From positions 5,696,001 to 5,760,000 of the forward strand of contig CBDETY010000003.1 of the NCBI GenBank assembly GCA_965243025.1: a DNA stretch of 64,000 nt, read 5' to 3'. Each line of letters starts with the position of its first letter. Within the stretch, counting starts at the first letter, position 1. Both the position numbers and the translations under genes were made by a program. Below, piece after piece: positions 1 to 64,000 of the stretch. The notes beneath the pieces are model-generated. The model made no database searches and had not been told where the DNA came from. It saw nothing but the letters and a program-made list of their open reading frames with translations. Source of the stretch: Candidatus Latescibacterota bacterium (GTDB taxonomy: Bacteria; Latescibacterota; UBA2968; UBA8231).

Positions 1-1
1 C

Positions 2-322
2 ATCAACACCCCCGGCGGCTGGCGCAACGACCTGTCCCGCTCCTTTGACGGGCCCGATTTCTGGCATTTCGCGACGGACATTGACGGGACCCGCCTGATC
101 ACGGACGCGGGTCCGAAAGACGGGGGCGGCGCGGTCTGGCTGTTCGACCTTCCCGGGGAAGAGGAAGGCGCCCTCGCGAATACGCGGAAGGTCGCAAACC
201 CCGGATCGTCCTGGCAGAAGGACACCCACATCCATCCCTTCCTCTCGCCGGACGGAGGTTCGGGCTTCTTCAACTCAGATGAAAGCGGGGTGCTGCAGGC
301 CTACATGGTGCGCGGCTGGTAA
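2..322 (+). CDS. C-terminal part of a TolB/oligogalacturonate-lyase-like beta-propeller protein (5' end outside window)
   Basis: Open frame from base 2 to TAA 320-322 ending ...THIHPFLSPDGGSGFFNSDESGVLQAYMVRGW, an HP-x-SPDG...F-x-SD-x-G final blade. Confidence 0.6.
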   Translation: MNTPGGWRNDLSRSFDGPDFWHFATDIDGTRLITDAGPKDGGGAVWLFDLPGEEEGALANTRKVANPGSSWQKDTHIHPFLSPDGGSGFFNSDESGVLQAYMVRGW

Positions 323-346
323 GTGACGTAAGTGCCCGTCCGAAGG

Positions 347-1300
347 TTACCGTAAGAAGCTGGCCTTGATGCGCGCCCACGAGTCGGTTGCGACCGCACT
401 GTCGCCGCTGTCGATGCCGCCGGCCGGAAGCAGGATCCCATCCATCAGGAGTTCGCCTTCGCCGACTGCAAATTCGTGAGCCGTCATCCCGAAGTAGTCG
501 CCGAGGGCGTACCACTTGTCCGCCCTGTTTCCACCCGGCTCATCGAAATCGCTCACGGTCGCTCGAAACCCGACAATCCGTCCCTCAGCCAGGTCCGATA
601 CCAGGCTTTTTTCGGGTTCCTTCCTGAGCAGCAGGTCGAACGGGGTGACGTAGAACTCGGTGACCCAGACCACGGGATTCTCTCCAGCGACCGAGCCCCC
701 ACCGTTTCCGTATGGTGGGTACCCCCACCAGCTTTCCCCACTTTCGAACCATGTCTCCAAATGACCCAGGCCAACGTGCGAGGTATCCATGCGCAGCGGT
801 ACGGCGAGGTACAATTGTGCTCCTTGATCCAAAAGTCCTGAATCGTCATTCGCCGTATCGAAAACGAAGTCGTTACCCCATGCGATCGAACCGTCATGGT
901 CGCCGTCGATCTCGATACCAACGTGGTCCTCTCCCCCCCGCTCCAGATGCTGGAAGGATCTTTCCTCCTCACCGATGTAGACGTCGTCGATGCAGATGGC
1001 GCCCATAAAAATGCGTTCGGAATCCCCGTCCCAGCCGAGCCAGATGCGAAAGTCGAGGTCGGACGGGTTGTAATCCATGCTCTCCCCACCACCCTGGTGA
1101 GAGGTGAAACCGGTGAAATCCAGGCTCGTGAGAGATGGCCCTCCGAAATGTTCTTCCCAGTCTTCAATGGATCCATCGGTCACGTCGATAGCGGCCTCTT
1201 CGGTTATCTCGTAGAACGGAAATACCCGGTCGCCGGCATGCCCGAGGACGGGGTCCAGGTCGAACAAAGCGATCACCGCTGAAAGAAGGATCACATGCAT
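347..1300 (-). CDS. Secreted acidic protein, possible CBM9/DOMON-like sugar-binding fold, with C-terminal SWARIKASF motif
   Basis: Hydrophobic N-terminus, Asp-rich 'IDVTDGSIEDW' and 'DGDHDG' segments, tail SAVATDSWARIKASFLR. Confidence 0.5.
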   Translation of the reverse strand: MHVILLSAVIALFDLDPVLGHAGDRVFPFYEITEEAAIDVTDGSIEDWEEHFGGPSLTSLDFTGFTSHQGGGESMDYNPSDLDFRIWLGWDGDSERIFMGAICIDDVYIGEEERSFQHLERGGEDHVGIEIDGDHDGSIAWGNDFVFDTANDDSGLLDQGAQLYLAVPLRMDTSHVGLGHLETWFESGESWWGYPPYGNGGGSVAGENPVVWVTEFYVTPFDLLLRKEPEKSLVSDLAEGRIVGFRATVSDFDEPGGNRADKWYALGDYFGMTAHEFAVGEGELLMDGILLPAGGIDSGDSAVATDSWARIKASFLR

Positions 1301-1317
1301 GACAACTTCCTATTTGT

Positions 1318-1731
1318 CTAGCAGTGTATCCCGTCCAGCTCGGGCAAGAGCTTGACGCTCTCCTGTTCGTTGGGGTCCGTCCGGGCGATCACGGCAGTGC
1401 AGGTATCGGTCTCGCTGGGATTGTATGGGAGGTGAGGGATGCCGGCGGGGATGTAGAGGAAGTCGCCGCTGTCGATGTCCACATGTTCTTCCAGGCTCTC
1501 GCCGTACCACATACCAGCTTTGCCGCTGATGATGTAAATGGCTGTCTCGTGGTCTTCGTGCAGGTGCGCCCTGGCTCGTTCTTTGGGAGGCAGGTTCAGC
1601 AGGTGCATGCAGATCCCCCGCGAGCCGGTGTTCTCCGCGGCGACCCCCGCAACATAGGTGAGTGCCTGTTTGCCTTCGTAGGATTCCCGGGGGCGAATCA
1701 CTTTGCAGGTTGGTTTCGGGTGCTCTGCCAT
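1318..1731 (-). CDS. Cupin domain protein
   Basis: AHLHEDHETAIYIISG and GDFLYIPAGIPH cupin motifs; GGAGG RBS before ATG 1731 (ORF track start 1788 belongs to the toxin stub). Confidence 0.85.
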   Translation of the reverse strand: MAEHPKPTCKVIRPRESYEGKQALTYVAGVAAENTGSRGICMHLLNLPPKERARAHLHEDHETAIYIISGKAGMWYGESLEEHVDIDSGDFLYIPAGIPHLPYNPSETDTCTAVIARTDPNEQESVKLLPELDGIHC

Positions 1732-1749
1732 TGTTTCCTCCGTGATTTT

Positions 1750-1788
1750 ACAGACCCAGGGCGTCAGTCCGTCGAGCAGGTACAGCAT
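1750..1788 (-). pseudogene. Stub of a FitB/VapC PIN toxin (MLYLLD...)
   Basis: ATG overlaps the antitoxin stop (TGATG) and encodes MLYLLD, the PIN first strand with its Asp; similarity then ends. Confidence 0.45.
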
Positions 1789-2036
1789 CAGCCGGAGAGG
1801 TCGACTTCGCGGATACCGCCTTCGATCCTTGCGAAGTCCTCGTCATCACCCACGTCGGGCATCGCTCTCAGGTACTGCTCGAACGACATCTTCGACGACT
1901 CGGCCCCGGTGCCGAGGAGGGCCTCGCGCAGAATCGCACGGTGCTCTTCCTCGGCGGAGCGACCCTTCCGGCCGGCGCGCTCCTTGAGCCGGGCGACGAC
2001 CTCCGGTTCCAGCTTCCTGACGATCAGCTGTGCCAT
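1788..2036 (-). CDS. FitA-like ribbon-helix-helix antitoxin
   Basis: MAQLIVRKLEPEVVARLKERAGRKGRSAEEEHRAIL matches the FitA/Arc RHH pattern. Confidence 0.8.
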   Translation of the reverse strand: MAQLIVRKLEPEVVARLKERAGRKGRSAEEEHRAILREALLGTGAESSKMSFEQYLRAMPDVGDDEDFARIEGGIREVDLSG

Positions 2037-2479
2037 GCGTGCGAATATGATAGCATTGAATCACCGGTCAACCGCCGGAATGGCCACTGCGGAAACCTCC
2101 AGCTTCTGCGGCTCGAGCGCGCGACCCGTTGACCAGGGAGGGCGGTCCCGTTGAAGAGCGAGTTGAGCTTCCGTGCCGGGTGCCCGCCATCGACGCCAAT
2201 GTCGGCGCCGGTCACTCCCATCTGCGGCAGGCCCCGTCGACACTCCGGAGGAGCTGCGGGCAAAGCTCGGCCGCCACGGCGTCGAGCGGGGGTCATTTTC
2301 CTACCTTCTTGGTGGGTTGGTGGCAATCACACTTCTGCGTACTTCTCTAACTATCTCGCAGGCCGAGAAGGCTGAGCTCGCAGCCGAAGTCGGCGGTCAC
2401 AACAAAAGGTCAGGTCCATGAAGCTCGGAGAATACAGCCTGGTTGACGACACCGAGTTGCGATTGGTGATCTGGGCGGC

Positions 2480-2917
2480 ATGAAGCTCTCTACCATCGGC
2501 TTCACCAGGAAGCCTGCCGGCCGATTTTTCGAACTACTCCGTCAATCGGGCGCCAGACGCGTCGTCGACGTACGGCTCAACAATGGGTCGCAGCTCGCCG
2601 GTTTCACCAAGAAGGACGACCTCCCCTACTTTCTCGATAAGCTTTGCGGCATGGAGTACGTCCACCTTCCCGCGCTGGCCCCGACGAAGGTAATTCTCGA
2701 CGACTTCAAAAAGCGGAAGGGCGACTGGAAGACCTACGAGGATCGCTTCCTCGCCCTGATGCGGGAGCGGCGGATCGAGGAGACGGTCCCCAGGGAGATC
2801 GTCGCGGACAGTTGCCTCCTGTGCAGCGAAGACAAGCCCCACCACTGCCACCGGCGTCTCGTCGCGGAGTACCTGGACCAGCATTGGGGCGGCGTCGAGA
2901 TCTCCCATCTCGGATAG
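2480..2917 (+). CDS. DUF488 family protein
   Basis: TIGFT, VDVRLNN-SQLAGF, LAPT and CLLCSEDKPHHCHRRLVAEYL motifs. Confidence 0.9.
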   Translation: MKLSTIGFTRKPAGRFFELLRQSGARRVVDVRLNNGSQLAGFTKKDDLPYFLDKLCGMEYVHLPALAPTKVILDDFKKRKGDWKTYEDRFLALMRERRIEETVPREIVADSCLLCSEDKPHHCHRRLVAEYLDQHWGGVEISHLG

Positions 2918-2926
2918 AGGCATGGC

Positions 2927-3253
2927 ATGAATAAACCGGCCGTTGAGACTTTCATTCCGACCATGGTGGACCGCATCGTGGAGGGCTTCCAGCCTGCACG
3001 GATCGTCCTCTTCGGGTCCCATGCACGAGGCTCGGCAACCGAGTGGAGTGACGTGGACTTGCTCGTGATTCTGCCCAACGTGTCTGACAAGCGGGACACG
3101 GCAATCGAGATCCGCAGGACCTTGGGGGATCTACCGGTCTGCAAGGACATCGTGGTAGCGACTCCCGAGGAAGTCACCCGCCGGGGCCACATTGCCGGCA
3201 CCGTGTTGCGTTCAGCACTTCGTGAAGGCCGGGTCGTTTATGAACGACCCTGA
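2927..3253 (+). CDS. Minimal nucleotidyltransferase (MNT antitoxin)
   Basis: LFGSHARG...SDVDLLV pol-beta NTase motif, 108 aa. Confidence 0.85.
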   Translation: MNKPAVETFIPTMVDRIVEGFQPARIVLFGSHARGSATEWSDVDLLVILPNVSDKRDTAIEIRRTLGDLPVCKDIVVATPEEVTRRGHIAGTVLRSALREGRVVYERP

Positions 3254-3290
3254 AACCGTAAATGCAATTCGCCGCTGGCTTCGATACCCA
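3240..3290 (+). pseudogene. Truncated HEPN toxin N-terminus
   Basis: ATG 3240 overlaps the MNT end; MNDPETVNAIRRWLRY resembles the first helix of MNT-linked HEPN proteins, then similarity is lost. Confidence 0.4.
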
Positions 3291-3375
3291 GGGGGTTTAC
3301 GACTCGATAGGTCCGGAGTCCGCAGCGTACAGACGCTGAATAAGGGTCGAAGGCCCCACACAAGAGAACAAGCAA

Positions 3376-3951
3376 ATGGCAATCACAAACCACGAGCGCG
3401 TCGGCAAGGGGATGGAATCGCTCCGGCAGGGCTAGCCCCGTTCGTCGAACGCGAGCTGCACCACAGGATCGAAACCGGGGCCGTCCACATGGAGTGCTCC
3501 GCCGCTTCGAAATCGACAAGCCCTACGAGTGGGACGCCGCCGCCCTTCTCCGGCTGATGTGGGAAACCTGGAACGACGGCTACCGCGACATCCTCGGTGC
3601 CACGTAGCTCAGCATGGTCAATGAGCTGCGCGTCTGGCGCAACAAGGGGGCGCACCAGGGGTCCTTCTCCAGTGACGACGCCGACCGCGCCCTCGACTCG
3701 GTCGAGGGGCTGCTCAAGGCGGTTTCCGCGCCCCAGGCGGCAGAGGTCGCCGCGATGAAAATGGAACTGCGCCGGCGGGTGTTCGAAGAGCAGGCGCGCG
3801 GAGAACGTCGCAAGGCGGCCGGCAGTCTTGTCGAAGCCGTGAGCGATGGGGACTCAAGCCCTGGCGCGTGGTGGTGACTCCTCACGCCGACGTGGACAGC
3901 GGCCGCTACCAGCATGCGGAGTTCGCCGCAGACCTGTGGCAGGTTCACTAA
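3376..3951 (+). pseudogene. Swt1-like HEPN / DUF499 AAA-ATPase pseudogene (5' fragment)
   Basis: Across frames: [88 protein letters not shown]; frameshifts and an internal TAG near 3605. Confidence 0.8.
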
Positions 3952-4121
3952 CTTATGCTGAGGGTGCCCCGTACCCTCAGACGTGATCGGTCACGTTTTC
4001 CAAGGACCTTGATATGCGCCGCCCCCGCATGCGATTTGGCCCACGGTCAGCAGTGCGTTCCGACATATCTTGGAGGAGGCGGGGGCGAAGATCCCCTTCA
4101 TCCCCTCACGGGAGGACTTTC

Positions 4122-5131
4122 ATGGACCGCCTTCTTTTTTTGGGGCCCTTGCGATGGGCCTGAGTGCCTGCAGGGAACCTATTGACACGGTCCCTCGTGC
4201 CTTGATGCTCGAACAGCATGGTTTGGTCGAGGAGGCGAAAGGCATGTTTATAGAGATCGTCCACAGCGACGCCCATGATTCAAGCAAGGCGACATCCCTC
4301 TACCACCTCGGCTTAATCGCCTTCAATGAGAAGCGCCTTCAGGCTGCCCTTAATACGTGGAACAGTCTAACAGATCTATATCCCTCGTCTACCGAAGCCG
4401 AGCTGGTCTCCGAGCAGATGGACTACTTGGTTCGGGAAATCGCCCACCTGTCCAGCGACCTCGTCAGCGATGTCACGGCAAGGTTGTATTTTGAAGCATG
4501 CCGAATTCTGGTCAGGCGACATTAAAATGCCCACCTGGTCAATCGACACGAGCAATTTGGACCCAATCAATTTGGCTTGCGACTGGTATGACAAGGCTAT
4601 CAGGGAGTTTCCCCAAACCGACGTGGCGAGGAAAGCACACATCGAGAAATTCAGAACGATCCTGGGGAAAGAGGGGATCAAACTCTCGTTCGGCCGGTAC
4701 ATCGACCCTCTACTGACAGCATACCATGAATTCGAGAAGGCGTTTCCCGACGATGACAATTTGCCGGCCATGAAATACCAGATTGCCCAGGTATACTGGA
4801 GGCAAGGAATTGGCCACCTACGCCTGTCGGAAGTCCAAAAAACCATTGCGGAAGGGAGGGAATACGATGCGAAACGTGAAAAAGAATTCGCTGACCACCC
4901 CTCTTTTCTGGCCATTCAAAATGGTCGGAAGATTCCCTGGAAAGAGCCAAGGAGTACGCAGCCAAAGCTAGTAAGAGCCTGAACGACGCAAGAAGGTCGG
5001 AAAAGACATTCAAACAACATATGATGAAAGCCAAGGAGAGGTTGAACTTGATTATCGAAGGGGGAGATTCAAATTCTTTCTACACGAGACTCGCCACAGC
5101 TCGCCTGAACGAAATCCTTTCGCAGGAATAA
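4122..5131 (+). pseudogene. Frameshifted TPR-like lipoprotein
   Basis: ATG 4122, shift in T-run near 4135 restores a lipobox (LAMGLSAC); TPR-like helices continue through ORFs 4070-4525 and 4470-4982 and a third frame to TAA 5131. Confidence 0.55.
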
Positions 5132-5734
5132 CCAACTCCCTGCTTGAACGACAGTGTATCCGGGGTACAAGTCGCATGGCTATTCTCCTCCTTGACGTTT
5201 ATGCGATGGAACCACGAATACCGACTTGTTTGTATGGAAACTCGAGATGGATTTCCTTCAGGTCAGTCCTGCTGTGTTGGTGTGGCGTGCTCGATCAGCT
5301 TGATAGTCAGGTGCAGGAAAGGTTCCGAACATCAACAGCACCAGGATCACCGGCATCAAGCATAGGGTCGGTATCACCGCACATCAGCCATCACCCACTT
5401 CGTTACCGGCCAAGACAGCGCCAGGATGTTCCAAGCGAGGCCGCGTTGCTTTAGGTAGATGAATGAGGGTCGTTTGAAGATCCTTCGGAAGAACTCGTAG
5501 AACCCTTTTTGGATTTCTCTCGCCCCGTATCCGGTTCAAACCGGGACCTGAGGGACTGTTGATTGCACGCGCACCCGTACGGCGGAACCCGAATGCGCGT
5601 CGAGGATACAGGTTGGTCGACACCCGGGTAGACCCCTACGGAGTCCTTGCATTCCCGGAACTTCCGCTGCACCTTGGGGACCGACCTTAGCAAGCAAAGA
5701 CCATGGGTGTAGGCCTACACTCAGTAAGTAACCT

Positions 5735-5952
5735 GGGGCAACTACGAAATGGGCAAGCTATCAGGCCTTGACTGGCTGAAACTACATCAATCCCGACCAA
5801 GGCGGGGGCATTATCAACAACGTGAACTTTTGGGCGGAAGAGAACGGGTATCCGCGCAATATCATCGACCTCGAAAACGCATCGTGACGGTCAATGTCGA
5901 GACGATTCGCATGGTGTGGGAGCAGCCGGAGCTGCGGGTGGAAGAGGTATGA
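5735..5952 (+). pseudogene. Degraded C-terminus of a Type ISP restriction-modification enzyme
   Basis: Across frames: YEMGKLSGLDWL..GIINNVNFWAEENGYPRNIIDL..KRIVTVNVETIRMV..PEL, resembling the ISP specificity-domain tail; stop overlaps the herA ATG (ATGA). Confidence 0.6.
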
Positions 5953-8099
5953 CTGAGTCGCACGCTGAGCCCCCAGATCTCCTTGGCCGCCTCGAGCCAG
6001 ATATGGCGCGTGAGGAATTGTCGGACCGCGCAGTGGCCGCCCAAAATGAGATACGTGCTCTGCTGGATGCGGAATGTCAGGTTGGCGACCTCATCCGGAT
6101 GGACTTTGGCGAGGCACACATTCTGGTTCACGACGCCCTGCGGCTGCAAGTCGGCGGCGTGCCCCACGGCTGTTTGTTGCTGGCGGCACGAACCCAGGTG
6201 GCAGGTGACCCTCGTGGTGAGGCGGGGGAGGTGATGCCCTCGCTGCTGCTTCTGCGGGTTTTGGGAAGCAGTGCTTTGCCGAATGACATCGAGATGCAGC
6301 AGGCTCGATTCCAAGCTGGACAACGGGCTTCGGACAGCCTGCACAACTGGGATGAGAATCAGAACACAGACCAGTTTACGCTTCACCAGATGCGGTATGC
6401 AGGCCTACGCTGCTCCATCCTCGGAACGTTTCGCATGGTTCTCAGAGGAGACCCCGGGGAGTGGGGCCTCACATTCGGGAGCGACATCGACAACTTCTAC
6501 GCAGGGCAGGGCATGAAGGTATACAAGCCTGTTGGTGAGGCTTTGGAGCGCATCGTCAACTTCACGACGGCCAACGTATCTGATTCGGCCCGTGTTCGGA
6601 TCGGTGAGATCAAGTACGCTGCCGCCCTGGATGCAGGCCGGGCTGAGTCCGTGCCTGTCCAGATGACGACCCGCGATGTCGTCTCTCAGCGCACTGCCCT
6701 GTTCGGTATGACCCGAACCGGGAAGTCGAACACTGTCAAGACTCTCGCCCGCGCAGTTTTCGAGTTGCGGCTGGGGGACGAGACGCCGGAGCGGGTCGCG
6801 CAGCTGATTATCGACCCGAACGGGGAGTACGCGAACGACAACCCACAGGACGAAGGCTGTCTGCGCAACGTAAGGCATCTCCCAGGGGCCAGCTTGGATG
6901 ACGTGGTGACCTACGGTCTGACCCCCCATCCCAACGATCGGGAACGCCGGATCACCAAAATGAACTTTTTTGGCCCTGAGCTCAGTCAACAACCGCCGCG
7001 TAGCGCAGGTGAACTCGACGCGGTGTTGCAGTCCTTGTACATGGGTAAGCAGGTCATCGACGGGCGCCTTGATATGGAAGGGGCCGCGTACATCGCCGCA
7101 TTCCGTGGAACGGAAATGACGGCGCCCCCGGGGGTGACCGACCACGGAGAGTATGTACGCTACCGTCGCGCAGTGATCGTCTATCAGTCCGCCTTGGCCG
7201 CGGCCGGATTCGCCCCGCCTGGGGCCAGTGTTTCTGTGAGCGGGCTATTCAGCCGCGATGTTCGCCGGGCAATGGCTAGCGACTCCGAGTTATCCGGCTT
7301 CGCCGATCAAATCGGAGGGGACCTTAGGTGGGATGCCGCCTCGGAGTTCTGTCGGCGCCTGAGTAAATGGTTCGAGCGAGGAGGAGGAGGGCACCAATTT
7401 GATCGTGAATACCAGTCCTCTCATGACGGGCGTAACTGGAGCGACGATCGCCTCCTGGGCCTGTTGCGCATCTTCGAGAACACGCGAGGGGTTCAGGCGC
7501 TCCGTGAGTGCCGGGAGTGGCACGACCCACAACGGAATGCGGACTACACGGAGGAGATTGTCGCGGATCTCGCGGAGGGGAAGCTGGTCATTCTCGATCA
7601 GGCGCTCGGTGATCCTGTGATGAACGAGCAGTCCGCGGAGCGTATCATGCGCGCGATTTTCGCTCGACAGCAGGTGCGTTTCACGAATCCAGATAGGGGA
7701 CCGGACGGATCGTTCCTGGACCCCGATCCTGTCATCGTTTACATCGAGGAGGCGCACACAGTCCTGCCCCGCGGAAGTGAGGATGACACGCGCAACGTTT
7801 GGGCGCGAACGGCGAAAGAAGGCGCGAAATTCAACATCGGCCTCGTCTACTCGACGCAGGAGCCGTCTTCCGTCCAGCGCAACATCCTTCGGAACACAGA
7901 GAACTGGTTCCTCTCCCACCTCAATAACACGGCAGAGACGCGAGAACTCGACCAGTATAACGACTTCGCGGACTTTAGCGCTGGCATCCGGCGGGTGAAG
8001 GAGATTGGATTTCTCAAGGTGCGGACAATGTCCAGTCCCTACACCCTGCCCGTGCAGATAGATCGCTTCACTGCCCCGCCGGGGCTACCGGGGGACTGA
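5949..8099 (+). CDS. HerA-like ATPase (DUF87 / FtsK-HerA superfamily)
   Basis: Walker A GMTRTGKS, IIDPNGEY, Walker B VYIEEAH, AKEGAKFNIGLVYSTQ; GAGG before ATG 5949. Confidence 0.9.
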   Translation: MTESHAEPPDLLGRLEPDMAREELSDRAVAAQNEIRALLDAECQVGDLIRMDFGEAHILVHDALRLQVGGVPHGCLLLAARTQVAGDPRGEAGEVMPSLLLLRVLGSSALPNDIEMQQARFQAGQRASDSLHNWDENQNTDQFTLHQMRYAGLRCSILGTFRMVLRGDPGEWGLTFGSDIDNFYAGQGMKVYKPVGEALERIVNFTTANVSDSARVRIGEIKYAAALDAGRAESVPVQMTTRDVVSQRTALFGMTRTGKSNTVKTLARAVFELRLGDETPERVAQLIIDPNGEYANDNPQDEGCLRNVRHLPGASLDDVVTYGLTPHPNDRERRITKMNFFGPELSQQPPRSAGELDAVLQSLYMGKQVIDGRLDMEGAAYIAAFRGTEMTAPPGVTDHGEYVRYRRAVIVYQSALAAAGFAPPGASVSVSGLFSRDVRRAMASDSELSGFADQIGGDLRWDAASEFCRRLSKWFERGGGGHQFDREYQSSHDGRNWSDDRLLGLLRIFENTRGVQALRECREWHDPQRNADYTEEIVADLAEGKLVILDQALGDPVMNEQSAERIMRAIFARQQVRFTNPDRGPDGSFLDPDPVIVYIEEAHTVLPRGSEDDTRNVWARTAKEGAKFNIGLVYSTQEPSSVQRNILRNTENWFLSHLNNTAETRELDQYNDFADFSAGIRRVKEIGFLKVRTMSSPYTLPVQIDRFTAPPGLPGD

Positions 8100-9424
8100 T
8101 GCCCTACGGAAACGAGTACGCCAGCGGCGACTCCCTGTGGCGCCTTGTCGAGAGTGAAAGCGTCAAGGAGTTCGAGGGCATGATTCGCCGGGGCGATCCG
8201 GAGGATGCGCCCGAGCCACCGCCTCCGCTAACGCCTCCACGGGGCGTAGACCTAATTTCTCGCATCATCGTCATTGACGGTTCCACGGTCACCCACGCGG
8301 TTCGCAACGGGTACCCCGGCGCTGAAGCGGCGCTGCTCCAGCTGGCTGCTGTCATTATCGACCTTTCGGCGCTGAGGAGCATTCCTCGGGGATCGATCCC
8401 CCGCCCGAGCGCTATTCGCGATATGGAGGACTGCAGAACTCTTGATTCGGTGCTACCGGGCAGGAACGTTGTGCGGCGCAGCGTGCCGGGAGACACGCCG
8501 AGAACCTACTTCCGCTTCACCATTCACGAGATGCTGTCGGGCAGGAAGGTCGACCGTGATCACGAGACGCTGCTCGAGACGATGCGCGCCATTGCTCCCC
8601 CACGGAGCTTTCAGTGCCCCGCGGACGAATGCGAGGAGTCGCTGCCGGAACTCTCCGGCACTGGTCACTGCCCCTGCGAAAGGAAAGTTTTGGTATTCGA
8701 GACCGACAGCTTGCGGTTGCACGAGCGATTCGAAGACTTCGGTTCCTCGGCGCAGGCCTACACAGCCGCACGGCAGGTCGTGGAACACTTGGCAATGGTT
8801 AACATCATGCGCTTCTTTGCGCGGCGGGGCTGGTGGAATGCGTTCCGCACTACCGCCTTCGTGATGGACGGCCCGCTCGCCATTTTTGGGATGCCTGCGT
8901 GGCTCAAGAGTCACGTCCAGAACGAGGTCACCCGCCTGCACGAACTGGCGCTGGAACATGGTGGGCCTGGGGTCCTGCTCTTCGGTGTCGAGAAGGGCGG
9001 TATGTTCCTCGACCATCTCGAGGCGCTGGACCAGAGCGACCAGGAAGGACCTCGCTCCCTGCTCGATCCCGGAACAGCGCTAGCGCCTGACCGCGAGTAC
9101 GTCCACGGCCACATCGCTCTTCGGCCTCTCGACGCCAAACCGCACGGTGACGTAACTGACTATGGCCGCCGGGTGATGTACAAGAATGGGCTTGGGCAAC
9201 ACTCGGTGGTCATGACGCCAATCGTCAACGCCGCAGGAGAGAATCGCGATTGCGTGGAAGAGACCGCGTATCCACGGATAGGCGAGGTGCTCGACATAAT
9301 GGACGAATTCTCCACCTACCTTTACGAGGACGGATTCGCGCCGCTTGTGCGCGCGCACGCTCATGCTGCCATCCCGCTGAAGGCTGGCATCGGGCTTCTC
9401 ACAGAGCTCTTCACAGAGGAATGA
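8099..9424 (+). CDS. NurA-domain nuclease
   Basis: IVIDGS, FVMDGPL, GVEKGG and C-terminal AHAHAAI motifs; Cys-rich insert CPADEC..CPC; coupled to herA by TGATG. Confidence 0.8.
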   Translation: MPYGNEYASGDSLWRLVESESVKEFEGMIRRGDPEDAPEPPPPLTPPRGVDLISRIIVIDGSTVTHAVRNGYPGAEAALLQLAAVIIDLSALRSIPRGSIPRPSAIRDMEDCRTLDSVLPGRNVVRRSVPGDTPRTYFRFTIHEMLSGRKVDRDHETLLETMRAIAPPRSFQCPADECEESLPELSGTGHCPCERKVLVFETDSLRLHERFEDFGSSAQAYTAARQVVEHLAMVNIMRFFARRGWWNAFRTTAFVMDGPLAIFGMPAWLKSHVQNEVTRLHELALEHGGPGVLLFGVEKGGMFLDHLEALDQSDQEGPRSLLDPGTALAPDREYVHGHIALRPLDAKPHGDVTDYGRRVMYKNGLGQHSVVMTPIVNAAGENRDCVEETAYPRIGEVLDIMDEFSTYLYEDGFAPLVRAHAHAAIPLKAGIGLLTELFTEE

Positions 9425-10581
9425 GCCGTACCGCCTCGTGCGACATCGACATGCCGAAGTTGACTGGCTTCGGCACCGCCGAGGGCCGATGGGCAAGGCT
9501 TGGCCCATACTACGCGATGTTCCCAGTCGAGTTCGCACGGGACGTCATCGAAAACCTCAGCCAATGCGGCGACACGGTTCTGGATCCGTTCTGCGGCCGC
9601 GGAACCGCCCCGTACGTCGCCATGATTTCGGGCCGCCGCGCCGTCGGGTGCGACATCAATCCGGTTGCTTGGCTGTACGCCGCTGTCAAGACAGACCCGT
9701 GCCCTTTGTACCCCGACGTAAATCGGCGCATCCGCGAGGTTTCCGCCGCCGTACGGCCACGCGACCGGCGCCCGGCGGACGAGTTCCAGGCGCTCGCTTA
9801 TGGGCGGAAGGCGTTGGGTTTCATCAATGCCGCACGCCGAGAGTTGCGATGGCGCGAAAGCCGCCTCGACCGCACCGTCGCTGCCTTCTTACTCCACTAT
9901 CTGCATGCCAAGCTGGGGCAGGGCCTATCAAACCAGATGCGCCCTTCGCGAGCGATGTGTCCTGACTACTCTGTCCGCTGGTGGCGGAAGCGCGGCCTCA
10001 CAAGCCCACCCGACGTTGACGCGGCATCTTTTCTCAGCGACCGGGCCGCTTGGCGCTACGCCAAGGGGATTCCGGAACGTGCCGGGAACGCTAGGTTGGC
10101 GCTGGGCGACGCCGCCGCCGTTCTGCCAGATGCGGGGACAGGTGCCGCGCTCGTTTTTACGTCCCCGCCGTATGTCGGTGTCACCAACTACCGATCCGAT
10201 AACTGGCTGCGGCTATGGGCGTTGGGGGAGGGCCCGCCTCGAGCCGACTGGTCCACAAGCCAGAAGTTCACCAACCCCGAGAAGTACGAGACTATGCTGG
10301 ACGATGTGGTGCGGGCGGCGCGTGACCGAGCGCGTAGCGATGCGGTCTGGTACCTGCGTGTGGACGCTCGGAAGAGGACGCTCGCCGAAGTACGTCGCGT
10401 GACAGCAGCGGTGCTGCCCGGGCATCGTCGATACGAGCGACCATCGCCCTCGCCAAGTCGCACGCAGACAGCCATGTACGGAGACCACGGCGTCAAGCCG
10501 GGAGACGTGGACTTGGTGTACGTACCCCGGACAAGACGGAAACCAGCGTTCCTCAAGGGCTTCCGCCCACGTCGTCGTTAG
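9421..10581 (+). CDS. Amino (N4-C/N6-A) DNA methyltransferase, motif I before motif IV
   Basis: PYYAMFP, VLDPFCGRGT (SAM binding), FTSPPY (catalytic); ATGA overlap with the nurA stop. Confidence 0.85.
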   Translation: MSRTASCDIDMPKLTGFGTAEGRWARLGPYYAMFPVEFARDVIENLSQCGDTVLDPFCGRGTAPYVAMISGRRAVGCDINPVAWLYAAVKTDPCPLYPDVNRRIREVSAAVRPRDRRPADEFQALAYGRKALGFINAARRELRWRESRLDRTVAAFLLHYLHAKLGQGLSNQMRPSRAMCPDYSVRWWRKRGLTSPPDVDAASFLSDRAAWRYAKGIPERAGNARLALGDAAAVLPDAGTGAALVFTSPPYVGVTNYRSDNWLRLWALGEGPPRADWSTSQKFTNPEKYETMLDDVVRAARDRARSDAVWYLRVDARKRTLAEVRRVTAAVLPGHRRYERPSPSPSRTQTAMYGDHGVKPGDVDLVYVPRTRRKPAFLKGFRPRRR

Positions 10582-10781
10582 TTGACATGTCTTGGGGAGT
10601 AGCCTGTGTGGCAAGGTTCTGGCGGAACCCCCCTGAATCGGCAAGGTTGCATGATGTGCGTGGGTGAATCTGGCGTGAAGTCAGCACTGGTCTTGGGAAG
10701 AACAATGGCGTTTAAGGATGGTTCTCCCCGAATGAATCATGCTCGGCCTCTTTATGAGGGCGAGAGTGGAGGCAGGGAGTT

Positions 10782-11912
10782 GTGATAGCGAGTGGTGAAG
10801 TAAGAGTTGGCGATGCTACCGACCTCGGGTTCATTGACGAAGGATCGGTGGACTTGGTTATCACCTCGCCCCCTTATCCGATGATTGAAATGTGGGACGA
10901 GGCCTTCCAGCACCAAATACCCTGGGTTGAAAAAGCTCTGGCAGCCTGCGATGGCCCCAAGGCTTTCGAAATGATGCACAGATTACTCGACGAAGCTTGG
11001 GTGGAGGTATTCCGGGTTTTACGTCCGGGGGGGATTGCCTGTATCAACATTGGTGATGCCACCCGCACCATTGACGGGGATTTTCGGCTTTATTCCAACC
11101 ACTCGCGGATCCTATCTGGATTGCTTCGGGTTGGCTTCGTAAGCCTGCCCGATATTCTCTGGCACAAGCCTACAAACGCGCCTAACAAGTTTTTGGGGTC
11201 TGGTATGCTTCCCGCTGGTGCCTACGTCACCTACGAACATGAGTACATCCTGATCGTGCGAAAGGGCCCCCGCAGGGAATTCAAATCAGCCGCGGAGAAG
11301 AGACTGCGGCGAGAGAGCGCCTTCTTTTGGGAGGAGAGGAATCTTTGGTTCTCCGATGTCTGGTTCGATATCCGGGGAGCGGGCCAAGAGCTCGTCGACG
11401 AAGCTTCGCGCAAAAGAAGCGGTGCCTTTCCCTTTGAGTTGGCTTACCGGCTGGTGTGCATGTATTCAATCAAGGGAGACATGGTGCTGGATCCGTTCGG
11501 AGGTACGGGAATTGCAGCGGCTGCCGCCCTTGCCACGGGACGAAATGCCATCTCGGTGGAACTAGATGGGGCACTACTGCCTGTAGTTCGGTCATTCCTC
11601 CAAGCACTGCCGAAGTTTGCCAACGAGCACATCCAGCAGCGTCTCCGGCGCCACATGGAGTTCGCTCAAAAGAGAATCGCCGAGGGAGGTGCCTTCAAGC
11701 ACTGCAATCGGAACTACGGTTTTCCAGTGGTGACCTCCCAAGAGAGAGAACTCTTCCTGAATGATCTCCTGTCGGTTTGGGAGGAGAACGCTTCGGTAAC
11801 CGTTTTGTATGACAAGGAGCCACAGGCGGAGTTTCTAAAGCAGTGGACACCCGAAGAGGTGGAGGGATACTCTCTCCGTCCGAGAGAATTTCAGGCAGAG
11901 CTGCCGCTATAA
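10782..11912 (+). CDS. Beta-class N4-C/N6-A DNA methyltransferase of a Type II R-M system
   Basis: ITSPPY precedes VLDPFGGTG; convergent with the restriction endonuclease. Confidence 0.9.
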   Translation: MIASGEVRVGDATDLGFIDEGSVDLVITSPPYPMIEMWDEAFQHQIPWVEKALAACDGPKAFEMMHRLLDEAWVEVFRVLRPGGIACINIGDATRTIDGDFRLYSNHSRILSGLLRVGFVSLPDILWHKPTNAPNKFLGSGMLPAGAYVTYEHEYILIVRKGPRREFKSAAEKRLRRESAFFWEERNLWFSDVWFDIRGAGQELVDEASRKRSGAFPFELAYRLVCMYSIKGDMVLDPFGGTGIAAAAALATGRNAISVELDGALLPVVRSFLQALPKFANEHIQQRLRRHMEFAQKRIAEGGAFKHCNRNYGFPVVTSQERELFLNDLLSVWEENASVTVLYDKEPQAEFLKQWTPEEVEGYSLRPREFQAELPL

Positions 11913-11916
11913 TCTC

Positions 11917-12498
11917 TCAGAAGTCGAAACTGAACGATACGCCGCCTTTCTTCTTCTCGTAGATGATCATTCCGGAATCGATAGTCTCGGGAAGCATGTC
12001 CATGGTCGAATAGGTGGTGGGCTTTACCGAAACGGGTGTGTCTCCGATGTAACCGTCGATCCCTTGAGCTTCCTCTTCGGCGGATGCCAGCCGATAGGAG
12101 GTCCTTTTCATTTCGGCGACCCGTGCTATCAGTGCCTCTTGGAAGCAGAGGCCAGTGAAGGTTTTGGCGAGCACCAGATCCTCTACCCATTCACGGACCA
12201 TCTGCTTGTCGATCAGCAGAATCGCTTCCTGGAGTTTTTTAAGCATCGAATAGATTCGCTCAGTCGCCTCCTCGATTGCCGCTGGGTTTCTCTGAAGATA
12301 CCAAGCCTTCCATTCCTCGAAGTTCCTTCCAGAGAACTCGGTGAAGAGTTCGGTCATCTGGCCAACAACGCGCGGGCGTGTCCCTCCTGCATTCTGGTTT
12401 GCCAGATTCATGATCTGAGTGGTGTACTTTGGAAACTCGGGGACTCGGCCAACCGCGAAGTCGACGATTTCCGCAGTCTTGATTTTCCCTTTGGGCAT
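11917..12498 (-). CDS. MjaI-family Type II restriction endonuclease
   Basis: FPKYTTQIMNLANQNAGGTRPRVVGQM..., GIDGYIG..VSVKP PD-(D/E)xK-type core; GGAGG RBS. Confidence 0.85.
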   Translation of the reverse strand: MPKGKIKTAEIVDFAVGRVPEFPKYTTQIMNLANQNAGGTRPRVVGQMTELFTEFSGRNFEEWKAWYLQRNPAAIEEATERIYSMLKKLQEAILLIDKQMVREWVEDLVLAKTFTGLCFQEALIARVAEMKRTSYRLASAEEEAQGIDGYIGDTPVSVKPTTYSTMDMLPETIDSGMIIYEKKKGGVSFSFDF

Positions 12499-12904
12499 TT
12501 CATCCAGCCTCCTTGTTGTGCAGTCTCAGAATACGGACAAGTAGGTCCCCCTCCCCCAGTCGCTGACCGCCCGGTGGGTAGGTCGTAATCGACCGCGGTA
12601 AGATTCATGGTACGGCTTGGCAGGGTGACGCGTCGTTTGACGTAGTCTATGGTCAAGTTCTCCAGGGCATTGGGCCCAACGGGCTCGTCGAAATCCCCGT
12701 CTCCCTTTCCGCTTGGCGGCCCCGAGCAGGAAATTCATGGAGTTGGCCCCAGTTTGCTCCTGAATGCCCGCCAACCTTTGCTCAGGACGTGGGCTGTTCC
12801 AAGCCGCCCATAAAGGAGCACCACCTTCTTCCCCTTGCGGTTCTCTGGAGTTGACCCGATTTCGTGGACACTTCATTTCTTGAAAGAAAGGAGGGTGTCC
12901 AACC

Positions 12905-13219
12905 ATGCCGAAATCCCATTCCCCTTATCCGCCCGAATTCCGGCAACAGATGGTGGAACTGGTACGGGCGGGTCGTAGTCCGGAGTCGCTGGCCAAGGAA
13001 TTCGAGCCGTCCGGGCAGACGATCCGCAACTGGGTGATCCAGGCCGAACGCGATGAGGGGGTGCGCCGCGACGGCCCCTCCCGTCCGGAGCAGGAGGAAT
13101 TGCGGCGCCTTCGCCGTGAGAACAAGCAACTGCGTATCGAACGGGAGATCCTGGCAAAAGCCACGGCCTGGTTCGCTCGCGAGGCCGACTCGGAGTCCGG
13201 CCCGTCTACGAGTTCATGA
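12905..13219 (+). CDS. IS3 transposase OrfA (HTH + leucine zipper)
   Basis: YPPEFRQQMVELV..LAKEF..TIRNWV..ELRRLRRENKQLRIEREIL; AAAAG candidate -1 frameshift site near 13156. Confidence 0.92.
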   Translation: MPKSHSPYPPEFRQQMVELVRAGRSPESLAKEFEPSGQTIRNWVIQAERDEGVRRDGPSRPEQEELRRLRRENKQLRIEREILAKATAWFAREADSESGPSTSS

Positions 13220-14100
13220 GAGCGCACCAGGCCGACTTTCCGGTGCTGACGATGTGCCGCGTGCTGAAGGTCTCCCCCAGCGGCTACTACGCCTGGTTGA
13301 AACGCCCGCCTTCGGGTCGCGCCCGGGCCGATGCCGTGCTCAAGGCACGTGTCGAGCAGATCCACCAACACTCCCGGGGCACTTATGGAGCGCCGAGGAT
13401 CCGGGCCGAACTGGCCGAGGAGGGCCAAGCCATCGGTCGCAAGCGCATCGCCCGATTGATGCTTGAGCTCGGGGTGCGCGGGGTATGCGCCCGCCGCCGC
13501 CTCTCCACCACCCGTCGCGGCCGGCAGGGCCGGGTCGCCTCCGACCTGGTCAAGCGGGTGTTTTCGGTCTCCGGCCCGAATCGCCTGTGGGTTGCCGATC
13601 TCACCTACATTCCCACGAGGTCGGGGTTTTTGTATCTGAGCGTGGTCATGGACGCCTGGAGCCGCCGAGTGGTGGGCTGGGCCATGGCGAACCATATGCG
13701 TACGCAGTTGGTGCTGGACGCCCTTGACATGGCCCTGCACCGGCGCCGTCCCAAGAAAGTGATTCACCACTCCGACCACGGCAGTCAGTATACGGCCCTG
13801 GCCTTCGGGAAGCGCTGTCGCCAGGCCGGGGTACGTCCGTCGATGGGATCGGTCGGTGACTGCTTCGACAATGCTCTGTGCGAAAGCTTTTTCGCCACCT
13901 TGGAAAGGGAGCTGCTGGATCGTCATCGGTTTGCTACCCAGTCGCAAGCCCAGCGTACGGTTTTCGAATACCTGGAAGGCTGGTACAACCCCCATCGGCG
14001 GCACTCGGCCCTGGGACAACGATCTCCCATCAACTACGAGAGGTATCATTTATCAAGGGGTATAAATCCAAACGGAAAACTGTCCGTGAAATCGGGGTAA
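13216..14100 (+). CDS. IS3 transposase OrfB (DDE/rve)
   Basis: WVADLTY, HHSDHGSQY, DNALCESFFATLERE, YNPHRRHS. Confidence 0.95.
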   Translation: MRAHQADFPVLTMCRVLKVSPSGYYAWLKRPPSGRARADAVLKARVEQIHQHSRGTYGAPRIRAELAEEGQAIGRKRIARLMLELGVRGVCARRRLSTTRRGRQGRVASDLVKRVFSVSGPNRLWVADLTYIPTRSGFLYLSVVMDAWSRRVVGWAMANHMRTQLVLDALDMALHRRRPKKVIHHSDHGSQYTALAFGKRCRQAGVRPSMGSVGDCFDNALCESFFATLERELLDRHRFATQSQAQRTVFEYLEGWYNPHRRHSALGQRSPINYERYHLSRGINPNGKLSVKSG

Positions 14101-14140
14101 CCTCACTCGGGGCTGGTCGACCTATTAGAAACAGGGTGCT

Positions 14141-14569
14141 CTACTTACGCCACCTGCCTAGCGACAGACGTTCGCATACACGGTTTCGCCAGGAGAGCCA
14201 GAAAGCTTTAGGGTTCGGTTGAGACACAATAAGCCGCCTTCGCTCGACTTGGGCATACTCCGAATGACGGCTTGGATCGATTCTAGGCGCCCAAACGACG
14301 GTGTTATTCCAAATATAGTAGTGACTGCCGCAGCCCGAATTAGCCCACACGGACCCACCTGTGGCCCCTCCCAAGGAGACCGATTTGCCGTCAAAGTGAA
14401 CGTGCCAACGGCTGGGGTGGAGGGACAGGACGGTCAGATCGCCGCAGCCGCATGGACAGCGCAGGTTGACGGTTCGGTGCTTGTGGCTGATCCAGAGCTC
14501 GCCAGCTTTGATTGTGTCAAAGTCTGGCATTAGGTCTACGAAGATCGGTCGGACTTCCATGGGCGTCAT
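14141..14569 (-). CDS. DUF6527 family Cys/His-rich protein
   Basis: RCPCGCG...W...VSL...SVW..SGCGSHYYIWN..VVW pattern. Confidence 0.8.
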   Translation of the reverse strand: MTPMEVRPIFVDLMPDFDTIKAGELWISHKHRTVNLRCPCGCGDLTVLSLHPSRWHVHFDGKSVSLGGATGGSVWANSGCGSHYYIWNNTVVWAPRIDPSRHSEYAQVERRRLIVSQPNPKAFWLSWRNRVCERLSLGRWRK

Positions 14570-14578
14570 GCCTTCGAG

Positions 14579-15766
14579 TCAGGCCGCCCTGGCAATCCGG
14601 GGTGTCTCGAGACGGAATTTGTGAAGGAACGAAGCGGATTCGGAAACGTACTGTTCCGTGCGGCGCCGCCACTCCATCATGGCAAGCGACGCCGCCAAAG
14701 CGTTCACTTCCGGGAGCTGGACGTTGCGATAGCCTGGCGCATTGCCCTCGACCCTGGCGTTCGGTATGGCATCTTGCCATGCCAGAGAGCCGGCGGCATT
14801 GGCAATTGTCGTGACCGCGCCGCTAACCGCATCGTTTTCCAAGGTAATACTCACGCCCGAATCTATGAACGGAACCTCCTCCTCCGAGAGCACGGCGTAC
14901 ACGACGTCCTGACGCGGCGAGTCACAGTCAATCCGTTGGTCGATACACACGAAAGCATAGTCGACAGAATGTTCGGACAGGAATTCGGCGAATCTTGTTG
15001 AATTGTCGACTCGGATGGCATGCGCGTGGATGCCTTCCCGGAGGGAAGCGTACTTGGAGTGGTAGTAGTCCACTTTGCGCGGGCGCGCCTTACGCAGCGA
15101 TTCAATCTCCTCGCAAGTCGGTGCTCCCGGCGCACGCATGAGGTTGTGCCAGTCCACCTCGTCGGAATCGAGAAGATGGATCTCTGCCACAGGCGTCTTC
15201 ACCATGAGGTCAAGTAAGTAGGCCCCCGTCCCGCCCAGACCGATAATCGCAACGCGCTGATCGCGGATACGGTCTTGCACTGGGCCTATCGCCGCTCGGG
15301 CCTCGTAAGTGTTGGGAATCTTAAACGGACCCCGGTCTACGAGGGAAGTGGGTTCGTGGAAACCGGCCGCCGAAACGGCCCCGACGACTTGCTTTGCATA
15401 GCGGTAGATCACGTCGTTTGGTGAAGCATCGTCCTCTGGACTAGCTTGGCTACCTCTCCGAATAGAAATGTTGGACCAGGTTTCGCCGTCACCGCCTATG
15501 TGGTGCCCGATAGGTGTTCCATTCGCGTTGTACACGCAGCCATCCAGTGCTTCGTCAGGGGTGACGGAGACGGCATGGACTGCCCCACCTATGCGTTTAT
15601 TCGGCTTCCCGCTCTCCGGGTCGAAGGATTTTTCGATCTTGCAGGTACCAACGATCTCGTCTTTGAGCAGACAGGGAACCCTCTCGGCTGCCACAACGTC
15701 GTTGCCCACCGTCACCGTAAAACCAATCTGCCCCGCGAACTGGAAGAGGCGATCCTTACGAGACAT
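14579..15766 (-). CDS. ThiF/E1-like adenylyltransferase with N-terminal extra domain (DUF6791-like)
   Basis: VAIIGLGGTG, LLDSDEVDWHNLMRAPG, RKVDYY, FVCID, IDSG and PEVNALAASLAM motifs. Confidence 0.85.
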   Translation of the reverse strand: MSRKDRLFQFAGQIGFTVTVGNDVVAAERVPCLLKDEIVGTCKIEKSFDPESGKPNKRIGGAVHAVSVTPDEALDGCVYNANGTPIGHHIGGDGETWSNISIRRGSQASPEDDASPNDVIYRYAKQVVGAVSAAGFHEPTSLVDRGPFKIPNTYEARAAIGPVQDRIRDQRVAIIGLGGTGAYLLDLMVKTPVAEIHLLDSDEVDWHNLMRAPGAPTCEEIESLRKARPRKVDYYHSKYASLREGIHAHAIRVDNSTRFAEFLSEHSVDYAFVCIDQRIDCDSPRQDVVYAVLSEEEVPFIDSGVSITLENDAVSGAVTTIANAAGSLAWQDAIPNARVEGNAPGYRNVQLPEVNALAASLAMMEWRRRTEQYVSESASFLHKFRLETPRIARAA

Positions 15767-16004
15767 GTTCGGGGTCTACCGAGAAGCTCGTGCCGTCCTT
15801 GACTTCAACGTCCTTGCCAGGCAGGAGTACGCCGTCGTTGCCTTTCAAGTCGTTTTCGTAGTCGATTCCGGGCGTGCCGATAATGTGCTTTCCCTCCGCC
15901 TCGTGAAGCATGTTCCAGATCTTTACGATCTGTTCATACGTCACGACAGGGCCAGGGACCTTGTACTCTCGACCGCTCACGATAATCTGTGTGTCACCAT
16001 TCAT
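15756..16004 (-). CDS. Ubiquitin-like (Multi_ubiq-type beta-grasp) protein
   Basis: IIVSGREYKV...VTYEQIV...IDY...GVLLPGKDVEVKDGTSFSV; GGAGG RBS; overlaps the E1 start. Confidence 0.7.
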   Translation of the reverse strand: MNGDTQIIVSGREYKVPGPVVTYEQIVKIWNMLHEAEGKHIIGTPGIDYENDLKGNDGVLLPGKDVEVKDGTSFSVDPEHVS

Positions 16005-16136
16005 AGGTTGCTCCTCCGATTTTGGAATGCATAGGTTACGGTCAGGATCAATCCGGGGCCTGGGGGACCATTGAGGTCACACAAGCTCCATCTGTTCCTG
16101 CCCATCGAGCGCGATCAGCCTTGCCGTGTGTCGTCA

Positions 16137-16159
16137 CAACGGCATATGATATGTCGTTG
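16137..16159. promoter_or_regulatory. Palindromic operator between the Ubl operon and the Crp-like gene
   Basis: CAACGGCATA-TGA-TATGTCGTTG, 9/10 arm match. Confidence 0.55.
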
Positions 16160-16245
16160 AAAACCCAATGTCAAGGGCGTATTAGATCTTTCCTATTTGC
16201 CTTCTTGTGTGCTATTCTTGTGGGGGAGATCGGTCGTGAACCGTA

Positions 16246-17010
16246 ATGGCTGTTGAAATCGCCGGTTTTGCCCAAGCGCTAGCCCGTTGTCAGGCCTTTG
16301 AGTCCGTCGATGCTGGCGAGCTTGAGAACGTGCTCTCAAGTGGCCAGGAACCACTGGAGATGCTGTTCGTTGAGCCTTCGGCTGATGAGCCACTCATTCG
16401 CTCGGGAGGGCCCTTTAGGCACCTGTTCTTCGTTTTACACGGCATGATCGTGCCCTGGCAGTATCCTCACTCGGAACTCTCATCCCCTTTCCTCATAGGG
16501 GATCACGAATTCATGATGAATGCGGAGCGCTGGGTGGCTTCCTACTCCGCTGCAACGGAAGCGACGGTCGTGGGCATCCCCGTCTCCACGATGCGACACG
16601 CCGTTGAAAAGATGCCCGAGATTCGGTCCAATTTGTACCTATTGTTGTTGAGGCGAATGGCGCGCTACTACTGGATTTCACTCGCTACCAACGGGAGTCC
16701 ACCACCGAGGGTAGCGGCCGCTCTGATCTCCCGTCTGGCCCTCAATGGACTGGATCACGGCCGCGAGCGCGAGATCGTCGTGCGGCAGCGAGACATCGTC
16801 CGCCTCACAGTCATGTCTCGCTCGGCCGTCGCGGGGGGGATTGCAACACTCGTTTCCGCTGACCTCATCCGCACCGGGGACGACAACAGTGAAAGATTCT
16901 CAGGGCTCGTACATGTCCCGGACGTTGACCGGTTAAAGGACTACGCTCTCAGCGAAGTTCGGGGAAAAGAGGTCCTCCCACTTCTCCAGTCGTACAAAGA
17001 CTACCAATGA
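16246..17010 (+). CDS. Crp/Fnr-family transcriptional regulator (cNMP-binding fold + HTH)
   Basis: LIRSGGPFRHLFFVLHG, LIGDHEF, ASYSAATEATV; C-terminal RVAAAL...RQRDIVRLTVMSRSAV..IATL HTH. Confidence 0.7.
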   Translation: MAVEIAGFAQALARCQAFESVDAGELENVLSSGQEPLEMLFVEPSADEPLIRSGGPFRHLFFVLHGMIVPWQYPHSELSSPFLIGDHEFMMNAERWVASYSAATEATVVGIPVSTMRHAVEKMPEIRSNLYLLLLRRMARYYWISLATNGSPPPRVAAALISRLALNGLDHGREREIVVRQRDIVRLTVMSRSAVAGGIATLVSADLIRTGDDNSERFSGLVHVPDVDRLKDYALSEVRGKEVLPLLQSYKDYQ

Positions 17011-17104
17011 ACCCCTACACCCGGTTTGCAGGTAGCGTTGGTGGGACCACCCCTTGGAAGCGACCAACAAGCCGGTAACCGGGCTCCCTCGAGAAAACCC
17101 AACC

Positions 17105-18592
17105 GTGCCACCCGTCCGCGTTCGCATAGCCCCCTCGCCGACCGGAGCCCCCCACGTCGGCACCGCCTACATCGCCCTGTTCAACATGGCCTTCGCCCGC
17201 CGCCGCGGCGGCGAGCTGGTCCTCCGCATTGAGGACACCGACCAGACGCGCTCCTCCGACGAGCACGAGGAACGGCTGATAGAGGCCCTGCGCTGGGCGG
17301 GCATCGAGTGGCAGGAGGGCCCCGATGTCGGCGGCCCCCACGGTCCCTACCGCCAGAGCGAGCGGATCCAGATCTACTCCGAGTACGCCAAGCAGCTCGT
17401 CGACCAGGGCTGCGCCTACTACTCCTTCACGACCCCCGAGGAGCTGGCCGCCTGGCGGAAGCGCAAGGACTCGGATGAACCCGCCCCGTACGACGCCGAG
17501 CGCGAGCAGTCCACCGAATCCGCGCGCAAGCAAATCGACGCCGGGACTCCGCACGTGATCCGCATGAAAACCCCGCGCGAGGGATCGGTAACGGTCACCG
17601 ACACGCTGCGCGGGGAGATCCCGTTCGACCTGGCCGGCCTCGACGACCAGGTGCTGCTGAAGTCGGACGGGTTCCCCACCTATCACCTCGCCGTCGTCGT
17701 CGACGATCACCTGATGGAGATCAGCCACGTCATCCGCGGCGAGGAGTGGATTCCGTCGACGCCGAAACACCTGCTGCTCTACGACTGGCTGGGCTGGGAC
17801 CCCCCGGAGCACACCCACCTGCCGCTGCTGCTCAACCCGGACCGCTCCAAGATGTCGAAGCGGCGGAACCCGACCTCCATCGACTTCTACCGCCGCGCCG
17901 GGTACCTCCCCGAGGCCCTGCTCAACTACCTGGCGCTGATGGCCTACCCGCCGGGGGAGGGGGGCGAGGAGAAGTTCCCGCTGTCCGGGCTGGTCGACCG
18001 CTTCGATCTCGGGCGGGTCAACCTCGGCGGCTCGGTGTTCGACCTCGAGAAGCTGAGCTGGCTCAACGGCCGCTACATCCGCGAGGACCTCAGCGCCGGC
18101 CAGCTGCTGGACAAGCTGAAGGAATGGGCCCTGAACGACGGTTTCCTCGGCGAGATGATCCCGCTGATGCAGCCGCGCATGCAGACCCTCGGCGACTTCA
18201 TGCCGGCCTGCTCCTTCTTCTTCGCCCGCGAGGTGGAGCCGGCCGCGGAGGATCTCGTGCCCAAGAAGCGGGAGCCCGCGGAGGCGGCGCAGATGCTCCT
18301 GACCGCGGTCTGGGCGCTTCAGGAGGTCTCCCCCTGGGAGGTCTCCGGGGTCGAGGCGGCGGTCCAGCGGGTGAGCTCGTTCTGGGAGTGGCCGGTGCGC
18401 GAGGTGACCCGGCCGATGTTCGCCGCGCTCATGGGACGGCCGGTCGGGCCGCCGCTCTACGAGTCGATCGTCCTGCTCGACATCGACCTGACGCGGGCGC
18501 GGCTGCAGGCCGCGGTCGGGGTGCTCGGGGGGGTCTCCAGGAAGAAGGAGCGGGCCCTGGAGAAGGAGTGGTCTTCCCGGGGCCGGGGCTAG
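17105..18592 (+). CDS. gltX: Glutamate--tRNA ligase
   Basis: RIAPSPTGAPHVG, LRIEDTD, HVIRGEEW, KMSKR; GTG start chosen by homology. Confidence 0.96.
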   Translation: MPPVRVRIAPSPTGAPHVGTAYIALFNMAFARRRGGELVLRIEDTDQTRSSDEHEERLIEALRWAGIEWQEGPDVGGPHGPYRQSERIQIYSEYAKQLVDQGCAYYSFTTPEELAAWRKRKDSDEPAPYDAEREQSTESARKQIDAGTPHVIRMKTPREGSVTVTDTLRGEIPFDLAGLDDQVLLKSDGFPTYHLAVVVDDHLMEISHVIRGEEWIPSTPKHLLLYDWLGWDPPEHTHLPLLLNPDRSKMSKRRNPTSIDFYRRAGYLPEALLNYLALMAYPPGEGGEEKFPLSGLVDRFDLGRVNLGGSVFDLEKLSWLNGRYIREDLSAGQLLDKLKEWALNDGFLGEMIPLMQPRMQTLGDFMPACSFFFAREVEPAAEDLVPKKREPAEAAQMLLTAVWALQEVSPWEVSGVEAAVQRVSSFWEWPVREVTRPMFAALMGRPVGPPLYESIVLLDIDLTRARLQAAVGVLGGVSRKKERALEKEWSSRGRG

Positions 18593-18656
18593 CCTTGGTT
18601 ACTTCCGTTTCTTCATTCTGGTTCGAGGTCAGGCAGAGGATTTCCCTTCCGTTCCG

Positions 18657-19808
18657 ATGTGGTTCTTCGACAAAGCGATAGGGTTCAGATGGGTGGCGCT
18701 CCTGTCTCTGACGGCAGCCATCGGCATGACCGCCAGCGCAAACGCGGAAGAAGGGATGGACCGGGACGACCTTCCCGGCGTCCTCCAGGAGGAGCCTCCG
18801 GTGAAGATCGCAGTGGATGTCGAACCGACGGAGCCAAACCGCGGAACGACCCTGGCATCCTCACTCGAGCCGGTGATGCACACCCTCGGACGGACCGGGT
18901 GGACGCCCGCGCGCATCCAGGGTGTGCTGGGGCATTCGTTCCACTTCCAGATGGCCGAGGGCGGGGCCGTTGTCTACCACGACAACCTCGATTGGAGCCT
19001 GGGCCTGAAGGTCCTGCCGGAGATGGCGGAGTACCGCAGCTACGAGGCCACCAAGGAAAACTCCGGGGAGGAGCGGGCGGCCGCGGTGCGGGAGGCGAGG
19101 GACGCTGTCCGGGCGAGCCTGGATCGCGGCGTTCCCGCGATGGTCTGGAACCCGAGGACGGCCGCGCAGAGAGAGGCCGGACACCCCGGCGGCCGCGGGG
19201 TGTGCTGGGGGATCATCGTCGGCTACGACGAGGCGCAGGAGACCTACTCGATCCGCCATCCCTTCGTGTGGCAGGGGGATTACACGGTCCGCTGGGACGA
19301 GGTGGGGGAATGGATGGGGTCCGAGTGGTTCAGCGTGATGGTTTTCGACGGGGCGAAGAGCGCCGACGACAGGGAGCTGCATCGCATGGCGCTCGAGAAC
19401 GCCGTCTCCTTCGCGGACGGAACACGCCTGGGCAGGCACAAGTGGGCCCAGGGGTTCGACGCCTACGAGCTGTGGCTGGATGCGTTCGCGTCCGCGGATC
19501 TGCCTGATTTCACGCACTATCACGCCAGAATCCTGAGCTGGCGGCGGGAGCTGGCCGCGGAGTATCTCCGCGATCTGGCGGGGATTTTCGAGGCGGCGCG
19601 GGAGCCGCTCGAGGCGGCGGCCGGCCACTACGGCCGCGAGCATGCATCGCTGGCGGATCTGTCGTTGCTGGTCGATGCGGCGCTGACGCGCGGGTTCACG
19701 GAGGATGACCGCGCCGAGGCGGGCCGTCTGTTGCGGCAGGCGCTCGAGGCGGACCGCGCCGCAGTGGATGGGATTCGCAGGGCACTTGCCCTGCTCGACG
19801 AGTACTGA
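18657..19808 (+). CDS. Hypothetical secreted protein
   Basis: Signal-peptide-like N-terminus (..ASANA), high-GC3 codon use, 'SLDRGVPAMVW..WGIIVGYD' reminiscent of C39/BtrH-like folds. Confidence 0.6.
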   Translation: MWFFDKAIGFRWVALLSLTAAIGMTASANAEEGMDRDDLPGVLQEEPPVKIAVDVEPTEPNRGTTLASSLEPVMHTLGRTGWTPARIQGVLGHSFHFQMAEGGAVVYHDNLDWSLGLKVLPEMAEYRSYEATKENSGEERAAAVREARDAVRASLDRGVPAMVWNPRTAAQREAGHPGGRGVCWGIIVGYDEAQETYSIRHPFVWQGDYTVRWDEVGEWMGSEWFSVMVFDGAKSADDRELHRMALENAVSFADGTRLGRHKWAQGFDAYELWLDAFASADLPDFTHYHARILSWRRELAAEYLRDLAGIFEAAREPLEAAAGHYGREHASLADLSLLVDAALTRGFTEDDRAEAGRLLRQALEADRAAVDGIRRALALLDEY

Positions 19809-19864
19809 GGACCTGCGACCCTGGAAGGGATGGTCTTCCCGGGGCGGGAGTTACCGGTTACTTC

Positions 19865-19942
19865 CTGCCAATCCGGCCTCCGAACCGCGCAACGTTGGGC
19901 GAGGGACCGAACGGCCCGAAGCCGGGGGCACGGGGTTAGGCG
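19865..19942 (-). repeat. attC-like site C (R' degenerate)
   Basis: Minus strand CGCCTAAC...GCCCCCG GCTTCGGGCC..TCGCCCAACG..GCGGTT CGGAGGC..ATTGGCAG; homologous to site A. Confidence 0.6.
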
Positions 19943-19949
19943 AAGGAGC

Positions 19950-20042
19950 CTGGCTGCCTCGTGCGTGTCGGTAAAACGTAAATCCCAACCGCCCTCATTT
20001 TTGAATCACCTGTCGATAGGTGGACCCTGAGAGCCGACCCAT
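19950..20042 (-). pseudogene. HicA toxin pseudogene
   Basis: TGATG-coupled to the antitoxin; MGRLSGSTYRQVIQK*GRLGFTFYRHARGSQ with a nonsense codon, breaking off at the GSH position. Confidence 0.7.
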
Positions 20043-20287
20043 CAAACACCTACGGGAATATCTAACTCAACGATTTCCATATTCATCCTGTGCAAGCCAT
20101 CCGGGAGAGCGTCTCCATGCTCCCTACAGGATTCGATTAGTTTTCTTGCCACGTCTTGAGCAATTTCAACCGTTTCAGCCACTGTTCGCCCTTGGGCTAC
20201 CAAGCCGGCGAAATCCTCTGAGGTAGCCAGATACTGATCGTTTTCTACACGTCTGATTTGAAGATGCAGCCGGTATTCCTCCGACAT
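20042..20287 (-). CDS. HicB-like antitoxin
   Basis: YLATSEDFAGLVAQGRTVAETVEIAQDVARKLIES..HGDALP. Confidence 0.8.
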   Translation of the reverse strand: MSEEYRLHLQIRRVENDQYLATSEDFAGLVAQGRTVAETVEIAQDVARKLIESCREHGDALPDGLHRMNMEIVELDIPVGV

Positions 20288-20341
20288 TTTCTACTCTCGT
20301 TTGAGCGATGCTCAATGTGAGGTGGATTTTCTCTGCGCTTT

Positions 20342-20402
20342 CGCCTGACGTTATGCCGGTTTGCGAACCGGGAAGCGGTTGCCGAAGGCCAAAGCGCCAA
20401 AG
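20342..20402 (-). repeat. attC-like site B (distal half only)
   Basis: Minus strand GCTTTGG..CCTTCGGCAACCGCTTCCCGGTTCG..AACGTCAGGCG aligns to the second half of site A. Confidence 0.55.
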
Positions 20403-20421
20403 CGTCGATGATGAATCGCAA
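20401..20421 (-). pseudogene. Stub of a DUF5615 PIN-like toxin (MRFIIDA)
   Basis: TTG 6 nt after the DUF433 stop encodes MRFIIDA and runs directly into attC half-site B. Confidence 0.5.
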
Positions 20422-20427
20422 ACCGAC

Positions 20428-20652
20428 TTAAGAAACTGGTAGAGGATGAGCTTCTTCTGCTTCTACGAGCTCCTCAGCGTACTCAAGGGCTGCCCGTACA
20501 TCCGCCTCTACAATGCCATATTCCTCACAGACTTCATCTGGGGTTGCTCCACCTGCAAGGCTCCCGATAATTCGGTGCACTGGCACTCGGGTCCCCCGCA
20601 CCACAGGCTTGCCATGACGGATCGAAGGATCGATCATGATTCGTTCATTCAT
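20428..20652 (-). CDS. DUF433 family antitoxin
   Basis: RIMIDPSIRHGKPVVRGTRVPV..L..G....EV.EEY..I...DVRAALEYA. Confidence 0.9.
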   Translation of the reverse strand: MNERIMIDPSIRHGKPVVRGTRVPVHRIIGSLAGGATPDEVCEEYGIVEADVRAALEYAEELVEAEEAHPLPVS

Positions 20653-20704
20653 TCTATGACCTCCATTCTTTTACTTCACGCATACGAAACATGACTCCCA
20701 TTTT

Positions 20705-20790
20705 CACATAACGTTCTCGCCGTGCCCGAACCGCGAAGCGGTTGGGCGAAGGGCCCTATTGCCCGAAGCCGGGCACGGACGTGTTATGTG
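20705..20790 (-). repeat. attC-like site A (complete, 86 bp)
   Basis: Minus strand CACATAAC-ACGT-CCGTGCCCG...CGGGCACGG-CGAGAAC-GTTATGTG: perfect 8-bp outer and 9-bp inner inverted repeats with AAC/GTT cores. Confidence 0.7.
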
Positions 20791-20829
20791 CCCGTTGCTT
20801 GCCCTCTCGGTACGATCAGTGCGGGTTCC

Positions 20830-21924
20830 TTAGGCTTCCTCTGCGTATTCCTCAAGCACTGCGTCCGACAGATAGGAAAGGTGCTGCTCGTCAGATACTT
20901 CTCTCACGCTATCGTAAGAGATAAAGGAACAGATCTCCGACAGCGGAGCACGTTCGAGTAATGAAAAGACCGGCCGCTGAATTTCTTGCAGAACCTTCTC
21001 CTTTCGACCGTACGGGGCAACAATGTGAAGGCGGATGTCCATGTTTGGCTGAAGTGCCAGCAAGTCCGCCATTCGGAGTATCCCGGAATAAATCGCTGTT
21101 GAGTGTTCAACTTCGAAGGCCCTGACAATTGATCTACGCCGCAACCAAAGTACATCAATTTGTTCAATTGTCTTCAAGGTGGTTTCGTCGTAATTCAGTG
21201 GCAGTGCATCCAACAACACTCCCTCGTCTGGCGCCCACTCCTGGATAATATTGGAGCGATCGCTACGTGGAAGCCAGACTGTGAATCCCATGGCCTCCCC
21301 AATCCGAGCTAGGAGTGCCTGTATCTGATAGGATTCACGAATAGTTTGTTCATCTCGCGCGTCTTCCTCTGACTCGTCCTCCTGAGGTACGGAGACAGAA
21401 ACCACCTTGTCTTCCCGCCGGATTCTCTGTCCAACCAGCTTCCGGTAGTGTTCCTCGTCCAATTCGTATGTGTGTCCACCTATTTTCTGGCGTTCCAGCA
21501 ACTCTTCTAAGAACCGGCCGTCTTCCTCGGATAGAGGATTAAGGCTGTTTCGCATTTTGCCGGTCCAATGCGAGCTGTTCTTTTCGTAGCTCTGAGTGAA
21601 TGAAAGAGCCTCCCAAACGTGGTCCTCGTGAATCGGGACAGCCTTCTCCTTGGGCAGCCAAACCTGCGGTTTTACACGAAATCGGATCACGAAGGGGTCA
21701 TCCTCAGGATAGAATAGAGGCGTGTTACCCTCGAAGTATTCGCTTGTGACCTCCAGGATACCCACCCAGCGGGAAAGCTTGGTTACGTAGCAAACAAGCT
21801 TGTCACCACGCCCGATCTGGCTCGCGGCGTTCTTCTGGCGTGGTCTGAACCCGGAGATGCTCTGATCTGATTGGGTAAAAGCCTCGTATGTCTCAGGCGA
21901 AAAGAGATCGGTGTAATAAGCCAT
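20830..21924 (-). CDS. EVE-domain + PD-(D/E)xK-like nuclease (candidate modification-dependent restriction enzyme)
   Basis: N-terminal IGRGDKLVCYV..WVGILEVTS EVE pattern; C-terminal IDVLW...AFEVEHSTAIYSGILRMADL; lower GC than flanks. Confidence 0.75.
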   Translation of the reverse strand: MAYYTDLFSPETYEAFTQSDQSISGFRPRQKNAASQIGRGDKLVCYVTKLSRWVGILEVTSEYFEGNTPLFYPEDDPFVIRFRVKPQVWLPKEKAVPIHEDHVWEALSFTQSYEKNSSHWTGKMRNSLNPLSEEDGRFLEELLERQKIGGHTYELDEEHYRKLVGQRIRREDKVVSVSVPQEDESEEDARDEQTIRESYQIQALLARIGEAMGFTVWLPRSDRSNIIQEWAPDEGVLLDALPLNYDETTLKTIEQIDVLWLRRRSIVRAFEVEHSTAIYSGILRMADLLALQPNMDIRLHIVAPYGRKEKVLQEIQRPVFSLLERAPLSEICSFISYDSVREVSDEQHLSYLSDAVLEEYAEEA

Positions 21925-22009
21925 ATTGATACTCGTGTGGTGGTTTCAGAGCTGTTGAATCATTCTCGAAACGAATGACAAAAAAGCTGCAATGGCACAT
22001 AACTACCGA

Positions 22010-22160
22010 TTAACGATCGGCGTTCACTTCGAGTTGGACCCCCCTCGTGCTGCTGAATCCGGCTGATGACCTCGAACAGGTTGCGGGTGTGGGGATTGCC
22101 GGACGGTCCGAACATGCGCATCAGACTCTTGGGCGGCTTGAAGTCACGGGTAAGCGGCAT
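22010..22160 (-). pseudogene. Internally deleted addiction-module antidote / HTH regulator
   Basis: MPLTRDFK joined directly to PPKSLMRMFGPSGNPHTRNLFEVISRIQQHEG; middle missing, frameshift in a C-run. Confidence 0.6.
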
Positions 22161-22207
22161 GGTTCATTTCTCTTGACCGCGCCGGGGGTGGGGTGTGCTG
22201 CGGTTGC

Positions 22208-22416
22208 TCAAGCGCTTAACGATCGCGCCACGGTTTCGGGATTTTCCGAAGCAATCTTGAGCAGAGCTCGGGCAGGACCCTCCGGACGGCGGCGTCCCTG
22301 CTCCCAATTCTGCAGGGGTCCATCTGAACCGTGCGTCCTGGCTTCAGCTTGCCTCGCTTGATCGCTCCGGCCTGCTTGACGCTGGCTGCAAGTTGGTCAA
22401 AGTCGCGCTCATTCAT
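22208..22416 (-). pseudogene. NadS/HigA-like XRE antitoxin with internal deletion
   Basis: MNERDFDQLAASVKQAGAIKRGKLKPGR then, in another frame, LQNWEQGRRRPEGPARALLKIASENPETV. Confidence 0.65.
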
Positions 22417-22453
22417 ACCAGATAGGTTACCTCCTTCCGGAGATCTTGGAAAT

Positions 22454-22705
22454 TCAGCTCGCTGCGTGTAATTCCTCGCGCAATACTCGACGCAGAGTAT
22501 CCTCGTCAACAGGAGGCTTCCTCTTCCCAAGGTAATCTCTCAATGCCTCGTTGATCATGGTTTGATAACCTGTTCCCGCCTCTTCGGAAAATGAACGAAA
22601 GGCATCCAGGACGTCGTTATCTACATACATGGTTATTCGCGTTTTTCCTCTTTGCGGGACTACTGCCCCTCGTCTCCCACGGCTGAAATCATATTCCTGT
22701 TTCAT
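22454..22705 (-). CDS. BrnA antitoxin
   Basis: MKQEYDFSRGRRG..KTRITMYVDNDVLDAFR...GYQTMINEALR. Confidence 0.9.
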   Translation of the reverse strand: MKQEYDFSRGRRGAVVPQRGKTRITMYVDNDVLDAFRSFSEEAGTGYQTMINEALRDYLGKRKPPVDEDTLRRVLREELHAAS

Positions 22706-22961
22706 AGGTTTTCTTTTCTCTCCGAGTCGCTGGTCTCGCGGAAATTATCCTTATGGTTCCTTCGTAAACTGCGTATACAACCACGAGGGTCCGCCCCAAA
22801 GCATCCAAACCAACAGTAACCTGCCGATCTTCGAACACCTCTCGATCATCTGCAACCGTCAAGGCATAGGGATCAAAGAGTACCGATTCAGCGTCTGAGA
22901 ACGATACGCCGTGCTTGGCAAGGTTAATCTTGGCTTTTACTGGATCCCATTCGATGTCCAT
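22689..22961 (-). CDS. BrnT ribonuclease toxin
   Basis: EWDPVKAKINLAKHGVSF..EDR..IRIISARPATRRE. Confidence 0.92.
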   Translation of the reverse strand: MDIEWDPVKAKINLAKHGVSFSDAESVLFDPYALTVADDREVFEDRQVTVGLDALGRTLVVVYAVYEGTIRIISARPATRREKKTYETGI

Positions 22962-22968
22962 CGCCAGA

Positions 22969-22991
22969 ATATATGCATAATATGCATATAT
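22969..22991. promoter_or_regulatory. Perfect palindrome upstream of brnT (probable autoregulatory operator)
   Basis: ATATATGCATA-A-TATGCATATAT, 7 nt from the start codon. Confidence 0.7.
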
Positions 22992-23166
22992 CGCAATGGT
23001 CGAGAGCGGGGGAGGGGAGTAGCCACCTACTGTTTACAGCAATGACGTAGAACTGCCGATTACTGAACCCGGTTCACTTCGAGTTGAACACCCTCGTGTT
23101 GCTGAATCCGGCTGATGATCTCGAAAAGGTTGCGGACTCTGCGGACCGAGCCGGCTGTAGAACCGG

Positions 23167-24870
<1,704 letters not shown>

Positions 24871-24890
24871 GGGATCGGAATGGCGGCGGG

Positions 24891-25820
24891 CTAGCGGATC
24901 AGCCAGGGGGCGTCCGGCGGGCTGAACTCGTCCTTGGGAGGCAGGAACTGGCGCAGGTGCCGGCAGCCGTAGGCGAACCCATCTAGGCCGGGCATGCCGC
25001 GGTCCTCGTTCTCGCAGCAGAGGACGTAGTCGTACCCCGATTCGACCAGGGCGTTGGTGATCTTCGCCCAGTCGAGATCGCCGCGGCCCGGCACGCGGTA
25101 CTGCCACCACCAGTTGCCGATGACGCCCTGGCGGTAGAGCATGCGCGGGCTCACCTCGCAGTCCTTGACGTCGGCGAAGTACCACTTGCCGGAGTACTCG
25201 CGGATGACGTCCTCTGCCGGCAGCATCATCATCCAGACCCAGTGCGAGGGATCGCAGGAAAGGCCGATGAAGTCGGAGGGAACCGCGTCGAGGATGCGGT
25301 CCCACATCTCCGGGTTGCAGCCGATGTTCCCCATGCGCACGGCCACGTCGAGGGCGATTTTGACGCCGGTCTCCTCGGCTTCGCGGGCGATCGGGGTGAA
25401 CATCTCCCGGTAGCGTTCGACCAGCTCGTCGCAGCGGTCGGTCGGGTTGCCCGGTGGGGAGGAGTACATGCCGTAGAAGACGCCGTTCCTGACCGGGGCG
25501 CCGCTGCCGGTGATCACCACCGGGCACTCGAGCGCCGCGGACGAGCGCAGCGCCTTCTTCAGGCGCAGCGACTCCCTCTCGCGGATCTCGGGGTCGTCGT
25601 CGAGGAGGTTGCAGTGGGCGGCGATGCAGGAGAGGTAGAGGTCGCTGCCGGAGAGGGTCTCGCGCACCTCGGCGGGTCCTTCGGTGAGGATCCGGTCGGA
25701 GTCGAGCACGCCGTTGTCGGTCAGGCGCACGCAGTCGAAATCGTGCGCCCTTGCCCAGGCGGCGCACTGTTCGAGGCTCCAGCCGCCGGCTCCCGCGGTG
25801 GTGTAGAAGCTGATGTCCAT
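24891..25820 (-). CDS. Sugar phosphate isomerase/epimerase (xylose isomerase-like TIM barrel)
   Basis: [28 protein letters not shown] motifs. Confidence 0.8.
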
Positions 25821-25942
25821 CGAGGTTCGGGGGTTTCTCTGGAAAGAGCGGCGGAGCTTGAGCCCGCTCGGCGCGGGGCCCTAGATTGGAGTTCCCTTCC
25901 GCCGCAAATGAGTGACGAACTGAATTAAAGAAAGGCCCTGGC

Positions 25943-27169
25943 ATGGCTCTCATCAACGAACATTACCTGAAGCTCACCGCCGGATACCTGTTCCCGGAGA
26001 TCGCGCGCCGCACCGGCGCCTTCCAGGAGAAGAACCCCGGCGCCGACGTCATCCGCATGGGGATCGGCGACGTGGTCAAGGGGATCCCCCGGGTCGTCGC
26101 CGAGGCGATGAAGGAGGCGGTCGAGGAGATGGCGCACGACGAGTCGTTCCAGGGCTACCCCCCGGGCGAGGGGTACGACTTCCTGATCGATGCCATCGTC
26201 GAGCACGAGTACGCCTGCCGCGGGGTCGAGGTCGCCGCCGACGAGGTGATCGTGTCGGACGGCTCCAAGTGCGACTCGGCCAACATCCAGGAGATCTTCG
26301 CCATCGACAACACCGTCGCCCTCACCGACCCCGTCTACCCCGTGTACTGCGACAGCAACGTCATGGCGGGCCGCACCGGGAACGCCGGGGAGGACGGCCG
26401 CTACGCCGGGCTGGTTTACCTGCCCTGCACGGTTGAGTCCGGGTTTCTGCCGCCGCTTCCCGACCGCCGCGTCGACCTGGTGTATCTCTGCTCGCCCAAC
26501 AACCCGACGGGTGCGGTGATGCCGCGCGAGGTGCTGGCCGAGTGGGTCGCGTACGCCCGCGACGAGAAGGCCGTCCTCTTCTTCGACGCCGCGTACGAGG
26601 GGTACATCTCCGACCCGGGGATACCGCACTCGATCTACGAGATCGACGGAGCCCGCGAGGTAGCCGTCGAGATGCGCTCGTTCTCGAAGAGCGCCGGTTT
26701 CACCGGCCTGCGCTGCGCCTTCACCGTGGTTCCCAAAGAGCTGCGCGCCTTCTCCGAATCGGGGGAGGGCCACTCCCTGCACGCCGCCTGGGTGCGCCGG
26801 CACAACACCAAGTTCAACGGGGTCTCCTACCCCGTGCAGCGGGGGGCCGCGGCTTCTTACTCGCCGGAGGGCCGCCGCGCCACCGCGGAGACGATCGCCT
26901 TCTACATGGAGAACGCGCGGCTGATGAAGGAGCGCCTGTCCGCCTGCGGGTACGCGGTGTACGGCGGGGAAAACGCCCCCTACTTGTGGATCACCACCCC
27001 GGAGGGGACGGACAGCTGGGGATTCTTCGACCTGCTGCTCGAAGAGGCCCACGTCGTCGGCACGCCCGGCTCCGGGTTCGGGGCCGCCGGGGAGGGGTAC
27101 CTGCGCCTGTCCGCCTTCCAGCACCGGGAGGCGGTCGAGGAGGCCCTGACCCGCATCGCCGCTCTCTGA
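25943..27169 (+). CDS. dapL: LL-diaminopimelate aminotransferase
   Basis: [45 protein letters not shown]. Confidence 0.95.
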
Positions 27170-27262
27170 TAGTTCCGGAGGCTCTCCGGGTCCGGCCGCG
27201 ATCCGGAAAGCCCCGGAGTCAGCTGAGGAAATCCCGGAAACAGCTGAAAATGTGTCAGGGGG

Positions 27263-27320
27263 TTGACAGTTCCGTGTCGAAGCCGGTACACTAGGAAATC
27301 CGAAATAAACAATTATTATT
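27263..27320 (+). promoter_or_regulatory. Sigma70-like promoter plus AT-rich motif upstream of the RHH-nadA operon
   Basis: TTGACA (27263)-18 bp-TACACT (27287), then GAAATAAACAATTATTATT (27302-27320). Confidence 0.6.
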
Positions 27321-27407
27321 CATTAATTAACCGGTTTCGCCGGACGAATACCGGAAAATTCATTCGGAATGCAACATCACCTGCAAACAGGAAAGACGAA
27401 GGGATCG

Positions 27408-27602
27408 ATGAACGGAAAGGCGAGGTCGAGGACTTTCTCGGCGACCGAGAGAGACTTCGACATGCTCGAAGCAGTGGCCCGCTACCACGGCTCGAGCAAG
27501 AGCGCGGCGATCGCGGGACTCATCCGCAAGGAGTTCTGGCGCGTGTTTCCGCACGGGACCGAGGAGATCGCCCCTGACCCGGGAGCCAAGGTGGAATCAT
27601 GA
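27408..27602 (+). CDS. Small ribbon-helix-helix (CopG-like) protein
   Basis: SRTFSATERDFDMLEAVARYHGSSKSAAIAGLIRKE; ATGA overlap with nadA. Confidence 0.6.
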   Translation: MNGKARSRTFSATERDFDMLEAVARYHGSSKSAAIAGLIRKEFWRVFPHGTEEIAPDPGAKVES

Positions 27603-28585
27603 GCCAGGTCGAAACCGCCGGCGTCGCCGGACACTACCACTACACCGACCTGCCGCACGCGGAGCTGGTCGCCCAGATCGACCGCCTGCGTCAGGAGAAG
27701 AACGCCGTCATCCTCGCCCACAACTACCAGGTCCCCGAGGTCCAGGACATCGCCGATTTCACCGGCGATTCGCTCGGGCTCTCGGTGGAGGCGAGCCGCA
27801 CCGCGGCGGACCTGATCGTCTTCTGCGGCGTCCACTTCATGGCCGAGTCGGCCAAGATCCTCAGCCCTGAAAAGACCGTGCTGCTGCCGCATCTGGGGGC
27901 CGGCTGCGCCCTGTCGGACTCGATCACGCCTGAGAGCCTCGAGGAGTGGAAGGAAGCCTACCCCGATCACACGGTGGTCACCTACGTCAACTCCTCGGCG
28001 GAGGTGAAGGCGGAGTCCGACATCTGCTGCACCTCGGCCAACGCCGTCTCCGTGGTCCGCAGCCTCGACAGCGGCAAGGTGCTGTTCACCCCGGACCGCA
28101 ACCTCGGCCGCTGGGTTGCCGAGCAGGTTCCGGAGAAGGAGGTGGCGATCTACGACGGCGTCTGCCCGACCCACGACGTGCTGCGGCAGGCGAGCGTCGA
28201 GCGCACCCGGGGGGAGCACCCGGAAGCGGTGATCATCGCGCACCCTGAATGCCGCGAGGACGTGGTGGCCGCCGCCCACGAGGTCTGCTCGACGACGGGC
28301 ATGCTCGACGCCGTCGGGCGCTACCCGGACGCGGAGACCTTCATCATCGCCACCGAGAGCGGCATCATCCACCAGCTCAAGAAGCGCTACCCCGGCAAGG
28401 AGTTCGTGCCGGCCGACGGCTGCATCGGCTGCCGCCTGCACTGTCCCTACATGAAGGTCACCGGGCTGCAGGACGTGTACTTCTCGCTGGCGGACGAGCG
28501 CTACGAGATCGAGCTGGACGACGACGTGATCGAGGGGGCGCGGCGCTCCCTCGAACGGATGATGGCGGTGCCGAGAGACAACTGA
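27599..28585 (+). CDS. nadA: Quinolinate synthase
   Basis: ILAHNYQ, GDSL, FCGVHFMAE, YVNSSA, CTSANA, AHPEC, CPYMK. Confidence 0.97.
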   Translation: MSQVETAGVAGHYHYTDLPHAELVAQIDRLRQEKNAVILAHNYQVPEVQDIADFTGDSLGLSVEASRTAADLIVFCGVHFMAESAKILSPEKTVLLPHLGAGCALSDSITPESLEEWKEAYPDHTVVTYVNSSAEVKAESDICCTSANAVSVVRSLDSGKVLFTPDRNLGRWVAEQVPEKEVAIYDGVCPTHDVLRQASVERTRGEHPEAVIIAHPECREDVVAAAHEVCSTTGMLDAVGRYPDAETFIIATESGIIHQLKKRYPGKEFVPADGCIGCRLHCPYMKVTGLQDVYFSLADERYEIELDDDVIEGARRSLERMMAVPRDN

Positions 28586-28768
28586 TCCGGGGGATGTCCG
28601 GGCGGCCGGGCTGACGTCGGGGTTGTTCGACCCCGGACCGCCGGGGACGTCAGCCGCGCCGAGGGCCGGTTGTTCCGAAACCGGACCCCGTGAAGTCAGC
28701 CGGGACAGGGCCGGTTTTTTCGAGCTCGAGTCCCCGGGCTTTCAGCACCTATTTTCGCGCATGCCTCG

Positions 28769-28795
28769 ACGCCGCCGGCTTCGGCGGCGTTTTTT
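28769..28795 (+). terminator. Rho-independent terminator
   Basis: ACGCCGCCG-GCTT-CGGCGGCGT followed by TTTTT. Confidence 0.7.
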
Positions 28796-28825
28796 GTGCC
28801 CTTCCACAAGCGAGGAGTTCAAACC

Positions 28826-29683
28826 ATGAGAGTTGGATCGGGTGATTTCGTGTACGAGTACGACGGGGACTGGCCGCGGCTTCCTGCCGACATCGAGCTG
28901 GGTTGGGTGGCCGCCGTGGCCGTAGATGCCGACGACAGGGTGTACGTGTACAGCCGCAGCGAGGTGCCGATGGTGGTGTTCGACCGGGAGGGGAACTTCC
29001 TCGACGGCTGGCGCACCCTCGACGCGCAGGCCGCCCACGGGTTGAACATCGACGCCGGCGGCAGCCTCTGGTGCACGGAGTACGATATCCACTGCGTCCG
29101 CAAGATGTCGCCGTCGGGAGAGGAGCTGCTGACCATCGGAACTCCCGGGGCGGCGGGTGCCGAGGGGGAACCGTTCCGGCGTCCGACCGACGTCGCCTTC
29201 GACTCGCAGGGGTTTCTCTACATATCGGACGGGTACGACAACGCCCGCGTCCACAAGTACTCGGCCGGCGGCCAGCTGCTCAAATCATGGGGGGAGCCGG
29301 GCACCGGCCGGGGGCAGTTCGACATCTCGCACTGCGTCCGCGTCGACCCCGACGACCGGGTCATGGTCTGCGACCGCTCCAACGACCGCATCCAGATTTT
29401 CGACACCGAGGGGAACTACCTCGAGGAGTGGGGGGACCTCAGCGAGCCGGACACCATCCACATCGACGGCGACGGCATTGTCTACGTCGCCGAGCTCAAC
29501 CAGCGCGTCAGCATCTACAACCTGCGGGGTGAGCTTCTGTGCCGCTGGGGCCGCGCGGAGCGCACCGATACCCCGGGCGAGTTCAAGGGCTGCCCCCACG
29601 GCATCTGGACCGACTCGCGGGGCGACCTCTACATCAGCGAGGTGCAGACCGACGGCCGGGTGCAGAAGTTCGTGCGCCAGTGA
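28826..29683 (+). CDS. NHL-repeat beta-propeller (PAL-like family)
   Basis: Repeats such as FRRPTDVAFDSQGFLYISDGYDNARVHKYS and GQFDISHCVRVDPDDRVMVCDRSNDRIQIFD; GAGGAG RBS. Confidence 0.85.
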   Translation: MRVGSGDFVYEYDGDWPRLPADIELGWVAAVAVDADDRVYVYSRSEVPMVVFDREGNFLDGWRTLDAQAAHGLNIDAGGSLWCTEYDIHCVRKMSPSGEELLTIGTPGAAGAEGEPFRRPTDVAFDSQGFLYISDGYDNARVHKYSAGGQLLKSWGEPGTGRGQFDISHCVRVDPDDRVMVCDRSNDRIQIFDTEGNYLEEWGDLSEPDTIHIDGDGIVYVAELNQRVSIYNLRGELLCRWGRAERTDTPGEFKGCPHGIWTDSRGDLYISEVQTDGRVQKFVRQ

Positions 29684-30137
29684 GGGAGCAGGCCGGGGCC
29701 GGAACGGCGGGCCCGGGATGGCCGCCGCTTGGTGCGCAGGGACGGCGCAGGTCAGAGGATGGCTGGCGAACCCGGGAAGGCGCCCGGCTTGCGCTCCGGT
29801 AAGGGGCATTCGGGATCCCGGGGGGCGGGGCGCCAGAGACGGCTAATGGTCCGGATGGGTGAGAATCCGAAGGCCGCCAGGCTCGTGCTCCCGGAACGGG
29901 GCATGTCGGGATCCTTGTCGGGGGGACGCCGCGCCTGCTGCGCACCCCGGGCGCCGGCGATTCAGCCGATGCAGCAGTCGGGCCGGGTGACCCGAAGCGG
30001 GAAGTTCACCCCCCTCGTTCAAAAGTGACGGGGCATGCCGGATGGGTGCAGGCCATGGGCGGCCCCAGGTGGCTCCTCTTCAGGGGCGGCCTTACCGCCG
30101 GTGCAGCCGCGCCGGGTGACCGGCCGCACCCGCTGTC

Positions 30138-31448
30138 CTACAGGTAGGAGTTGATGATGTTCTCCAGCATCTCCTCGCGGCCGCTCCGCTTCTCCGGTTC
30201 ACCCTCCCGCAGGATATGACTCTCCAGCTCGGCGAAGCCGGTCTTTCCGGCGGAGATCTTCCGACCGATGCCGGAGCGGTAGGACTTGTAGCGCTCCTTG
30301 ATGAAGTCGCCGACCACTCCGTCCTCGATGATCCGGTGGGCGATCTTCAGGCCGCGGGCGAAGCTGTCCATGCCCCCGATGTGGGCGTGGAACAGGTCGA
30401 CGGGATCGAAGGAGCCGCGCCGCACCTTGGCGTCGAAGTTGATCCCCCCCGGGCGGATGCCTCCGTACTTCAGGATCACCATCATCGCGTAAGTCGTGCC
30501 GTAGAGATCGGTGGGGAACTGGTCGGTGTCCCACCCGAGCAGGAGGTCGCCGCGGTTGGCGTCGATGCTGCCGAGCATGCCGTCGGCCGCGGCCACGGTT
30601 AGGTCGTGCTCGAAGGTGTGCCCAGCCAGGGTCGCGTGGTTGGCCTCGAGGTTCAGCTTGAAGCGGTCGTGCAGCCCGTACTTGCGCAGGAAGCCGAGCA
30701 CCGTGGCGGCGTCGTAGTCGTACTGGTGCTTGGTCGGCTCCTTCGGCTTGGGCTCGACCAGAAGGGTGCCGCGAAAGCCGATCTCCTTCTTGTAGTCGGC
30801 GGCCATCCCGAGGAACCGCGCCATGTTGTCCTGCTCGCGGGCCATGTCGGTGTTGAGCAGGCTGGAGTAGCCTTCGCGCCCTCCCCAGAACACGTAGTTG
30901 GCGCCGCCGAGCTGTTTGGTTAGCTCCATCGCCTTCTTCACCTGCGACGCGGCGTAGGCGAAGACGTGGGCGTCGGGGTTGGTCGCCGCCCCGTGGGTGA
31001 AGCGCGGGTGCGAGAACATGTTCGACGTGCCCCAGAGCAGCTTCACCCCGGTGTCGCGCTGCAGCTTCTTTGCCAGCGCGCCTATGCGGTCGAGCCGCTC
31101 GTTGGTCTCGGCGAGGGTGTCCGCTTCCGGCGCGATGTCGCGGTCGTGCCAGGCGTAGAACGGTACCCCGAGCTTGGTGAACATCTCGAACGCGGCCCGC
31201 ATGGTGTCCTCGGCCCGCTGCATCGGGTCGGAGGCTTCGTCCCAGGGGCGGTCGTAGACCGGTCCGCCGAACGGGTCGGCGCCGGTCCCCTTGAAGGTGT
31301 GCCAGAAGACGACGGAGAAACGCAGGTGTTCGGCCATGGTCTTTTTGCCGATCTGCTGGTCGGGGTCGTACTGCTTGAAGGCCAGCGGGTTCTTCGAGTC
31401 CGGGCCCTCGTAGCGAATCTGCGGAATCCCCTTGAAGTACTCTTTCAT
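30138..31448 (-). CDS. xylA: Xylose isomerase (class II)
   Basis: [50 protein letters not shown]. Confidence 0.97.
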
Positions 31449-31750
31449 TTATATGGTCTCCCTGGTGGGGTGCGCTCAGTTGCGTTCGGGCGAGGCGGGT
31501 TTAGTGTAACGCGGATGAATCGACCGGGCGAGGGCGGCCGCTTTCGCGGGCCGGCCAGATTCAACCAGAAAAACCCCTTGTGGGATTTTCCTCGATCCGC
31601 GGCTCGCGGCGTGTTCTCCCGCCCGGGCGCAAGGGCCTTCGCGGGCCAACGGGAATTCCGGCCCGGGGAGGCCGGGGAGGCCCAGGTGTCGAGAAGTGGG
31701 CGGCCAGAGGCGCCGGCCGTTGGCGGACAGGGGGATCAAGGCGCCGGCGG

Positions 31751-32524
31751 CTACTCCGGGGTCACGTAGGCCGCGGCGATGCCGCCGTCCACCGTGAACG
31801 AGGTGCCGGTGACGAAGGAGGACTCGTCCGAGGCGAGAAAGACCACGGCCTCGGCGATCTCTCCGGCTTCGCCGAACCTCCCCATCGGAACGTGGACCAG
31901 GCGCCGCTGCCTTTTCTCTTCGGTGTCGAGGTACTTCATCAGCAGCTCGGTCCGCAGCGGACCCGGACACAGCGCGTTGACGCGGATGTTGTCGCGGGCG
32001 TGGATGACGGCCAGCTCGCGGCTCAGGGCCAGGACTCCTCCCTTGCTCGCCGTGTACGCGATCTGCGGAGTGGCCGCCCCCAGCAGGGCGACGAACGAGG
32101 CGGTGTTGATCACCGACCCGCCGCCGGCTCTCAGCAGCGCCGGGATGCCGTACTTGCAGCCGAGGAACACCCCCTTGAGGTTGACGTTCATCGTCTGCTC
32201 CCAGACCGCCTCGTCAGTGTCGACGGCGCCGCCGTCCTCCAGGTGGGAGATGCCGGCGTTGTTGAACAGGATGTCGAGGCGGCCGAATGCCTCCTCGGCC
32301 CCGGCGATCATCCGCCGGCAGTCCCGCGCCTCGGAAACGTCGGCGCGCGCGAAGATGGCGCGGCCACCGGCCTCGGCGATCATGTCCGCGGTTTCGGAGC
32401 CGGCGACATCGTCTATGTCGACCGCGGCAACAGCCGCCCCTTCCCGCGCGAAACGCAGCGCCGTCTGGCGGCCGATACCGCTGCCGGCCCCGGTGATCAG
32501 CGCCGATTTTCCGGCCAGTCTCAT
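31751..32524 (-). CDS. Short-chain dehydrogenase/reductase
   Basis: TGAGSGIG, NNAGI, YTASKGG, VNALCPG. Confidence 0.92.
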   Translation of the reverse strand: MRLAGKSALITGAGSGIGRQTALRFAREGAAVAAVDIDDVAGSETADMIAEAGGRAIFARADVSEARDCRRMIAGAEEAFGRLDILFNNAGISHLEDGGAVDTDEAVWEQTMNVNLKGVFLGCKYGIPALLRAGGGSVINTASFVALLGAATPQIAYTASKGGVLALSRELAVIHARDNIRVNALCPGPLRTELLMKYLDTEEKRQRRLVHVPMGRFGEAGEIAEAVVFLASDESSFVTGTSFTVDGGIAAAYVTPE

Positions 32525-32699
32525 GCGAAATGCCCCGCTTTTCCTTTTTCCGATTTTGAGGAACGGGCAAAACTTCAGCCCCGTTATCGGGGGGCGCAAG
32601 CAGTTTACTCTACTGGCCGCCAGGGTGAAATTTGGCCCCGGATTGGCACCCCGGACCTTCAGGGACCCAGGCCGAAAAACCATCGGCGGGAGCGAGATC

Positions 32700-33977
32700 A
32701 TGGACAAAGACACAGCCTTCGAAATGGCCACCTCGAACATCCGCTACGGACGCGGAGTCACCGCCGAGGTCGGCATGGATCTCGTGGACATGGGGGTGGG
32801 AAACGCAATGGTGGTCACCGATGAGGTGCTCGCTTCCCTTCCGCCTGTGACCAACCTGCTTGCCGCCCTCGAGGACAGCGGGGTGCGTTTCCAGCTGTTC
32901 GACCGGGTGCACGTCGAGCCGACCGACCGCTCGTTCCGGGAGGCCATCGACTTCGCCGCGGCCGGCGGCTTCGACGGTTTCGTCGCCGTCGGCGGCGGCT
33001 CTACCATCGACACGGCGAAGGCGGCCAACCTCTACGACTCCCATCCCGCCGATTTTCTCGACTACGTCAACGCGCCGATCGGCAAGGGGCTGCCGGCCCC
33101 GGGCCCCCTGAAACCGCTGATCGCCATTCCGACGACGGCCGGAACCGGCAGCGAAACGACGGGGGTCGCGATTTTCGACTTCACCGAGATGAAGGCGAAG
33201 ACCGGCATCGCCCATCGCCGCCTGAAACCGGCGCTGGCTGTCGTCGACCCGGAGAACACCCGCACCCTGCCCACGGCCGTGGCCGCATCGACCGGCCTCG
33301 ACGTGCTCAGCCACGCTCTCGAGTCGTACACGGCGATCCCGTTCGACGAACGCCCGCGGCCGGAGCGGCCGGTGCTGCGGCCCTCCTACCAGGGCGCCAA
33401 CCCGATCAGCGACATCTGGGCCCTGGAGTCGCTGGCGATGGTAGCCGAGTTCCTTCCCCGGGCCGTCGCCGACCCCGGAGACGACGAGGCGCGGGGGCAG
33501 ATGCTGCTGGCCGCCTCGTACGCCGGCATGGGTTTCGGCAACGCCGGGGTCCACCTGCCGCACGGGATGTCGTACCCCGTCGCCGGCATGGTCCGCGACT
33601 ACCTGCCGCCCGGATACGCGACCGGCCACCCCCTGGTGCCGCACGGGGTCGCGGTGATCGTCAACGCCCCGGCGGTGTTCCGCTTCACGGCGGGCTCCAG
33701 CCCGCAGCGGCACCTGGAGGCGGCCGCGGTGCTCGGCGCCGATACGGAAGGGGCCGGAGCTGAGGAGGCGGGTGATCTGCTCGCCGGCTGCATCATCGAC
33801 TTCATGCGGCGGCTCGACATTCCCAACGGGTTGCGCGCGCTCGGGTACGAGGCCGGGGACATCCCTGCTCTCGTCGAGGGGACCCTGCCCCAGCACCGGG
33901 TGACCAAGCTCTCGCCGAGGCCCGCGGGTGAAGCGGAGCTGCGGCAGCTGTTCGAAGAGGCGCTCGAGTACTGGTAG
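32700..33977 (+). CDS. Hydroxyacid-oxoacid transhydrogenase (iron-containing ADH family)
   Basis: FEMATSNIRYG, GGGSTIDTAKAANL, YVNAPIGKG, PTTAGTGSE, GVHLPHGMSYP. Confidence 0.9.
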   Translation: MDKDTAFEMATSNIRYGRGVTAEVGMDLVDMGVGNAMVVTDEVLASLPPVTNLLAALEDSGVRFQLFDRVHVEPTDRSFREAIDFAAAGGFDGFVAVGGGSTIDTAKAANLYDSHPADFLDYVNAPIGKGLPAPGPLKPLIAIPTTAGTGSETTGVAIFDFTEMKAKTGIAHRRLKPALAVVDPENTRTLPTAVAASTGLDVLSHALESYTAIPFDERPRPERPVLRPSYQGANPISDIWALESLAMVAEFLPRAVADPGDDEARGQMLLAASYAGMGFGNAGVHLPHGMSYPVAGMVRDYLPPGYATGHPLVPHGVAVIVNAPAVFRFTAGSSPQRHLEAAAVLGADTEGAGAEEAGDLLAGCIIDFMRRLDIPNGLRALGYEAGDIPALVEGTLPQHRVTKLSPRPAGEAELRQLFEEALEYW

Positions 33978-33991
33978 AAGCGGAGCCCGCC

Positions 33992-35167
33992 TCATTGCTC
34001 CCCGGCCGCAAGGAAGCTTCCCTCAGCAGCCATTTCAAGCGCCGTTTTGTAGGGCAGAACCGTTACCTCGCCAACCTTCAGCAATCGCTTGCCCCGGTAC
34101 ACGCCGAAAGCTCGCTGGATGTCGCCGGATTGCAGCAGGACATTCAGCCCTTTGTTGAAGTTCTCTCTCCAGCTCGTGGAAGATTTTATTTCAAAGCCGG
34201 CCGCCTGCCGGCCCCTTTTCCAGATGAGGTCCACCTCGTTGCCGGATTCCGTGCGCCAGTAGAAGAACTGCGCACCGTGGGACCGCCATGAATTGAGCGC
34301 CCTGAACTCATTGAGAAGAAAGGTTTCGAACAGCACGCCTGTTTCGGCTGACGAGGGCTTGTCCCGATGCAGCCCCGCCAGGGCGCGCTGTACGCCGCAA
34401 TCGAACAGGTAGAACTTGGCATGGGCGACCTCTTTGACCTTGGCCTTGTTGCGCCAGGCCGGCAAATACCAGCCCAGAAGCGTATCCTCCAGAATGCTGA
34501 AATAGCCATGCACGGTAGTCCTGGCGACGCCCACATCCCGCGCGATGTTGCTGATGTTAAGTATCTGCCCGTTCACCAGGGCACTGACGGACAGGAAGCG
34601 ATAGAAACTGTCGAGATTTCTGACCAGTGCTTCCTGCTGGACTTCCTCTCTCAGATAGGTCTCGACGTAGGCGTCGAGGAATTCGATCCTTTCCAACTCC
34701 GCGGAAGCCGTCGCGCTCAAGGGCAACTGTCCGTATCGCAGGGCCTCCTGCAAGCGGAAGTCCCTGCCGGTTTCCAGCATGCTCAACGGGAACATTTTCT
34801 TTGACAAGGCGCGCCCGGCCAGCATGTTGGCGTGAGACCGCTTGAGCTTTCTCGCGCTCGAACCCGACAGCGCAAACCGAAGGTCACCCCGGCTCTCGAA
34901 CATGAGCGCGTGAACCTCATCGAGCAGTTCCGGCAGCTTCTGTATCTCGTCGACGATGATCCAGGCGTTCCTGTTTCCGAGTGCAGCCGCTTCCAGAGCC
35001 AGAAGGGACGGGTCGCGTTTATACCGGAGATATTCGCCGGACTTCAGCAAGTTGATGGTCAGGGCCGCATGGCCGAGCCGTTGCTCCAGCCATACGGATT
35101 TTCCCGTTCCCCGTGGACCGAGCAGGAAAAAGCTCTTCTCGGGCAACTCCAGCAGGCGAGGATACAT
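33992..35167 (-). CDS. AAA+ ATPase with DUF4143 domain
   Basis: GPRGTGKS, IVDEIQK, SGSSARKL, KFYLFDCG, YWRT..G.EVD, FEIK. Confidence 0.88.
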   Translation of the reverse strand: MYPRLLELPEKSFFLLGPRGTGKSVWLEQRLGHAALTINLLKSGEYLRYKRDPSLLALEAAALGNRNAWIIVDEIQKLPELLDEVHALMFESRGDLRFALSGSSARKLKRSHANMLAGRALSKKMFPLSMLETGRDFRLQEALRYGQLPLSATASAELERIEFLDAYVETYLREEVQQEALVRNLDSFYRFLSVSALVNGQILNISNIARDVGVARTTVHGYFSILEDTLLGWYLPAWRNKAKVKEVAHAKFYLFDCGVQRALAGLHRDKPSSAETGVLFETFLLNEFRALNSWRSHGAQFFYWRTESGNEVDLIWKRGRQAAGFEIKSSTSWRENFNKGLNVLLQSGDIQRAFGVYRGKRLLKVGEVTVLPYKTALEMAAEGSFLAAGEQ

Positions 35168-35331
35168 GTCGTTGATTCCGTCAGATTTACCGTAAAAGTG
35201 ACGGATACACCGGCACCCGTCAAACCCTGTTACAGAAGAGTCAGCCAGTGATCGGATCTTCGGCGGCGTGGAAACGGGAAGTAAATGGGGGGTAAGAACA
35301 TCAGGGGTCAGGACAGCCAATGGGTGCAACG

Positions 35332-35504
35332 GAGCGGCGGATCCGCCGCAGGGCGGAGGTGATTCCGTGAGTTCGGGCCCGGGATTTCCGAGGCAGATCA
35401 GGTTTACGGGCTTGAGGTGGCCGGATTCGCCCGCCGGTGAAGGCCGAGCGGCCGATCCGCAGAGGGCGAAAGGTGATTCCGGGAGCTCGGGGTTCGGGAT
35501 TTTC
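35332..35504. repeat. Two degenerate ~58-bp direct repeats
   Basis: GAGCGGCGGATCCGC..GGGCG.AGGTGATTCCG.GAG.TCGGG..CGGGATTT at about 35332 and 35446. Confidence 0.5.
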
Positions 35505-35513
35505 TCGGGACGC

Positions 35514-36242
35514 TCAGGCCTGCATTCCCGCGGTGACCAGACCCGCCCATTGGGTGAAAACCGAGCGGCCGATCCGCTGCAGGACCGGCAGGTGGCTTCC
35601 GGTCGCGGCGCGGATCTCCCCGCCGTCGAGCCGCGCGCCGCTGAGCTCCTCGGCGAACACCTCCGTCCACTCGGCGACGGAGCTTGCGGACAGCTCCATG
35701 TGGAAGAGGATGCCGTAGGCTCCCGGTCCGTGCGCGAAAGCCTGGTTCTCGGTGAGCCCGGACGATGCCAGCCGCACCGCTCCCCGCGGCAGCTCGAACT
35801 GGTCTCCGTGCCAGTGCAGGGCGGTGAAGCGGCTGCCGTGCCCTTCGCGGACCGGTGACCAGACCGGGTCTCCTGCGGCGGCTTCGTCGAGGGTCACCTC
35901 GTACCAGCCGATCTCCTTCCGCGGCCCGGGGTAGACCTTCGCACCGAGCGCCGCGGCCAGGAGCTGGCTGCCCAGGCAGACTCCCAGGACCGGGCGCTCA
36001 TCCTTCAGGGCGCTCTCGATCAGTCGCATCTCGTCCCGCAGGTGGGGGTAGCTCTCCTGTTCGTACACCCCCATCGGCCCGCCCATGACGATCAGCCCGG
36101 CGGCCCCTTCCATTTCGAGGGGAACCGGTTCTCCTTCGAAAACCCTGACGTGCCTCGGCCTGAGACCGCTGTCCGAAAGCGCATCCTCGATGGTTCCCAG
36201 GGTTTCGCAGTGCACGTGTTGAACCGCTATGACCTCGCTCAC
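35514..36242 (-). CDS. Class I glutamine amidotransferase-like protein
   Basis: MGGPMGVY, GVCLGSQL, HWHGD, FHME; GTG overlaps the murB stop. Confidence 0.88.
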   Translation of the reverse strand: MSEVIAVQHVHCETLGTIEDALSDSGLRPRHVRVFEGEPVPLEMEGAAGLIVMGGPMGVYEQESYPHLRDEMRLIESALKDERPVLGVCLGSQLLAAALGAKVYPGPRKEIGWYEVTLDEAAAGDPVWSPVREGHGSRFTALHWHGDQFELPRGAVRLASSGLTENQAFAHGPGAYGILFHMELSASSVAEWTEVFAEELSGARLDGGEIRAATGSHLPVLQRIGRSVFTQWAGLVTAGMQA

Positions 36243-37339
36243 TGAACCGCTCCTTCCGCGGAGAGGACGACGGGCTCCCGCTCGAGACGGATGCCGAACC
36301 GCTCCTCCACCTGTTGTTGAATCGCCCCGGCCAGCTTCAGCACGTCGGCGCTGCCGCCGCCTCGATTGACGAGGGCCAGGGCGTGGTTTTCCGAGACGGC
36401 GGCCCCGCCCAGCCGCTGGCCCTTGCGGAACCCGGCGCGCTCGACGAGCCATGCTGCCGGGACCTTGTGCCCACCAAGGTCGGGAAAGACCGGAATCGAC
36501 ACCTGCTGCTCACCGGGTGCTTCCGCGCAACGGCGCTGCAGTGCGGAGAGCTCCGCCTCGCTCAGAACGGGGTTGAGGAAGAACGAGCCTACCGAGCGGG
36601 TGTTGGGGTCGCCGGGGTCGATCACCATCGACTTGCTCCGCCGCAGGTCGAGAACGGCCGCCCTCACCGCGGACGAGGCGGGCTCCCCGGGCTCGAGACC
36701 GTCGAGGCCGCCGCGGCGGGCGACGCACTCGCTCAGCTCGCGGTAGCGCAGCTCCGGGCGGACTCCTTCCTCGAGGCGGAACACCACCTCGGTGACGACG
36801 TAGCGGTCGCGGTCCTCGCTCTTGAAGCGGCTGTTGCGGTAGCGGAAACCGCACTCCCTGTTGGCGAACTCCACCTGCTTCAGGGTGGCGCGGTCGATGG
36901 CGCGCACCGCGGCGATGGTGCCGGCGACCTCCTGGCCGTAGGCGCCGACGTTCTGCATCGGCGCGGCCCCGACCAGTCCGGGGATGCCGGAGAGGCACTC
37001 TATGCCGGAAAGACTGCGGGCGATGCACCGGCGCACGAGATCGTCCCAGTCCTCTCCGGCAAGGGCGCTCACCTCGACTTTGCCGCCGCCCCCCTCGAAG
37101 CGCACCCCGGACAGCTCGAGCTTGAGGACGAGCCCGGGGTAGCCGCGGTCGTCGAAGAGGGTGTTGCTGCCGCCGCCGAGGACCTGCACCGGCAGTCCTT
37201 GCCCTGCCGCCCATTCGAGCGCGGTCCTGATCTCGTCGGCGGTCGTGCACCGGGCGAGGTAGCGGGCCGGACCGCCGAGGCGCATGGTGGTCATCGGCGC
37301 CAGGCCGACCTGCTCCGCGATGATTCCGGGGGTCTTCAT
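36239..37339 (-). CDS. murB: UDP-N-acetylenolpyruvoylglucosamine reductase
   Basis: GGGSN, GIPGLVGAAPMQNVGAYG, YRNSRFK, GSFFLNP, HALALVN. Confidence 0.95.
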   Translation of the reverse strand: MKTPGIIAEQVGLAPMTTMRLGGPARYLARCTTADEIRTALEWAAGQGLPVQVLGGGSNTLFDDRGYPGLVLKLELSGVRFEGGGGKVEVSALAGEDWDDLVRRCIARSLSGIECLSGIPGLVGAAPMQNVGAYGQEVAGTIAAVRAIDRATLKQVEFANRECGFRYRNSRFKSEDRDRYVVTEVVFRLEEGVRPELRYRELSECVARRGGLDGLEPGEPASSAVRAAVLDLRRSKSMVIDPGDPNTRSVGSFFLNPVLSEAELSALQRRCAEAPGEQQVSIPVFPDLGGHKVPAAWLVERAGFRKGQRLGGAAVSENHALALVNRGGGSADVLKLAGAIQQQVEERFGIRLEREPVVLSAEGAVQ

Positions 37340-37682
37340 AGGCAATCGAAGAAACCGAGGCCGCTCCGGGCCGACAAGGGCGGAAGGGGGGAAAGGGGTT
37401 GGACAGGGGGAAAGTAAAGCATTTGTTTTCAACAGGTTGTGCAAAGGGCGGCCAGATTGCGGTGCCCGGGGAAGAACAGGACGGGATGGGGGGATTGGTT
37501 TACGGGTTTACTCCCGCAGCCATGCCGGCTGGCCGGCCGCGGATGAGCGTTTGGCGCCGCCCCGGTGAGGCGGACTCGGCCTGCCGGAGGCAGCGGGCGA
37601 ATGAAGGGAGCCGGGAAGCACCCCCGCACCCTGGAACCGGGTAGCGGGGGCCGCTGATTCACCAGAAAGATCCGAGAAACGG

Positions 37683-38993
37683 ATGCAAACCTCGATTTCC
37701 CCGGAGCTCAAGCAGGACCCCGGCGTGCAGGTGTCCGAGGAGATACTGCGCACCTGCGTGCACTGCGGGTTCTGCAACGCCACCTGCCCGACCTACCTCC
37801 TGACCGGCAACGAGCTCGAGGGACCCCGCGGCCGCATCTACCTGATCAAGAACATGCTCGAAGGCAGGATCGCCCCGACCGCCAGCACCGTCGAGCATAT
37901 CGACAACTGCCTCGCCTGCCTCGCCTGCGAGACCACCTGTCCCAGCGGCGTGGTCTACTCCCACCTCCTCGAAGATGCGCGGCCGCGGCTGGAGAAACTC
38001 CACCGCAGGGAGTGGGTCGACCGCCTGATGCGGGCGGTGCTGACCCGGCTGCTTCCCTGGCCCGGACGCTTCCGGTGGGCGCTGCGAATGGCGGCGATCG
38101 GCAGGCGGGGGGCATTCCTGATGCCGCGGCGTTTTCGCCACCTCGCGGCGATGGCCCCGCGCTCGCTTCCGGCCCCTTCCCGCCTTGCGGCTCCCGGGGT
38201 CAAGCCGGCCGCGGACCGGCGCATGCGGGTGGCCCTGCTCACCGGCTGCGCCCAGCAGGTGCTCGGCCCGCACATAAACGACGCGACGGTACGACTGCTG
38301 ACGCGCCGCGGCGTCGAAGTGGTGGTGCCGGAAGCGATGGGTTGCTGCGGCGCCCTGACCTACCACATCGGCGAACGCCGGCACAGCCTGCCGATGATGC
38401 GGCGCAACATCGACGCCTGGTACCGCGAGCTGGAAGGGGACGGGCTCGACGCCATCGTGCTCAACACCTCCGGCTGCGGCACCGCGGTCAGGGAGTACGG
38501 GCACATCTTCCGCAACGACCCGGAATGGGCGCAGAAAGCCGCGGCCGTCACTCCGCTGGTGCGCGACGTTTCCGAGGTGGTCGGCGAGGTCGGGCTGGGG
38601 GAGGTGGTCGAGATGCCGCGCCTCCGCGTCGCCTACCACGACGCCTGCTCGCTTCAGCACGGCCAGAAGATCGTCGCGCCCCCGCGGCAGCTGCTGGCCG
38701 CCGCCGGTTTCGAGGTGGTCGAGGTTCCCGAGGCCCACATCTGCTGCGGCAGCGCCGGCACCTACAACCTGCTGCGCCCGGTATTGGCGGATCAGCTGCG
38801 CGAGCGCAAGGGCGCCAACATAAAAATCATCGAACCGGAGCTGGTCGCCGCCGGTAACATCGGCTGCATCGAGCAGATCGCCTCCGCGGTCGACGTCCCG
38901 GTGGTGCACACGGTCGAGCTGCTCGACTGGGCCACGGGAGGACCGAAGCCCGCGGCGGTGGGGGCCGCTACAGGACCATCTCGACCCGGCTGA
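37683..38993 (+). CDS. glcF: Glycolate oxidase iron-sulfur subunit
   Basis: CVHCGFCNATCPTY, CLACLACETTCPSG, CCG domains, CCGSAGTYN. Confidence 0.92.
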   Translation: MQTSISPELKQDPGVQVSEEILRTCVHCGFCNATCPTYLLTGNELEGPRGRIYLIKNMLEGRIAPTASTVEHIDNCLACLACETTCPSGVVYSHLLEDARPRLEKLHRREWVDRLMRAVLTRLLPWPGRFRWALRMAAIGRRGAFLMPRRFRHLAAMAPRSLPAPSRLAAPGVKPAADRRMRVALLTGCAQQVLGPHINDATVRLLTRRGVEVVVPEAMGCCGALTYHIGERRHSLPMMRRNIDAWYRELEGDGLDAIVLNTSGCGTAVREYGHIFRNDPEWAQKAAAVTPLVRDVSEVVGEVGLGEVVEMPRLRVAYHDACSLQHGQKIVAPPRQLLAAAGFEVVEVPEAHICCGSAGTYNLLRPVLADQLRERKGANIKIIEPELVAAGNIGCIEQIASAVDVPVVHTVELLDWATGGPKPAAVGAATGPSRPG

Positions 38994-39521
38994 GGCTCTT
39001 CTTGTCGAGGTCGTTGAGGTTGGCGATCTCGAAGCGGTTGCCGTCGACGTCGATCATCAGCAGGCGGAAATCCCCCAGCCACTGGGCGTTCTCCGAGACG
39101 TTCTGGACCACGAACTCGCGCCTGCCCCGGTTGGTGTCCACGTCCCAGTACGAGGTGCCGAAATCGTGGCGCACCGAGTGCACCCGCTCGATCAGCGAGG
39201 TGAGGTAGCGGCGGTCGAGCTCCTCGGCGACGATGCTCCGGGTCTCGTCGTTCAGCAGGGCGAGGTCGTCGATCATGCAGATCTCCTCGTCCTTTTCGTC
39301 GAGGAGGGAGATGTAGCGGTCGGGATGCGTCAGAGGCGCCGCGCGGACGACCTTGATCCTGGTGTAGGAGCGGTCCCCTCGATGGTCAGGCGCAGCTGCC
39401 ACGGCGGCTCGCGGAACAGGCGTATCCCGGAGACGTCGACGCGCTCCGGGTGGGTCACGTCTATAGGCGTGATTCCCTGCCCCGGTCTGCCGTTGGCCCC
39501 TGGCCTCATTTCGTCACTCAC
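38968..39521 (-). pseudogene. DUF1854 family protein split by a 1-nt frameshift
   Basis: ORFs 39330-39521 (..LRLTIEG) and 38968-39402 (DRSY..VVRAAPL..ELDRRY..WDVDTNRG..IDVDGNRF) join at a G-run near 39377. Confidence 0.75.
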
Positions 39522-39537
39522 CTGAAATCCTCCTCCG

Positions 39538-41769
39538 TCAGCCGCTGACGGCCATGATCGCCGTGGTTTCCTGCTGGGTCGTGACCAGGTTGTAGAAGAC
39601 CCCCTGGCGCTCCATCAGCTCGGTGTGGGTGCCCATCTCGACCACCTGGCCGTCGTCGAGGACCACCAGCCGGTCGGCGCTGCGCAGCGTCGAAAGGCGG
39701 TGGGCGATTGCAAAGGTGGTGCGGCCCTCGACGAGGCGGGCGATCGCCTCCTGTATCTTGCCCTCGGTCTGCGAGTCGAGGGACGAGGTCGCTTCGTCGA
39801 GGATGAGGATGCGCGGGTCGTGGAGGATGGCGCGGGCGATGGCGATGCGCTGCTTCTCTCCCCCCGACAGCTTGTCCCCCTGCTCTCCGACCACCATGTC
39901 GTAGCCGTCCGGCTTGGCGATGATGAACTCGTGGGCGTTGGCGGCGCGCGAGGCCCGCAGGATCTCGGCGAACGCCGCCCCCGGCTTGCCGTAGCCGATG
40001 TTCTCGGCGACGGTGCCGTTGAACAGGAAGGACTGCTGCGCCACCAGGCCGATCTGGCCGCGCAGATCCTCGAGCTTCATGTCGCGGATGTCGACGCCGT
40101 CGATCATCAGCGAGCCGCGGGTCGCGTCGTAGAACCGGCAGATCATGTTGATGAGGGTGCTCTTGCCGGCTCCCGACTTGCCGACGAGGCCGATCATCTC
40201 CCCGGGCTCGACGTCGAAGTCGATGTTCTTCAGCACCCGCTTGCCGGCGTCGTACCCGAACGACAGGCCGTCGAAGCGGACGCGCCCTTGCAGCGACGGC
40301 ATCGGCAGGGCGCCGGGATCGCCGAAGGGCTCGGTGCGCGCGTCGATGACCTCGAAGATGCGCTCGGCCCCGGCGTAGGCGCGCATCATGAAACCGTAGA
40401 AATCCCCGAACCACTTGAGCGGCTGGTAGAGCATCCAGAGGTAGGTGATGAAGGCGATGAGCTCCCCGAGCGCCAGCGTGCCCCCGAGGATCTGGCGGCC
40501 TCCGAAGTACCAGACGAAGAACACCCCGAAGCTCATGAAGAAGTTGGTGATCATGAAGAACACCACCCAGACCCGTTCCGCCGAGACGCTGACGGCGCGC
40601 AGGTCCTCGTTGCGGCGGTCGAAGCGCTGGCCCTCGCGGCGCTCCTGGGCGAAGGCCTTGACCACCCTGATGCCGCGGATCGACTCGTTCAGGTGGGAGG
40701 AGAGGCGGCCCCACTTCGCCGACCAGCGCTGCCAGTACGCCTCCATCCGGCTCCAGATCAGGCTGCTGCCGATGATGATCGGCGGCACCGGGAGCAGCAC
40801 CAGCAGGGTCAGCTCCCAGTTCATGTAGAACAGGAGCCCGAGGATGCCGACAACCATGAGGGCGTTGTTGAGGATGTAGGGGAGGTCGAACAGCAGGTAG
40901 ACCTCGACGAGATCGGCGTCGTTCGACATTCGCGAGATCAGGGTGCCGACCTTGCGCTTGTCGTAGAACCTCAACGGCAGGTACTGCAGGGCCCGGTAGA
41001 GGTCGGCGCGCAGCTCCTCGATGGCGCGCAGCCCTATCCGGGAGCTGAGCCACTTGCGGGACACCCAGGTGATCCAGCCCATGATGTTGACCGCGAGCAG
41101 GCCCGCGACCAGCCACCCGAGCAGGTCGAGGTTGGCCCCGGGGGTCAGGACGTCGTCGATGATGCTCCTGACGATCAGGGGAGGGAGGAGGTCGGAAACC
41201 GCCTCGGCGGCGAGCACGAGAAACAACAGCACGATCCGCTTCTTGTAGACCAGCATGTAGCCGATCAGCCGCCGCAGGGTCGCCAGCTTCTTCACGCAGG
41301 CCGGACACACGCCGTCCTTTTCCGGCAGCACGCGGCCGCAGCGCTCGCAGCGGGTGCGCTCGACCGTCGTCGGCAGGGTGACGGTCCTGCCCTCGGCGAG
41401 CTGCTGGATCCCCTCGGCCACCTCGCCGAACCTCGCCGCCAGGGAGTTGGAGTAGTAGAGGCGCTCCGGCTCCCCCTCCTTGCGCTCCACCTCCAGGAGT
41501 CCGCCGCCGACCAGGGCTTCGGCGCGCGCGGTTCTGACCGCTTCGATCGGTATCTGCACATCCCCCATGCCGCCGGCGCGCAGGAAAACCACGCGCCTTT
41601 CGGTAAGCACCAGCCAGCTTTCCCCGTACCGGTGCCGGCCCGACATGTCGGCGGCGACCTGGATGAGGACGTGCTCTCCCGGGGAGGTGTATCTCCGCAG
41701 GTTGCGGCCGATCTCCCCGGGCAGGGGCTCGACGAACGGATTGGCGGTCTTTTTCGCAGCGGTGGTCAC
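39538..41769 (-). CDS. ABC exporter (TMD+NBD) with N-terminal extension and CxxC-x10-CxxC
   Basis: GKSGAGKS, LSGGEKQR, ILDEATS; CERC..CPAC; GTG start. Confidence 0.92.
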   Translation of the reverse strand: MTTAAKKTANPFVEPLPGEIGRNLRRYTSPGEHVLIQVAADMSGRHRYGESWLVLTERRVVFLRAGGMGDVQIPIEAVRTARAEALVGGGLLEVERKEGEPERLYYSNSLAARFGEVAEGIQQLAEGRTVTLPTTVERTRCERCGRVLPEKDGVCPACVKKLATLRRLIGYMLVYKKRIVLLFLVLAAEAVSDLLPPLIVRSIIDDVLTPGANLDLLGWLVAGLLAVNIMGWITWVSRKWLSSRIGLRAIEELRADLYRALQYLPLRFYDKRKVGTLISRMSNDADLVEVYLLFDLPYILNNALMVVGILGLLFYMNWELTLLVLLPVPPIIIGSSLIWSRMEAYWQRWSAKWGRLSSHLNESIRGIRVVKAFAQERREGQRFDRRNEDLRAVSVSAERVWVVFFMITNFFMSFGVFFVWYFGGRQILGGTLALGELIAFITYLWMLYQPLKWFGDFYGFMMRAYAGAERIFEVIDARTEPFGDPGALPMPSLQGRVRFDGLSFGYDAGKRVLKNIDFDVEPGEMIGLVGKSGAGKSTLINMICRFYDATRGSLMIDGVDIRDMKLEDLRGQIGLVAQQSFLFNGTVAENIGYGKPGAAFAEILRASRAANAHEFIIAKPDGYDMVVGEQGDKLSGGEKQRIAIARAILHDPRILILDEATSSLDSQTEGKIQEAIARLVEGRTTFAIAHRLSTLRSADRLVVLDDGQVVEMGTHTELMERQGVFYNLVTTQQETTAIMAVSG

Positions 41770-41775
41770 GGAAGC

Positions 41776-44046
41776 CTAATCGGGAATGGCGATGATTTTC
41801 GAGGTCTCTTTCTGGAGTTCGACGAGGTCGCGGAAGGCTCCTTTTTCCGACATCAGCTCCGCGTGCGAGCCGATCTGGACGATGCGGCCCTCGTCGAGGA
41901 CGATGAGGCGGTCGGCATTGCGCAGGGTCGACAGCCGGTGGGCGATGGCGAAGGTGGTCCTCCCCTCGACCATGCGGCCGAGCGCGTCCTGGATCTGCTT
42001 TTCGGTGTCGACGTCGACCGAGGAGGTCGCCTCGTCGAGGATGAGTATGCGCGGGTTGTGGAGCATCGCCCTGGCGATCGCCACCCGCTGCTTCTCCCCG
42101 CCCGAGAGGTTGTTCCCCTGCTCCCCTACCTGGGTTTCGTACCCGTCCGCTTTGGCCATGATGAAGTTGTGGGCGTTGGCGAGCCGCGCCGCGCGCATGA
42201 TCTCCTCGAAATTCGCGTCGGGGTTGCCGTAGCCGATGTTCTCCCCGATGGTGCCGCTGAACAGCACCGGCTCCTGCAGGACGATGCCGATCTGCCGGCG
42301 CAGGTCGCGCAGGTTGATGTCGCGGATGTCGACGCCGTCGATCTCGATGGCGCCGTGGTCGACGTCGTAGAAACGGGCGATCAGGTTGATCGTCGTCGTC
42401 TTGCCCACCCCGGACTTGCCGACGAGGCCGATCATCTCCCCCGGTGCCACGTCGGCGTTGATCCCGTGGAGCACCGGCTTGCTCTTGTCGTAGCCGAAGG
42501 TCACGTCCCTGAAGGTCACGCGGCCCTCGATGTTCCTCATGCGCTTCGCCTTGGGATCCTGGTACGACTCCGGTTCCGTGTCGATGACCTCGAATACCCG
42601 TTCCGCCCCGGCGAAGGCGCTCGTCATCCAGGAGTTGACCTGTCCGAACCACTCGAGGGGTCCGTAGACCATCCACATGAAGGAGTAGAAGGCCAGCAAG
42701 GTGCCGAGCGTCATTTCGTCGGAGAGCACCTGCCTGCCGCCGAAGAGCCATACGATCAGCACCCCGAAGCCGGTCAGGAAGGTGATCGTCGCGTGGAACA
42801 CGGTGCGGTTGACGGAGGTCTTGATGCCTATCTCCGTCGCCCTGCGGTTGACCTTGCCGAAGGTGCCGCGCTCCCGTTCCTCCTGGGCGAACGCCTTGAC
42901 CACGCGGATGCCGTTGAGGGTTTCCGCGGTGCGGTCGGTGAGGGAGGACCAGACCATGCTGTACTGGGTGAAGAGCCGGCGCATGCGCTGCCAGAAGACC
43001 GCCCCCCAGATCATCAGCAGAGGTACCGGCAGCAGGGTATAGAGGGTCAGCTCCCAGCTCATCCACAGAAGAAAGCCGAGAATGCCGAGCATCATCATCG
43101 CATTGATGATCAGGTACGGCAGTCCGTCCACGAGGAACTCCTGCAGGCGCCCGGAGTCGCGCGTCACCCGGGCCATCAGGGCGCCGACGCGGCGCTTGTC
43201 GTAGAACTGGAGCGACAGCATCTCGAGCCTGCGGTAGAGCTGGCTGCGGATGTCCGCCGTCGCCTGGGCTCCAAGCCAGGCCACGATCCAGCCGTGAACC
43301 CACTCGGCAGCCCAGCTGCCGATGCGGATGCCGACGAGGGCGAGGACGAGAGCGCCGAGCAGGGCGAGGCGCTCGTCGACCGGCGCGGGATTCTCGCCGA
43401 CGGGAACCAGCACCTCGTCGACGAGACGCTTGGTGATCAGGGGCGGGGCGAGCTCCGCCCCGGTCGTCACCACCGAGGCGAGGGCCAGGGCGGCCGCCCG
43501 CCCCTTGTAGGGGGCCATGTAGGCGGCGATGCGCTTGATCGTCGACCACTTCCTCACACAGGCGGGGCAGAGGCCGTTCTTCTCCGGCAGCAGCAGTCCG
43601 CAACGGGAGCAGCGGGTGCGCTCCAGTTCGGGGTTGATCAGGAACGGCTCCCCCTTGCGCAGCTGCTCGAGGCCACGGGCCACCTCGGAGAACTTGGCGG
43701 CCTCGGTGCCGGAGTAGGGAACGGCCACGGTGGGCTCGCCGAAGCGCTCGATCTCCAGCCTCCCGCCTCCCACGAGGGGCTCGGTCCTCACCGAGCGCAT
43801 CCGCTCGACAGGGACGTCGACGGCGATGCCGTCGCCGGTGAGGACGACGGCCCGGTTGCCGGTGACCGCTACCCAGGTGTCGGCGTAGCCGCCGTCGGCG
43901 CCGAGGTCCCCCCGCACCCGTACAAGGACCTGCTCGCCTGCGGGCAGAATGGCATCCAGCCTGTCGGCCACGGACGGGTCCGCCGGCTCGATCAGACGGG
44001 GCGCATCGCTTTCATGGGAGGTCGAAACCATCGGAGGTGATCGCAC
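41776..44046 (-). CDS. ABC exporter paralogue with the same architecture
   Basis: GKSGVGKT, LSGGEKQR, ILDEATS; CSRC..CPAC; exact start uncertain. Confidence 0.92.
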   Translation of the reverse strand: MRSPPMVSTSHESDAPRLIEPADPSVADRLDAILPAGEQVLVRVRGDLGADGGYADTWVAVTGNRAVVLTGDGIAVDVPVERMRSVRTEPLVGGGRLEIERFGEPTVAVPYSGTEAAKFSEVARGLEQLRKGEPFLINPELERTRCSRCGLLLPEKNGLCPACVRKWSTIKRIAAYMAPYKGRAAALALASVVTTGAELAPPLITKRLVDEVLVPVGENPAPVDERLALLGALVLALVGIRIGSWAAEWVHGWIVAWLGAQATADIRSQLYRRLEMLSLQFYDKRRVGALMARVTRDSGRLQEFLVDGLPYLIINAMMMLGILGFLLWMSWELTLYTLLPVPLLMIWGAVFWQRMRRLFTQYSMVWSSLTDRTAETLNGIRVVKAFAQEERERGTFGKVNRRATEIGIKTSVNRTVFHATITFLTGFGVLIVWLFGGRQVLSDEMTLGTLLAFYSFMWMVYGPLEWFGQVNSWMTSAFAGAERVFEVIDTEPESYQDPKAKRMRNIEGRVTFRDVTFGYDKSKPVLHGINADVAPGEMIGLVGKSGVGKTTTINLIARFYDVDHGAIEIDGVDIRDINLRDLRRQIGIVLQEPVLFSGTIGENIGYGNPDANFEEIMRAARLANAHNFIMAKADGYETQVGEQGNNLSGGEKQRVAIARAMLHNPRILILDEATSSVDVDTEKQIQDALGRMVEGRTTFAIAHRLSTLRNADRLIVLDEGRIVQIGSHAELMSEKGAFRDLVELQKETSKIIAIPD

Positions 44047-44068
44047 CTATTAGGTGATCGCACCTATT
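44035..44068. repeat. 17-bp tandem duplication of a palindromic unit
   Basis: AGGTGATCGCACCTATT x2. Confidence 0.85.
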
Positions 44069-44307
44069 AAATGTATAGGTTCCAAGGTGTCCCTGACGGT
44101 TCGTGCGCCCTGCGGAACAGCTGCCGGAGACTGGCGCGCAAAGTATCCGGAATAGTCGTGTTTGCGGTCACCTGGAGCGGCCGTCCGGACATGGCTGTGC
44201 CTCAGTTCACTCGGCGGCATGCCCGAGACCGGTCATACCGAACGGAGCACGGGTCCGCTCTGCCGCCTGATCGAAGGCGAGGGCCCGACCGCTCCGGCCG
44301 GCGGCGG

Positions 44308-44490
44308 CTAGCCGCCGGATCTGCTGGATTTTCTCCGCCGGCGCTGGCGGGCGAATGGAGTCTCGATGCCGTACTGGCGGCAGAGACGACCGAAAGTACC
44401 CCCTGCGATTCCCAGCGCCTTGCATGCATCCTGGTTGCTGGCGTATACGCGGGCGGCCCTTTCGATCCACTCCCTGGGTATTTTCTGCAT
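44308..44490 (-). CDS. Small Fis-like helix-turn-helix protein
   Basis: IERAARVYASNQDACKALGIAGGTFGRLCRQYGI; GAGG RBS. Confidence 0.65.
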   Translation of the reverse strand: MQKIPREWIERAARVYASNQDACKALGIAGGTFGRLCRQYGIETPFARQRRRRKSSRSGG

Positions 44491-44550
44491 CTCTTCCTCT
44501 CCGAAATGCTGTGTGCTCGACTGCTGTTTCAGTGCGTTGCAGATTCCGTG

Positions 44551-44700
44551 CCGGCCAAAAAAAACCGGCTGCGTTTCTCTGAATCTGGTCTTTCAGAGGC
44601 CCGCAGCCGGCAAAAAAAAACCGGCTGCGTTTCTCTGAATCTGGTCTTTCAGAGGCCCGCAGCCGGCAAAAAAAAACCGTAGGGATGTGATCCCTACGGT
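44551..44700 (-). terminator. Stack of three terminator-like hairpins, two being a ~56-bp tandem repeat
   Basis: CCGGCTGCG..CTCTGAA..TTCAGAG..CGCAGCCGG twice, then ACCGTAGGGAT..ATCCCTACGGT, each preceded by A8-9 (U-tract on the minus strand). Confidence 0.7.
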
Positions 44701-45383
44701 ATGAGAAGCTCTTGGTTTTTCTGCTTTCTCAACCTCCGGGATCCTCGCCAGCTGCAGGGCTGGTTGCGAACTTGGAGACCATGGCGTTTTCGATCAGATG
44801 GGCCCGATCGGTAAGGGATGCCACCGCGGGGGAACAGCCTGTGACGGAGCCCCCGAAGCCGGCCTTCGGATTGTCGATCATCCGTATGTCATCCGAGCCG
44901 ACTTTCCCGCGCCCGATCTGGAATCCCCTGTCCATCAATTCGACTCCCACCACCGATCGGCACATTCCCCTGGGGAATCTGACGGCGTCCCGCACCGTTA
45001 AGCCGGGCGCGACGGCCCTGGCCATGGCCCGGTCAGGGCACGCGAACCCGGACATATCCACCATCTCCCGCGCGCAGAACAGGAAGGGGCTGGCTCCGAA
45101 CCGGTCGAACGGACCGTACCGGGCCGCAGGGGGGAATTCGCCCTTTCTCGTCCTGCCGATGTGTGGAATCATTTCATCGTCCGGTTTCAGGTGGTTCAGC
45201 AGCGGGCATTCGCGGTGCCCGCTGCCGTGGGTTTTCAGGGCGGGTGATCACTCACTCTTCCCTGATCGATTTAAAACTTACCCGGTGCATTTTTACAATG
45301 TCAAGTAGAAAAATACGGGACGATGCCGGACAGGCAATTTGCGTTTCCAGTTCGGCTGCCGTCCTCTATATTCCGCTGTGATC

Positions 45384-46226
45384 ATGACGCTTTCGCCACC
45401 TCCCAGAGACCGGTCCGGAATGTCCCCAGGCGAGTCGGAAGAGCAGTGCCCGGACAGCATCTCCCGGCACAACGAGAAGCTTGCCGGAATTTGGCGGGAA
45501 ACCGACTTCGAAGCGATGTCCGCCGAGTCCATTCTCACCTGGGCGAGCTCGGCGTTCGCACCGGGCCGCGCGGTGCTCAGCACGAGCTTTCAGTACTCCG
45601 GCGTGGCGATGATCCACATGCTGCGGCAGCTCGGGCTGGAGATCCGGATCGCCACTGTCGACACCTTGCGGTTACACCCGGAGACCTACGCCTACATCCG
45701 CGAGCTGGAGCAGCACTACGGCATCGAGATCGAGGTGCAGCGGCCCGATCCGGAGCAGGTGCGCAGCATGGTGGACCGCTTCGGCGAGTACCTGTTCTTC
45801 GATTCGAAGGCGAAGCAGGAGTACTGCTGCCAGGTGCGCAAGCTGAGGCCGCACGACGAGCTGCTGAAGACGGTCGATTGCTGGATTTCGGGAGTGCGCC
45901 GCGACCAGTCGGCGGTGCGCGAAAAGAACACGCCGAAGGCGACGACGGTTGCCGAGTACGGATCGCGGCGGCACATCTTCAAGCTCAACCCGATGGGCGA
46001 CTGGACCGAGGAACGCGTCCGCGGATACGTCGCTGAAAACCAGGTCCCGGTCCACCCGCTGTACGCCGAGGGGTACCGCAGCATCGGATGCATCATCTGC
46101 GCGACCCCGACGTTGCCGGGGGAGGATCAGCGCGCCGGCCGCTGGCGCTGGTTCAACGGCGACGAGACCATCGGCGAAGAGGAGCTGAAGGAGTGCGGCC
46201 TGCACGTGCCGATGTACAACATCTGA
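45384..46226 (+). CDS. cysH: APS/PAPS reductase (Fe-S type)
   Basis: DTLRLHPETY, YCCQVRK, GVRRDQS, SIGCIIC, RAGRW, KECGLH; start uncertain. Confidence 0.92.
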   Translation: MTLSPPPRDRSGMSPGESEEQCPDSISRHNEKLAGIWRETDFEAMSAESILTWASSAFAPGRAVLSTSFQYSGVAMIHMLRQLGLEIRIATVDTLRLHPETYAYIRELEQHYGIEIEVQRPDPEQVRSMVDRFGEYLFFDSKAKQEYCCQVRKLRPHDELLKTVDCWISGVRRDQSAVREKNTPKATTVAEYGSRRHIFKLNPMGDWTEERVRGYVAENQVPVHPLYAEGYRSIGCIICATPTLPGEDQRAGRWRWFNGDETIGEEELKECGLHVPMYNI

Positions 46227-46241
46227 CCCGGGCCGGGTTGC

Positions 46242-47621
46242 TCATTCCCGGATTGCGGCAACCGCTTCCTTGAACTTCGCCCCACGCTCCGCGTAGCTCG
46301 CGAACATTCCGAAGCTCGCACATGCCGGTGACAGCAGCACGACGTCCCCGGGCGCGGCGCGCTGCTCCGCCGCGGCCACCGCCTCGGCAAGCCCCTTGCA
46401 GCCGGGCACGATTTCTCCTGCAAAACCGCAAGCCCGCACGGCTTCGCCGAGCCGTTGTCCCTCCGCGCCCGCCAACAGAATCAGAGCCTTGACCCCGCGA
46501 TCGGCGATGCCTCTGGCGAGTGCGGTGAAATCCGCTCCCTTGGAGGATCCCCCGGCGATCAGCAGCACCGGTTCGTCGAAGGAAGCGACCGCCGCCAGGG
46601 CCGCCTCCGGAGTGGTGGCCAGGGAGTCGTTGCAGAAGGCGACCCCGTTTCGGGTGGCCACGTGCTCGAGGCGGTGTTCCAGACCGGGGAAGGATCGCAG
46701 GCGCGGTGCAAGCCTGCCGGCCGGGGCGCCGACGGCGACAGCGGCCGCCGCGGCTGCCAGTGCGTTGGCGACATTGTGCCGTCCCCGGAGCTTGAGATCG
46801 GAGGCGTGGCAGAGGGGGACCGCTTCGGCGTCGAAGGGGCGCGCCCAGAGCCGCCCTCCCTCGAGGAAAGCTCCTGCTTCGACCGGCCGGCTCATGCTGA
46901 ACTCCATGGGACGGGCCGGTGAATCCTCGGCGAAGCGGGACGCGGTGCCGCAGTCGGCGTCGACGATGAGGGTGTCATCTGCCGACTGGTACCTGCAGAT
47001 TGATTTCTTGGCTTTCACGTACTCGTCGAGGTCGGCGTGGTAGTCGAGGTGATCGGGCGTAATGTTCAAAACGACCGAAACAGCCGGGCTGCGGTCGAGA
47101 TCCTGCAGCTGGAAGCTGGAGAGCTCGAGAATGACGAGGTCGGACGCCGAGATATCGTCGAGAAAATCCACCGGGGGTGTTCCCATGTTGCCCCCGAGCC
47201 AGACCTGCCCGTAGGGGCCGTCGCGAAGCATCTCGAAGAGCAGCGAACAGGTGGTCCCCTTCCCCTTGGTGCCGGTGATGCCGACGACCGCCGCCGGACA
47301 GCGCTCGAGAAACAGACGAGTCTGGCTGTGGAGCGAAGCTCCCGCCTCCCGGGCCCGGACCAGGGCCGGGTTCAGGGGGCTGATTCCCGGAGTGCGGAAG
47401 AGGAGGTCGAACTCGTCCAGCCCGTCCAGGTAGTCGGGGCCAAGGTGCCAGCTCCGGGTGAGGTGAACCCACTCCGAGGCGTCGGGCAGCTCTTCTTCGG
47501 TCCTTGCGTCGCAGACGGAGAATCCGATTCCGCGTTCCGCCAGGTAGCGGCCGACGCTGCGATTCTCCACCCCCATGCCCAGGAGCGCGATCCGCTTTTC
47601 TTCAAGCTCTTTGTCGTTCAT
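46242..47621 (-). CDS. murD: UDP-N-acetylmuramoyl-L-alanine--D-glutamate ligase
   Basis: ITGTKGKGTT, ELSSFQL, DHLDYH, EHRLE, NDSLATT, LSPACASF. Confidence 0.95.
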   Translation of the reverse strand: MNDKELEEKRIALLGMGVENRSVGRYLAERGIGFSVCDARTEEELPDASEWVHLTRSWHLGPDYLDGLDEFDLLFRTPGISPLNPALVRAREAGASLHSQTRLFLERCPAAVVGITGTKGKGTTCSLLFEMLRDGPYGQVWLGGNMGTPPVDFLDDISASDLVILELSSFQLQDLDRSPAVSVVLNITPDHLDYHADLDEYVKAKKSICRYQSADDTLIVDADCGTASRFAEDSPARPMEFSMSRPVEAGAFLEGGRLWARPFDAEAVPLCHASDLKLRGRHNVANALAAAAAAVAVGAPAGRLAPRLRSFPGLEHRLEHVATRNGVAFCNDSLATTPEAALAAVASFDEPVLLIAGGSSKGADFTALARGIADRGVKALILLAGAEGQRLGEAVRACGFAGEIVPGCKGLAEAVAAAEQRAAPGDVVLLSPACASFGMFASYAERGAKFKEAVAAIRE

Positions 47622-47826
47622 TAGGACTACGAAATTCCACAGAGGAACAGGACCGGGTCGCCGGGGTAGGCGGACTCCTTATCCGGGAATTGTCGACAGG
47701 CAGAATGCAGGTCTTTTTTGCCGGGTTCCCAAAATTCGGATATAATCACGCGGCATTCGAGGCGGACCTGTTCCCTTCCCATAGAAAATTCCATCGGCAC
47801 GTCGCGGAATTCCCACTGCTCGGCGC

Positions 47827-48780
47827 ATGAAGTTGATCGTTCAGATCCCCTGTCTCAACGAGGAGGCGACCCTTCCGGCCACCATCGCAGACATACCCCG
47901 GGAGATCGACGGCATCGACGAGGTGGAGATTCTGGTCATCGACGACGGTTCCACCGACCGCACGGCCGAGGTGGCGCGGGAGTCCGGGGCCGACCACGTC
48001 GTGCAGTTTCCGAAAAACCGCGGGTTGGGTCACGCCTTCAAGGCAGGCTTCGACAGCTGTCTGAAACTGGGCGCCGACATCATCATCAACACCGACGGCG
48101 ACAACCAGTACTACGGCGGAGACGTCCGCGAACTGGTGCAGCCGATTCTCGCTGGAGAAGCCGAGGTAGTCATCGGCGACAGGCGCACCGTCGGCATCGC
48201 CCACTTCGGTTTCACGAAGCGCTGCCTGCAGAAGTTCGGAAGCCACGTGATCAGCCGCCTGGCGCGCCTTCGAGTTCCGGACGTCGCCAGCGGATTCCGC
48301 GCCTACAGCCGCGCCGCCGCACTGCAGCTGACGACATTCACCGATTTCGACCACACCGCCGAACACGTGGTCGAGTGGGGCCAGACCCGCATGCCGGTGG
48401 TCAGCGTCCCGATCCGGACCAACCCCAAGGCCCGGGAGTCCCGGCTGTTCTCCAACGTCGGGGAGTTCGTCGTCAAGTCGGCGTTGATCAGCCTGCGCAC
48501 GTACACCCGCTACAAGGCCCTGAAGATCTTCGCCGCATTCGGGTTCGGTACCTTTCTGGTCGGATTCCTTCTCGGGTTGCGGTTTCTCTACTTCTTCCTG
48601 TTTACCGACGAGGGCACCCTGCACGTGCAGTCCCTGATTCTCGCCGCGGTTCTGCTGCTGGCCGGGTTTCAGATGTTTCTGACCGGGGTGGTAGCCGATC
48701 TCATCGCGACCAACAGGGCCATGCTCGAGGACGCCCTGAGCCGAATCAAGCGGCTGGAGTTGAGGAAGAAGCGGGAGTGA
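47827..48780 (+). CDS. GT2 glycosyltransferase (DPM synthase-like) with C-terminal TM helices
   Basis: IPCLNEE, DDGSTD, DGDNQY, SGFRAYSR. Confidence 0.9.
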   Translation: MKLIVQIPCLNEEATLPATIADIPREIDGIDEVEILVIDDGSTDRTAEVARESGADHVVQFPKNRGLGHAFKAGFDSCLKLGADIIINTDGDNQYYGGDVRELVQPILAGEAEVVIGDRRTVGIAHFGFTKRCLQKFGSHVISRLARLRVPDVASGFRAYSRAAALQLTTFTDFDHTAEHVVEWGQTRMPVVSVPIRTNPKARESRLFSNVGEFVVKSALISLRTYTRYKALKIFAAFGFGTFLVGFLLGLRFLYFFLFTDEGTLHVQSLILAAVLLLAGFQMFLTGVVADLIATNRAMLEDALSRIKRLELRKKRE

Positions 48781-49717
48781 GGATCCGGGGCGGGGCGGAG
48801 TAGAGGGCTTTCCAGCTTCCGTCGCGGGGGTGGGGGAAGCCGATTTTCATGGCATGCAGGTGGTAGCCGCAGTCTCCAGGCAGGGGTGGGCGCTCTCCGG
48901 TCCACGTTGCTCTCGGCAAGCCCCCGGCATCGAAGAATGGCTCCCCGACCAGGGGAAACCCGGCCGCGGCCATGTGAATTCTGATCTGGTGCGGGCGGCC
49001 TGTCGGAATCTTCACCTCCACGAGAGCCTTCCGTTCTCCCTGCTCGTGGCGGCGTTCCACAACGCGAACCAGTGTCAGCGACTCCTTGCCTTCCGGGCGG
49101 GCGGCAAAGACCTCCCCGAGCGGCGCGTACGGTACGGGCCCGATGGCCGTGTCCACGGAAAATTCGTCCAGCGGAGGGTGTCCCTGCACCAAGGCCCGGT
49201 ACGTTTTCTGAAGACGGCCGCGGCGGAATTCCAGCGCCAACCCTCTCTTCGAAAGAGCGGTCCGGGCGAACAGGACCAGCCCGGACGTTCCGCGGCCGAT
49301 GCGGTGAACGGGTGCGATTTCGCCGCCGAACCGGGGCCGCAGCAACCAGAGCAAGGTGTTTTCGAGAAATTCGCCGCCCGGCATCACCTGCAGGCCGGCC
49401 GGCTTCGAGACCGCAACGAGGTCCGCGTCCTTCCAGACCAGCGCGAAATAGCGAGGGGAAGCGGGCTCGCGCCATGGCGGCCGGTGGTAGGACAACACCT
49501 GGCCATCCCTCAGTTTCGCGTCGCAACGGGTCGGACGTTCATCGAGCAGAACGGTCCCCGATTCGATGCGTTCTCGCCATTCCGCGCGGTTGGAGTGAGT
49601 GTAGCGCCGGGTGTAGAAATCGAGCACGGACTGTCCGGCTTCCGGGCAGGCAATCCGGTCGCGGTAGACCCACCCCTGGTTGAGGCGGCCGGTGCAGCTG
49701 CAAGGGGACGACGGCAT
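48746..49717 (-). CDS. RluA-family pseudouridine synthase homologue
   Basis: KPAGL, HRIGRGTSG, KTYRA, TGRPHQIRIH, LHA. Confidence 0.88.
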   Translation of the reverse strand: MPSSPCSCTGRLNQGWVYRDRIACPEAGQSVLDFYTRRYTHSNRAEWRERIESGTVLLDERPTRCDAKLRDGQVLSYHRPPWREPASPRYFALVWKDADLVAVSKPAGLQVMPGGEFLENTLLWLLRPRFGGEIAPVHRIGRGTSGLVLFARTALSKRGLALEFRRGRLQKTYRALVQGHPPLDEFSVDTAIGPVPYAPLGEVFAARPEGKESLTLVRVVERRHEQGERKALVEVKIPTGRPHQIRIHMAAAGFPLVGEPFFDAGGLPRATWTGERPPLPGDCGYHLHAMKIGFPHPRDGSWKALYSAPPRILTPASSSTPAA

Positions 49718-49720
49718 AGG

Positions 49721-64000: not shown

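What the first reader, a model, noticed from the sequence alone, without database searches (positions are those of the whole stretch)
14141..17010. Ubl / ThiF-E1 / DUF6527 operon under a divergent Crp-type regulator: best candidate for an uncharacterised system
Seen: three tightly packed minus-strand genes (82-aa beta-grasp protein, E1-like enzyme with a ~150-aa N-terminal domain, Cys/His-rich DUF6527) inside a defence island, facing a Crp/Fnr gene across a 23-bp palindrome. The Ubl ends ...VDPEHVS, not Gly-Gly. There is no JAB peptidase and no separate E2. The E1 keeps the adenylation motifs but shows no CxxC pairs, while DUF6527 carries CPCGC and CxxH. Known: bacterial Ubl-E1-E2-JAB systems (Bil, CBASS Cap2) conjugate proteins in antiphage defence, and Ubl-ThiF-DUF6527 neighbourhoods have been noted computationally. 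Inference: an inducible conjugation or adenylation system that activates a non-Gly C-terminus, with DUF6527 supplying the metal site or thioester Cys in trans.
Basis: partly seen in the sequence, partly recalled or inferred. Interest (0 to 1): 0.85.

Follow-up and report, generated by a model that had tools for sequence, protein, structure and literature searches.

The report
Divergent Type II Bub ubiquitin-like operon
The three genes are a bacterial ubiquitin-like protein-tagging operon of an already described kind (Type II Bub), here in a divergent subfamily, and the neighbouring Crp-type regulator gene is not a regular partner of such operons.

Summary
Three tightly packed minus-strand genes encode an 82-aa Multi_ubiq Ubl, a 395-aa ThiF-type E1 with an extra N-terminal domain, and a 142-aa DUF6527 protein.

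The system is not uncharacterised. Its architecture and key residues match the "6E.2/DUF6527" operons that Ye et al. (bioRxiv 10.1101/2024.11.21.623953) named Type II Bub: BubA (Ubl), BubBD (E2-E1 fusion) and BubE (DUF6527 serine peptidase).
- The "missing" E2 is the N-terminal domain. Its best structural match among 48,161 chains is Citrobacter BubB (Z 6.0).
- The E1 domain's best matches are Citrobacter BubCD.
- The non-Gly C-terminus is a family trait. The terminal Ser is present in 19 of 19 close and 55 of 55 distant operons, and in the crystallised E. coli Type II BubA.
- A complex model places the Ubl tail on the BubE Ser/His site (score 0.85, best control 0.16).

The Crp-like gene is absent from 0 of 24 homologous loci. 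In its only other genome it lies without a Bub operon.

Verdict: a new member, in a distinct subclade, of a known kind. The biological role is still unknown.

The parts
15756..16004 (-). bubA-like gene: 82-aa single beta-grasp ubiquitin-like protein, tail DPEHVS, C-terminal Ser82
   Evidence: ORF. PF14452 Multi_ubiq at E 3.6e-8. The Ubl profile A3 hits PDB 9cd2_A (E. coli ZDHYS365 multi-ubiquitin protein) at E 1.5e-23, aligned end to end up to its terminal Ser. G58, F74 and S82 are invariant in 28 of 28 aligned Ubls.
15362..15766 (-). E2 (UBC-like, BubB-type) domain of the bubBD-like gene, residues 1-135, with His64, Ser101 and Tyr123
   Evidence: The domain model has pLDDT 92.8. The best of 48,161 PDB representatives is Citrobacter BubB 9eav_D (Z 6.0, rmsd 4.4 A, 108 residues aligned), followed by RWD/UBC/UEV folds. 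Foldseek hits are weak but E2-rich (Atg3, Rad6, BubB; E 0.06-0.1). H64 is kept in 175 of 176, S101 in 170 of 176 (Cys in 6) and Y123 in 173 of 176.
14579..15361 (-). E1 adenylation domain of the bubBD-like gene, residues 136-395: GLGGTG 176-181, Asp200/Asp202, Arg211, flexible crossover loop 337-346 ending in Tyr346
   Evidence: PF00899 ThiF. Profile A2 has Citrobacter BubCD as its best PDB match (E 3.3e-10). Foldseek ranks 1-6 are BubCD chains (E 3.9e-12 to 6.7e-11). G176, G178, G181, D200, D202, R211 and K231 are kept in 176 of 176. A Tyr lies within 4 columns of Y346 in 176 of 176. The window's loop has no Cys. Loop 337-346 has pLDDT below 50.
14141..14569 (-). bubE-like gene: DUF6527 protein with Cys38/40/42/80 (zinc site), Ser73 and His83 (proposed peptidase dyad), and a basic/aromatic C-terminal extension
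   Evidence: PF20137 at E 3.1e-13. C38, C40, C42, C80 and H83 are invariant in 27 of 27. The spacing C42-38-C80, Ser = Cys-7 and His = Cys+3 equals the Citrobacter numbering C61/C99/S92/H102 given. The complex model with the Ubl scores 0.85 against a best control of 0.16, and its interface includes BubE 66-78 and 83 with Ubl 75-82.
16146..16174 (-). sigma-70-like promoter pointing at the Ubl gene (TTGACA, 17 nt, TATCAT; 11 of 12 matches)
   Evidence: Consensus scan: 3 sites found against 1.3 expected in the region. This is a pattern match only. The stretch lies in DNA that is shared with the G012 copy of the Crp-like gene rather than with other Bub cassettes.
16137..16159 (.). 23-bp imperfect palindrome that overlaps the -10 hexamers of both divergent promoter-like sites
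   Evidence: 10 of 11 pairs match, and 3 of 500 shuffles are as good. Only the right half is kept in the one homologous spacer, in G012. It is absent from the upstream regions of 14 other cassettes.
16246..17010 (+). Crp/Fnr-like regulator gene: a neighbour, not part of the conserved cassette
   Evidence: Weak cNMP_binding and wHTH matches. Atlas look-alikes are Crp/Fnr regulators. It is absent from 24 of 24 homologous loci. It is present in 2 of 168 genomes of the phylum.

Best explanation

Inferred mechanism, taken from the characterised E. coli and Citrobacter systems:
1. The E1 domain of the 395-aa BubBD protein binds the 82-aa Ubl and adenylates its C-terminal carboxylate. Here that residue is Ser82, not Gly. 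The reaction uses ATP and needs Arg211.
2. Tyr346 on the flexible crossover loop attacks the adenylate and forms a Ubl~Tyr oxyester.
3. The Ubl passes to Ser101 of the fused N-terminal E2 domain, helped by His64 and a basic residue at 103.
4. From there it goes onto a lysine of an unknown target.
5. The DUF6527 protein (BubE) holds a structural Cys4 zinc site. It uses a Ser73-His83 dyad to cut Ubl-target bonds, which resets or restrains the pathway.

The cassette is mobile, patchily distributed and sits in a defence island. A role in antiphage defence or stress response is likely but unproven.

Shown here: gene content, folds, conserved residues, a predicted Ubl-BubE interface, and purifying selection.

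Inferred: every chemical step, the target and the biological role.
For: Architecture:
- Ubl, then E2-E1, then DUF6527, with no JAB. This is the definition of Type II Bub.

E1 domain:
- The best sequence-profile match and the best fold matches in the PDB are Citrobacter BubCD.
- Arg211 and the nucleotide-binding residues are invariant in 176 of 176 relatives.
- A crossover-loop Tyr is present in 176 of 176, and the window's loop has no Cys.

E2 domain:
- Its best structural match is Citrobacter BubB, followed by UBC/RWD folds.
- Ser101 is Ser in 170 and Cys in 6 of 176. His64 is kept in 175 of 176.

Ubl:
- It matches Multi_ubiq.
- The family profile matches the crystallised E. coli Type II BubA, 9cd2_A, at E 1.5e-23. 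That chain also ends in Ser.
- The terminal Ser is present in 19 of 19 close operons and 55 of 55 distant ones.

BubE:
- The Cys4 and His residues are invariant in 27 of 27. The Ser/His spacing is as in Citrobacter BubE.
- The complex model scores 0.85 against a best control of 0.16. That mark was reached by 58 of 80 solved complexes and 2 of 110 mismatched pairs. The runs agree in at least 64% of contacts, and partner pLDDT is at least 88. The Ubl tail 75-82 lies on BubE 66-78 and His83.

Operon conservation and context:
- The three genes travel together in 18 of 24 genome loci.
- Of the 80 distant loci, 59 have a DUF6527-like ORF downstream and 38 have both flanking genes.
- dN/dS is 0.11-0.20 for all three genes against four relatives.
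- A divergent HTH + Peptidase_M78 pair (CapH/CapP-like) lies upstream in 7 of 24 loci and in G024. Ye et al. report 31%.
Against: - No enzymology exists for this clade.
- The E2E1 protein is only 24-29% identical to most of the 35 aligned relatives. It scores below the curated cut-offs of the NCBIfam PRK06153 models.
- PADLOC has no hit for the Ubl or for DUF6527.
- The E2 fold match is middling: Z 6.0, with Foldseek E no better than 0.06.
- At the position where 142 of 176 relatives have Lys, two residues after the Ser, the window has Arg.
- MAFFT does not align Ser73 of BubE with the 'PSIGN' Ser of the main family. Its equivalence to the catalytic Ser rests on spacing alone.
- Ye et al. state that no Bub operon has yet protected E. 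coli from phage, so the defence role is unproven.
- The complex model used my own alignments with a zinc ion riding along. The tool says this makes its calibration only rough.
Confidence: 0.85

Rival explanations
1. One reading: a new E2-less system in which the E1 activates the Ubl and DUF6527 supplies the metal site or a thioester Cys in trans.
For: - DUF6527 has four invariant Cys, and the E1 lacks CxxC.
- The complex model puts the Ubl C-terminus on DUF6527. That fits a transfer role as well as a peptidase role, and Ye et al. raise the same alternative.
Against: - An E2-like domain with a conserved Ser/Cys position is fused to the E1.
- In Citrobacter the four Cys are described as a structural zinc site. 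There, S92A and H102A abolish cleavage, and BubE removes conjugates in cells.
- In the E. coli Type II system, conjugate formation in vitro needed only BubA and BubBD.
Confidence: 0.05
2. In this lineage the Crp-like protein has been recruited as the operon's regulator. It would bind the 23-bp palindrome that overlaps both -10 boxes and make the operon inducible by a small-molecule signal. This is compatible with the best explanation.
For: - The two genes are divergent and 241 bp apart.
- The palindrome is rare by chance: 3 of 500 shuffles.
- It overlaps the -10 hexamers of an 11/12 promoter-like site facing the Ubl and of a 9/12 site facing the Crp-like gene.
- This copy lacks the CapH/CapP-like pair seen at other copies.
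- Contigs of related strains keep the Bub-spacer-Crp arrangement: X10 record 8 and X9 record 29. These are close kin, not independent cases.
- In G012 the gene again faces accessory genes of unknown function, DUF2806 and DUF6602.
Against: - The Crp-like gene is absent from 24 of 24 homologous loci.
- The other 14 of the 15 genomes of the phylum that have an E2E1 relative lack it.
- G012 has the gene but no Bub E2E1.
- The left palindrome arm is not conserved in G012.
- The DNA shared with G012 starts about 80 bp upstream of the Ubl gene. So the promoter-like site belongs to the Crp module, not to the cassette.
- The family assignment of the protein is weak.
Confidence: 0.25
3. It is not a protein-conjugation system. 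Instead it is an E1-like C-terminal modification or sulfur-carrier pathway of the ThiF/MoeB or MccB/PaaA kind, acting on the small protein itself.
For: - MccB, PaaA, ThiF and MoeB are among the significant fold and sequence matches of the E1 domain.
- The substrate's C-terminal residue is unusual.
Against: - BubCD outranks them.
- The Ubl lacks the Gly-Gly of sulfur carriers.
- A fused E2-like domain and a Ubl-tail-binding DUF6527 are conserved alongside it.
- The E. coli homologue forms covalent BubA conjugates that depend on the E1 Tyr and the E2 Ser.
Confidence: 0.04
4. This copy is a decaying, inactive remnant.
For: - Arg stands in place of the usual Lys next to the E2 Ser.
- An IS3 element lies 40 bp from the end of bubE.
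- Several relatives are visibly broken. L007 lacks most of the Ubl. L011, L012, L016 and L020 have split genes. L021 is truncated.
Against: - All three ORFs are intact and full length against relatives.
- 14 of 176 relatives also have Arg at that position.
- dN/dS is 0.11-0.20.
- The IS lies outside the genes, and a contig of a related strain lacks it.
Confidence: 0.08

Closest known systems
Type II Bub operon (BubA, BubBD, BubE) of E. coli ZDHYS365; Ye, Gong, Chambers, Corbett, bioRxiv 10.1101/2024.11.21.623953; formerly '6E.2' / 'DUF6527 operon'
   Same: - The gene order is the same: Ubl, E2-E1 fusion, DUF6527, with no JAB.
- The E1 has the Arg finger and a crossover-loop Tyr and no Cys.
- The E2 has Ser and His.
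- BubE has the Cys4 site and a Ser/His pair.
- The Ubl ends in Ser after a 6-residue tail.
   Different: - The Ubl has one beta-grasp domain of 82 aa, against three domains and 222 aa in 9cd2_A.
- The tail is DPEHVS rather than T-x-T-D-K/R-S.
- The E2E1 protein is only about 24-29% identical to the main family. It sits in a separate clade (SH-like support 99, FastTree).
- Arg replaces Lys two residues after the E2 Ser.
- The BubE Cys spacing is 38, as in the Type I Citrobacter protein, not the 35 counted by hand in the one main-family row L026.
- There is no CapW or CapH/CapP gene beside this copy.
Type I Bub operon of Citrobacter sp. RHBSTW-00271 (BubAB, BubCD, BubE; PDB 9ea4, 9ea5, 9ea8, 9eae, 9eav)
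   Same: - It supplies the closest solved structures for both the E1 domain (BubCD) and the E2 domain (BubB).
- Its chemistry has no Cys.
- The DUF6527 motif spacing is the same.
   Different: - Type I fuses the Ubl to the E2 and a JAB peptidase to the E1.
- Its Ubl ends in Gly after JAB cleavage.
- Here there is no JAB, the E2 is fused to the E1, and the Ubl is made with its final Ser.
Operon class '6e' of Iyer, Burroughs and Aravind 2006 (PMC1779556)
   Same: - It was described as a polyUbl or solo Ubl with an E1.
[quoted passage not shown]
- There is a metal-binding protein with the signature C-x3-C-x35-38-H-x2-C (passages read).
   Different: That work predicted the E2-like parts to be inactive and did not assign domain X. 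The present locus is the domain-X (E2-E1) form with a solo Ubl.
Bil (BilABCD) and Type II CBASS Cap2/Cap3
   Same: - They use an E1 and an E2 for conjugation in defence islands.
- Cap2 is also an E2-E1 fusion.
- PADLOC 'E1-E2' models match the nucleotide-binding loop.
   Different: - Those systems use catalytic Cys and a JAB peptidase.
- CBASS conjugates a CD-NTase rather than a Ubl.
- All but one of the 24 PADLOC matches cover only about residues 155-216; the other reaches residue 276.

Membership tests
Type II Bub (6E.2 / DUF6527 operon) | Gene complement: Ubl (BubA) + E2-E1 fusion (BubBD) + DUF6527 (BubE), typically without a JAB peptidase | tested here: met
   The three adjacent co-directional genes carry Multi_ubiq, ThiF with an extra N-terminal domain, and DUF6527. 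No JAB was found among the neighbours scanned.
Type II Bub (6E.2 / DUF6527 operon) | BubA is a beta-grasp Ubl related to the characterised E. coli BubA | tested here: met
   PF14452 at E 3.6e-8. A profile that includes the window Ubl hits 9cd2_A at E 1.5e-23 over its last domain. The window sequence alone did not hit the PDB. Partner pLDDT in the complex model was 89-92.
Type II Bub (6E.2 / DUF6527 operon) | E1 adenylation domain with the Arg needed for adenylation (R219 in E. coli BubBD) | tested here: met
   Arg211 is kept in 176 of 176, and the GxGGxG and Asp residues are invariant. The best PDB relatives are BubCD. The equivalence to R219 is by position only, because I did not have the E. 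coli BubBD sequence.
Type II Bub (6E.2 / DUF6527 operon) | Invariant Tyr and no catalytic Cys in the E1 crossover loop (Y342 in E. coli) | tested here: met
   Tyr346 ends the low-confidence loop 337-346. A Tyr lies within 4 alignment columns in 176 of 176. The window has no Cys between residues 281 and 395. 16 of 176 relatives have a Cys somewhere in that region.
Type II Bub (6E.2 / DUF6527 operon) | N-terminal domain with a UBC (E2) fold | tested here: met
   The domain model has pLDDT 92.8. The top VIA-align hit is Citrobacter BubB 9eav_D (Z 6.0, rmsd 4.4 A, 108 aligned), then RWD, Ubc9, UBE2E1 and UEV. Foldseek hits are E2-rich but weak, with E no better than 0.058. The strength is moderate.
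Type II Bub (6E.2 / DUF6527 operon) | Invariant Ser in place of the E2 catalytic Cys (S106 in E. coli) | tested here: met
   Ser101 is Ser in 170 and Cys in 6 of 176. Its structural superposition on BubB S333 was not examined.
Type II Bub (6E.2 / DUF6527 operon) | Invariant Lys and His accompanying the E2 Ser | tested here: inconclusive
   His64 is kept in 175 of 176. The most conserved Lys column (Ser+2) has K in 142 and R in 14, and the window has Arg103. The figure that names the Lys (Fig. 3f of Ye et al.) is not held, so I cannot say which Lys is meant.
Type II Bub (6E.2 / DUF6527 operon) | BubE: DUF6527 with a Cys4 zinc site and a Ser-His dyad | tested here: met
   PF20137 at E 3.1e-13. 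C38, C40, C42, C80 and H83 are invariant in 27 of 27. Ser73 sits 7 residues before the fourth Cys and His83 sits 3 after it, as for S92/C99/H102. The alignment of Ser73 to the main family's Ser is ambiguous.
Type II Bub (6E.2 / DUF6527 operon) | ATP-dependent Ubl conjugation through oxyester intermediates | not testable with these tools
   This needs biochemistry.
Bil (BilABCD) | Separate E2, a JAB peptidase, and an E1 with IAD-AAD-CYS domains and a catalytic Cys | tested here: not met
   There is no JAB. There is a single adenylation domain. There is no Cys in the crossover region.
Type II CBASS Cap2/Cap3 | E2-E1 fusion with catalytic Cys residues next to a CD-NTase and a JAB (Cap3) | tested here: not met
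   All but one of the PADLOC E1-E2 matches cover only about residues 155-216. No CD-NTase or JAB was found among the neighbours scanned.
ThiF/MoeB sulfur-carrier pairs | A small beta-grasp partner ending in Gly-Gly, and an E1 with CxxC zinc motifs | tested here: not met
   The Ubl ends in Val-Ser. The E1 has no CxxC. The ThiF and MoeB NCBIfam scores are far below their cut-offs.
Crp/Fnr regulators (the neighbouring gene) | N-terminal cNMP-binding domain plus a C-terminal HTH_Crp_2 domain | tested here: inconclusive
   cNMP_binding scores 17.9 bits against a cut-off of 27.5. MarR_2 scores 16.1 against 27. There is no NCBIfam hit. The PDB gives only a cNMP-binding domain at E 0.049. Atlas look-alikes are Crp/Fnr at 0.96.

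The most novel reading that the evidence does not exclude
The window's clade may be a third, functionally orthogonal lineage of Bub systems.
- It is a promoter-less cassette of about 1.9 kb. Homology among copies starts about 30 nt before the Ubl start codon.
- It has spread among uncultured bacteria that record titles assign to about seven phyla.
- Its minimal 82-aa Ubl carries an invariant acidic, His-containing tail, DPEHVS.
- Its BubE has Type I-like spacing.

The C-terminal Ser was universal in every E2-E1-fused Bub operon examined here. It may be a mechanistic requirement of the all-oxyester relay or of BubE recognition, rather than a neutral substitute for Gly.
Probability: 0.3. Interest if true: 0.55.

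Novelty: new member of a known kind. Interest (0 to 1): 0.33.

Why it matters
Bub pathways are the only ubiquitin-like cascades reported to run without catalytic cysteines, and their targets and cellular role are still unknown.

This locus adds four things:
- A compact, strongly conserved subfamily. The Ubl is 55-90% identical in 19 loci from MAGs that record titles assign to several phyla. All three genes are under purifying selection. It could serve as a minimal model system.
- A Ubl C-terminus that is Ser in every E2-E1-fused operon examined.
- Candidate residues to mutate: Ser101, Tyr346 and Arg211 in BubBD, Ser82 in the Ubl, and Ser73 and His83 in BubE.
- A correction to the record for this window: it is not a new system, the E2 is not missing, and the Crp-type gene should not be used to define the system.

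Tried and rejected
- The window Ubl alone and the DUF6527 protein alone gave no meaningful PDB sequence hit. The S27 zinc-ribbon matches at E 0.25-0.83 were not pursued.
- PADLOC gave nothing for the Ubl or DUF6527.
- NCBIfam gave nothing for the Ubl, DUF6527 or the Crp-like protein.
- The listing of cluster members returned no names or accessions for seven close E2E1 homologues.
- The search for homologous proteins with the Ubl returned only close relatives: 311 hits, and the 120 listed are 79-91% identical. The distant Ubls therefore had to be read from metagenome loci.
- Upstream DNA of 14 other cassettes shares nothing with the window beyond the ribosome-binding region. No common operator was found.
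- Expression: no RNA holder was listed for the stretch. Nothing can be said about transcription.
- Laid contigs. One X9 contig suggests a form that skips 16067-17104, which would be the Crp-like gene. It has only 26 letters on its shorter side, so I treat it as a weak hint. Parts without cover were not interpreted.
I make no habitat claim from them. My impression that isolate prefixes such as SB06xx, RHO and COS come from sponge-microbiome studies is recall, not a result.
- I first considered DUF6527 as the E2. I dropped this after reading and finding the N-terminal E2-like domain.
Table S1 of Ye et al., which lists 544 operons, and their Figs S5-S6 could show two things: whether this clade is already catalogued, and whether the terminal Ser is noted there. 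In the main text, 'C-terminal serine' and 'terminal serine' occur 0 times.
- The look-up of encoding contigs was not called, because it is stated to be closed.

Full report
WHAT IS THERE

The window holds three co-directional minus-strand ORFs and one divergent ORF.
- The minus-strand ORFs are 15756-16004 (82 aa), 14579-15766 (395 aa) and 14141-14569 (142 aa).
- The first two overlap by 11 nt. The last two are 9 nt apart.
- A divergent ORF lies at 16246-17010 (254 aa), 241 bp from the first.

Pfam assigns the three genes as follows.
- The 82-aa protein is Multi_ubiq (E 3.6e-8).
- Residues 163-327 of the 395-aa protein are ThiF (E 6.8e-14).
- The 142-aa protein is DUF6527 (E 3.1e-13).
- The 254-aa protein gets only sub-threshold cNMP_binding and MarR_2 matches.

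- The Ubl ends VDPEHVS.
- The E1 has no CxxC; its Cys are at 32, 42, 77, 218, 274 and 281.
- DUF6527 has CPCGC and C-x-x-H.
- No JAB is nearby.

The neighbourhood is a defence island.
- It holds a PDC-M45C-like gene and a HerA-like ATPase.
- It holds two Type II methylases and an MjaI-type endonuclease.
- An IS3 element abuts the operon.
- Beyond gltX there is an EVE/REase-like gene.

WHAT IT IS

A full-text search for 'DUF6527' found two preprints from one laboratory.

What I read of each paper:
- Ye et al.: the abstract and outline, sections 5, 10, 11 and 12 in full, and passages.
- Gong et al.: the abstract and passages.
- Iyer et al. 2006: passages.

Ye et al. rename the '6E/DUF6527' operons Bub.
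- For the E. coli ZDHYS365 system they report ATP-dependent BubA conjugates. These need the adenylation Arg (R219), a crossover-loop Tyr (Y342) and an E2 Ser (S106).
- For Citrobacter BubE they report a Cys4 zinc site (C57/C59/C61/C99) and a Ser92-His102 dyad with weak peptidase activity that removes conjugates in cells.
- Iyer et al. had already listed this class ('6e'). It includes forms whose E1 carries 'domain X' instead of JAB, and a metal-binding protein with the signature C-x3-C-x35-38-H-x2-C.

TESTS OF MEMBERSHIP

E1 domain
- A search of 1.84 billion representatives gave 782 relatives.
- An alignment of 35 full-length relatives (A2) was used as a profile. Its best PDB match is Citrobacter BubCD (E 3.3e-10).
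- The AlphaFold model has pLDDT 86.1 and a disordered loop at 337-346.
- The six best Foldseek matches of that model are BubCD chains. UBA5, MccB, PaaA, Cap2, MoeB and ThiF follow.
- In 176 full-length relatives, the GxGGxG motif, Asp200, Asp202, Arg211 and Lys231 are invariant. A Tyr lies within four columns of Tyr346 in all 176.

E2 domain
- Residues 1-140 were folded alone and gave pLDDT 92.8. The topology is helix, four strands, a loop with two short strands, then a long helix.
- An exhaustive structural comparison with 48,161 chains put Citrobacter BubB first (Z 6.0, rmsd 4.4 A, 108 residues). RWD, Ubc9, UBE2E1, UEV and CdnG-E2 folds came below it.
- Foldseek alone was weak, with E no better than 0.058. 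Its top rows were Atg3, Rad6, BubB and Atg10.
- Z 6 is middling by the tool's own note. I rest on two things: the identity of the top hit, and the enrichment for one superfamily.
- His64 is kept in 175 of 176, Ser101 is S in 170 and C in 6, and Tyr123 is kept in 173 of 176.
- Two residues after the Ser, 142 relatives have Lys and 14 have Arg. The window has Arg.

Ubl
- In 19 of 19 close operons the Ubl ends KDGTSFSVDPEHVS.
- Among 80 metagenome loci of the wider family (29-39% identity to the E2E1 protein), 55 had an upstream same-strand ORF passing my filter. All 55 end in Ser after F-x-V plus a six-residue tail, typically T-x-T-D/N-K/R-S.
- The other 25 loci mostly begin inside or just before the E1 gene.
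- A profile of 28 such Ubls, with G58, F74 and S82 invariant, hits exactly one PDB sequence. It is 9cd2_A, 'ZDHYS365 multi-ubiquitin domain protein', at E 1.5e-23. The alignment runs to the chain's last residue, a Ser.
- Type I Ubls, by contrast, end in Gly after JAB cleavage.

BubE
- In 27 aligned DUF6527 proteins, C38, C40, C42, C80, S82, H83 and Y84 are invariant.
- The spacing matches the Citrobacter numbers exactly: third to fourth Cys is 38, Ser73 is Cys-7, and His83 is Cys+3.
- MAFFT places Ser73 in an insertion relative to the main family's 'PSIGN' Ser. The assignment of the catalytic Ser is therefore by spacing and not secure.
- A complex prediction of BubE, the Ubl and zinc scored 0.85 (runs 0.88, 0.82, 0.85) against a best control of 0.16.
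- That mark was reached by 58 of 80 solved complexes and 2 of 110 mismatched pairs. The runs agree in at least 64% of contacts, and partner pLDDT is at least 88.
- The calibration is only rough here, because I used my own alignments and a riding ligand.
- The confident interface includes Ubl residues 75-82 and BubE residues 66-78 and 83. No BubE complex has been solved, so this pass is less likely to come from memory. It supports binding but does not show it.

CONSERVATION AND MOBILITY
- The E2E1 protein has over a thousand close relatives. One search found 1,292 hits, and the 119 listed hits other than its own record are 71-83% identical.
- In one-genome-per-species contigs, 24 loci were found. 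Their record titles name MAGs of Acidobacteriota, Chloroflexota, Gemmatimonadota, Alpha- and Gammaproteobacteria, Actinomycetota, Latescibacterota and Saccharibacteria.
- Titles are the submitters' labels. At least one 'Latescibacterota' record falls in the window's own GTDB family: L012 and L115 have matching hit statistics.
- All three genes are present in 18 of 24 loci. Several copies are broken: L007, L011, L012, L016, L020 and L021.
- Within the window's phylum, 15 of 168 genomes have an E2E1 relative. Both other genomes of the same genus lack it.
- One genome, G024, has three copies. Two of them lie in a 3.9-kb repeat that is 99.7% identical. The repeat also carries a Peptidase_M78 gene and an integrase remnant.
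- Homology among cassettes begins about 30 nt before the Ubl start.
- dN/dS is 0.11-0.20 with dS 0.6-1.7 against four relatives. The proteins are therefore under strong constraint, and the spread is not very recent.
- A FastTree of 176 proteins puts the window clade (14 rows), and that clade plus eight intermediates (22 rows), each on one side of a branch with SH-like support 99. FastTree support is weak evidence when rows are long.

THE CRP-LIKE GENE AND THE PALINDROME
- The 23-bp palindrome is at 16137-16159. It has 10 of 11 pairs, and 3 of 500 shuffles were as good.
- It overlaps the -10 hexamers of two promoter-like sites. One, with 11 of 12 matches, faces the Ubl gene. The other, with 9 of 12, faces the Crp-like gene.
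- That arrangement would suit a shared operator.

Several results count against a conserved link.
- The Crp-like protein is found in 0 of 24 homologous loci.
- It is found in only 2 of 168 genomes of the phylum.
- The other genome, G012, has no Bub E2E1. There the gene has an internal deletion of about 160 bp. It faces DUF2806 and DUF6602 genes.
- The DNA shared with G012 runs from window 16087 to 17004. So the promoter-like site and the palindrome belong to the Crp module. In G012 the left arm of the palindrome is not kept.
- In 7 of 24 loci, and in G024, the cassette is instead preceded by an HTH + Peptidase_M78 pair. This is the CapH/CapP-type regulator that Ye et al. report at 31% of Bub operons.
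- Contigs from other studies keep the Bub-spacer-Crp arrangement in close kin. One shows the same junction without the IS, joining 12842 to 14106.

I give about 25% to a lineage-specific recruitment of this regulator.

VERDICT

It misses three things.
- The family is described.
- The E2 is the N-terminal domain.
- DUF6527 is the family's peptidase.

The locus is a new member, in a distinct subclade, of Type II Bub. What remains open is open for the whole family: the target, the biological role (no phage protection has been shown), and why the fused-E2 forms always end their Ubl in Ser.

Noticed in passing
window 12850-14101: An IS3-family element lies 40 bp beyond the bubE stop. It has orfA at 12905-13219 (HTH_Tnp_1), orfB at 13216-14100 (rve), and 24-nt terminal inverted repeats at 12850-12873 and 14078-14101. 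A contig of a related strain (run X5) joins 12842 directly to 14106, so the insertion is recent or polymorphic.
   Followed up: partly
window 9250-12498: A Type II restriction-modification module: two N6_N4 DNA methylases (9250-10581 and 10782-11912, both +) and an MjaI-type endonuclease (11917-12498, -).
   Followed up: partly
window 5916-9424: A 727-aa HerA-like ATPase (DUF87; PADLOC HerA models at E 1e-16) is followed, with overlapping stop and start, by a 441-aa protein with no Pfam, NCBIfam or PADLOC match. This may be an undescribed HerA-partnered defence pair.
   Followed up: no
window 2480-2917 and 20830-21924: A 145-aa protein matches the PADLOC candidate system component PDC-M45C end to end (E 7e-73). 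A 364-aa protein beyond gltX combines a weak EVE domain with a Type II REase-like C-terminus.
   Followed up: no
L123 7375-11242, L124 7310-11177, L125 8640-11210 (genome G024): One genome of the same class carries three copies of the window-type cassette. Two lie inside a 3,868-bp repeat that is 99.7% identical. The repeat also holds a Peptidase_M78 (CapP-like) gene upstream and an rve integrase remnant downstream. The third copy has lost about 0.5 kb around the Ubl start.
   Followed up: partly
L110 8082-8838 (genome G012): This is the only other copy of the Crp-like gene found in 168 genomes. It is 91% identical over residues 1-131 and has an internal deletion of about 160 bp with one in-frame TGA. 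It lies divergent from DUF2806 and DUF6602 genes, with no Bub operon in the genome.
   Followed up: partly
L007, L011, L012, L016, L020, L021: Many homologous cassettes are decayed. The defects are a missing Ubl, frameshifted E2E1 or DUF6527 genes, and truncation. This suggests frequent loss after transfer.
   Followed up: no
L003, L004, L005, L007, L015, L016, L020 (about 4500-5780, minus strand): A divergent HTH_3 + Peptidase_M78 gene pair (CapH/CapP-like) lies immediately upstream of the Ubl gene in 7 of 24 loci. Three of these spacers share a TTGACA ... GGTACTGTCAA motif.
   Followed up: partly
window 16067-17104: One low-depth contig of run X9 appears to join 16067 to 17104, skipping the Crp-like gene. 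Its shorter side has only 26 letters, so this may be an artefact.
   Followed up: no
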